Assembly (NCBI GenBank): GCA_964520805.1
Contig: CAZFQH010000001.1
Coordinates: 1-35,079 of the forward strand
Reading direction: 5' to 3'
DNA length: 35,079 nt
DNA from: an uncultured Acidobacteriota bacterium
Lineage (GTDB): Bacteria; Acidobacteriota; Vicinamibacteria; Fen-336; JAGNNV01
Part shown: positions 1-35,079 of the stretch, one piece after another
How positions within the stretch are numbered: position 1 is the stretch's first letter
Layout of the letters: each line of letters begins with the position of its first letter
Notes under the pieces: generated by a model
Database searches by the model: none
The model's input: the letters and a program-made list of their open reading frames with translations, nothing else
Told to the model about the DNA's origin: nothing
Translations under genes and position numbers: made by a program

Positions 1-2
1 GT

Positions 3-1706
3 GTGGCGCGGGTGACGACGCGCGGCGGCTCGACGCGCGTGGAGGGGACCGGTCTTGTGGTGAGCGGCGCCGACGAGGTGTTGCTGCTCATAGACGTTCT
101 TCCCGTCTACGAAGAGGACAAGACGCACCACGAGCGCACCCAGGCGCGACTCGCGGCCCTCGCCCCCTCGTACGATTCGCTGCTCGAGCGCCACGCGAAG
201 ATCCATGGCGAGCTCTTCCGCCGGGTCCGGCTCGATCTTGGCGGCGGGGCCGATCGATCGCTCTCAAGCGAGGACCTGATCGGGAAAAGCACCGATGAGG
301 CGGTTTCACCCGCGCTGATCGAAAGGACCTTCGACGCCAGCCGCTACAACATCATCTCGAGCATCGGCGAACTGCCGCCGAACCTGCAGGGAGTCTGGGC
401 GGGCACCTACGATCCGCCTTGGGCGAGTGACTACACGCAGAACGGCAACGTGCAGTCGGCGATCGCCAGCCTCCTGATGGCCCGCACCCCCGAGCTGATG
501 CTGGCCTTCACCTCCTACATCGAATCGCTGGTGCCGTGGATGGAGCTCAATGCGCAAAGGATCTTCGGAGCGCGCGGCATCGTGCTGCCATCGCGCACCA
601 GCACCAACGGCTTCAACAACGCCCTGGCCCCCCGTTTTGCCGGCGGCTTCTGGGTGGCGGGGGCGCCCTGGGCCGCGCACTTCTTCTACGACTACTACCT
701 CCACACCGGCGACCGCCGCTATCTCGTCGAACACGTGATGCCGTTCATGGAGAAGACCGCGCTCTTCTTCGAGGACTACCTGTACGAAGGGAAGGACGGT
801 CGGCTCGTCTTCTCGCCGACCCAGTCGCCCGAAAACACTCCGGGGAACACAAACTCACAGGCAACCTTCAACGCGACCATGGACGTGGCGGCGGCGAAGG
901 AGCTCCTGACCCGACTCGTGGCCCTCTCCCGCGAACTCGGACGGAACCAGGAGAAGGTCAAAGTCTGGGAGCAGATGCTCGCGAAGATGCCGCCGTACAT
1001 CTTGGGGCCCGAGGGCGGCGTCAAGGAGTGGTTGACGCCCCTCCTCGAAGACAACCACGCGCATCGCCACTCGTCGCACCTCTACCCGCTCTATGACGGA
1101 CTGCCGGACGAGATCGCGCGGGATCCGAAGCTCAAGGCGGCCTTCAAGCGGGTGATCGAGCTGAAGCTCGAACGGCACTGGACGGACTGGCAGCGGAGCG
1201 GCGGCTATATGTCGTTCGGTCTCGTCCAGCTCGGGCAGGCGGCCACCAGCCTCGGCGAGGCCGAGCTTGCCTACCGGTCGTTCGCGCCGCTCGTCAACCG
1301 ATACTGGCTGCCCAACATGGCCTCGACCCACAACTACCGAAGCCTGTTCAACATGGACGTGAGCGGCGGATTGCCGGCGGTACTGATCAGGATGCTCGTC
1401 TCCGCCGAGCCCGGCAAGGTGTCGCTTCTCCCGGCGCAACCCAAGGCCTTGCCGCAAGGAAGCATCGAGGGCCTCTTGTGCCGCGGACAGGTCGAGGTGC
1501 GCCGGCTCAACTGGAAGCCGGGTTCGGTCGAAGTGACGCTGGTCTCGTCTCGCGCGCAGCGCCTCGTTCTCGAGGCTCCCCACCCCATTCGAAGCGCGAA
1601 GCTGCGAGACGCGTCGGCGATCCTGGCAGCAGGCGACGCCCCCAACCGGCGCACGCTGACCCTTAAGGCGGGCCAGCCCGCGACGGTCGTCGTGGAGTTC
1701 CAGTGA
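3..1706 (+). CDS. GH95-family alpha-L-fucosidase, 5'-partial (open at window edge)
   Basis: ORF is open to the window edge, with stop TGA at 1704-1706. The translation shows GH95-like catalytic-region strings (NGNVQSAIASLLMA, HRHSSHLYPLYDG, FNMDVSGGLPA) and a C-terminal beta-sandwich tail. The antisense ORFs are compositional artefacts. Confidence 0.85.
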   Translation: MARVTTRGGSTRVEGTGLVVSGADEVLLLIDVLPVYEEDKTHHERTQARLAALAPSYDSLLERHAKIHGELFRRVRLDLGGGADRSLSSEDLIGKSTDEAVSPALIERTFDASRYNIISSIGELPPNLQGVWAGTYDPPWASDYTQNGNVQSAIASLLMARTPELMLAFTSYIESLVPWMELNAQRIFGARGIVLPSRTSTNGFNNALAPRFAGGFWVAGAPWAAHFFYDYYLHTGDRRYLVEHVMPFMEKTALFFEDYLYEGKDGRLVFSPTQSPENTPGNTNSQATFNATMDVAAAKELLTRLVALSRELGRNQEKVKVWEQMLAKMPPYILGPEGGVKEWLTPLLEDNHAHRHSSHLYPLYDGLPDEIARDPKLKAAFKRVIELKLERHWTDWQRSGGYMSFGLVQLGQAATSLGEAELAYRSFAPLVNRYWLPNMASTHNYRSLFNMDVSGGLPAVLIRMLVSAEPGKVSLLPAQPKALPQGSIEGLLCRGQVEVRRLNWKPGSVEVTLVSSRAQRLVLEAPHPIRSAKLRDASAILAAGDAPNRRTLTLKAGQPATVVVEFQ

Positions 1707-4021
1707 TGCGCCCGGCGCGTTCGTTCACCGCCTGTATGGCGCAGACGACGTTGGTGTTTTGCCTGGCCCTGCTAGGGTCCTCTCCGGCCAGGGCCCAGGG
1801 CGCGGTCGCGAGCACGAGCGATCCGTCGCTCGTGACCCTCGAGCGAATCTTCAAGGCGAAGGACTTCCAGCCCGAGCGCTTCGGTCCGGCGCGCTGGCTC
1901 GACGGCGGTTCCTCATACACGACCCTGGAGGCTCCGACCGGAGTGTCCTCGGCCACGGCAGACGGTGGTGGGGTTCGAGAACTGATCCGCTACGACACTC
2001 TGTCTGGCCGCCGCGAGGTGCTCGTCCCGCTCGCGCGCCTGACTCCGTCGGGTGAGACGAAGCCACTCGATATCGCGGACTACTCCTGGTCGGAAGACGG
2101 GAAGCGCCTGCTGATCTTTACGAACACGAAGCGGGTCTGGCGCATCAACAGTCGCGGTGATTACTGGGTGCTGGACCTTCCGGGCGGCGACCTGAGGAAG
2201 CTCGGGCGTGAGGCCGTGCCGTCGACCCTCATGTTCGCGAAGTTCACGCCCGACGGTCGCCGCGTCGGCTACGTGCGCGAGAACGACATCTACGTGGAGG
2301 ACATCGCCGATGGGCGCGTGGTGCGCCTCACCAGCGGCGGCAGTCCCACCCTCATCAACGGCACGTTCGATTGGGTCTACGAAGAGGAGCTCGGGCTGCG
2401 CGACGGTTTCAGGTTCAGCCCGGATGGCCGGCACCTCGCCTTCTGGCAAGTGGACTCCTCGGGCCTCAAGGACTTCACTCTGATCGACAACACCTCGGAA
2501 CTCTATCCGATCCTCACCCGCATCCAGTATCCCAAGGCCGGCGAGACCAACTCCGCGGTTCGGGTCGGGATCGTCTCGGCTGAGGGCGGCGCGCCTCGCT
2601 TTGTTGACGTGCCCGGCGACCCGCGCGAGCAGTACCTCGCGCGCATGGAATGGGCGGGCCCGGGCGAACTGATGCTGCAGCGCCTGAACCGCCTCCAGAA
2701 CACGCTCGACGTGATGCTCGCCGACGCCGCGACCGGCGCGGTGCGCACCATCCTCTCGGAGCAAGACGAGGCCTGGGTGGACGTCGAGGACGACTTCCAA
2801 TGGCTCGACGGTGGCCGCCGGTTTGTGTGGCTCAGCGAGCGCGATGGATGGCGGCGCGCCTACGCTTTCCCGCGCCAGGGCGGCGCGCCGGTGCCGCTGA
2901 CCCCTGCGGGTGTGGACGTGATCCAGCTCCTGAGCGTCGATGAGCGTGGCGGCTTCTTGTACTACATCGCGTCCCCAACCGAGCCGACACGGCGCTACCT
3001 GTTCCGCGCCAGAGTCGACGGCAAGGGCCCGGCCGAGCGCCTGACCCCCGTGGGCGAGCCCGGAACGCACGGTTACCAGATTTCTCCCGACGCGCGCTTC
3101 GCGATCCACAACGTCTCCCGTTTCGAGACGCCGCCCATAACCGACCTCGTGCGCCTGCCTGACCACACGCGGGTGCGGGTGCTTGCGGCTAACGAGCGCC
3201 TGCGCGCGAAGGTGGAGGCCTTGCGCCGTGCGCCCGTCGAGTTCTTCCGCGTCGAGATCGAGAAGGGAGTGGAACTCGACGGCTGGCGGATGAAGCCGCC
3301 CGTGATGGAGCCCGGTAGGCGCTACCCGCTCCTGATTCACGTTTACGGCGAGCCCGCGGCGCAGACCGTACTCGACCGTTGGGGCGGCAATAACTATCTG
3401 TGGCACCAGATGCTCGCTCAGCAAGGCTACGTCGTGGTGAGCGTCGACAACCGTGGCACTCCAGCGCCGCGGGGTCGCGCCTGGCGCAAATCGATCTACC
3501 GGCAGGTCGGCATCCTCGCTTCGCAGGATCAGGCCGCGGCGGTTCGCAAGATGCTGGAGTCGCCGTATCTCGACGCCGCGCGTGTGGGCTCGTGGGGGTG
3601 GAGCGGCGGCGGGCAAATGACCCTGAACGCGCTCTTCCGCCATCCGGAGCTCTACAAGACCGGAATCGCGGTCGCCTTCGTGGCCGATCAGCGCCTGTAC
3701 GACACCATCTATCAGGAACGCTATATGGCGCGTCCTCAGGACAATCCCGAGGGGTATCGGCTCGGCTCGCCGATCACGTTTGCCGACAAGCTTCAGGGCA
3801 ATCTGCTCATTGTGCACGGCACCGGAGACGACAACGTTCACTACCAGAACACGGAGAGACTGGTCAACGCCCTCGTAGCCGCCAACAAGCGCTTCACCAT
3901 GATGGCCTACCCGAACCGCGCGCACGGCATCTCGGAAGGGGAGGGCACGTCGCTCCACCTCTACGATCTGATGACGAGCTTTCTCGAGAAGAACCTACCC
4001 AAAGGCCCGCGGCCGAACTGA
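1706..4021 (+). CDS. Dipeptidyl-peptidase IV-like serine peptidase (S9B: beta-propeller + alpha/beta hydrolase)
   Basis: ATG 1706 overlaps the GH95 stop (TGATG); GTG 1703 is an alternative start. The N-terminus is signal-like. Propeller strings are present (FSPDGRHLAF, QYPKAGETN), as are S9 triad contexts: GWSGGG (Ser), GTGDDNVH (Asp), NRAHGI (His). Confidence 0.85.
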   Translation: MRPARSFTACMAQTTLVFCLALLGSSPARAQGAVASTSDPSLVTLERIFKAKDFQPERFGPARWLDGGSSYTTLEAPTGVSSATADGGGVRELIRYDTLSGRREVLVPLARLTPSGETKPLDIADYSWSEDGKRLLIFTNTKRVWRINSRGDYWVLDLPGGDLRKLGREAVPSTLMFAKFTPDGRRVGYVRENDIYVEDIADGRVVRLTSGGSPTLINGTFDWVYEEELGLRDGFRFSPDGRHLAFWQVDSSGLKDFTLIDNTSELYPILTRIQYPKAGETNSAVRVGIVSAEGGAPRFVDVPGDPREQYLARMEWAGPGELMLQRLNRLQNTLDVMLADAATGAVRTILSEQDEAWVDVEDDFQWLDGGRRFVWLSERDGWRRAYAFPRQGGAPVPLTPAGVDVIQLLSVDERGGFLYYIASPTEPTRRYLFRARVDGKGPAERLTPVGEPGTHGYQISPDARFAIHNVSRFETPPITDLVRLPDHTRVRVLAANERLRAKVEALRRAPVEFFRVEIEKGVELDGWRMKPPVMEPGRRYPLLIHVYGEPAAQTVLDRWGGNNYLWHQMLAQQGYVVVSVDNRGTPAPRGRAWRKSIYRQVGILASQDQAAAVRKMLESPYLDAARVGSWGWSGGGQMTLNALFRHPELYKTGIAVAFVADQRLYDTIYQERYMARPQDNPEGYRLGSPITFADKLQGNLLIVHGTGDDNVHYQNTERLVNALVAANKRFTMMAYPNRAHGISEGEGTSLHLYDLMTSFLEKNLPKGPRPN

Positions 4022-4031
4022 GCCGTTCTCA

Positions 4032-4068
4032 GGCGCGCCCCGCCCGAGGTTCAGCGCGCGGGCGCGCC
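4032..4068. terminator. Possible bidirectional hairpin between convergent genes
   Basis: GGCGCGCCC (4032-4040) is the reverse complement of GGGCGCGCC (4060-4068), with a 19-nt loop. The 3' arm lies inside the end of the minus-strand CDS and there is no U-tract. Confidence 0.3.
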
Positions 4069-6138
4069 GGTGATTCGGACCTCCACCTTTGTGTTCGCGG
4101 TTTTTTCGAGCCACACCAGCAGGTCGGTGCCCTGCAACGTCTGCCTTCGTCCGAGCCGCAAGCCCGGACCTTCATCCAGCCGTCGACCGTCGACCGAGAC
4201 CGCGGCGGCCCCGTCCCCGAAGCCCTCGATCACCACGAGCGCGTTGGCGAGCGGCTGGGCCTCGCTCGCCGCGATCTCGATGGCCAGATCGCCACAGCCC
4301 TGACCAGACGAGCAGCGCAGCGTGTACGCCCGCTGGCCGATGTCGTAGCCGCGGCTTTGCGCCTCGCCGCTCACCACTTTGAGCTCAGGCGCCCGGTTCC
4401 ACGAGCGGGCGAGAGGCACGAGGGATTCCGGAGCGCCGAAGGTCGCCCCGTAGAGCAGCGCCACCCATGAATATCCATTTCCCTCATCGTGCTCGGGGGG
4501 GTAGTTCTGGGAGATCGACCAGCTGGTGGTGCGGTCGGCGGCCTGAACGAAGCGGCCGTCCGAGCGCACCAGACTCTCCGGCCAGTGGTTGTAGGCCGGG
4601 AAATTCTTCACTTCGTCCCGCACCCGGCCTACGTAGACGCGCGGCTTGGTGCCCGGTTCGTAGATCACGAAGGGCCGCGCCTGCGCGCGCATGTTAACCA
4701 CCTGGATGACCGGCGTTTCCGGCTTGAGGTCGCGCACCATGCTCGGGTCGACCGCCAGGTTGCGCCGGTCGCGCGTGCTGACACTCTGGTCGTCGGGCCA
4801 GGAGTAGGTGGCGCTGCGACCGTCGAGATCCACGTAGGTGAGCGCGTCGTTGCGCAGCACGTCTTTCGCGTTCTGACCGGGATGCGCGAGGACGCTGGTC
4901 TCCTGAATCTGGAGCCACGGGAACGCCCGCGAGGCTTCGGGCCGGCGCCAGCGAACCTTGCGCACGCCCGTGCCGTCGGGCAGAAAGGTGTAGTACTCGT
5001 CCACCCACCAGGCGAAACCGCTGCGTTCGTTCGCGGTCCAGTTGTTGTCGTGCCCGCTCACCGGCGCGTAGCGCCAATGCACCACCACGCGCGCCTCGGT
5101 GCTCTCGACGATTCGGACCGACGAGTACGTCGTGTGAATGTCCTGCATGTGTTCAACGCAGCCCTCGTGGTTGCCGCTCTCCATGCTCTGATCGGCGAGC
5201 CACAGGCCGTTTTCGGTGACCCAGGCGGGCGAGTACCGCAGGCCGCGCCAGAAGACCACCCGCACCGGAGAGCCGTCGAACTGAACCACGATGTCGGCGT
5301 GGTCGGACACCGGCCAGAGCGCATCCCAGTCTTCGTAGTAGCGCAGCTTCGTGTAGTAAGCGCCGAAGCGCCCAGGGCCCGCGGGCCCCGAGGGCAGCAC
5401 GCGCTCGGGGAGGTCGGGCTTGATGGACGCCTGCGGCCGACGTGCCTCGCGCGCGAGCTCTTCAGGGTCGAGCGCTCGGTCGAAGAGGCGGACCTCGTCG
5501 AGGATCCCGTCGAGCGAAAACCACGATGGCAGGGTGCCCTCGGCCGGAGGCACTGGATGAGACGGCATGACCTTTGTCCGGTTGGCTCCGAGCACGAGGT
5601 CCTGCTCGGGAGCCGTCTTGAGCGCTCCAGGTGTTTCGAGACGCCCCGCTTCAACCCCGTTCACATACAGGCGGACACCCTCGTTCTCGCGAAAGACCGC
5701 GGCGACATGGGTGAAGCGCCGCAGCGGCAGGGCCTGGGCCGATTCGACCGAAACCCATCGCCCGCCCACCGAAAGGCGCAAGCCGAGTTCGCCCCGCGGC
5801 CCGACGCCGAAGAAGTAGCCGGCTTCGCCGTCCTCCTCCTGGGCCACGATCGGACACCAGTTCCAGGGGTAGGCGGCGAGAGCGATCCACCCGTCCACGC
5901 TGAACGTCGAAGCGATCCGTGGCGCCTCCGCGGCTTTTTGGGAGACATGCGTGGTGTAACCGTCCAGGCGCAGCGCACGGCCGGACACGCCCTCGACCAG
6001 CTTGAAGCCGCCTGCCACCGATTCGGTCGACTCAAAGCGCCAATGAGCCAGGGGCGGCCCCTCGGCAGCCAGCGATGCGCCGGGCGCGCTGGTGATCGTC
6101 AGCAACAGTGCGGTGAGACCGCGCAGGTCAAGGGTCAT
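4051..6138 (-). CDS. Secreted LamG/concanavalin-like domain protein with uncharacterised ~450-aa C-terminal beta-rich module (paralog 1)
   Basis: I chose ATG 6138 because it is preceded by GGAGGAG (revcomp of 6142-6148) and starts a signal peptide (MTLDLRGLTALLLTITSAPGASLAAEG). The longer track ORF (to 6447) would overlap the AraC gene. The protein is a full-length paralog of 17666-19801. Confidence 0.8.
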   Translation of the reverse strand: MTLDLRGLTALLLTITSAPGASLAAEGPPLAHWRFESTESVAGGFKLVEGVSGRALRLDGYTTHVSQKAAEAPRIASTFSVDGWIALAAYPWNWCPIVAQEEDGEAGYFFGVGPRGELGLRLSVGGRWVSVESAQALPLRRFTHVAAVFRENEGVRLYVNGVEAGRLETPGALKTAPEQDLVLGANRTKVMPSHPVPPAEGTLPSWFSLDGILDEVRLFDRALDPEELAREARRPQASIKPDLPERVLPSGPAGPGRFGAYYTKLRYYEDWDALWPVSDHADIVVQFDGSPVRVVFWRGLRYSPAWVTENGLWLADQSMESGNHEGCVEHMQDIHTTYSSVRIVESTEARVVVHWRYAPVSGHDNNWTANERSGFAWWVDEYYTFLPDGTGVRKVRWRRPEASRAFPWLQIQETSVLAHPGQNAKDVLRNDALTYVDLDGRSATYSWPDDQSVSTRDRRNLAVDPSMVRDLKPETPVIQVVNMRAQARPFVIYEPGTKPRVYVGRVRDEVKNFPAYNHWPESLVRSDGRFVQAADRTTSWSISQNYPPEHDEGNGYSWVALLYGATFGAPESLVPLARSWNRAPELKVVSGEAQSRGYDIGQRAYTLRCSSGQGCGDLAIEIAASEAQPLANALVVIEGFGDGAAAVSVDGRRLDEGPGLRLGRRQTLQGTDLLVWLEKTANTKVEVRITGAPAR

Positions 6139-6170
6139 GGCTCTCCTCCGTTTCCATTTTGCTTTTTGAT

Positions 6171-7088
6171 TCATTGTGTCCCGATTCTTTGCGGAAGCGA
6201 CAGGTGGGAATCGTCGAAGGTCTCGCGAAAGTTGCGGGGCGAGACGCCGAACACGTTCTTGAAGGCGCGTGAAAAATGGAACGCGTCCCGGAAGAGAAGC
6301 TCGGCCGCGACCTGCTTCACGGTGTGACCTGGATCTTCGAGCAGCTTCGCTGCCCGGTTCATCCGAAGCCGGGTCAGGAATTCGTAGGGCGTCTGGCGGT
6401 CGTAGCGTTGAAACAACCGGCAGAGATAGGCCTCGCTCACGTGACACTCGCGCGCGGTTTCACCGAGTTGGGTCAGCCGCACGTGGTGTTCCTCGATGTG
6501 CTGCCGGCAACGCAGATAGGTGGAGAACGCGGCGGTGTGATCCTCGTGGCCCGGCGAGAGCGCCGCGGCGATCCGCAACATCAGGTAGTGGAGGCGCGCG
6601 CTCGCGAGTTCGTTCGCCATGGCGCCACCCCGCGAGCCGTCGTGCACGAGGTCGTCGAACGCGCGCTGGATGTCGGCCGGACTGTCCACATGGCACCAGG
6701 CACCCTGGGCGAGCCGGCAATCGAGCAACATACGAGTCGCATCGGCGCCCACGAAGTCCACGAAATACTTGCTGGGCGGGTCATCGCGATTGGCGGCGAT
6801 TCGGTGTGGAGTTCTGGGCCCATAACAGAAGACGAGGCCGGGCCGGAGCGCAACGTCCTGCCCGGCGATCTGAAGACTGCCCCGGCCCGAGGCCACGAAC
6901 TCGAGGCCGAGGTAGGGGAAGTTCGCGCGGTCGATGAGGTAGTCGGGATGACATCGCTCGAAGCCGCCGCAAACGACGGCCAGAGACGCCTCCGCGGGGG
7001 GTGCGAGGTCAAGATAGAACGAGCGGACGTACTTCACCTGGCGCGAAAAAAACGCCGGTTGCGACCTTTCCCGCTCTCTCTGCTCCAA
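6171..7088 (-). CDS. AraC/XylS-family transcriptional regulator (cupin-like sensor + C-terminal HTH)
   Basis: TTG start at 7088, preceded by GGAAGGAG. The C-terminus carries AraC-type HTH strings (ECHVSEAYLCRLFQRY, FRDAFHFSRAFKNVFGVSP). The gene is divergent from the TBDR operon and co-directional with 4051-6138, from which it is separated by a 32-nt gap. Confidence 0.85.
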   Translation of the reverse strand: MEQRERERSQPAFFSRQVKYVRSFYLDLAPPAEASLAVVCGGFERCHPDYLIDRANFPYLGLEFVASGRGSLQIAGQDVALRPGLVFCYGPRTPHRIAANRDDPPSKYFVDFVGADATRMLLDCRLAQGAWCHVDSPADIQRAFDDLVHDGSRGGAMANELASARLHYLMLRIAAALSPGHEDHTAAFSTYLRCRQHIEEHHVRLTQLGETARECHVSEAYLCRLFQRYDRQTPYEFLTRLRMNRAAKLLEDPGHTVKQVAAELLFRDAFHFSRAFKNVFGVSPRNFRETFDDSHLSLPQRIGTQ

Positions 7089-7214
7089 TCTGGACTCCTT
7101 CCAATCTCAGGTCATGAATCGCGATGGAGTCTAGCCCAGGAGGCAAAGCCCCGGTCAAAATGCTTGCTTTAAGGCCCATTCAGAGAACCGACGGGATTAG
7201 CCAGGGTTCGGTGA

Positions 7215-7244
7215 GGTCAATAAAAGACATGCAATGGTCAATAA
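7215..7244 (+). promoter_or_regulatory. Direct repeats GGTCAATAA x2 with 21-bp register; candidate AraC-type activator site
   Basis: GGTCAATAA occurs at 7215-7223 and again at 7236-7244. The site lies in a low-GC island between the divergent AraC gene and the TBDR. The whole ~45-bp block is almost identical at 24251-24295. Confidence 0.45.
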
Positions 7245-7296
7245 TCACTATTTCATTTCGGTAACGGTCCCACGATCTTTTTGTTACATTCAGAAC

Positions 7297-7304
7297 TGTA
7301 TACA
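7297..7304. promoter_or_regulatory. TGTATACA palindrome; candidate GntR/FadR-type operator
   Basis: This 8-bp perfect palindrome lies ~110 nt upstream of the TBDR ATG. Related sites are TTGTATACAA at 24331-24340 and TTGTATAC at 20544-20551. Confidence 0.4.
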
Positions 7305-7347
7305 AGCCTTGGTGCGGCGCGAACGCCCCTGGGGCGACGGTTCGGCG

Positions 7348-7372
7348 GTTGTCTGAGGGAGACAACTTTTTT
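7348..7372 (+). terminator. Leader hairpin + T6 (terminator/attenuator-like) in the TBDR 5' leader
   Basis: GTTGTCT (7348-7354) pairs with AGACAAC (7360-7366) around a 5-nt loop and is followed directly by TTTTTT (7367-7372), 40 nt before the ATG. A weaker equivalent (4-bp stem + T7) is at 24383-24408. Confidence 0.35.
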
Positions 7373-7411
7373 CGACGGACGATCAAGTCCAACCAGACGG
7401 AGGGTACTTAT

Positions 7412-10400
7412 ATGAAGTTCACGAAATCCTGGCGCCTCGCGATTGTGGCTGGCCTGATGGCCACCGTGAGTGTGGCGCAGGCGCGAATCGATGGGACGAT
7501 CGAGGGAAGGGTTCTGGACAGCCAGGGCCTCGCCGTGCCCGGCGCGACCGTGACGGTTTCGAGTCCCGCCCTCATCCAGACCGCGGTCGTCGTCACCGGT
7601 GCCGAGGGTCGCTATCGCGCGACACGGCTGCCGCGAGGCGTCTACTCCGTGCGGGTCACGATGGACGGCTTCAGGACCCGCGAGCTCACCGGCATCGTGC
7701 TTTCGGTTGGCAAGGTGCTAGTCATCGACCCCACGATCGAACCGGGCGGAACCACGGAGTCGGTCACGGTCGAGGCCGAAACGCCGGTGATCGACACGCA
7801 GCAGGTGAAGAACGTGCAGACGATCACGAGCGAGGTGATCGATCAGGTGCCCCTGAGCCGCAACCCGATCCTCGGCCCAACGCAACTGGCTCCCGGAGTG
7901 GTCGAGCGCACGTCTTCCGGATCGAGGCGCAACGAGACAAACTTTACGGTTGATGGCGCCAACGTGCAGGCCCCGGATCAGGGCTACTCGGAAGCGAACG
8001 TGAGCTGGGACGCGGTCGAGGAAATCGAGTTCATCACCACTGCCAATCCGATGGAAAACTACGGCGCGATCGGAGGCACGCTCAACCTCGTGACCCGGAC
8101 CGGCAGCAACAAGATGCAGGGCATGGCGTCGTACTACTTCACGAACCGCGGGCTGTCGCAGGTCCTGTTGCCGCAAGAACACTCGAACACGCTCCGGATC
8201 GGACAGCCGAGCCTCGCCGAGTACGAACGCGACCTGTCGCTACGTCTGTCGGGTCCCCTGCGCAAAGACCGGCTCTGGTTTGTCGTGAACTACCGTCTCT
8301 TCAAGGACGAGAAGGCCGGCACCTTCGTGCCGGCGACGATCAACGGAAAGCAGTTCGACAACTACGCGGCGCCGCTCGACCAAAAGTGGTACTTCGGCAA
8401 GCTCACCGCCCAGATTACTCCGAAGGTCCGCTGGTTCGGCAGCTACACCTACTCGGCGGGCGACGCGCCGCAGGAGCTCGCCTCGGCGCCGCCTCGCCGA
8501 ACGCTTGAAGCCACAAGGCACTGGGCGGCCAAGCAGCACACGGCATCGAGCCAGCTGACCTGGACGCTCTCGCCACGGACGCTTCTCGACGCGCGCTTCG
8601 GGATCTGGCGCTTCAAATACGACGGCACCTCCCAGGACGGGACCGAAGCGAATCCAGCCTACTTCGACGAGTTCAGCGGTTATCAGTACGGGCGCTGGAG
8701 CGGGGGCCGCGACGGCACCGACAAGCGCAACTACAACGCCTCGGCGGCGGTCACCCACTTCCTAGACAACTGGGGCGGCTCTCACGAGCTCAAGGCGGGC
8801 ATTGAGTACCAGAAGCTCAATGGCGGTTTCTACTTCTCGAGCGAGAACTCGATCGGCGAGTGGCGCACCTACCGCGACAACATCTACTACTACCGCGGCC
8901 TGCTCGGCCTTAGCGGTCCCGACCCGGTGCGCGGCGACGGCCTCCTGACCTTCCTGACCGCCTCCACCGAGGAACTCGGCAGCGGCGTACCCAGTCTGTT
9001 CGCGCGCTCTGGAGGCTTCGTTTCGGACGTGTGGCGAATCAACAGCCGTCTCACTTTGAACCTCGGTCTGCGGTACGACTCGACCAAGTCCCGAATCGAC
9101 GATGTCACCAAACCCGCCGCCGACCCGCTGGCGCAGGCGATCGGTCAGGCGGTATTCGTGCCGCGCTTTGGCATCAACCCCTTCGGTGCGCTCAGCTCTG
9201 CCGGTCAGGACAACCGGATTCCGTGGAGCGGCTTCTCTGGTCAGGTGGGAGCGGCCTTTGACCTGACGGGCGACCGAAAGACGATCCTCAAGGCCAGCGC
9301 TTCGAGTTACCAGGAACGACTGCTCGGCTGGCACGTCAATTTCGGCGTGCCGAGCGGACAGGCCAGCTTCCCGATGAACTGGTTCGACCTGAACGGCAAC
9401 GGCAGGCCCGATCTGCCGGGCACCGACCGCTACGTCCAGGCCAACAACGCGAGCCCCATCGCCTTGCAGGGCACGACCTGGCATCAGAACGTGGACCCGA
9501 ATCTCAAGACGCCCTACGTGCTCGAATACCGCCTCGGCATCGAGCGACAGATCGGCGGTTTCAATGTGGGCGTGGCCGGCATGTACCGCGATCGCAAGAA
9601 CCTGATGACCTCCCTTCTCTACGATCTCAACAGCAAATCGTATTGGAGCGACGCCAGCTCGGGCTATTGGGTTCCGTTCACCACCACCGTCCCGGCCGCG
9701 GGCACCAGCTTCCCGGCCACGCCGACGACGGTCTATTTCCAGAAGACGAACTCCCCGGCCGCATTCACAAGGATCACGAACATTGACGCGAAGGCGCGCT
9801 ACCAGGCGCTCGAAGTGACGACGAACAAGCGCTGGAACGGTCGCTACATGGTGGGTGGGTCGGTCGTGTTCTCGAAGAACTACGGCAACTATGAAGTCTG
9901 GGGAAATAACAACGGTCTCGGGCAGTTCCAGACCCCGAACTACGCCGTCAATCGCGGCGACTCGCGCGAGCCTTTCGACCGTCCCGTCGTGGTCAAGCTG
10001 TTTGGCAGCGTGAAGATGCCGGCCGAGGTGCGCATGTCTTATAACTTCTTCTACACCGACGGCGCGCCCTGGAACCGGACGGTGACCGTTCAGCCCCCGG
10101 CCGCGTGGGCCGCCGCGAACGGCGTCTCAACCGCGAGCCAGACGATCTGGGTCGAGCCGCGGGGCAATCGGCGCGACCAGGCGATCACCAACCTTGACCT
10201 CCGGCTCGAGAAACTGTTCCGTATCTCCGGCCGCCACGAGCTCGGCGTTTTCATTGACGCCTTCAACGTAACCGGCTTCTCCTATCTCACGTTCCAATCC
10301 AATCCCGGTGGAACCTGGTCCCCGACCGATGTGGGCGTGACCACCGGCACCTTCAGCCCGGCGTCCACCAGCGCGCTCAGTCAGACCGGCGTTCGAACGT

Positions 10401-10432
10401 TCCGTCTGTCGGTTCGGTATAACTTCAACTAG
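7412..10432 (+). CDS. TonB-dependent outer-membrane receptor with N-terminal carboxypeptidase-regulatory-like domain (intact, 1006 aa)
   Basis: ATG 7412 follows GGAGGG (7398-7403). Signal peptide MKFTKSWRLAIVAGLMATVSVAQA. The CarboxypepD_reg-like segment reads GRVLDSQGLAVPGATVTVSS...GRYRATRLPRGVYSVRV, and plug and barrel strings follow. The C-terminus (RLSVRYNFN) ends in an aromatic-type residue. Confidence 0.9.
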   Translation: MKFTKSWRLAIVAGLMATVSVAQARIDGTIEGRVLDSQGLAVPGATVTVSSPALIQTAVVVTGAEGRYRATRLPRGVYSVRVTMDGFRTRELTGIVLSVGKVLVIDPTIEPGGTTESVTVEAETPVIDTQQVKNVQTITSEVIDQVPLSRNPILGPTQLAPGVVERTSSGSRRNETNFTVDGANVQAPDQGYSEANVSWDAVEEIEFITTANPMENYGAIGGTLNLVTRTGSNKMQGMASYYFTNRGLSQVLLPQEHSNTLRIGQPSLAEYERDLSLRLSGPLRKDRLWFVVNYRLFKDEKAGTFVPATINGKQFDNYAAPLDQKWYFGKLTAQITPKVRWFGSYTYSAGDAPQELASAPPRRTLEATRHWAAKQHTASSQLTWTLSPRTLLDARFGIWRFKYDGTSQDGTEANPAYFDEFSGYQYGRWSGGRDGTDKRNYNASAAVTHFLDNWGGSHELKAGIEYQKLNGGFYFSSENSIGEWRTYRDNIYYYRGLLGLSGPDPVRGDGLLTFLTASTEELGSGVPSLFARSGGFVSDVWRINSRLTLNLGLRYDSTKSRIDDVTKPAADPLAQAIGQAVFVPRFGINPFGALSSAGQDNRIPWSGFSGQVGAAFDLTGDRKTILKASASSYQERLLGWHVNFGVPSGQASFPMNWFDLNGNGRPDLPGTDRYVQANNASPIALQGTTWHQNVDPNLKTPYVLEYRLGIERQIGGFNVGVAGMYRDRKNLMTSLLYDLNSKSYWSDASSGYWVPFTTTVPAAGTSFPATPTTVYFQKTNSPAAFTRITNIDAKARYQALEVTTNKRWNGRYMVGGSVVFSKNYGNYEVWGNNNGLGQFQTPNYAVNRGDSREPFDRPVVVKLFGSVKMPAEVRMSYNFFYTDGAPWNRTVTVQPPAAWAAANGVSTASQTIWVEPRGNRRDQAITNLDLRLEKLFRISGRHELGVFIDAFNVTGFSYLTFQSNPGGTWSPTDVGVTTGTFSPASTSALSQTGVRTFRLSVRYNFN

Positions 10433-10452
10433 CGGGTGAAGCCCAGGGCCGT

Positions 10453-10478
10453 GGACGGCTCCGCTTGTGGAGCCGTCC
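10453..10478 (+). promoter_or_regulatory. Intercistronic perfect 10-bp GC-rich stem-loop (possible attenuator or mRNA-stability element)
   Basis: GGACGGCTCC (10453-10462), loop GCTTGT, GGAGCCGTCC (10469-10478). It lies 21 nt after the TBDR stop and 40 nt before the next start. There is no U-tract. Confidence 0.5.
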
Positions 10479-10518
10479 GCGTCCGCCGACCGTGGGCCGA
10501 GTGCCTGAGGGACCCCGT

Positions 10519-11379
10519 ATGCTCCGCTCGATGCGACTCGACGCCCATCAGCATTTCTGGCGTTACGACCCGGCGCATCATGCGTGGATGACGGACGCGA
10601 TGGGTACTTTGAAGCAGGATTACCTTCCTGAAGACCTGGCCCCGCTCCTTCAGGCGACTGGATTCGAGCGAACGATCGCAGTGCAGGCGCGCCAGATGAC
10701 CGAAGAAACCGAATGGCTGCTCGCTCTCGCCGACCAGCACACGTTCATCCACGGCGTCGTGGGCTGGGTGGACCTGCGTTCGCCCGACCTTGGGGCGCAG
10801 CTCAGAAGGTTCGGCGCGAACCCGAAGCTTGTGGGCGTACGCCACGTGGTCCACGACGAACCCGACGAAGACTTCATGCGGCGGCCCGATTTCCGTCGCG
10901 GGATCGCGCGCCTCGCGGACGCCGGTCTCACCTACGATCTGCTGCTGCGTCCCCCGCACCTCAAGGCGGCGATCCTCCTGGTCGATGAGTTCAAACACCA
11001 GCCCTTCGTGCTCGATCACATCGCCAAGCCCGGGGTCGGGGAAGCGTCGGTCTCGCCCTGGAAGGAGGATGTGTGTCGTCTTGCCGAACGACCGAACGTG
11101 TTCTGCAAACTCTCCGGCCTCGTCACGGAGGCCGATTGGAACGGGTGGCGGCCCGACGACTTCCGGCCAGCCCTTGATGTCGTGTTCGAGGCGTTTGGTG
11201 CCGAACGACTGATGATCGGCTCCGATTGGCCGGTCTGTACGCTGGCCGCGGACTATGCGACCACGATGGGTGTCGTGATGGATTTTGTGCACGACCTTAA
11301 AGCGTCAGAGCAGGCCTCCATCCTGGGTGGGAACTGTGCGCGCTTCTACGGCCTGACCCAGATCGAGGAGGCTGCATGA
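10519..11379 (+). CDS. Amidohydrolase-2 family sugar lactonase (L-fucono-1,5-lactonase-like)
   Basis: ATG 10519 follows GAGGGA. The strings RLDAHQHFW, CKLSGLVTEADW and GSDWPVC match my recollection of the COG3618 lactonase group that includes L-fucono-1,5-lactonase. Confidence 0.75.
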   Translation: MLRSMRLDAHQHFWRYDPAHHAWMTDAMGTLKQDYLPEDLAPLLQATGFERTIAVQARQMTEETEWLLALADQHTFIHGVVGWVDLRSPDLGAQLRRFGANPKLVGVRHVVHDEPDEDFMRRPDFRRGIARLADAGLTYDLLLRPPHLKAAILLVDEFKHQPFVLDHIAKPGVGEASVSPWKEDVCRLAERPNVFCKLSGLVTEADWNGWRPDDFRPALDVVFEAFGAERLMIGSDWPVCTLAADYATTMGVVMDFVHDLKASEQASILGGNCARFYGLTQIEEAA

Positions 11380-12467
11380 GCCGGATGCTTACCGCCGTGT
11401 TGCACGGACCGCGGGACTTGCGCGTCGAGGAGCGCCCGATCCCGGAGCTCGAGCCCGGCATGGTGCTCGTGCGGGTTCGTCGGCTTGGCCTCTGCGGCAC
11501 CGACGTTCACTACTTTGAGGAGGGGCGGGTGGGAGCCTTCGTGGCCTCGGCGCCCTTCGTGCTGGGCCATGAGTTGTGCGGCGAGGTGGCGGCCGTAGCA
11601 GATGGGGTCCAACGGCCGAGGGTGGGCGACCGCGTGGTCGTGAATCCGGCCCGACAATGCGGGCAGTGTGAGTTCTGTCGGGCGGGTCGCGGCAACTTGT
11701 GCCTCAACATCCGGATGTTGGGTAGCGCCAGCACGCGTCCTCCGACGGACGGCGGTATGGCCGAGTACCTGAAGGTCGGGGCGGAGCAGTGCTACGTGAT
11801 GCCCCCGCAGATGGACGACGGTATCGGCGCCCTCATGGAGCCTCTGGCGGTGGCGCTTCAGGCCCTTCACCGGGCCGGTTCAGTCGCCGGCCGTCGTGTG
11901 CTCGTGTGTGGAGGCGGCCCCATCGGCCTTCTGATCGCGCTCACCGCACGCGCGTTTGGCGCTTCGACCGTGGCCCTCACCGACCCAGTGCCCGAGCGCC
12001 GGGAGCTGGCCCTCGCGATGGGCGCCGACGTGGCCTTCGAGGCCCTGTCCGCTGATCTCCCCAATCAGGGCGTGTTGCCGATCGGAGCCGGGATCGACGA
12101 GGGGTTCGAAGTGCTGTTCGAAGCCTCGGGCGCCGGGGCCGCGACCGAGCAGGCGTTCGAGCTCGCGCGGCGCGGCGCGACCATCGTTCAGGTCGGCTCG
12201 CCCCTGGAGGCGCGAACGCCGCTTCCGCTCCGGCAGTTGCTCGTGAAGGAGCTGCAGTTTGTGGGATCGTTCCGTTACGGGAACGTCTGGGAACAGGCGA
12301 TCCGCCTCGGGGCCTCTGGACGGCTGAACCTGAAGCCCCTCATCACCCACGTGCTGCCGTTCACTCAGGCGCGCGAGGCGCTGGAGCTGGCGGCGGCGCG
12401 GGGGGCTGCCCTGAAGGTTCAAATCGATATCGGTTCAAGGAATCAGGGAGGTATGGACCACCCATGA
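11376..12467 (+). CDS. Zn-dependent medium-chain dehydrogenase/reductase (sorbitol / L-idonate dehydrogenase-like)
   Basis: ATGA start/stop overlap with the upstream gene; GAGGAGG Shine-Dalgarno (SD). Catalytic Zn context CGTDVH...GHE, structural Zn cluster CGQCEFCRAGRGNLC, and Rossmann motif GGGPIG. Confidence 0.85.
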   Translation: MSRMLTAVLHGPRDLRVEERPIPELEPGMVLVRVRRLGLCGTDVHYFEEGRVGAFVASAPFVLGHELCGEVAAVADGVQRPRVGDRVVVNPARQCGQCEFCRAGRGNLCLNIRMLGSASTRPPTDGGMAEYLKVGAEQCYVMPPQMDDGIGALMEPLAVALQALHRAGSVAGRRVLVCGGGPIGLLIALTARAFGASTVALTDPVPERRELALAMGADVAFEALSADLPNQGVLPIGAGIDEGFEVLFEASGAGAATEQAFELARRGATIVQVGSPLEARTPLPLRQLLVKELQFVGSFRYGNVWEQAIRLGASGRLNLKPLITHVLPFTQAREALELAAARGAALKVQIDIGSRNQGGMDHP

Positions 12468-13444
12468 ATACGGCGACCGAAGTCGCTCCGCGAACGAGCA
12501 CCGCCCTTCAGTACCGTCCGCTCGGCGCTACGGGGATCAACGTCTCCAGCCTGAGTTTCGGGGCCTCCTCCCTCGGCGGGGTCTTTCGCGAAGTCCACGA
12601 GGCCGAAGGCATCGCCGCGGTCCACACCGCGCTGGATCTCGGCATCAACTACTTCGACGTCGCGCCGGCCTACGGCGGCACGCGAGCGGAGACCGTGCTC
12701 GGTCGGGCCCTTCGTGGCGTGCCCCGCGACCGGTTCTATATCTCGACCAAGGTCGGGAAGTACACGAGCCCGACGAGCTACGGCGAGGACCATTTTGACT
12801 ACTCGCGCGAGCGGATCCGCGCTTCCCTCGACGAGAGTGCCTCTCGCCTGGGAGTCGACTACTTCGACATCGTGCACCTGCACGACATCGAGTACCAGGG
12901 TCGTCGCCATGTGGAATGGGCTCTTCGCGAGGGGATCGAGGCGCTGCAGGAACTGCGGCGGGAGGGCCGGATCGGCGCCATCAGCTTCGGCATCCACCCG
13001 ATGGACCTGTGGCGCCGTGTACTTGCGGACTGCGACGTGCAGGCCGCCCTCGTCCACAACCACTACTGCCTGAACGACACGCGGCTGCTGGAGCTCCTGG
13101 CCGTGGCGACCGCGCGCAGGATCGGGATCATCAACGGCTCTCCGTTCGCAAGCGGCCTGTTGACCGATCGCGGGCCGGCGGCCTGGCACCCCGCAGGCGA
13201 GCCCGACCGCGCGCTGTTTCGGCGCGCCGCCGAGCACTGTGCCAGTCGTGGCACGAGCATCAGTCAGCTTGCGCTCCAGTTCGCAAGCCAGCATCCGCAG
13301 ATTCCGACCACGCTCTTCAGCTCGGCGAGCGCCGAGTCGGTTCGCCGCAACGTCGCCTGGCACACTCAGCCGGCAGATCCCGAGATCGTGGCCGAAGTCA
13401 TGGAGATTCTGCGCCCGGTGCGCGATAAAGACTGGAACTACTGA
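12464..13444 (+). CDS. Aldo-keto reductase (L-fucose / L-galactose 1-dehydrogenase-like)
   Basis: ATGA overlap with the upstream stop. AKR strings are present (LGATGINVSSLSFGAS, GINYFDVAPAYGG, HLHDIE). It sits next to a lactonase, as expected for sugar 1-oxidation. Confidence 0.8.
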   Translation: MNTATEVAPRTSTALQYRPLGATGINVSSLSFGASSLGGVFREVHEAEGIAAVHTALDLGINYFDVAPAYGGTRAETVLGRALRGVPRDRFYISTKVGKYTSPTSYGEDHFDYSRERIRASLDESASRLGVDYFDIVHLHDIEYQGRRHVEWALREGIEALQELRREGRIGAISFGIHPMDLWRRVLADCDVQAALVHNHYCLNDTRLLELLAVATARRIGIINGSPFASGLLTDRGPAAWHPAGEPDRALFRRAAEHCASRGTSISQLALQFASQHPQIPTTLFSSASAESVRRNVAWHTQPADPEIVAEVMEILRPVRDKDWNY

Positions 13445-13465
13445 AGTGATGTGAGGGAGGCGAGC

Positions 13466-15025
13466 GTGAGCAAAAGAAACTGGCGGCTCTTGGTGGCCCT
13501 GGGCTTGTCGGCGTGTGCGCTCGCTTCCGCGCCGGGATCCGTGGCCGCTGGTTCGGGCGCGCCCCCGCGGCCTCCAAACGTCGTTTTCATCCTCGCCGAC
13601 GATCTGGGTTACGGCGACATTGGAGCCAACAACCCTCAGTCCCGGATTCCCACGCCGCACATCGACCGCATCGCGCGCGAGGGGATGCGCTTTACCGACG
13701 CCCACTCTCCGGCTGCCGTGTGCACACCGAGCCGCTACGGCATCCTCACCGGACGCTACGCGTGGCGGACCTGGCTGAAGCAGGGCGTGGTCGGGGGCTA
13801 TACGCCGCCGCTGATCGAGCCCGACCGGCCCACCGTCGCATCATTCCTCAAGCAAAACGGCTATACCACCGCGATGATCGGCAAGTGGCATCTCGGTCTC
13901 GGCTGGGTCCGCGCGAACGGTTTCGTGGGAACCGCGGCGAACGCCGAGCAAAACGTCGCCGGGTCATGGCAGGACGGCGAGGCCGCAAAGGGCATGAATG
14001 TGGATTTCGATAAGCCGGTCAAGGGCGGCCCGCGGGACCTGGGCTTTGACTACGCCTACTTCACCGCGGCCTGTCCGACGATGGACGGTCCCTTCACGTT
14101 CATTCGGAACGATCGCCCGACCGCGCGACCCGACCGGAAGATCTTCATCGACCCAAAGGCCGAGGAGGAGTACGGCCGCCCTCGGCCTGGGTGGATCGCA
14201 CCCGGCTTCTCGCTCGAAACCGTGGATATCGAGTTTGTGAACGAGGCGATCTCGTTCATGCGGCGCAGTGTCGCCGAGCAACCGGGGCGCCCTTTTTTCG
14301 TTCACTTGTCCTTGTCTTCGCCTCACACCCCCTGGCTCGTTCCGACCTTTGCCCAGGGTGCTAGCGAAGATGGGCCGCGCGGGGACCTCGTCACCGTCGC
14401 GGACTGGGCGGTGGGAGAAGTAAGGGCAGCGCTTGATCGACTCGGGGTGTCCGGCGATACGCTGCTCATCTTTACGAGCGACAACGGCCCGCACCCAGGC
14501 ATCGATGAACATGCCTCCGCCGGCGCCTTCCGCGGGTACAAGTCGCACACCTGGGAAGGAGGTCATCGCGTCCCCTTGGTCGCGCGCTGGCCGGGCCACA
14601 TTCCTGAAGGTGTCCTAAGCCCCGAGCCCGTCGAGCTCACCGACCTCATGGGCACTCTTGCCGGCGTTCTCGGCCGGGATCTGCCGAAGGACGCCGGACC
14701 CGACAGCTACGACATCTCGCCCGCGCTCTTCGGCCAGCGGCTGGGACGGCCGATCCGCGAGGCGATCGTCTCGCACTCCGTCAACGGCGCGTTCGCGATC
14801 CGCCAGGGCCCGTGGAAGCTGATCCTCGGGACCGACGGATCGGGCGGCTGGGTCCCTCCGGCCGACAAAGCAGCGAGCCCCGACCGTCCCGGCCAGCTCT
14901 ACAACCTCGATACGGATCCGGGTGAGCAGAAAAACCTCTACGCCGACCGTCCCGAGGTCACTGCGCGTCTGCGCGATCTTCTCGCCTCCTATCGGGCGAG
15001 CGGGCGCAGCCGACCGCAGCGGTAG
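13466..15025 (+). CDS. S1-family (arylsulfatase A-type) sulfatase, Cys-type
   Basis: I chose GTG 13466 because GGGAGG lies 6 nt upstream; the track start is 13451. A signal peptide is present. Strings include NVVFILADDLGYGD, the formylglycine motif CTPSR, and GKWHLG. Confidence 0.9.
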   Translation: MSKRNWRLLVALGLSACALASAPGSVAAGSGAPPRPPNVVFILADDLGYGDIGANNPQSRIPTPHIDRIAREGMRFTDAHSPAAVCTPSRYGILTGRYAWRTWLKQGVVGGYTPPLIEPDRPTVASFLKQNGYTTAMIGKWHLGLGWVRANGFVGTAANAEQNVAGSWQDGEAAKGMNVDFDKPVKGGPRDLGFDYAYFTAACPTMDGPFTFIRNDRPTARPDRKIFIDPKAEEEYGRPRPGWIAPGFSLETVDIEFVNEAISFMRRSVAEQPGRPFFVHLSLSSPHTPWLVPTFAQGASEDGPRGDLVTVADWAVGEVRAALDRLGVSGDTLLIFTSDNGPHPGIDEHASAGAFRGYKSHTWEGGHRVPLVARWPGHIPEGVLSPEPVELTDLMGTLAGVLGRDLPKDAGPDSYDISPALFGQRLGRPIREAIVSHSVNGAFAIRQGPWKLILGTDGSGGWVPPADKAASPDRPGQLYNLDTDPGEQKNLYADRPEVTARLRDLLASYRASGRSRPQR

Positions 15026-15062
15026 CGCCCCCGGCCTCGGAGGCGATCAACCCTCCTTTCTC

Positions 15063-15191
15063 GGGTCACCTATCGCGATGGATTCCTAAACGCACGATTC
15101 ACACCTTTCCCGAAAACAACTCATTAGGCACATTCTTGAGAATCCAAACGATCGGCCTTGATCAAGGAGGGGTCAGAAAAAGGCATGCATT
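15063..15191 (+). repeat. Degenerate third copy of the TBDR upstream region (5' ~130 bp only)
   Basis: GGTCACCTATCGCGATGGA (15063-15081) matches GGTCATGAATCGCGATGGA (7110-7128). GGTCAGAAAAAGGCATGCATTG (15170-15191) matches GGTCAATAAAAGACATGCAATG (7216-7237). The spacing between the two landmarks is about the same as in copy 1. Confidence 0.55.
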
Positions 15192-15468
15192 GAGCCCCGA
15201 GGCGACCGCCGCGACCAGTCCACCAGCAACCTGGATATCCGCCTTGAGCAGCTCGTCCGTCTTGCGAGCCGCCACGAGATCGGGTATTCGTCGATGCGTT
15301 CAACGCGACCGGCTTCTCGTACCTGAACTATCAGTCGAACCCGGGAGGCACCTGGGCACCGACTAACATCAATGCGATCACGGGCACTTACAGCCCGGCG
15401 TCAACCGGCGCCCGCAGTCAGGTGGGCGTGCGGACCCTCCGGTTCGGCGTTCGCTACAGTTTCAACTA
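15191..15468 (+). pseudogene. TonB-dependent receptor remnant (last ~90 codons only, with a 1-nt frameshift near 15281-15283)
   Basis: Translates as EPRGDRRDQSTSNLDIRLEQLVRLASRHEIG / VFVDAFNATGFSYLNYQSNPGGTWAPT...VGVRTLRFGVRYSFN*, collinear with the C-terminus of 7412-10432 (EPRGNRRDQAITNLDLRLEKLF...GVFIDAFNVTGFSYLTFQSNPGGTW...RYNFN*). There is no start codon or barrel upstream. Confidence 0.8.
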
Positions 15469-15828
15469 ACTCCCGGCAAACCCCTGTGCTCCTCAGATGA
15501 GGCGGCAAACCAGTGGCTGGGCTCTGACGGAGGAAACCAGTGATGGAACGGTATTCGGTCAACCTCGGTTCGCGTGGAAGGTGTTCCCCCCCAAGCGGTT
15601 GGTCCTATTGGCCAACCGCGCCGACCGGGCTCTCTTCGCTTCGTCGCGTTGCGCTCGCTGCTAGTTCGAGCGAGGCATTGGCAGCGTAACTTGCGTCCAC
15701 CCAGGCGGGGTCCGTCTCGGCGTAGACCGTCGTGATGCCGCCGCCCTTCAGGCTCACGATCAGGAAGGCGCGGCCGTCGCGGCCGCGCGAAAGCCGCTCG
15801 ACCAGCACCTCGTCGGGTCCCGCGAAGC

Positions 15829-16677
15829 TCACGCCGCCGAGGTAGTAGCCCTCGGGGGCACCAGGCTCGAAGCGTTCTCGACGCGCAGCTCGGGGTGCTC
15901 ACGCTCGAAGTCCAGCCGGACCGAGCCGTCCTGGACGCTCGCCTTGAGCAGCGCCTCGTAACGCAGGCGCTCGGTGGCGTCCGCGAAGCGGTCGGTCCGG
16001 CCGCGCAAGCCGACCGTGCCCGGCGGTTCGCTCGTGATCTCGAAAGCGGCGTCGCCGGCGCCTTTGGGGTTGACTCGACCGGCGAGCGTGGCGGTGAGCT
16101 CCAGCGCAGCGGGCCGATCCGAGGCAATGTGAATGACGATCACGTCGTCGGTGGCGGAAGCGAACACCTCTCTTTGAACCATGGCGCCGCCAACCCGGTA
16201 GCGGGTCGTGGCGATCGCCGTGTCGAGGTCCAGCTCGCGGCGGTACTCGGAGGGGAACGCGTGATCGGGCAGGGTCAGGATGAGGTCGCCGAGCGGCTGG
16301 AAGCGCGCCTGTTCCCAGACCTTCGGCATCATGCTGCGCTCGAAGAGCGCCTCTGCTTCGGCAAGACGGCCGGAAAACACGAGCTTCCGGATCTCCGGCA
16401 GCGAACGGTGGCCGTCGGGCGGGTTTGGATCGTAGGGGCCGCCGGTCCAGACCGTGGCTTCGTTCAGGGCCAGACGTTCGCTGTGCGTGCCGCCGAATAC
16501 CATCGCGCCGAGCCGGCCGTTGCCCACCGGCAGCGCCTCGATCCAGGCCGCCGCGGGGCGGTGATAGATCAGCTTCAGGTTTTGTTGGGCTTCGTCCGAA
16601 CCGTAGGGCGCCGTTCCACCGGCCGCGGCCGCCCCGAGCGCGGCGGCTGCGAGCAGGCCGAGCGCGCGCCGGGCCAT
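15829..16677 (-). pseudogene. GH95 alpha-L-fucosidase, 3'-truncated (signal peptide + N-terminal beta-sandwich only, 282 codons)
   Basis: ATG 16677 overlaps the stop of the binding-protein gene (TGATG). MARRALGLLAAAALGAAAAGG...LKLIYHRPAAAWIEALPVGNGRLGAMVFGG is a typical GH95 N-domain. The frame stops at 15829 about where the (alpha/alpha)6 catalytic domain should begin, and no catalytic-domain sequence follows in any frame. Confidence 0.75.
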
Positions 16678-17669
16678 CAGATCGCGGGTACTCGCTTGAA
16701 ACGCTGGACGGTATCTATGTCGAGGATGGAGACGCCGGTGTCGATCGTCGCGGGCACCGGACCGAAAGGTGCTGACCCCAGAGCTCCTGTCGGGTGGCGG
16801 GCCGCGTGGGCCAGAAGCATCGACATGTAGCCCATCAGATACGGGTTCTGGCCGACCGTGCCGCGGATCTCGCCGCTCTCGATCAGCTCGATCACCGGGG
16901 TCGAGAAGTCGAAGGCCAGGATCTGGACCTTGCCCTTGCGTCCGAGGTTGCGCACGGCCGCGGCCGCGCCGGGCCCTGGGTTTCCGTGGGCGCAGAAGAT
17001 GCCGGTGATCCCCGGGTTGGCCTGCAGCATCGCGGTGATCTGGGTCTCGGCGCGCGCGACGTCGCCCTCGTCGTTGACGGTGGCGATGATGCGAATCTCG
17101 GGGCCGAAGCGCTGGAGCCCGGCCGTGAAGCCCTCCACACGGCTGCGCAGGTGGTCGGGTCCCGGGAAGGTCGAGATGCCCACCTCGCCTTTGCCGCCGA
17201 GCCACCCGGCGAGCGCCTCTCCGGCCGTGAAGCCGGCGTTGTAGTTGTTGGTTCCGACGAAGGCGAGCCGCTTGCTGTTGGGAGCGTCCGAGTCGAAGGT
17301 GACCACCGGGATGCCGGCGGCGATGGCTTTGTCGATCGCGGGGGTGAGGGCCACGGCCTCGGCCGCGGTGACCGCGATCCCGTCCACCTTGCGGGCGACG
17401 AGCTGGTCAATGGTGCGCGCCTCGAGTGCGGCGTCCCACTCCGCCGGGCCCTTGAGTTCGACGGTTACGTGGGGGCCGATCGCGGCGGCCGCGTCGCGCA
17501 TGCCGGCGTACGCCCAGTTGAAGAACTCGCTGCCGCTCAGGAACACCACGGTGGCGTAGGTCTCGGTCGGGCGCGCTCCGGCCGCGGGCGCGGGCGCGCG
17601 GTTGCACGACGTCGCAAGCGCGAACCCGCAGGCGAGAGCGGCCGTCCTGATGGCCGCGTTGCGCCTCAT
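16677..17669 (-). CDS. Periplasmic sugar-binding protein (type I PBP, ribose/monosaccharide ABC class), probable lipoprotein
   Basis: ATGA overlap with the upstream gene. The N-terminus AALACGFALATSC is lipobox-like. PBP1 strings are present (VDGIAVTAAEA, IPVVTFDSD, VGTNNYNAG). Confidence 0.85.
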   Translation of the reverse strand: MRRNAAIRTAALACGFALATSCNRAPAPAAGARPTETYATVVFLSGSEFFNWAYAGMRDAAAAIGPHVTVELKGPAEWDAALEARTIDQLVARKVDGIAVTAAEAVALTPAIDKAIAAGIPVVTFDSDAPNSKRLAFVGTNNYNAGFTAGEALAGWLGGKGEVGISTFPGPDHLRSRVEGFTAGLQRFGPEIRIIATVNDEGDVARAETQITAMLQANPGITGIFCAHGNPGPGAAAAVRNLGRKGKVQILAFDFSTPVIELIESGEIRGTVGQNPYLMGYMSMLLAHAARHPTGALGSAPFGPVPATIDTGVSILDIDTVQRFKRVPAI

Positions 17670-19801
17670 CGCTTGACCCCCGCCGCAGCCGGCCTGGCCG
17701 TGACGCGCACGGAGGCCGGGCCCGTCTTTTCAACCGGCAGCCACAGCACCAGATCGGTCCGGTCAAGGCCGCGCACGTGCCCGAAACGCATGCCCTCGGT
17801 CCGCCCGAGCGCGCGGCCATCGAGTGTGACCACGGGTTCGGCCTCGCCCCACCCCTCGATCTTCAGGGAAACGTTCTCGAGCGGGGCGTCCTCGCTCGCG
17901 TCGAGCCGGAACGAGAGGTTTGCGCCCGCGCCATCGCGGCGCAGCAGATAGCCGCGCTCAGTGCGGTCGTAAGCGCCGCCGCTCCAGCCGGGCCCGCTCA
18001 CCGTGAGCGGGGGGGCCTGCACCCACGAGCGCCCGAGCCGCGCGATGTCTCCGGGCATTGGCTTCGTCCTGGCCCCATAGATCCAGGTCGCGTAGTAGGC
18101 GCCATCCGGGCGTTGGTGAATGGGCGGGCCGCCCCACGAGAGAGAGAAGTGCGACGGTCGGTCGGGCATGATCGCGTAGCGGCCATCCGAGGGGATTTCC
18201 GCCACCGGCCAGTGGTTCCACCAGGGAAAGGCGGAAACGTCGCGCCGCGACTCGATCTTGAACACGCGCATGCGGGCGCCGGGCTCGAAGATCTCGAAGG
18301 GCTTGTACTCGGACTTCAGGTTCACGATCTGGATCACCGGAGCCTTCGGCCGTTCGTCCTTTGAGAAGTCCGGCATTTCGTTCCGCCAGGAGTAGAGGTG
18401 CGACTCGCCCTTCAGGTTGACGAGGGTCAGCGCGTCGAGGTTGATCACGTCCTCCGGCCGGCTCCCCGGCTGCGCGAGCACGATGAACTCCGAGGGACCA
18501 AGCGGCTTCCCGCTGGTCCACATCACCACCTTACGAACCGCGAGGCCGTCCGGGAAGAACGTGAAGTACTCGTCGACCCAGTCGGACCAGCCGGTGCGCG
18601 CGTCGGGCTGCGAAAACTCCTGCCGCACGCTCACGGGCGCGTATCGCCAGTGCACCACGACCCGCGCCTCGGTGTTTTCGATGATGCGCACGTGCGAGTA
18701 GCGGTTCTGCGGGTCGAGCATGTGCTCGAAGCAGCCCTCGTGGTCCGTGAAGTGTTCGGCGCTCTGGTCGGCCATCCACGTCCCGTTCTCCATGACCCAG
18801 GCCGGGGAATAACGCGTCCCGCGCCAGAAAACCACCCTGAGCGGGGATCCGTCGAACTGCACCACGACGTCCGGGTGTTCACTGACCCGGAAGAGTGCGT
18901 CCCACTCCGGGTAGTAATTGAGGTGCGTGTAGTAAGCGCCGAAGCGGCCCGGACCCTTGGGACCCGAGGGCATCACGCGGGGCGGAATCTCGGGCTCAGC
19001 CGGCGGCCTCGCGGCGGAGACTTCGGCCCGCAGATCGGCGGCCGTGCGGGCCGTCCCGTGGATCTTCACTTCGTCGAGGATTCCGTCGAGCGTGAACCAC
19101 GCGGGGAGCGTCGCCTGCGGCCGCACGGGGTGTGACGGCACGCGTTTCTCGTGATTCATTCCGATCAGAAGATCGACGTCTTTTGCCCGCGCAGGGCCAC
19201 CGCTTGCACCGCCCGCCGAGCCGAGATCGGCGGAGGGCTGAAGCTCGCTCCGCTCGCACCGGCGTGCGACCACTCCGTCGACGAAGAGCGTGATGCCGGC
19301 CTCGGGATCGTAGGTGGCGGCCATGTGGGTGAAACGCCGCAGGGGGAGCGTCGGCTTGGTCTGGCACTTCAGCCAATGGCCGGCGGCCGAAAGCTCGAGG
19401 CCGATCTCTCCGAGGGGGCCGATCCCGAAGTAGTACCCGGCGTGTTCGTCGCGTTCGTGGTCCACCACGGGCGCCCAGTTCCAGGGATAGGAGGCGAGTG
19501 CTATCCACGCTTCCACCGTGAAAGCACCCGTGATAACCGGCGCAACGGCGTGGTTACGACGGACCAGGGAGGTAAAGCCGTCGAGCCGGATCGCCTGTCC
19601 GACGACCCCCTTCACGCGGGTGATCCGTCCCTCGATCGCATCGCTGATCGAGGCGGCACGGTCACGCGCTACGTCCGCGCCGGGGTCGTCGTCGAACGAC
19701 CACCACGCGAGGGGCGACGAGGGTTGCGCGGGCTGGGCGTGCCCGGCGCTCGACGCCACGAGGGCCAGCGCGAGGCTAAGGGCGACTCGCGCGCTCACCA
19801 C
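17666..19801 (-). CDS. Secreted LamG/concanavalin-like domain protein with uncharacterised ~450-aa C-terminal beta-rich module (paralog 2)
   Basis: GTG start 19801 (or 19798) overlaps the GntR stop (GTGGTGA). Signal peptide MVSARVALSLALALVASSAGHAQP. Collinear with 4051-6138 along the whole length. Confidence 0.8.
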   Translation of the reverse strand: MVSARVALSLALALVASSAGHAQPAQPSSPLAWWSFDDDPGADVARDRAASISDAIEGRITRVKGVVGQAIRLDGFTSLVRRNHAVAPVITGAFTVEAWIALASYPWNWAPVVDHERDEHAGYYFGIGPLGEIGLELSAAGHWLKCQTKPTLPLRRFTHMAATYDPEAGITLFVDGVVARRCERSELQPSADLGSAGGASGGPARAKDVDLLIGMNHEKRVPSHPVRPQATLPAWFTLDGILDEVKIHGTARTAADLRAEVSAARPPAEPEIPPRVMPSGPKGPGRFGAYYTHLNYYPEWDALFRVSEHPDVVVQFDGSPLRVVFWRGTRYSPAWVMENGTWMADQSAEHFTDHEGCFEHMLDPQNRYSHVRIIENTEARVVVHWRYAPVSVRQEFSQPDARTGWSDWVDEYFTFFPDGLAVRKVVMWTSGKPLGPSEFIVLAQPGSRPEDVINLDALTLVNLKGESHLYSWRNEMPDFSKDERPKAPVIQIVNLKSEYKPFEIFEPGARMRVFKIESRRDVSAFPWWNHWPVAEIPSDGRYAIMPDRPSHFSLSWGGPPIHQRPDGAYYATWIYGARTKPMPGDIARLGRSWVQAPPLTVSGPGWSGGAYDRTERGYLLRRDGAGANLSFRLDASEDAPLENVSLKIEGWGEAEPVVTLDGRALGRTEGMRFGHVRGLDRTDLVLWLPVEKTGPASVRVTARPAAAGVKR

Positions 19802-20523
19802 GTCCCGCGCTCGCCGAGGTCGTTCACAATGCGGACGTAGCGTTCGCTGCCCTGCCTCCAGTTTGCGGTGGTGGCCTGTTCGGCCGCGTCCGCGTCTCCT
19901 TTTCGGATGGCTTTGATCATTTCTTCATGCTCCTTGAGGGCGTCGCCGAAATCAGTCAGTAGGGCCGAGGTGTAAACACGTTCATAGCGTTCGACCTGGG
20001 GCTGGAAGGCCCGCAGTTCGGCGGAAAGGCGGCGGCCGGTCACCGCTTCGTCAATAGCGCGATGGAACGCCACATGCAGATCCTGGGCCTCGCGCAGGCG
20101 GCCCGATCGGGAGTTCCACGCGTCGCGGAGCGCGTTGTTCAGTCCCTCGAGTCGGGTGACGAGCTCGAGCCGTGGCGCATCGGCAAGCTGGGTCACCGAG
20201 CGCGCCGCGAGCCCCTGGAGCGCGCCGAAGATCGCGTGGAGCTCCTTCATGTCTTCCACCGTCATCGGCGCGACGCTCAGGCGAGTGATCGCGCCGTGGC
20301 GGTGGGCGACCACGAATCCCTCCTGCTCAAGCTGCTGAAGCGCCTGGCGGATCGGCGTTCGGCTGGCTCCGAGCCTCAGCGTCAACTCGGACTCGCTGAG
20401 GGGCGTGCCGGGTGAGAGTTTCATCGCGACGATCAGGTCGCGGATCTGATGGTGTGCGTCGCGTCCCAGGCTCTCCTGAGGCTTTGCTTGTTTTCGTGCG
20501 CCGTTCATTCGGGGCCGTTCCAT
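19795..20523 (-). CDS. GntR-family (FadR-like C-terminal domain) transcriptional regulator
   Basis: Winged-helix strings LSESELTLRLGASRTPIRQALQQLEQEGFV are followed by a helical FCD-like C-terminal domain. Start ATG 20523 gives 242 aa; ATG 20508 and the track start 20610 are alternatives. Confidence 0.8.
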   Translation of the reverse strand: MERPRMNGARKQAKPQESLGRDAHHQIRDLIVAMKLSPGTPLSESELTLRLGASRTPIRQALQQLEQEGFVVAHRHGAITRLSVAPMTVEDMKELHAIFGALQGLAARSVTQLADAPRLELVTRLEGLNNALRDAWNSRSGRLREAQDLHVAFHRAIDEAVTGRRLSAELRAFQPQVERYERVYTSALLTDFGDALKEHEEMIKAIRKGDADAAEQATTANWRQGSERYVRIVNDLGERGTW

Positions 20524-20543
20524 TAAGGGGACTGTGTCCAGAC

Positions 20544-20551
20544 TTGTATAC
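20544..20551. promoter_or_regulatory. TTGTATAC half-perfect GntR/FadR-type operator in the divergent GntR/ABC intergenic region
   Basis: Lies between the GntR start (20523) and the permease start (20629), in a low-GC stretch. It matches the palindromes in both TBDR promoters. Confidence 0.4.
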
Positions 20552-20628
20552 CGTCTTCGACTCCCGTAACTTATAGCAAGAAGGCAGCGTAGCCAAGAGG
20601 CATCTGACATTTTGAACTTGAGAACACT

Positions 20629-21588
20629 ATGGTAGAGGTTTTTGGGAAACGAGCGGGTTTCGGCCGCGAGGCGGTACTTCTTGCCACGATTCTGGCTCTC
20701 GCGGCGGGGCTCGCGGTCGCCCGGCCCGGTTTCCTCGCTTCTGAAAACCTGATCTCGATCGCGACCGGGATGGTCTACGACCTGCCCCTCGCCATGGCCG
20801 CGACCCTGGTTCTGGTCGTGGGCGGCATCGACCTTTCGCTCGGCGCGGTGCTCGCGCTGTCGAGTGTGGTGACGACACTCTCGCTGCGCTCGGGGGTGCC
20901 GATTCCCTTGGCCATCGCGGCGGGGCTGGGCGTCGCCGCCGCCGTCGGGGCGCTGAACGGCCTGCTGGTCACGCGCTTTCGTCTGGCGCCGTTCATCGTC
21001 ACTTTAGGCACGATGTCGCTCGCCCGCGGCGCCGCGGTTGTGCTCACCTCGGGCTACATGGTCGCCGGCCTGCCGCCCGCCTTCCTGGCCCTCGGGCGTG
21101 AAAGGCTGCTCTTTCTGCCGGTAGCGATCTGGATCGTGGTCGCCCTGCTGCTCTTCGGCCACGTGCTGCTGCGCCGCTACCGGCCCCTTCACGACGCCTT
21201 CTATGTTGGGCAGAACCGCGAGGCGGCGCGGCTCTCCGGCCTGCGCGCCGATGCTCTGACCGCCTCGATCTATGTCACGAGCGCCGTGCTCGCGGGCGTC
21301 GCGGCCCTCTTCATGAGCTCAAGGCTCGGAATGGGTTATGCACGCTTCGGAGAGCTTGCGGAGCTGCGGGCGATCGCGGCCGCGGTGCTTGGGGGGGCAG
21401 CGTTCAGCGGCGGCGCCGGCAGCATTCTGGGATCGGCGCTCGGCGTCTTGTTGCTGGCGCTCATCCAGAACGGCTTCGTCCTCCTCAATGCGTCGATTCA
21501 CTGGCAGAACGTCGCGACCGGGCTGGTCCTGCTCCTCGCGATCTCGATCGATGCCGTACGACGGCGTTTCAGCGGGGAGCGCGCGTGA
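20629..21588 (+). CDS. Sugar ABC transporter permease (RbsC/AraH-like, BPD_transp_2)
   Basis: Multi-pass hydrophobic protein with GGIDLSLGAV, TLGTMSLARG and GGAAFSGGAGSILGS strings typical of monosaccharide ABC permeases. Confidence 0.85.
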   Translation: MVEVFGKRAGFGREAVLLATILALAAGLAVARPGFLASENLISIATGMVYDLPLAMAATLVLVVGGIDLSLGAVLALSSVVTTLSLRSGVPIPLAIAAGLGVAAAVGALNGLLVTRFRLAPFIVTLGTMSLARGAAVVLTSGYMVAGLPPAFLALGRERLLFLPVAIWIVVALLLFGHVLLRRYRPLHDAFYVGQNREAARLSGLRADALTASIYVTSAVLAGVAALFMSSRLGMGYARFGELAELRAIAAAVLGGAAFSGGAGSILGSALGVLLLALIQNGFVLLNASIHWQNVATGLVLLLAISIDAVRRRFSGERA

Positions 21589-23066
21589 ACGCCTTGGTCA
21601 CGCTCGATGGCGTCTCCAAGCGCTATGGGCAGAACACCGTCCTGCACGATGTGTCGTTCGAGGTCGCCCCGGGATCGATCCACGCGGTGGTGGGTGAGAA
21701 CGGCGCCGGCAAGTCCACCTTGATGCACATTCTGGGCGGCCTGCACCGGCCCGATGGCGGTCGCCTGCTGCTCGACGGCAAAATCGTGAGACTCAAGGGA
21801 CCGCTCGACGCGATCGAGCGCGGCATCAGTTCCGTGCACCAGGAGCTGAGCCTCTTCCCAAACCGGACCGTGGCCCAAAACATCATGGTGCGGCGTGAGC
21901 CGACGCGGGCCGGGTTCGTGAAACGCTCCGAGCTCGAAGCGCGGGCCACCGAGGCGCTCGCGCGAGTCGGCAGCGGGATCGATCCCACGCTACCGCTCGG
22001 CCGCCTTGGCATTGGCGAACAGCAGGTGGTGGAGATCGCCCGCGCGCTCGAGCGCCGGGCCCGGCTGCTGGTTCTCGACGAACCGACGGCGGCGCTCACG
22101 GATCAGGATGCCTTGCGCCTCTTCGAGGTGTTGCGCGATCTGCGCGCGAAGGGCGTGGCCGTGCTTTACGTGTCGCACCGGCTCCCCGAAGTCCTCGCGC
22201 TCGCCGACACCATTTCGGTGCTGCGCGACGGGCGGCTCGTCGCGACTCTCGTAGCCGCCGAGACGTCCGAGGATGAACTCGTGCGCCTGATGGTCGGGCG
22301 CGAGCCCGAGCCCCTGGCCGAGCGCTCCGTGGCCGAACCCGGGCCAGACCTTTTGGTGGTGTCAAATCTCGGCCGTGCTCCCGCGTTCGCCGACGTGAAT
22401 TTCTCGCTGCGGCGGGGCGAGGTGCTCGGCTTCGCCGGCCTCATCGGTGCCGGCCGCACCGAGGTGGCTCGGGTCATCTTCGGCGCGGACCTCCTCGCCA
22501 CCGGCTCGATGACCCTCGGCGGCGAGCCGTTTAGTCCACGCACGCCGCGCGAAGCGATCGCCCTTGGGGTTTCGTACCTCACCGAGGATCGCCGCGGCCT
22601 CGGACTGTTCCTCGGGCTGTCCCTGCGCGACAACGTCGTGGCGGCGTCGCAGGCCGCCGTCGTCTCCCGGTTCGGCTTTCTGCGACCGCGGCGACTCAAA
22701 GAGGTGGCGATGGCGCTCCTGCGCAGGCTCGATGTGCGACCGCTGGATGACGAACGCGAGGTGTCGCACCTGAGCGGCGGCAACCAGCAAAAAGTCCTGC
22801 TCGCGCGCTGGCTCATGGCCACCCCGCGGGTTCTCATCGCCGACGAGCCCACGCGAGGGGTCGACGTCGGTGCGAAGCAACGGATTCATGCCGAGCTTCA
22901 GGGTCTTTCGCGGAGCGGCGTCGGAATCATCCTCGTTTCGTCAGACCTTCGCGAGGTCCTATCGCTCAGTCACCGGGTCGCGGTGTTCCGCGCGGGAAGG
23001 CTCGTGCGGATCCTCGAAGCAGTCGAAGCCAACGAGGAGGCGGTGATGCGTTATGCCGCGCTCTAG
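21585..23066 (+). CDS. Sugar ABC transporter ATP-binding protein (duplicated ATPase, RbsA/MglA-like)
   Basis: GTGA overlap with the upstream stop. Walker A GENGAGKST, signature LSGGNQQK, Walker B LLVLDEPT / LIADEPTRGVD, and two nucleotide-binding domains. Confidence 0.9.
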   Translation: MNALVTLDGVSKRYGQNTVLHDVSFEVAPGSIHAVVGENGAGKSTLMHILGGLHRPDGGRLLLDGKIVRLKGPLDAIERGISSVHQELSLFPNRTVAQNIMVRREPTRAGFVKRSELEARATEALARVGSGIDPTLPLGRLGIGEQQVVEIARALERRARLLVLDEPTAALTDQDALRLFEVLRDLRAKGVAVLYVSHRLPEVLALADTISVLRDGRLVATLVAAETSEDELVRLMVGREPEPLAERSVAEPGPDLLVVSNLGRAPAFADVNFSLRRGEVLGFAGLIGAGRTEVARVIFGADLLATGSMTLGGEPFSPRTPREAIALGVSYLTEDRRGLGLFLGLSLRDNVVAASQAAVVSRFGFLRPRRLKEVAMALLRRLDVRPLDDEREVSHLSGGNQQKVLLARWLMATPRVLIADEPTRGVDVGAKQRIHAELQGLSRSGVGIILVSSDLREVLSLSHRVAVFRAGRLVRILEAVEANEEAVMRYAAL

Positions 23067-24006
23067 GTTAAGCGCCGTGCCCGCCCAGCAGCTCGCCCTG
23101 GTTTTCTGCATCGTGGCGCTTTCGGGCTTCATGGCCGTCACCTATCCGGGCTTTGCCTCCATCGAGAACGCCGAGGTGATCGCGATGGGATTCGTGTTTG
23201 AGGGATTCATGGCGCTCGGCATGACCCTCGTGATCGTGACCGGTGGCATAGATCTCTCAGTGGGCGCGGTGCTGCCGTTTTCGGCGATCCTCACCGCCTT
23301 GCTGCTGCGGGCCGGCGTGCCGGTGCCTCTTGCCGTTTTCGGCGCTCTCACGATCGCCGCGCTCATCGGACTACTGAACGCGCTGGCCATCTCTGGACTC
23401 AGGGTGCACCCCTTCATCGTGACGCTCGCCACCATGCTCTCGCTCAAAGGGTTGAATCTCGTGCTCACCGGCGGCGGGCCGATCACGGGGATGCCGCCCG
23501 GCTTTGCGTGGATCGGCCAGGGCCGCCTCCTCGGCGTGCCCATACCCCTCGTGCTCTTCGCCGCGATGGCCGTCTCGCTCGGCCTGCTGTTGCGGCATCA
23601 CCGATTCTGGCAGCAGGCGTATTTGATCGGCGGAAATCCACGCGCCGCACGGACGTCGGGGGTACGCGTTTCCTTCGTGCTCGCGGTCGTCTACGTCGTA
23701 AGCGCGCTTTGCGCTGCGACCGCCGGCGTGATTGCGGCGGCGACCCACGGCAGCGCCAGTGCTGGTTTCGGTCAGAACGCCGAACTGCGCGTGATCACGG
23801 CCGTGGTGATCGGGGGAGCCAGCCTGCAAGGCGGCTCCGGTTCCATCGGTGGAACGCTGCTCGGGCTCTCCTTCCTGGCCCTGCTCTACAACGCCTTTTC
23901 TATGACCGGCGTCTCGACCTATTGGCAGGACGTCGCCACGGGCGCGCTCGTGCTTGGCTCCGCGCTCGCCACGGAGCTCGTCACCAGGCGTCGCGAGCGG
24001 CGGTAG
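23053..24006 (+). CDS. Sugar ABC transporter permease (second subunit)
   Basis: Paralogous to 20629-21588 (GGIDLSVGAV, TLATMLSLKG, GGASLQGGSGSIGG). Overlaps the ATPase stop by 14 nt; a downstream GTG start is possible. Confidence 0.85.
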   Translation: MPRSRLSAVPAQQLALVFCIVALSGFMAVTYPGFASIENAEVIAMGFVFEGFMALGMTLVIVTGGIDLSVGAVLPFSAILTALLLRAGVPVPLAVFGALTIAALIGLLNALAISGLRVHPFIVTLATMLSLKGLNLVLTGGGPITGMPPGFAWIGQGRLLGVPIPLVLFAAMAVSLGLLLRHHRFWQQAYLIGGNPRAARTSGVRVSFVLAVVYVVSALCAATAGVIAAATHGSASAGFGQNAELRVITAVVIGGASLQGGSGSIGGTLLGLSFLALLYNAFSMTGVSTYWQDVATGALVLGSALATELVTRRRERR

Positions 24007-24023
24007 CAGCCAGGACCTGAGGC

Positions 24024-24041
24024 GTCCGAACCTCTTCGGAC
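24024..24041 (+). terminator. Weak hairpin after the ABC operon
   Basis: GTCCGAA (24024-24030), loop CCTC, TTCGGAC (24035-24041), 18 nt after the stop. There is no U-tract. Confidence 0.25.
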
Positions 24042-24250
24042 CTCCGCGAGACTACGTCCACCGCGGAATGCGGGCCTCTGTGTCATGGCTTCGCCCGAGT
24101 TGCATGCGGCCGACTGACACCAGATCTTCGTGGCCGGAGCACGCCAATCCGAGGTCATGAATCGCGATGCGACCCCAAGCGCAAAAAGAGAACCCGCCTC
24201 TGGAGTGGCTCGATCTGAATGAACCGGCGGCCAGTTCGGGACAGAGCGAT

Positions 24251-24279
24251 GTCAATAAAAGACATGCGTTGGTCAATAA
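24251..24279 (+). promoter_or_regulatory. Direct repeats GTCAATAA x2 with 21-bp register (copy 2 of the candidate AraC-type site)
   Basis: GTCAATAA at 24251-24258 and 24272-24279. The surrounding block GTCAATAAAAGACATGCGTTGGTCAATAATCACTATTTCATT differs from copy 1 at only 2 positions, by eye. Confidence 0.45.
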
Positions 24280-24330
24280 TCACTATTTCATTCCGTTAGC
24301 AGCCCCAGTATCTTGCTATCACATACGCGC

Positions 24331-24340
24331 TTGTATACAA
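24331..24340. promoter_or_regulatory. TTGTATACAA perfect 10-bp palindrome; candidate GntR/FadR-type operator
   Basis: Same relative position as TGTATACA in copy 1. It resembles the classical GntR-type operator core (TTGTATACAA). Confidence 0.45.
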
Positions 24341-24446
24341 ACTCTGGCGCGGCATCTGAACGCCTTGGGTCCAAAGTCGCCAGTTGTCCGATGCAACCAG
24401 CTTTTTTTGAAGGACGATCCAGTCCGACCAGACGGGGGTAGTGATT

Positions 24447-27295
24447 ATGAAGTTCCCGAAGTTTTGGCGCCTCGCGACGCAGGGTTCATGTATGAGCCTC
24501 ACGAGATCCTGGTGCCTCGCGCTTGTGGTCGCCCTGATGGCCAGCGTCAGCGTGGCGCAGACCCAGATCGATGGGACGATCGAGGGAAGGGTCCTGGACA
24601 GCCAGGGGCTCGCCGTGCCCGGCGCGACGGTGACGGTTTCGAGTCCCGCCCTGATTCAAACCATGATCGTCGTCACCAGCGCCGAGGGTCGTTATCGCGC
24701 GACCCGGCTTCCCCGGGGCGTCTACAGCGTGCGAGTCACGATGGACGGCTTCAGTACCCGCGAGCTCACTGGTATCGCGCTTTCGGTTGGGAGGGTCCTC
24801 GTGATCAACCCCACGATCGAACCTGGCGGAACCGCGGAGTCGGTCACCGTCGAGGCCGAAACGCCCGTGATCGACACCCAGCAGGTGAAGAACGTGCAGA
24901 CGATCACCAAGGAGGTTGTTGATCAACTGCCTCTGAGCCGTGACCCCATTTTGGGACCGACACAGCTCGCTCCCGGTGTCGTCGAACGCACGGTGGCGGG
25001 CTCGCGACGCAACGAGACCAACTTCCTGGTGGACGGTGCCAACCAGAACGCTCCGAATCAGGGATACGCGGAGGCCAATATCAGCTGGGATGCCGTGGAA
25101 GAAATCGAGTTCATCACCACCTCGAACCCGATGGAGAACTATGGCGCGATCGGCGGCACGCTCAACCTCGTGACCCGCAGCGGGGGTAACCGCTTCAGCG
25201 GTATGGGCAGCTTCTATTTCACCAACCGGGACCTGAACCAGGTAATCCTGCCGAAGGAGCACGCGAACACGCTCGGGGTCAGCCAGCCCACGCTGAAAGA
25301 GTACGAGCGCGACGCTTCCCTCCGGCTCGGCGGTCCGATCGGTCGGTTCCTCCGCGGCTCACCCAGAAAACCCAGCGCGACTTCACCGCCATTTCGAAGA
25401 GCCTGGCCAGCCAGCTCACCTGGACGGTCGGGCCGCAGACCCTGGTTGACGCCCGCCTGGGGGTCTGGCGTTTCAACGGCAGAAATCTGGCGCAGGCCGG
25501 GACTGAGATGAACCCACACTACATCGACCGCTTCACCGGATACGAGTGGGGGCGCCGTGGCCCGGATCAGCGGCTGGGAGACAAGCGCAACTACAACGGC
25601 TCACTCAGCATCACTCATAACAAGAGCGGCTGGGGCGGCTCACACGAATTGAAGGCGGGCGTCGAGTACCAGCCCACGTTCGGTCAGGCGCTCGTATGGT
25701 CGCCCGGCAACTCGATCCGCAACTGGGACGTCTGGAACTCGAACCTCTACTTCTACCGCGGCCGGGACGGACTAACCGCCCCCGGTCCCTTCGGGGACGG
25801 ACGGATGCTCTTCGGAACCAACGGCACCGTCGAAGGATGCTGCGGGCTGGCCGAGGACATGGACCGTTCTGGCGCCTTCGTCTCGGACGTCTGGCGCCTG
25901 AACGACCGCCTGACCCTGAATCTGGGTCTGAGATACGACCGCACGAAGTCAGGGGTCCCTGACGTCGTGAAGACCCCCGCCGACCCGCTCGCGGTGGCGA
26001 TCGGCGAGGCGGTCTTTCGCCCGCGCTGGGGCATCAATCCCTTTGGACCGCTCAGCTCTGCGGGAGACGCCGATTGCCTTCCGTGGAAGGGCTTCTCGGG
26101 GCTGGCGGGCTTTGCCTACGACCTGACTGGCGATCGGCAGACCATCGTAAAAGCCCACTTCGCGCGCTACCAGGAGCGGCTGACCGCGTGGATCTTCAAC
26201 TTCGACATCCCGTCCGGAGACGCGACCTTCCTCATGAACTGGTGGGACGACAACCGCAATGGTCGGCCCGATGCGCCGGGAATCGACCGCTGGGCGCAGG
26301 CGGACACCGCGAGCCCCCTCGGGCTCACCGGCACCACCTGGCAGCAGAACATCGACCCCGACATAAAGACTCCCTTCATGAACGAGTTTCGGATGGGAGT
26401 CGAGCGCCAGCTCGGCGACTTCAACGTCGGGGTGGCTGGCCTCTACCGTGACCGCAAAAACCAGATCACCGACCGGCTCTACGATCTGAAGACCGGCAAG
26501 TATTGGAGCGACGTTGACTCGGGCTACTGGATCCCCTTCAAAACGACGGTGCCCACGGCGGGAGCCGGCTTCCCTGCAGTGCCGGTCACGCTCTACTTCC
26601 AGAGTCAGGGCGCGCCTGCCCGCTTCACCCGACTGACCAACGTCCCTGACGCCGTCGGCCGGTACACGGCCCTCGACATCACGGTCAACCGGCGCTGGAA
26701 GGGCGATTACATGCTCGGCGGCTCGGTGGTCTTCTCGAAGAACTACGGGACCTACGACGAGTCCGGAGCCGACCCCGGACGCGGGCAATTCCAGACCCCG
26801 AACTTCCTGACCAACCGCGCAGGCGCGCGGCAGGCCTTCGACCGACCCCTTGTCGTCAAGTTGTGGGGAAGCGTGATGCTGCCGGGCAAGGTGAGAACCT
26901 CGTTCAACTTCATCCAGAGCAGCGGTGCCCCCTGGAACCGCACGGTGACCGTGCAGCCGCCCGCACAGTGGGCCGCCGCAACCGGCGCTGCCACTGCGAG
27001 CGAGACGGTCTGGCTGGAGCCGACCGGGGCGCGACGGAACCAGTCCACGGCCAACCTGGACCTCCGCGTGGAGAAGCTGTTCCGCTTTGGGAAGGGCCAC
27101 GAGATGGGCCTCTTCGCCGACATGTTTAACGTCACGGGCTTTTCGTACGTGACCTACCAGTCGAACCCTGGCGGGACCTGGTCACCGGACGCCGAGAACA
27201 CGACTGCGGGGAGGTTCACCCCGGTCTCGACGGGAGCGCGGAGCCAAACCGGGGTTCGGACGTTCAGGCTCTCCGTCCGGTACACCTTCAACTAG
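24447..27295 (+). pseudogene. TonB-dependent receptor paralog disrupted by an internal ~220-bp deletion and frameshift
   Basis: Two track ORFs (24441-25511 and 25508-27295) are collinear with the N- and C-terminal parts of 7412-10432. Homology switches frame at 25338-25348. The equivalent of TBDR1 nt 8258-8488 (77 codons) is replaced by 11 nt. Confidence 0.75.
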
Positions 27296-27307
27296 GGGAA
27301 GATAGCG

Positions 27308-29170
27308 ATGACTGTCCAAAAGGGTGGTGCCAAACCGCGGTCTGGTGGCCCATGGGGGGCTCGATGGCTCGCTGCCGCCGCATTCTGTGCGGTGCTCGCT
27401 CCTGGGGTGTGCCTCGGCGCTTCCAGAGGGGAGATCGGTGCGGGCGCGGCGCGCCGCCCGAACGTAATCCTGGTGATGACCGATGACCAGGGCTACGGGG
27501 ACCTGGGCATTCACGGCAACGAGGTCATCCGCACCCCCAGTCTGGATCGGCTCGCGGAGCAGAGCGTTCGCCTCACCGACTTCCACGTCGACCCCACCTG
27601 CTCGCCCACGCGCGCCGCGCTCCTGACGGGTCGCTATTCGACCCGCACCGGGGTCTGGCACACGATCATGGGCCGTTCGTTCATGGCGCCGGGCGAGCGC
27701 ACGATCGCCGAGCTGTTCGCGGAAGCCGGGTACCGCACGGGAATGTTCGGCAAATGGCATCTGGGGGACAACTACCCGCTTCGGCCTCACGACCAAGGCT
27801 TCCAGGAGGCGCTGTACCACGGTGGCGGTGTCCTTGGACAGGTGGGTGACCACATGGGCAACGACATGTACGACGACACATACTTCCGCAACGGCACCCC
27901 CGAGGCGGTCACCGGCTACACGACCAACGTCTGGTTCGACGAGGCCCTCTCGTTCGTCCAGCGGAACCGCGAACGCCCCTTCTTCCTGTATCTGGCGCCG
28001 AACGCTGCCCACTGGCCCTACTTCGTGGACGACAAGTACGTCCAGCCCTACCTTGACGCCTCGGTGCCTCCGACCATGGCCCGCTTCTATGGAATGATCA
28101 CCAACGTCGACGAAAACGTCGGGCGGCTGACCCAGCGCCTGCGGGAACTGGGCCTGGAGGACAACACCATTCTGGTCTTCATGACCGACAACGGATCCGC
28201 GGAGGGCTGGAGTAACTGGAGGGACGAGCCGGGCACCTGGAAGGGCTTTAAGGCTGGCATGCGCGACGGTAAGGGTTCCGAGTACGACGGCGGACACCGC
28301 GTTCCGTTCTTCGTGCGCTGGCCGGCGGGGGGGGTCAAAGGCGGCCGTAAGGTCGATCTCCTCAGCGCCCACATTGACGTGTTGCCCACGCTGGCCGAGA
28401 TGTGCCGCGTGGAACTGCCGAAGGGGCTCCAACTCGACGGCGTCAGCCTCCTGCCAGCCCTGAAGGACGCGTCCTCAGCAGGCGGCCTCACCCCGAGCCG
28501 AACCGCAGGCGACGCAGGATCGAAGGCGGACCGGGTCCTGTTCGTGCACTCGCAGCGCGTCGATGTCCCGATCAAGTGGCGCCGGTCCTCAGTGATGACT
28601 GATCGATGGCGCCTGATCAACGGCGAGCAGCTCTACGACATCGAATCCGACCCGGGGCAGGAGGCGGACGTCGCGTTAGGCCACCCGAGCGTGGTGGCGA
28701 ACCTGCGTGCCGCCTACGATAAGTGGTGGACGAGCCTCGAGCCGGTCTTTGGCGATGTGGTGCGCATCGGCCTGGGCGCGGACGCGGCGAACCCGACGGC
28801 GCTGACCTCGCACGACTGGCGCACCGCTGATGAGTCCCAGGTCGTCTGGAACGCCAACCAGGTCAACTCCGCTAATCCCGGGAACGGCTACTGGGCGGTC
28901 GACGTGATGCGGGCCGGAGTGTACGAGATCGAGTTGCGGCGCTGGCCTCGCCCAAGCCGGCTCGGGATCGATGCGCAGCGTGCGCGACTCCGGATCGGAG
29001 ACGTCGAGGCGGAGAAAGTGACATCCCCGTTCGATCCCGGCGCGACCTTTCGCGTCGAGCTCAAGGCCGGACCGACGATGTTGCAGTCGTGGCTGCGCGG
29101 GCGCGGCGGAGCGGAGCGCGGCGCCTACTTCGTTTATGTGCGCCGCCTGGATTCATCGGCCAAAAAGTGA
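27308..29170 (+). CDS. S1-family sulfatase, Cys-type, with extended C-terminal region
   Basis: ATG lies 12 nt after the TBDR2 stop. Strings include NVILVMTDDQGYGDLG, the formylglycine motif CSPTR, and GKWHLG. The ~150-aa C-terminal extension is beta-rich. Confidence 0.9.
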   Translation: MTVQKGGAKPRSGGPWGARWLAAAAFCAVLAPGVCLGASRGEIGAGAARRPNVILVMTDDQGYGDLGIHGNEVIRTPSLDRLAEQSVRLTDFHVDPTCSPTRAALLTGRYSTRTGVWHTIMGRSFMAPGERTIAELFAEAGYRTGMFGKWHLGDNYPLRPHDQGFQEALYHGGGVLGQVGDHMGNDMYDDTYFRNGTPEAVTGYTTNVWFDEALSFVQRNRERPFFLYLAPNAAHWPYFVDDKYVQPYLDASVPPTMARFYGMITNVDENVGRLTQRLRELGLEDNTILVFMTDNGSAEGWSNWRDEPGTWKGFKAGMRDGKGSEYDGGHRVPFFVRWPAGGVKGGRKVDLLSAHIDVLPTLAEMCRVELPKGLQLDGVSLLPALKDASSAGGLTPSRTAGDAGSKADRVLFVHSQRVDVPIKWRRSSVMTDRWRLINGEQLYDIESDPGQEADVALGHPSVVANLRAAYDKWWTSLEPVFGDVVRIGLGADAANPTALTSHDWRTADESQVVWNANQVNSANPGNGYWAVDVMRAGVYEIELRRWPRPSRLGIDAQRARLRIGDVEAEKVTSPFDPGATFRVELKAGPTMLQSWLRGRGGAERGAYFVYVRRLDSSAKK

Positions 29171-29242
29171 CGTAAGACAAAAGACCGGCGTCGCCAGGCG
29201 GCCGGAGCGAGGAGAGCACATGGTATCGAGCGTTGGTCCGCG

Positions 29243-31561
29243 TTACGGACTCGCCCGAAGGCTGGCGATCAAACGCTGGACTTGCGGATCGCCCGGTCGA
29301 AGGGTTCGCAGTCGCTCCGCCCACTCCAGAGCCTGGGCTTTGCGTCCCGACTGCGCGTAGAAGACGGCGAGGGCGTAAGGCGTCGCCGGGTCTTCGGGGT
29401 CGAGCCGTTGCGCCCGCAGCAGAGACGCTTCGGCGAGGTCCTTAAGGCCCGTCTGGTCGAGAGCCAGACCGTAGTTGTAGTGCACTTTCGCCTGAGTCGG
29501 CAGAAGTTTCGCGGCCTCCGCCAGGGCATCAATCGCCTCCGCCATGCGCTTCTCCTCGGCCAGAAGCAGCCCGAGAGAGTACTGAAGCTCGCCGAGTCGC
29601 GGGTTGCGCCTGAGGCCCTCGGCGAGAATCCGTTCGGCGTCGGCATTCCGCCCGAGACCGCTGTAGAGCTGGGCCAGATTGGCCCGCGCCGCGGTGAAGT
29701 CGGGATCGATCTTCAGGGCGCCAAGGTAGTGCTTCTCTGCCGGCTCTCGCCGGCCGGTGTTCTCGTAAACGATGGCTAGATTGAACTGCGCGCCCGGCAT
29801 GTCGAGGGCCACGCTCTGGGCCGCGATGTACTCGGACAGCGCGGCCTCGAAGGCCGCACGCATCTCAGGTTTCAGTGGATCGACGGGGAGCGAGGAGAGA
29901 TTGCGCGCGGCCGCAACGCGCACGGCACGAACGGAATCGGTGAGCAGGGGAGCGAGGACTTCGAGGCGTTGCGAGGCGCTCAATCCCTCCACGCTGTCCG
30001 CCGCGGCCGCGCGCAATTCGGGGTCCGGGTGGAGCGCCGCCTTTATTCGGGCCTCCGCTCCGATGTACGGCTCGTGGCGCAATTCGGCGAGGGCGCTGGC
30101 CCGAACGATGGGGGGAAGGTCCAGTCGGCCGACAAGGGAGGCCACGGCCTCGCTCCCCGACGCCTCGCCCGCGCGGGCCGCCGCGAACGCCTCGCCGTAA
30201 TGCGGTCCCTGCTTCCGCACGGGTCCGTACCACTTCATCACGGCCTCGGCCGACCATTGCGCCGACTTGCCGGCATGGCACATCGTGCACGCGTCGGGCG
30301 TACCGATCTTCACCGATACATCGGGGCGGGGGATTCTTATGCTGTGGTCCGGCCGGCCCTGAATCCGCATGTAAGTGGTTCGGGGCATGTGGCAGCTCAC
30401 GCAGGAAGCGCCGGTCGATCCCGTTTTGTGGAAATGGTGCGCGGGCGACTCGAAGTTTCCGGCCGCACTCGGGAAGCTGGGGTTCGGATCGGGTTTGTGA
30501 CACTGCAGGCACACCGCGTCGCCTGCCAGCTTGAGCTTGCCGGTGTGGGGGTTGTGGCAGTTCGTGCAGGTGACGCCCCGCTCGAACATGCGGGACTGAC
30601 GGAACGACGCATCGACGTAGACCTCATCAAGCTGCTGGCCATCCGGGTGGTACAGCCCCGGAACCAGGAGGCTCGGAAGATAGTTGTCGAGGATCGGTTC
30701 GCCGGGAAGGGGCGATGGGGTGAGTTCGCTGCGCCTCGAATGGCAGGGTGCGCACAGCTCGGTCCTGCGCCGTGCATCCGCTCCCCTGATATCGACGGTG
30801 AGGCCATGTGGTTCGCCCTTGATCTCGGGAACCGGCGTGCCCGCGCCACGAAGATCCGTCTCGTAGCGGACATGACGGTCGCCCGGGCCGTGACACGCCT
30901 GGCACGAAACGTTGGGCTCAGTCCAGCGCGACTCGAAGGTGTCGGTCGCCGGGTCGTAGCCCTTCTCAAACTGCGTGGTGTGGCACACGATGCACATCGT
31001 GTTCGCGGTCTGATAGCGGCCGGTCCAGTGGAGGATGTCGCCCGGCGGCAGGTTCTCGTTGGGAAGCAGATGGAACCACCGTTTCTTCGGGCTGTCCCAG
31101 GCGATGCCGAGAGGCTGCAGGCGTCCTCCCGGCATTTCAATCAGATACTGCTGAAGGGGATCGAGGCCGAATGTGTACTTGATCTGAAAATCGGCCAGCT
31201 TACCGTCGGGCCCCTCGGTCTTCACGAAGAAGTCTTCGCCCCGCTTGAAGAATTGCGAGGTCACGCCGCGATGGACGAAAGTCCGGTTCTGGAAGTCCCC
31301 CCGCACCGTCGCTGCGCCGGGCGAGGCCATGGCGAGCGCGTGGTGCGAGTCCCGCCACTCTCGCCCTTCCTCCTGGTGGCAGCCGAGGCAGACTCCGTTA
31401 TCGACGTACTTCGCGGGAGCCCTCGGCGCCTCTTTGGGCTCTGTCGGCGCCGTCCGGCGCAGCCACGAGGAGCCCAGAATGAACACCGCTACCAGCGCGA
31501 AGGCGGCGGACCACCAAGCCAGTCTTCGCCGGAGTGGCCGATGCAAAGGGTCGACCGCCAT
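29243..31561 (-). CDS. Membrane-anchored octaheme c-type cytochrome fused to HEAT-like and TPR repeats
   Basis: N-terminal TM helix (WWSAAFALVAVFILGSSW). Eight CxxCH motifs: CLGCH, CIVCH, CQACH, CAPCH, CTNCH, CLQCH, CVSCH, CTMCH. The C-terminal third is TPR-like (AQFNLAIVYENTGR, ANLAQLYSGLGR, YSLGLLLAEEKR, YNYGLALDQTG, YALAVFYAQSGR). Confidence 0.85.
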   Translation of the reverse strand: MAVDPLHRPLRRRLAWWSAAFALVAVFILGSSWLRRTAPTEPKEAPRAPAKYVDNGVCLGCHQEEGREWRDSHHALAMASPGAATVRGDFQNRTFVHRGVTSQFFKRGEDFFVKTEGPDGKLADFQIKYTFGLDPLQQYLIEMPGGRLQPLGIAWDSPKKRWFHLLPNENLPPGDILHWTGRYQTANTMCIVCHTTQFEKGYDPATDTFESRWTEPNVSCQACHGPGDRHVRYETDLRGAGTPVPEIKGEPHGLTVDIRGADARRRTELCAPCHSRRSELTPSPLPGEPILDNYLPSLLVPGLYHPDGQQLDEVYVDASFRQSRMFERGVTCTNCHNPHTGKLKLAGDAVCLQCHKPDPNPSFPSAAGNFESPAHHFHKTGSTGASCVSCHMPRTTYMRIQGRPDHSIRIPRPDVSVKIGTPDACTMCHAGKSAQWSAEAVMKWYGPVRKQGPHYGEAFAAARAGEASGSEAVASLVGRLDLPPIVRASALAELRHEPYIGAEARIKAALHPDPELRAAAADSVEGLSASQRLEVLAPLLTDSVRAVRVAAARNLSSLPVDPLKPEMRAAFEAALSEYIAAQSVALDMPGAQFNLAIVYENTGRREPAEKHYLGALKIDPDFTAARANLAQLYSGLGRNADAERILAEGLRRNPRLGELQYSLGLLLAEEKRMAEAIDALAEAAKLLPTQAKVHYNYGLALDQTGLKDLAEASLLRAQRLDPEDPATPYALAVFYAQSGRKAQALEWAERLRTLRPGDPQVQRLIASLRASP

Positions 31562-31651
31562 AATCTTCCCATTATCCTATGCGAGTAAAGCACCCTTAGA
31601 AAGGGCTTGGCATCGAGCCGAGATGAATGTATTTTGGCAAGCGAGACACTT

Positions 31652-32599
31652 ATGAACACAGACATCTTCAAAGGCTGCGTTCCCGCGCTGATGACGCCCT
31701 GCCGGCCGGATCGCACGCCAGACTTCTCCGCGCTGGTGAAGAAGGGTCAGGCCCTGGTGGCGTCTGGCATGCGGGGCGTCGTCTATTGCGGGTCGATGGG
31801 CGACTGGCCGCTGCTGACTGATGAACAGCGTCAGGAAGGAGTGCAGCGACTGAGCGAAGCCGGCGTGCCCGTGGTGGTGGGCACGGGTGCTCAGAACTCG
31901 ACACGCGCCGCTGCTCACGCCGCGCACGCGCAGCGAGTCGGAGCCAGGGGGTTGATGGTCATTCCGAGAGTTCTCTCTCGCGGCGCTTCGGTGGCGGCTC
32001 AACGCGCGCACTTCGCGGGCGTTCTCGGCGCGGCTCCAGAGCTGCCGGCCGTGATCTACAACAGCCCCTACTACGGATTTGAAACCAAAGCCGACCTGTT
32101 CTTCGAACTGCGCCGCGAGTTTCCCAATCTGGTCGGCTTCAAGGAGTTTGGCGGTGCGGCCTCGCTGAGCTACGCCGCCGAGCACATCACTTATGCCGAC
32201 AGCGACGTGTTGCTCCTGGCCGGAGTCGACACCCAAGTCTGTCACGGCTTTATTCGATGCGGCGCCGCCGGTGCGATCACCGGAATCGGCAACTGCCTGC
32301 CTCGCGAAGTGTTGCACCTGATCGCCCTGTGCCGTCTGGCTGCTTCAGGCGATGTCGAAGCGAGGCGACTGGCTCACGAGCTGGAGGACGCCCTCGCCGA
32401 ATTGTCGCGCTTTGACGAAGGCCCTGACCTCGTCCTGTACTACAAGTATCTGCTCGTGCTGTTAGGCGACGCCGACTACACGTTGAACCTGAACGAATCG
32501 GATCAGCTTTCACCGAGCCAGCGGCGATTTGCGGAAGCGCAACTGAAGCTCTTCCAGCAGTGGTGGGATAGGTGGCCGGGCAAGTCGTATGGCGACTGA
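31652..32599 (+). CDS. DHDPS/N-acetylneuraminate-lyase-family class I aldolase/dehydratase-type enzyme
   Basis: ATG 31652 (MNTDIFKGCVPALMTPC). Family strings include the Tyr context IYNSPYY and the Schiff-base Lys context GFKEFGG. No clear SD. Confidence 0.8.
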   Translation: MNTDIFKGCVPALMTPCRPDRTPDFSALVKKGQALVASGMRGVVYCGSMGDWPLLTDEQRQEGVQRLSEAGVPVVVGTGAQNSTRAAAHAAHAQRVGARGLMVIPRVLSRGASVAAQRAHFAGVLGAAPELPAVIYNSPYYGFETKADLFFELRREFPNLVGFKEFGGAASLSYAAEHITYADSDVLLLAGVDTQVCHGFIRCGAAGAITGIGNCLPREVLHLIALCRLAASGDVEARRLAHELEDALAELSRFDEGPDLVLYYKYLLVLLGDADYTLNLNESDQLSPSQRRFAEAQLKLFQQWWDRWPGKSYGD

Positions 32600-32630
32600 T
32601 CGAGCCGACCGGCAAAGTTAATCGGTTAAA

Positions 32631-32670
32631 GCCGCGCGGGAGCCCTGCCGAACCTCGTGGCTCGCGCGGC
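32631..32670. terminator. GC-rich hairpin between convergent genes (candidate bidirectional terminator)
   Basis: GCCGCGCG-GG-AGCC (32631-32644) pairs with GGCT-CGCGCGGC (32659-32670): 12 bp with a 2-nt bulge and a 14-nt loop. Confidence 0.4.
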
Positions 32671-32692
32671 GGGCAGGTTCCGGGTTGTTCGT

Positions 32693-34279
32693 TCAGGCAC
32701 CCGCCAGGGGGCCGCGCCACCACTGGCCGTCGACCAGACGCCACACACGGTCGTGGGGCGGGGTGTCCCGCAGCCAGGGCGGAAGGCGGCCGGGGCGCAC
32801 CTGGTCGTAGCACTGGAGCATCGCGAAGCGGCGCAGCGAGGCGGGGATGCCGACCGCGGTGAAGCCGGGGTGGCCGGTCGAGGGATACGGGCCGCCGTGG
32901 TTCATCGCCGCGGTGACGGCGACGCCGGTCGGCATCTTGTCGTTCAGCAGGCGACCGACGCGCGGGCGCAGCCGCGGCTCGATGAAGTCGTGGAGCGCGT
33001 CGTCCGAGCCGCGCGTGTCCGTGTACAAGCTGCCGGTCAGACTGCCCTCGAGTCGCTCGACGATCGCCCCGAGTTGGTCTGAATCGCGCGCGACCACGAA
33101 GAGCGCCGCGTTGCCGAAGGCCTCGGTCTGCAACCGCTCCGGCGCCTTTAGGAACTCCTCCCCCGACGCACGCAGCAGGGTGTTGCAGAAGCGATAGCCC
33201 GGCTCCGTGACCGCCGTGCCGCCCGTGACCAGGCGTGCGCCCGCGGCCTGCAGAATGGCGACGCTCGCGGTCAGTGAGCGCGCCACCGCCTTTGAGAGCA
33301 GCGGCGTAGGCACCGCGGCCTCGAAGCGCGCCTTGACGCCGGTCACGAACTGCTCGCTCGCCTCCCCGGCCACGAGCAGCACCAGGCTCGGGCTGGTGCA
33401 GAACTGGCCCGTCCCCATCAAGCAGCTGGTGACGAACTCGTCCACGAGCGCGGCCCCGCGCTCGGCGAGCGCGCCCGGCAGCATCAACACCGGGTTGACC
33501 GCGCTCAGCTCAAGGTAAATTGGCTTACCCGCGGCGTCGGCCGCGACCTTGAGTTTGAGGCCGGCGTGCCGGCTGCCCGTGTAGCCCGTGGCGCCGGTGC
33601 GCGGGTCGGCGACCAGTCGCTCGCCGTCCGCGTGGCTGGTGCGGTAGATGAGTTGCACGCTCGAAGCCGGCAGTCCGGCCTCGCCCAGTGCTTTGAAGGC
33701 CTCCTCGGCCAGCAGGCGTGTGGTGCCCGGATGGGAGCTGTTGGCCTTGGCGATGACCGGGTTCCCGGCCGAAAGCGCGGCCACGAAGTCGCCGCCCGCA
33801 ACGCTGTTGAAGGCGAACGGGAAGTTGTTGGGACCGAACACCCAGACCGGGCCGATCGGCGCGAGCATCGAGCGGATGTTGAGCTTGGTGTCGATAGTCG
33901 GGAGCGCCCAGGAGCCTTCCCGCGCGGCGAAGGCACCCTGCCGCAGCTGGCCGGTTGTGCGCGGCAGCTCGACCTCGGCGAGCCGCGGCGTGCGGGCCAG
34001 GCCGGTTTCTGCGTGGGCCATCTCCACGAGCTCGTCCTTGCGCGCTTCGATGCGTGCCGCGAAGGCCTCGAGGAACACCGCCCGCTTCTCGGAGGGCTGC
34101 GCGCGCAGCACGGCGGCGGCGGTGGTGGCCGCGGTCAGGGCTTCATCGCAGTCGGCCCAGTCGCTGATCGGATACTCGCCCGGTAGGCGCTCCCCGGTGG
34201 CCGGGTTCTCGGCGCTGAAAAATCCCCTGGATTGGGCCGGGCGCCACTGACCGGCGATGAGGACAGGATGCATGGTCAT
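32693..34279 (-). CDS. NADP-type aldehyde dehydrogenase, alpha-ketoglutarate semialdehyde (2,5-dioxovalerate) dehydrogenase-like
   Basis: I chose ATG 34279 (MTMHPVLIAGQW), giving 528 aa. The strings FGPNNFPFAF, ELSAVNPV and the catalytic Cys context GQFCTSP fit the KGSADH-type ALDH group. The longer track ORF adds a non-homologous, Arg-rich 136-aa extension. Confidence 0.85.
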   Translation of the reverse strand: MTMHPVLIAGQWRPAQSRGFFSAENPATGERLPGEYPISDWADCDEALTAATTAAAVLRAQPSEKRAVFLEAFAARIEARKDELVEMAHAETGLARTPRLAEVELPRTTGQLRQGAFAAREGSWALPTIDTKLNIRSMLAPIGPVWVFGPNNFPFAFNSVAGGDFVAALSAGNPVIAKANSSHPGTTRLLAEEAFKALGEAGLPASSVQLIYRTSHADGERLVADPRTGATGYTGSRHAGLKLKVAADAAGKPIYLELSAVNPVLMLPGALAERGAALVDEFVTSCLMGTGQFCTSPSLVLLVAGEASEQFVTGVKARFEAAVPTPLLSKAVARSLTASVAILQAAGARLVTGGTAVTEPGYRFCNTLLRASGEEFLKAPERLQTEAFGNAALFVVARDSDQLGAIVERLEGSLTGSLYTDTRGSDDALHDFIEPRLRPRVGRLLNDKMPTGVAVTAAMNHGGPYPSTGHPGFTAVGIPASLRRFAMLQCYDQVRPGRLPPWLRDTPPHDRVWRLVDGQWWRGPLAGA

Positions 34280-34426
34280 GGTGCGTCGCGGATGATACTG
34301 GACTCCCTGGTGTCGGGCCTCGCAAATCCGCGCTGACTGCGAGGGTTGAGGCGCCCGGAGGAGGCAAGGAGATCCTCCTCTTGCCGATCCCCATGCCACA
34401 TGCCAAAGTATTCGCGGTAGCGGAAT

Positions 34427-35079
34427 ATGAACAATACAGAAGTGCCGACTCTGCTGACGCTCGCGGAAACATCCGACTTCCGAAGAACCGGGCGCATTGA
34501 TGAAGTCGAGCGCCTTTGCGCCGCGTTTTCTCGTCAATGGCCGGAGGCTGTGCACGCTTTTGAGTACGGGCGTTCGGCGCAAGGACGGCCGCTCCTGGCC
34601 CTTCTGGTTTCGCGGGCGGGGAGCATGGACCCCGCCGAGTTGCGACGCCGGAGCGTGCCTTTGCTGATGCTTCAGGCGGGCATTCACCCGGGGGAAAGCG
34701 ACGGCAAGGACGCTGGCTTCATTGCGCTGCGCGAATTGCTGAGCGGGGCCGTCCTAAGCGGCGTTCTCGAACGCGTGGCCCTGCTTTTCGTGCCGGCCTT
34801 CAATACGGACGGCCATGAGCGCTCGGGCCGTGGAAATCGCCCCAATCAGAACGGGCCCGAGGAAACCGGCTGGCGCGCCACCGCGCAGAATCTGAACCTC
34901 AATCGCGACTACATGAAAGCGGACGCCCCGGAAATGCAGGCCATGTTGCGGCTGCTTCAGCAGTGGGATCCCCTGGTATGCGCGGATCTCCATGTGACCG
35001 ATGGGGCCGACTTCGAACCCGACATCTCACTCCAGGCAGAACCCATCAACCAAGGCGACCTGCGGCTGCGGGCGAGCGG
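34427..35079 (+). CDS. M14-family zinc carboxypeptidase, 3'-partial (runs off window end); absent from the supplied ORF track
   Basis: My own translation from ATG 34427 (in-frame TAG at 34418-34420) has no stop to 35079: MNNTEVPTLLTLAETSDFRRTGRIDEVERL...GIHPGESDG (HxxE Zn motif)...NLNRDY...CADLHVTDG. Confidence 0.7.
   Translation, partial: MNNTEVPTLLTLAETSDFRRTGRIDEVERLCAAFSRQWPEAVHAFEYGRSAQGRPLLALLVSRAGSMDPAELRRRSVPLLMLQAGIHPGESDGKDAGFIALRELLSGAVLSGVLERVALLFVPAFNTDGHERSGRGNRPNQNGPEETGWRATAQNLNLNRDYMKADAPEMQAMLRLLQQWDPLVCADLHVTDGADFEPDISLQAEPINQGDLRLRAS

Follow-up and report, generated by a model that had tools for sequence, protein, structure and literature searches.

The LamG protein encoded on the minus strand at positions 4051-6138 is predicted to be a secreted carbohydrate-active enzyme and a founding-type member of an undescribed family, a reading to which we give a probability of roughly 55%. 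The window analyzed was a 35,079-nucleotide stretch of DNA from an uncultured Acidobacteriota bacterium. A catalytic module is favored over a binding module because 28% of the positions in aa 255-400 are invariant, because the Pfam partners of the module in its relatives are accessory domains only, and because sulfatase, GH95, TonB-type receptor and X-Pro peptidase genes are among the neighbors. A more specific proposal, which we hold tentatively, is that the LamG-plus-supersandwich unit founds a new CAZyme family with its active site in the supersandwich domain, with a specialization either in sulfated glycans that contain L-fucose, L-galactose or rhamnose or in proline-rich sulfated glycoproteins of algae or plants. 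Sulfated glycans rich in fucose and rhamnose count among the carbon pools of seas and soils that resist breakdown most, and knowledge of the enzymes able to open them is incomplete. If the proposal is true, sulfated-glycan loci that lack a depolymerizing step would gain one from this protein in uncultured members of Acidobacteriota, Planctomycetota, Verrucomicrobiota and Bacteroidota from soils and sediments, environments in which the phyla of the family are abundant and poorly cultured. An enzymatic function would also give the CAZyme catalog a catalytic scaffold that it does not yet contain and improve the annotation of many MAGs now labeled "LamG domain-containing protein."

The gene and its product comprise the following features:
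4051-6138, minus strand: complete coding sequence of the LamG protein (paralog 1), an open frame of 695 aa plus stop
6143-6149, minus strand: Shine-Dalgarno sequence GGAGGAG, seen in the sequence itself at a spacing of 4 nt from the ATG
6067-6138, minus strand: putative Sec signal peptide, aa 1-24, with cleavage between ASLA and AE, from sequence features
5449-6051, minus strand: LamG / concanavalin-like jelly roll, aa ~30-230 (Pfam, PDB sequence, Foldseek, AlphaFold2)
4393-5376, minus strand: large all-beta central domain, the proposed catalytic module, aa ~255-582 (AlphaFold2 pLDDT mostly >85; Foldseek)
4939-5376, minus strand: conservation hot core, aa 255-400 (motifs FWRGxRYxPxW, DQSxE, GCxEHMxD, HWRY, DEY and PDxxxxR)
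4054-4392, minus strand: small C-terminal beta-sandwich, aa 583-695 (AlphaFold2 strands at 586-691, pLDDT >90)

The frame runs from an ATG at 6138 to a stop codon at 4051-4053, and the closest homologs of the protein have nearly the same length (694-696 aa, 86-90% identity). The original prediction had not named the strand; a plus-strand reading of 4051-6138 was ruled out by an in-frame stop codon. The AraC gene upstream ends with a TGA at 6171, leaving a gap of 32 nt (6139-6170) before the ATG, so that the original prediction of a 695-aa protein placed 32 nt after an AraC gene and carrying its own Shine-Dalgarno sequence was borne out. The N-terminus, MTLDLRGLTALLLTITSAPGASLA followed by AE, resembles a signal peptide of Sec type I; the region is not conserved across homologs and is modeled with a pLDDT <50 at aa 1-4 and 17-25. 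Judging from these sequence features, the protein is probably secreted and likely periplasmic.

AlphaFold2 models of the full-length protein (pLDDT 87.9, pTM 0.87) and of aa 240-695 alone (pLDDT 88.2, pTM 0.91) resolved three all-beta domains, packed rigidly against one another: LamG at aa 30-230, a large one at aa ~255-582 and a C-terminal beta-sandwich at aa 583-695. The high full-length pTM suggests that LamG is integrated with the module behind it and is more than a binding module on a loose tether. The N-terminal domain itself clearly belongs to the Laminin_G_3 / concanavalin-like lectin fold: Laminin_G_3 (PF13385) matched aa 62-229 (E 1.2e-21, 77.8 bits against a gathering cut-off of 27.6) as the sole Pfam match in the protein, a PDB sequence search with this part returned 4qvs (E 0.0024), Foldseek returned clostridial neurotoxin binding (Hc) domains, which include a jelly-roll subdomain (E 3e-11), and the strands at aa 31-219 (pLDDT >90) form a jelly-roll beta-sandwich. 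The motifs ALRLDG, FSVDGWIALAAYPWNW and SLDGILDEVRLF, which had been quoted in support of a LamG fold ending at about aa 225, are all present in the translation, and the Pfam boundaries agree in confining the fold to about the first 230 residues. LamG-type lectins fused to a toxin or a glycosidase are also seen in the clostridial neurotoxin Hc domain and in sialidase NanB; by comparison, the LamG domain here is itself well conserved among relatives (motifs DGFTT, AAYPWNWCPI and LPSWFSLDGILDEV) and, of 17 long relatives that were scanned, 15 carry it directly in front of the uncharacterized module.

The remaining ~455 residues had been described as a separate module with no assignable family, and this held throughout our searches. 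As a single sequence, aa 240-695 matched nothing in Pfam, NCBIfam (E up to 1) or PDB sequences. The C-terminal module likewise went unmatched when 29 family members were searched against Pfam at E up to 10, supersandwich clan models included (Aldose_epim, Bgal_small_N, Glyco_hydro_38C, MdoG, RhgB_N, Lyase_8 and others), and when a profile of these 29 sequences was searched against PDB sequences. The confident match of the C-terminal 450 aa to a characterized family that would have spoken against novelty was not found in these single-sequence and profile searches of Pfam, NCBIfam and PDB sequences. Established CAZy families (GH, PL and CE) were unmatched in the Pfam, NCBIfam and PDB searches, although a very recent family with neither a Pfam model nor a solved structure could still match. 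Two specific candidates were rejected: a formylglycine-dependent S1 sulfatase (C/S-x-P-x-R), as there was no Sulfatase match in Pfam, and a duplicate of the GH95-like N-terminal domain, as Glyco_hyd_65N_2 was unmatched.

Structural comparison suggested a possible fold class for the central domain. Full-length Foldseek results were dominated by LamG and uninformative for the remainder, and aa 240-695 were therefore modeled separately. The best matches of this part were galactose-mutarotase-like supersandwiches (E 3.6e-6 to 5e-4, probability about 1.0), including the GH38 C-terminal region in 2wyi (E 3.6e-6), LacZ (about 1e-4) and the galactose mutarotase GalM (1l7j, E 8.5e-5). These matches are weak (TM 0.3-0.41, rmsd 9-16 A, identity 7-10%), with a TM of about 0.5 or more taken as the level of same-fold superposition; a Foldseek search against BFVD viral structures returned nothing meaningful. 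The GalM, LacZ/GH2 and GH38 supersandwiches resemble the central domain in being large (about 330 residues) and nearly all-beta, but they superpose at a TM of only 0.3-0.4 and their Pfam models are unmatched. On our reading, the GH38 C-terminal region and LacZ matches probably align via non-catalytic accessory domains, and we take the matching domains of GH2 and GH38 enzymes to be accessory, not catalytic. The supersandwich class nevertheless includes a precedent for a glycan-cleaving active site in PL4 rhamnogalacturonan lyase and in the GH186 beta-1,2-glucanases OpgG/OpgD. Both also share the layout, in which an Ig- or CBM-like beta-sandwich comes after a large supersandwich; in contrast to the LamG protein, they have no LamG domain, no motif shared with it was demonstrated, and they were outside the top 50 Foldseek matches and unmatched as Pfam models (single sequences and 29 members, E up to 10).

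We weighed a non-catalytic function, in which all three domains are binding modules and the protein either holds oligosaccharides in the periplasm or presents substrate to the sulfatases, GH95 or the transporter. Although unlikely in our view, this reading has points in its favor: LamG is a typical lectin fold, the nearest structures to the middle domain appear to be accessory domains of GH38 and GH2 enzymes, and the catalytic motifs of known families are absent (Pfam, NCBIfam). The original prediction had named a binding-only fold with no conserved pocket as an outcome that would count against it. In part this is what the model gave, since the fold often serves as a non-catalytic accessory domain in glycosidases, whereas the dense block of invariant polar residues in the same domain points the other way. 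Among 43 sequences, 41 of the 146 positions in aa 255-400 are invariant (28%), compared with 4-8% in the other domains (4% in the C-terminal sandwich). Of these invariant positions, 21 are charged or polar (Y262, D282, R298, R301, Y302, D316, Q317, E320, E329, H330, D333, S339, R342, R350, H354, R356, Y357, D380, E381, D388 and R393), and 19 of the 21 are still invariant in 29 sequences from several phyla, with Y262 and S339 conserved in >90%. Beyond this core, E413, H518, D527 and D535 are further invariant residues. Such invariance among sequences that are only 42-50% identical and drawn from several phyla is rare in binding modules. If the protein does bind rather than cleave, it would still be a conserved and so far unrecognized part of these glycan-utilization loci.

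The relatives of the protein also argue for catalysis. The family comprises 1165 clusters at 50% identity and extends over Acidobacteriota, Bacteroidota, Planctomycetota and Verrucomicrobiota; the top 150 matches in a representative search were all family members, and the named members that were looked up all came from MAGs or metagenomes and were labeled "LamG domain-containing" or "hypothetical." Beside the module, 17 long multi-domain relatives variously carry only LamG, F5/8 type C, NPCBM, Calx-beta, PKD, fn3, Big_2 and dockerin domains, and no recognized catalytic domain was detected by Pfam. Accessory modules usually accompany a catalytic one, and partners of this kind fit that pattern. 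They weigh against an all-binding protein, as the module itself has binding modules and a dockerin attached in relatives that offer no other catalytic candidate.

With the middle domain as the putative catalytic module, the invariant arginines R298, R301, R342, R350, R356 and R393 may hold an anionic glycan by its sulfate or carboxylate groups, while D316, E320, E329, H330, D333, H354, Y357, D380 and E381 could perform the chemistry, and the LamG domain and C-terminal sandwich would help to grip the glycan chain. Hydrolysis is our default guess for the bond-breaking step. Alternatively, the protein could be a polysaccharide lyase acting on a sulfated glycan that contains fucose or rhamnose; it would cleave beside a uronic acid, His/Tyr serving as base and acid and Arg/Gln neutralizing the carboxylate. 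The supersandwich is the catalytic domain in PL4 lyases, many of the invariant residues are Arg, His, Tyr or Gln (R298, R301, Y302, Q317, H330, H354, R356 and Y357), and frequent neighbors include dehydrogenases and a PfkB kinase (possibly a 2-keto-3-deoxygluconate kinase). We consider a lyase quite unlikely, however, given that neither PL4 nor other lyase models were matched in Pfam, that GH88/GH105 unsaturated-uronyl hydrolase and KduI/KduD-type genes are absent among the 25 most frequent neighbor families, and that the invariant Asp/Glu pairs suit a hydrolase equally well.

The genomic setting suggests a sulfated-glycan locus, with these neighbors of the LamG gene:
6171-7088, minus strand: AraC-family regulator, directly upstream and co-directional with a 32-nt gap (Pfam HTH_18 4e-23, HTH_AraC, AraC_binding 2e-8)
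7349-15025, plus strand: divergent operon of a TonB-type receptor, Amidohydro_2 lactonase, Zn-dehydrogenase, aldo-keto reductase and sulfatase (Pfam)
3-4021, plus strand: convergent neighbors, GH95 (cut by the window start) and a DPP-IV-type S9 peptidase (Pfam)

Sulfatase genes were identified by Pfam at 13451-15025 (2e-50) and 27308-29170 (4e-58). The predicted arrangement, in which the AraC gene is divergent from the TonB-receptor/lactonase/dehydrogenase/sulfatase operon and the LamG gene lies directly downstream of AraC, was confirmed by Pfam, and both the AraC-LamG gene pair and the divergent operon are kept in an orthologous locus (L082, 87% identical). No terminator-like site was found on the strand of the LamG gene in the scanned region, the AraC-LamG gap included. 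Adjacency and conserved synteny suggest that the LamG gene may belong to the same regulon as the divergent operon. Labeling this operon as fucose oxidation is uncertain: the lactonase is nearest to L-fucono-1,5-lactonase in NCBIfam yet scores below the curated cut-off, and the best match of the Zn-dehydrogenase, also below its cut-off, is L-idonate 5-dehydrogenase. Hence, an L-galactose-type route is equally possible. In either case, the LamG enzyme would cut oligosaccharides or glycopeptides entering via the TonB-type receptor, and together with the sulfatases and GH95 it would release a 6-deoxy-L-hexose or L-galactose-type sugar to be taken up and oxidized; an endo-acting enzyme is otherwise absent from the locus, based on a Pfam scan of its genes. 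More speculatively, the protein is a candidate low-level "sentinel" enzyme that makes an inducer, since its gene would be transcribed with the regulator and not with the divergent operon.

Similar neighbors recur across the family. Sulfatase was the commonest family within two genes of a member (12 of 92 neighbors), and the 47 loci that span 15 kb or more contained Zn-ADH (28), sulfatase (23), GH95 (22), TonB-type receptor (20) and X-Pro peptidase (16) genes, these being raw counts without a background control from phylogenetically non-independent loci weighted towards Acidobacteriota. Family members adjoin sulfatases and fucosidases in roughly half of the longer loci that we inspected. The GH95 and DPP-IV pair adjoins members in three loci (L082, L023 and L001), a synteny common to Vicinamibacteria-like and Aminicenantes loci. 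The peptidases raise the alternative of a glycopeptidase or O-glycan-releasing enzyme that would target a proline-rich sulfated glycoprotein, either in its peptide or at the glycan-peptide link: 16 of the 47 long loci have X-Pro exopeptidases no more than 10 kb away (the directly adjoining DPP-IV-type S9 here, M24 aminopeptidase P elsewhere), and an ornithine cyclodeaminase / mu-crystallin gene is next in several loci. We give this reading very little credence, because two thirds of the long loci are without X-Pro peptidases, many Bacteroidota and Planctomycetota loci are purely glycosidase contexts (e.g., GH10, GH2, GH78 and GH106), and peptidase motifs or family matches are absent (Pfam, NCBIfam).

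The setting with sulfatases and fucosidases is shared with known fucoidan and sulfated-fucan enzymes (the endo-fucanases of GH107, GH168, GH174, GH187 and GH141, and the fucoidan lyase FdlA/PL43). These adopt (beta/alpha)8 barrels and beta-helices, unlike the LamG protein, which has no sequence match to their solved structures or to their Pfam or NCBIfam models. Literature searches covering new GH/PL families, supersandwich lyases, PL43 and LamG proteins in sulfatase or fucoidan loci turned up no description of the family and no paper that links a LamG-plus-supersandwich protein to fucoidan or sulfated-fucan activities. A 2026 PUL-screening preprint describes its new families as alginate lyases or as GH140-like or GH36-like, with no evident connection to the LamG protein. 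A tblastn search against PLSDB plasmids, considering a possible link to fucoidan megaplasmids, gave no match.

The existence of a paralog in the window, as originally predicted, was verified:
17666-19801, minus strand: paralog 2, 711 aa, 45% identity over the full length
19795-20610: GntR regulator, upstream of paralog 2
16677-17669: ABC sugar-binding protein (Peripla_BP_4), downstream of paralog 2

Paralog 2 shares an operon with the periplasmic monosaccharide-type binding protein. This co-transcription, along with the Foldseek match to galactose mutarotase (target TM 0.38-0.41), would fit a periplasmic sugar mutarotase or epimerase that interconverts, for example, anomers of L-fucose or L-galactose freed by the inverting GH95 before uptake. 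Such a role is very unlikely: an hhalign comparison of the family profile with E. coli GalM gave a probability of 0.1%, the Aldose_epim Pfam model was unmatched, and the invariant His, Asp and Glu residues do not seem to resemble the GalM catalytic set in order and spacing. Moreover, a secreted LamG protein of 700 aa, with relatives that carry binding modules and a dockerin, fits an enzyme acting on polymers better than one acting on monosaccharides. The two paralogs represent two ancient subfamilies in one genome. Tandem triplets also occur in the family, and such patterns are typical of enzyme families diverging in specificity.

The originally predicted coordinates, 4051-6138, are right; the gene lies in an open frame on the minus strand, whereas translation of the plus strand there is interrupted by a stop codon. 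Its product, read from the ATG at 6138, is 695 aa long, matching its nearest homologues in length, and contains all three motifs quoted in the original prediction. The N-terminus (MTLDLRGLTALLLTITSAPGASLA|AE) resembles a Sec signal peptide, judging by its sequence and the low model confidence there. Two features lie directly upstream:

6171-7088 (-): AraC-family regulator, upstream of the target (HTH_18, 4e-23; AraC_binding, 2e-8)
6143-6149: GGAGGAG in the gap between the AraC gene and the target, read from the sequence

The AraC stop codon ends at 6171, leaving a gap of 32 nt with GGAGGAG inside it, which bears out the predicted spacing and strong SD. No terminator-like site was detected on the target's strand in the scanned region, this gap included. 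At the other end, the stop codons of the target and a convergent DPP-IV gene are 29 nt apart in the window. At L082, an orthologous locus with 87% identity, the corresponding genes are separated by an inserted PemK/RHH toxin-antitoxin pair (12105-12649), which the window lacks.

Laminin_G_3 (aa 62-229, E 1.2e-21) was the only Pfam match of the target, in keeping with the claim that LamG is confined to the N-terminal ~225 residues. The remainder had no match in NCBIfam (E up to 1), and a LamG protein alone was matched among PDB sequences. For the C-terminal module (aa ~240-695), a 29-sequence profile matched nothing in the PDB, and none of 29 family members matched Pfam at E up to 10. The claim that the rest of the protein is unassignable thus stands for Pfam, NCBIfam and PDB sequence searches with the single sequence, and for the PDB with the 29-sequence profile too; a match of the C-terminal ~450 aa to a characterised family, named beforehand as contrary evidence, was found in none of these databases. 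Within the literature that could be searched, no paper described this family.

With aa 235-695 as query, a word-indexed search returned 1461 or more clusters at the 90% identity level; each bears the label "LamG domain-containing" or "hypothetical", and cluster members have no functional names. In an exhaustive HMMER comparison with 1.84 billion representatives, 1165 clusters (50% identity level) passed a cut-off of E 1e-3, of which 673 also passed 1e-10 and 266 passed 1e-30. Relatives are encoded at 337 loci (one genome per species; the best 80 of the 337 are all MAGs) in Acidobacteriota (Vicinamibacteria, Aminicenantes, Saccharicenans), Bacteroidota, Planctomycetota and Verrucomicrobiota. 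Those closest to the target (86-94% identical) belong to Vicinamibacteria or Acidobacteriota MAGs, suggesting a source of this kind for the window.

AlphaFold2 models were confident both for the full-length protein, built from a 43-sequence alignment (pLDDT 87.9, pTM 0.87), and for aa 240-695 alone (pLDDT 88.2, pTM 0.91). The predicted structure is nearly all beta, with LamG at aa ~30-230 and two short linker helices, followed by two domains:

aa ~255-582: large beta domain (AlphaFold2 model)
aa 583-695: small beta-sandwich (AlphaFold2 model)

Foldseek matches of the full model were of LamG type only, namely clostridial neurotoxin binding (Hc) domains, which have a jelly-roll subdomain, and the viral structure library yielded nothing. 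The best PDB matches of the C-terminal model were galactose-mutarotase-like supersandwiches, with TM-scores of only 0.3-0.41 and identities of 7-10%:

GH38 mannosidase 2wyi: E 3.6e-6
Galactose mutarotase 1l7j: E 8.5e-5
LacZ: E about 1e-4

Profile comparison of the family with E. coli GalM indicated no relationship (probability 0.1%). Given these low scores, identities and profile probability, the module is probably a galactose-mutarotase-like supersandwich at the level of fold class, not of family membership, and we consider mutarotase activity very improbable. The main rival to catalysis is a non-catalytic binding or accessory role, since accessory domains seem to provide the folds that match best; we regard this role as possible but doubtful.

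Conservation is concentrated in aa 255-400, where 41 of 146 positions (28%) are invariant among 43 sequences. LamG and aa 401-582 reach only 8% each, and the C-terminal sandwich 4%. The 21 charged or polar invariant positions (six Arg, two His, three Tyr, nine Asp/Glu/Gln and one Ser) build the motifs FWRGxRYxPxW, DQSxE, GCxEHMxD, HWRY, DEY and PDxxxxR; 19 of them are still invariant in a 29-sequence alignment spanning several phyla at 42-64% identity, and the other two exceed 90%. Among 17 longer relatives (842-1795 aa), the partner domains were extra LamG, F5/8 type C, NPCBM, Calx-beta, PKD, fn3, Big_2 and one dockerin, with no recognised catalytic domain, and LamG directly preceded the module in 15. 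Judged from domain content, this is the classic layout in which binding and spacer modules are attached to a putative catalytic module.

Among 92 neighbours (two genes either side at 28 loci), sulfatases were the commonest family (12/92), followed by Fe-ADH, GH95, ROK, GH29, GH78, GH106 and M24 aminopeptidase P. A wider tblastn census of the 47 loci that span 15 kb or more, weighted towards Acidobacteriota and given as raw counts without background control, recorded Zn-ADH (28), sulfatase (23), GH95 (22), Fe-ADH, SSF transporter and TonB-type receptor (20 each), and PfkB kinase and X-Pro peptidase (16 each). L082 retains the AraC-target pair, the convergent DPP-IV and GH95 genes, and the receptor/lactonase/dehydrogenase/sulfatase operon that diverges from the pair. 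The gene order at a Saccharicenans locus is TonB-type receptor, ROK, SSF, PfkB, Fe-ADH, target, Zn-ADH, DPP-IV, GH95, OCD/mu-crystallin, SDH_alpha. Three tandem family copies, forming a single operon, occur in an Aminicenantes chromosome (L001, 10001-17584) and in a second genome of Aminicenantes type (L083, 10001-16603), flanked by sulfatases, with a radical-SAM/SPASM gene nearby, in one and by GH78 in the other; at L001, a Zn-dehydrogenase gene splits one copy from the other two. In a Thermoguttaceae (Planctomycetota) locus (L062, 11338-16899), the genes after the family member encode a DUF6288+HEAT protein, a SASA-like esterase and a GHL15 "hypothetical glycosyl hydrolase", with a sulfatase next; these are further uncharacterised candidates in a similar type of locus.

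Together, the focused conservation, accessory-only domain partners and genomic context favour a predicted enzyme over a binder. We therefore read the target, with a probability of roughly 55%, as a putative enzyme that cleaves glycans and represents an undescribed family; hydrolysis is taken as its default chemistry. A lyase, which would fit the richness of the invariant set in Arg, His, Tyr and Gln and the PfkB kinase neighbours, is unlikely; the absence of GH88, GH105 and Kdu genes among the frequent neighbour families speaks against it. There is a solid computational case that the family is large, conserved, uncharacterised, associated with glycan loci and probably catalytic. Comparison with Pfam, NCBIfam, the PDB and the literature, which a very recent family lacking a Pfam model or structure could escape, sets it apart as probably a new family of locus-encoded glycan-degrading enzymes on an unusual scaffold.

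The nearby GH95, sulfatase, lactonase, Zn-dehydrogenase and aldo-keto reductase genes point to sulfated oligosaccharides with alpha-L-fucose or alpha-L-galactose as the predicted substrate, with rhamnose too in some lineages. Three of these genes are contiguous in the divergent operon:

10465-13444 (+): Amidohydro_2 lactonase, Zn-dehydrogenase and aldo-keto reductase trio (Pfam/NCBIfam)

The best NCBIfam match of the lactonase is L-fucono-1,5-lactonase (295 bits, under the 400-bit cut-off), and that of the Zn-dehydrogenase is L-idonate 5-dehydrogenase, also under the curated cut-off. The label "fucose oxidation" is accordingly plausible but not exclusive, since the trio also resembles the L-galactose oxidative pathway described in Bacteroides vulgatus; by this analogy, the sugar handled may be L-galactose instead of L-fucose. 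X-Pro exopeptidases (DPP-IV-type S9, M24 aminopeptidase P), an ornithine cyclodeaminase (OCD)/mu-crystallin gene and an SDH_alpha-like gene repeatedly adjoin family members:

Window, 1703-4021 (+): DPP-IV-type S9 peptidase
L023 (a locus in another genome), 12345-14621 and 17459-20004: genes of this set
L083, 20463-21845: as at L023, from this set

The recurrence of X-Pro exopeptidases and the OCD/mu-crystallin gene hints, as a lead only, at a proline- or hydroxyproline-rich glycoprotein as substrate carrier instead of a pure polysaccharide; a glycopeptide-directed enzyme seems a distant prospect.

Paralogue 2 (17666-19801, minus strand), 45% identical to the target, is preceded by a GntR regulator and followed by a periplasmic sugar-binding protein (monosaccharide ABC type), with permease and ATPase genes divergent from it. 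The window's two copies fall in two old subfamilies that also occur together in related genomes, which fits divergence in substrate specificity. Because each copy is transcribed with a regulator, both would be candidates, as an idea only, for low-level "sentinel" enzymes making inducer.

The stretch from the sulfatase gene to the paralogue-2 operon contains two gene remnants:

15186-15466 (+): TonB-type receptor remnant (C-terminal ~95 residues), frameshifted
15811-16581 (-): GH95 of which residues 34-290 are left, numbered on the 829-aa orthologue at L033 (another genome)

Their appearance suggests that two paralogous loci were brought together here by deletion or recombination, or were joined in assembly. 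A second TonB-type receptor (24384-27292, plus strand) is split near 25340, with residues 1-304 in frame 3 and 379-1027 in frame 2; its ORFs (24441-25511 and 25508-27295) share 4 nt, and the split reflects either a pseudogene or a frameshift error in the sequencing. Right behind the second sulfatase gene, 29243-31561 (-) encodes a 772-aa protein with multihaem cytochrome c motifs (Paired_CXXCH_1, Cytochrome_C7, Cytochrom_C552) and C-terminal TPR repeats, unrelated to the surrounding glycan genes.

Follow-up and report, generated by a model that had tools for sequence, protein, structure and literature searches.

The 35,079-nt stretch of DNA from an uncultured Acidobacteriota bacterium that was analysed here (the window) encodes a GH95 enzyme, S1 sulfatases, TonB-dependent receptors, a sugar ABC importer and a non-phosphorylative (oxidative) L-fucose pathway, together with two large, probably exported proteins, A and B (Table 1), and the question raised by this locus is what those two proteins do. 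Few carbon pools in the sea and in sediments are broken down as slowly as the fucose-containing sulfated glycans, and knowledge of the enzymes that attack them is incomplete; the literature describes four endo-fucanase families (GH107, GH168, GH174 and GH187), which GH141 joined in 2025. A and B are tentatively interpreted, at somewhat short of an even chance, as two old subfamilies of an uncharacterised exported glycan-active family, for whose members enzymatic activity, and specifically glycoside hydrolysis, is the most likely function. For this family the architecture, fold class, conservation pattern, size and genomic association are established.

Table 1. Positions of paralogs A and B, their domains and the neighbouring genes in the window.
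Feature	Position	Strand	Description	Basis
Paralog A	17666..19801	-	711 aa; signal peptide, LamG, mutarotase-like supersandwich, C-terminal beta-sandwich	ORF, Pfam, AlphaFold
A signal peptide	19736..19801	-	predicted Sec; aa 1-22, ...SSAGHA/QP	read from sequence
A LamG (concanavalin-A-like jelly roll)	19052..19714	-	aa about 30-250; PF13385, 57.7 bits	Pfam
A central galactose-mutarotase-like beta-supersandwich	18008..18949	-	aa about 285-598	AlphaFold, Foldseek, conservation
A NHWP-x5-SDGR loop	18155..18217	-	aa 529-549; near-invariant; pLDDT < 50, unplaced	AlphaFold
A C-terminal beta-sandwich	17687..18007	-	aa about 599-705; least conserved domain	AlphaFold
Paralog B	4051..6138	-	695 aa; architecture as in A; represents second old subfamily	ORF, BLASTP, Pfam
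B LamG	5452..5955	-	aa 62-229; PF13385, 77.8 bits	Pfam
B central supersandwich	4384..5373	-	aa about 256-585	alignment to A
GH95 (gene cut by contig end) and S9 DPPIV-like hydrolase	3..4021	+	convergent with B	Pfam
AraC-type regulator	6171..7088	-	33 nt upstream of B	Pfam
TonB-dependent receptor, Amidohydro_2 lactonase, Zn-ADH, aldo-keto reductase, S1 sulfatase	7349..15025	+		Pfam
Periplasmic sugar-binding protein (Peripla_BP_4)	16677..17669	-	start overlaps A stop by 4 nt	Pfam
GntR/FCD regulator	19795..20610	-	directly upstream of A; stop overlaps A start (GTGGTGA)	Pfam, sequence
ABC sugar importer (permease, double ATPase, permease)	20629..24006	+	divergent from GntR-A operon	Pfam
Second S1 sulfatase	27308..29170	+	26% identical to first S1 sulfatase	

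A and B are related over nearly their whole lengths, with 324 of 718 aligned positions identical by BLASTP (45%; 572 bits, E = 0) across A residues 11-705 and B residues 10-694. This agrees with the initial annotation, which had judged the two paralogous end to end with about half of their residues identical; a tblastn search of the window found them to be its sole copies. The conserved motifs quoted in that annotation are present, with two details amended: "APVIQ.VN" becomes PVIQ.VN because B carries T, not A, ahead of the P, and in the A/B alignment five residues instead of four lie between the NHWP and SDGR elements. The ORF bearing B extends to position 6447, with GGAGGAG preceding the ATG at 6138, and a public collection contains exactly the 695-aa (B) and 711-aa (A) products. 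Orthologs of B occur in related Acidobacteriota metagenome-assembled genomes (86-87% identity) and in one Aminicenantes genome (61%). A recent segmental duplication of the whole cassette was considered and rejected: identity is 60-76% between the receptors, yet only 26% between the sulfatases and 45% between A and B, and the last two values therefore speak against a recent block duplication. Secretion of both proteins, also proposed earlier, is in line with the Sec-type signal peptides seen by eye at both N-termini (...GASLA/AE in B); the A model begins with a helix at residues 2-17, and the N-termini of homologs are alike. No clear lipobox was found in these signal peptides, those of Bacteroidota homologs included, and because A is in addition translationally coupled to the gene for a sugar-ABC binding protein, a periplasmic role on imported oligosaccharides is suggested. 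The endo-acting, first-attack role put forward in the initial annotation stands as a conjecture.

At the sequence level, the N-terminal domain of each protein is a clear member of the LamG modules (Laminin_G_3, PF13385) known from bacterial carbohydrate-active enzymes and toxins, scoring well above the Pfam cut-off of 27.6 bits (57.7 bits in A, 77.8 in B). Beyond Laminin_G_3, Pfam returned nothing for A and B, and NCBIfam returned nothing. No glycoside hydrolase, lyase, esterase or sulfatase model of either collection matched the C-terminal 450 aa, the same was true of 18 longer family members, and phmmer and two central-domain profiles, one of close homologs and one of diverse members, gave nothing above chance against PDB sequences (E about 1); the C-terminal part thus has no family match in these sequence collections, as had been supposed. 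The full-length AlphaFold model of A (pLDDT 82.5) recovered in Foldseek mainly the LamG-type domains of clostridial neurotoxins, with the LamG of A matching their receptor-binding domains in fold. Since these matches swamped the search and made it uninformative for the C-terminal part, residues 266-600 were modelled alone (pLDDT 71). This model gave 61 PDB matches at E <= 0.001, and the 50 that are listed comprise LacZ domain 5, galactose mutarotase and two GH174 endo-1,3-fucanases, at TM-scores of 0.37-0.47 and identities of 6-9%, values that denote fold-level likeness only. The "~450-aa beta-rich module" of the initial annotation is indeed beta-rich, but in the AlphaFold model it is two domains, a galactose-mutarotase-like supersandwich of ~315 aa followed by a beta-sandwich of ~105 aa. 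The NHWP-x5-SDGR loop may possibly form an active-site lid or an interface.

A supersandwich does not by itself denote catalysis. In most glycoside hydrolases it is a non-catalytic accessory domain, such as LacZ domain 5 or the N-terminal domain of GH95, and the supersandwich domains of LacZ/GH2, GH95, GH65 and GH31 bind sugar and lend loops to active sites. It is conceivable, if unlikely, that A and B are non-catalytic glycan-binding proteins that pass oligosaccharides to the TonB-dependent receptors or the ABC importer, or that scaffold the true enzymes: LamG, mutarotase-like supersandwich and Ig-like sandwich are all folds common in carbohydrate binding, the lowest Foldseek E-value among the 50 matches listed (2.5e-5) belongs to the non-catalytic LacZ domain 5, no catalytic motif of any known Pfam or NCBIfam family is present, and A is co-transcribed with a binding-protein gene. 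The conservation pattern argues against such a role. At 50% identity the family falls into about 1,000 clusters, and across 41 sequences from different phyla the central domain is the best-conserved part of the protein, with a mean column identity of 0.80 (LamG 0.64, C-terminal domain 0.51) and 82 of its 313 columns invariant, so that the strong constraint claimed at the outset is borne out. Its median identity to homologs of other lineages, other phyla included, is 67%, whereas surface glycan-binding proteins diverge fast. Of 129 representatives sharing less than 50% mutual identity, 96-100% retain each of eight charged or histidine residues (D311, E349, E359, D363, R380, R386, D418 and H530). 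Unlike the GH2, GH95, GH65 and GH31 enzymes, A/B-family proteins have no recognisable catalytic barrel or toroid, and of their modules it is the supersandwich that is best conserved.

The behaviour of the other modules points the same way. LamG stands immediately N-terminal of the central domain in 16 of 18 long forms tested and carries additional invariant motifs in this family (YPWNW.P and GMN.EK..PS.PVR); it behaves as a near-obligate partner, not as a freely shuffled accessory. Forms of ~450 aa apparently lacking LamG were rejected as truncated gene calls. Family proteins range from 700 to 1,800 aa, and the long forms gain F5/8-type-C, PA14, PKD, Calx-beta, FN3, Big_2 and dockerin modules; binding-type modules and dockerins are normally appended to catalytic cores, a further point against pure binding, as is the lack of a lipoprotein signal in Bacteroidota homologs. 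Up to five copies occur per locus; they mostly share 33-50% identity and frequently stand in tandem. This enzyme-like conservation and CAZyme-typical module behaviour support the reading of A and B as candidate enzymes.

The link to glycan degradation, first drawn from the window, extends far outside it. Of 47 loci from other species, 33 have a GH95 or S1 sulfatase gene no more than 10 kb away (GH95 in 17, a sulfatase in 19), and the 279 nearest genes include 22 sulfatases, 15 GH95 and 7 radical-SAM genes, plus GH29, GH2 and GH106, with GH10 and GH127 also found near family loci. Single loci carry two susC/susD-like transporter pairs, sulfatase pairs and GH10/GH2/GH127/GH29, and TonB-dependent receptors are likewise seen; the family recurs beside glycoside hydrolases, sulfatases and sugar transporters in unrelated genomes, the setting of a polysaccharide-utilisation-type locus. 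In Aminicenantes, a trio of GH95, S9 and family member recurs in synteny, and a fixed cassette of SSF symporter, PfkB kinase, Fe-ADH and Zn-ADH surrounds the family gene. This cassette is reminiscent of the keto-deoxy-sugar catabolism that follows lyase action, and invariant Arg, His and Asn residues adjoin the carboxylates, as might be expected if A and B performed other chemistry on anionic glycans, for example as polysaccharide lyases or as de-decorating enzymes of the esterase type. That reading is nevertheless quite improbable, as no polysaccharide lyase is found among the 50 Foldseek matches listed, KduI, KdgA and other uronate-specific genes are absent among the most frequent neighbour families, and the neighbours are fucosidases and sulfatases, not uronate enzymes.

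The closest comparison for a hydrolase of fucose-containing glycans is GH174, which appears to be the only glycoside hydrolase family, among the matches listed, whose own structure resembles the central domain. The two GH174 structures of Fun174A type, 9k1g_A (E 8.2e-5, TMq 0.47) and 8jd7_A (E 3.4e-4, TMq 0.45), have in that order the highest query-normalised TM-scores of the 50, values just under 0.5 for a query model of pLDDT 71. The beta-sheet supersandwich matched here is of similar size, and GH174 is described as having a beta-sheet-dominated fold that is unusual among glycoside hydrolases (PMC12534559). The structural match is independent of genomic context. The settings are also alike, since GH174 cleaves sulfated fucans and the family described here adjoins GH95, GH29 and S1 sulfatases. 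Fun174A depends on carboxylates (activity-critical residues D119, E120 and E218; PMC11943901), and the A/B family has invariant carboxylates as well. On the other hand, structural-alignment identity is only 8-9%, no sequence similarity to GH174 was detected at E <= 10 by phmmer or two family profiles against all PDB chains (8JD7 and 9K1G included), the obligate N-terminal LamG has not been reported for GH174, and GH174 is known from marine isolates, whereas members of the A/B family stem from uncultured anaerobes that live in sediments, lakes and the subsurface. An equivalence of D410/E411...E506 with D119/E120...E218 was suggested by similar spacing and rejected as evidence, as E506 is present in 35 of the 129 representatives and E411 in 106.

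There is a slim chance that the family is already in CAZy, as a recent family absent from Pfam, NCBIfam and the PDB, in which case A and B would merely extend a known family. The obvious candidate, compared by description, is GH187 (Fun187A), an endo-1,3-fucanase that is described as beta-sheet dominated, has homologs in Planctomycetota fucoidan loci and was established when a multidomain protein of 101 kDa proved to contain a catalytic domain that had escaped annotation (PMC11943901, PMC12534559, PMC11685898). The A/B family likewise includes a ~890-aa class in Bacteroidota, Planctomycetota and Verrucomicrobiota. Arguing weakly against identity with GH187, two database searches, the second with an 887-aa Bacteroidota form as query, returned no Wenyingzhuangia or other isolate among the best 120 matches listed; the named homologs among these are all annotated as "LamG domain-containing" or "hypothetical" and come from metagenome-assembled genomes. 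Cluster look-ups likewise yielded no named or cultured member.

Galactose mutarotase shares the fold class (1NS0, 3IMH and E. coli GalM; TM about 0.40, E about 1e-4), and its active site sits on the supersandwich itself. That A and B are a periplasmic mutarotase, epimerase or isomerase for released L-fucose or a related sugar ahead of ABC uptake is nonetheless highly improbable: although this would suit the significant fold match, the translational coupling of A to the binding protein of a monosaccharide-type importer, the oxidative L-fucose pathway in the window, the inverting action of GH95 and the presence of a mutarotase in published non-phosphorylative fucose pathways, neither protein matches Aldose_epim (PF01263) in Pfam at E <= 1, hhalign finds no relationship between the family profile and E. 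coli GalM (probability 0.2%), and an exported, multi-copy family of 700-1,800 aa with near-obligate LamG, CBM-like or dockerin fusions and as many as five divergent paralogs in one array is a poor fit to a cytoplasmic, single-domain enzyme of about 340 aa.

A and B are therefore best discussed as candidate hydrolases, probably of fucose-containing sulfated oligosaccharides. A fuller proposal, possible though on balance doubtful, is that they found a new CAZyme family built on a near-obligate unit of LamG and catalytic supersandwich, a very distant structural cousin of GH174. This unit, often present as arrays of divergent paralogs, would let uncultured anaerobes break down those fucose-containing sulfated glycans whose degradation GH95, GH29 and sulfatases cannot complete by themselves. 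We infer a mechanism in which catalysis, the roles of individual residues, substrate and cellular location would fit together as follows. The working unit would be the tandem of LamG jelly roll and mutarotase-like supersandwich, followed by the poorly conserved beta-sandwich. Sec would export A and B to the periplasm, where the supersandwich would display the invariant carboxylates E349, E359, D363, D418 and D311, two of them serving as acid/base and as nucleophile or base. R380, R386, H384 and H530 may grip anionic groups such as sulfate esters, and LamG and the unplaced NHWP...SDGR loop may shut the cleft. The substrate would be a fucose-containing, often sulfated oligosaccharide imported via the neighbouring TonB-dependent receptors; products would pass to GH95 and the S1 sulfatases, and free L-fucose would be taken up by the ABC system, whose binding protein is co-transcribed with A, and enter non-phosphorylative catabolism. 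A (GntR-linked) and B (AraC-linked) would be controlled separately, and their specificities probably differ.

The hosts of the family are almost exclusively uncultured anaerobes from sediment, lake and subsurface habitats, in Acidobacteriota (including Aminicenantes), Bacteroidales, Planctomycetota and Verrucomicrobiota. Brown-algal fucoidan cannot be the general substrate, because most of the metagenome-assembled genomes that supply homologs are from lakes, groundwater and the subsurface; fucoidan is not expected in freshwater and subsurface settings. If catalytic, the family would be a new enzyme family whose fold hardly ever serves for glycoside hydrolysis, and a marker gene for fucose and sulfated-glycan metabolism in anoxic sediments, lakes and aquifers. 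As single, soluble, signal-peptide-bearing proteins, A and B are directly testable. A Cys/His metal site in the "GC.EHM" motif was considered and rejected as a family-wide feature, since C357 occurs in only 96 of the 129 representatives and half of the wider family has P in place of H360. Other central-domain residues singled out in A are E375, H384 and D410, and position 416 is Tyr in 98% of the wider family but F in A and L in B, a departure that counts against the hydrolase reading.

Proteins A and B align over their whole length at 45% identity (BLASTP, 572 bits, E = 0), and both reading frames were recovered where the initial annotation had placed them, bearing out its proposal of end-to-end paralogy; no third copy is present within the 35,079-bp window, which is the entire contig of a metagenome-assembled genome (MAG) with a G+C content of 66%. 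The start of B at ATG 6138 is accompanied by a ribosome-binding site (GGAGGAG), and the public gene call gives the same product. Both N termini read as predicted Sec signal peptides. The conserved blocks quoted in the initial annotation are real, except that one motif is PVIQ.VN and that five residues separate NHWP from SDGR (NHWP-x5-SDGR).

The sole Pfam match of A and B is Laminin_G_3, within the first ~250 residues; an NCBIfam search of the two proteins returned no match, and PDB chains were not matched by sequence, whether the query was A alone or a profile built from close or from diverse relatives. In these searches the C-terminal module matched no known family, as had been supposed. It had been described as a ~450-aa beta-rich module; it is beta-rich, but the AlphaFold model of full-length A (41 homologs as input, pLDDT 82.5) divides it in two, with a LamG jelly roll (residues 30-250) followed by a linker, a large beta-rich domain (~285-598) and a separate C-terminal beta-sandwich (~599-705). 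The only long internal stretch left unplaced is the near-invariant NHWP...SDGR loop (529-549). Because the whole model gave LamG-type matches only in Foldseek, residues 266-600 were modelled separately (pLDDT 71, pTM 0.79). This model had 61 PDB matches at E <= 0.001. Among the 50 listed, LacZ-type beta-galactosidases are matched through their domain 5 (best E 2.5e-5), galactose mutarotases reach a TM of about 0.40, and the two GH174 endo-1,3-fucanase structures, 9K1G and 8JD7, lead in query-normalised TM-score (0.47 and 0.45); no other group is represented. With 6-9% identity in the alignments, the matches assign a fold but give no evidence of homology. As modelled, the central domain of A is a galactose-mutarotase-like beta-supersandwich.

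The family, comprising A, B and the homologs that share this central domain, is real, large, unannotated and robustly tied to fucosidase/sulfatase loci. More than 1,600 proteins in a set of 5.8 billion score as relatives of A, with identity remaining at ~50% in Aminicenantes and Bacteroidales homologs, and an exhaustive search using a central-domain profile returned 1,007 clusters at 50% identity (E <= 1e-3), 311 of them with E <= 1e-30. Named members among the matches listed are all "LamG domain-containing" or "hypothetical" (e.g., HUG55110.1; RFT15273.1 / UniRef A0A3E2BKK4), and all come from MAGs. Scanning one genome per species yielded 290 relatives. For the best 80, the source is in every case a MAG or a metagenome assembly, the lineages being Acidobacteriota/Aminicenantes, Bacteroidota, Planctomycetota and Lentisphaeria; lakes, aquifers, and hydrothermal or deep sediments account for many of them. 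Locus L013 (CAYGYP010000041.1), on a contig binned as Candidatus Bathyarchaeia, encodes a homolog of A type with 70% identity to A in the central domain; either the contig was mis-binned or the gene was transferred to an archaeon. Family proteins range from about 450 to 1,800 aa; the short forms were rejected as real variants, being truncated gene calls. LamG directly precedes the central domain in 16 of 18 longer proteins scanned, the exceptions being P0135, without a LamG match, and P0159, whose sole LamG match lies far upstream. Extra modules in the long forms are F5/8-type-C, PA14, PKD, Calx-beta, FN3, Big_2 and dockerin.

In an alignment of 41 sequences spanning several phyla, the central supersandwich has a mean column identity of 0.80 (82 of 313 columns invariant), LamG one of 0.64 (30/205) and the C-terminal sandwich one of 0.51 (5/105). 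Among 129 representatives sharing less than 50% pairwise identity, D311, E349, E359, D363, R380, R386, D418 and H530 (A numbering) are kept in 96-100%, and E375, H384 and D410 in 88-90%. A constrained core rich in carboxylates, Arg and His with looser flanking modules usually marks a catalytic domain, though it does not prove one. A non-catalytic binding protein, with which the domain folds agree, is unlikely, as neither this conservation nor the appended binding modules fit such a role. The Tyr of the T.YPDG motif, found in 127 of the 129 representatives, is Phe in A (residue 416, window about 18554-18556) and Leu in B, a change also seen in their close Acidobacteriota orthologs.

The survey of genomic context covered 47 loci, each from a different species and none shorter than 12 kb, and counted features within 10 kb. 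Fucosidases and sulfatases dominate: GH95 occurs at 17 loci, an S1 sulfatase at 19, and one or the other at 33, so that the association with glycan-degradation genes extends beyond this window. Zn-ADH was found at 19 loci and an S9 hydrolase at 10. Pfam assignments for the 279 nearest genes include 22 sulfatases, 16 SSF symporters, 15 each of GH95, Fe-ADH and Zn-ADH, and 13 PfkB kinases. Another 7 encode radical-SAM proteins, some of which have SPASM domains, as anaerobic sulfatase maturases do; GH29, GH2, GH106, GH31 and GH10 were also present. A fixed cassette of TonB receptor, ROK regulator, SSF symporter, PfkB kinase, Fe-ADH, family member, Zn-ADH, (S9) and GH95 recurs in Aminicenantes-type loci (L002, L006, L011, L014, L015, L022, L024, L032, L035, L038, L040). 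One Bacteroidota locus has a tandem paralog pair adjoining two sulfatases and two susC/susD-like transporter pairs, and one Bacteroidales locus carries GH10, GH2, GH127 and GH29. Synteny of the S9 DPPIV-like hydrolase with GH95 and a family gene is seen in L002, L011, L014, L015, L040, L081 and L082; the recurrence of this hydrolase may mean that the substrate is a glycoprotein or is esterified. In Bacteroidota loci L001 (5373-8156) and L004 (4359-7144), the family genes have rhodanese and Sulf_transp (YeeE/YedE-like) sulfur-transport genes directly upstream, which may serve in handling sulfur freed from sulfated glycans.

Two to five family copies occur at 16 of the 47 loci, almost always old paralogs of 33-50% identity and often in tandem; A and B themselves fall into separate subfamilies, and orthologs of each occur in other lineages. 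Planctomycetota MAG arrays at L084 (9203-18132) and L086 (9203-20973) comprise four or five tandem paralogs, for which most identities are 38-45% and one pair reaches 75%, and neither GH95 nor a sulfatase lies within 10 kb of them.

The reading favoured here, tentatively, is that of a new glycan-active enzyme family, probably hydrolytic and acting on fucose-containing, often sulfated oligosaccharides. It draws on fold and context, enzyme-like conservation, CAZyme-like modularity and the paralog arrays. LacZ domain 5 aside, the only glycoside hydrolase among the 50 Foldseek matches listed is GH174, a sulfated-fucan hydrolase; the structure search was blind to genomic context, yet the fucose/sulfate theme appears in both, so that two independent lines converge. 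GH174 is described as having an unusual glycoside hydrolase fold dominated by beta-sheet (PMC12534559), and in its member Fun174A residues D119, E120 and E218 are critical (PMC11943901); the likeness of A to GH174 is at most one of fold, with no sequence match in the PDB searches. Catalysis, substrate and endo or exo mode are all inferred, and the endo-acting first attack initially proposed is a narrower hypothesis. Brown-algal fucoidan is disfavoured as a general substrate because many homologs are of freshwater or subsurface origin. It is quite improbable that the family already has a CAZy number, with GH187 as the main candidate, and another chemistry, such as that of a lyase, is equally doubtful. 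A periplasmic mutarotase-like enzyme is very improbable, for although fold and operon agree, the size, fusions and paralog arrays do not, and the family profile has no similarity to GalM. As a candidate for a new family of carbohydrate-active enzymes, the group is a good one and open to direct testing. For these organisms, three observations favour a periplasmic role: the signal peptides are of Sec type and lack a clear lipobox, in Bacteroidota homologs too; A is coupled to the gene for a periplasmic binding protein; and TonB-dependent receptors are encoded nearby. Dockerin- or PKD-bearing long forms elsewhere are presumably extracellular.

Features of the A/B locus
Feature	Coordinates	Strand	Remarks
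GH95	3-1706	+	cut by contig end
S9 DPPIV-like serine hydrolase	1703-4021	+	
B	4051-6138	-	695 aa; ORF open up to 6447
TonB-dependent receptor	7349-10432		
Amidohydro_2 lactonase, Zn-ADH, aldo-keto reductase	10465-13444	+	
Orphan TonB-dependent receptor 3' fragment	15186-15466	+	between sulfatase and GH95 remnant
GH95 remnant	15859-16572	-	only residues 43-278 of full GH95 (N-terminal supersandwich domain)
A	17666-19801	-	711 aa
Second TonB-dependent receptor	24384-27292	+	60-76% identical to the first; split by frameshift near 25340
Cytochrome-c-motif protein	29243-31561	-	772 aa
DHDPS-type aldolase	31607-32599	+	far window end
Aldehyde dehydrogenase	32693-34687	-	far window end

In the window, A sits in the middle of a translationally coupled run (GntR/FCD regulator, A, periplasmic sugar-binding protein, then the GH95 remnant, with no catalytic domain downstream) that is divergent from an ABC sugar importer. 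B lies downstream of an AraC regulator; genes for a TonB-dependent receptor, lactonase, Zn-ADH, aldo-keto reductase and sulfatase are oriented divergently from B, whereas GH95 and the S9 hydrolase run towards it. The orphan receptor fragment aligns with aa 934-1027 of the 7349-10432 receptor (60-70% identity, one frameshift) and looks like a rearrangement scar; for the second receptor, the split reflects either a pseudogene or an error of assembly. The lactonase, dehydrogenases, aldo-keto reductase, aldolase and aldehyde dehydrogenase presumably fit non-phosphorylative L-fucose (or L-galactose) catabolism, and no dehydratase of this putative pathway was identified within the window. The odd one in this otherwise glycan-oriented locus is the 772-aa protein, which has multihaem cytochrome c motifs (paired CXXCH) and C-terminal TPR repeats.
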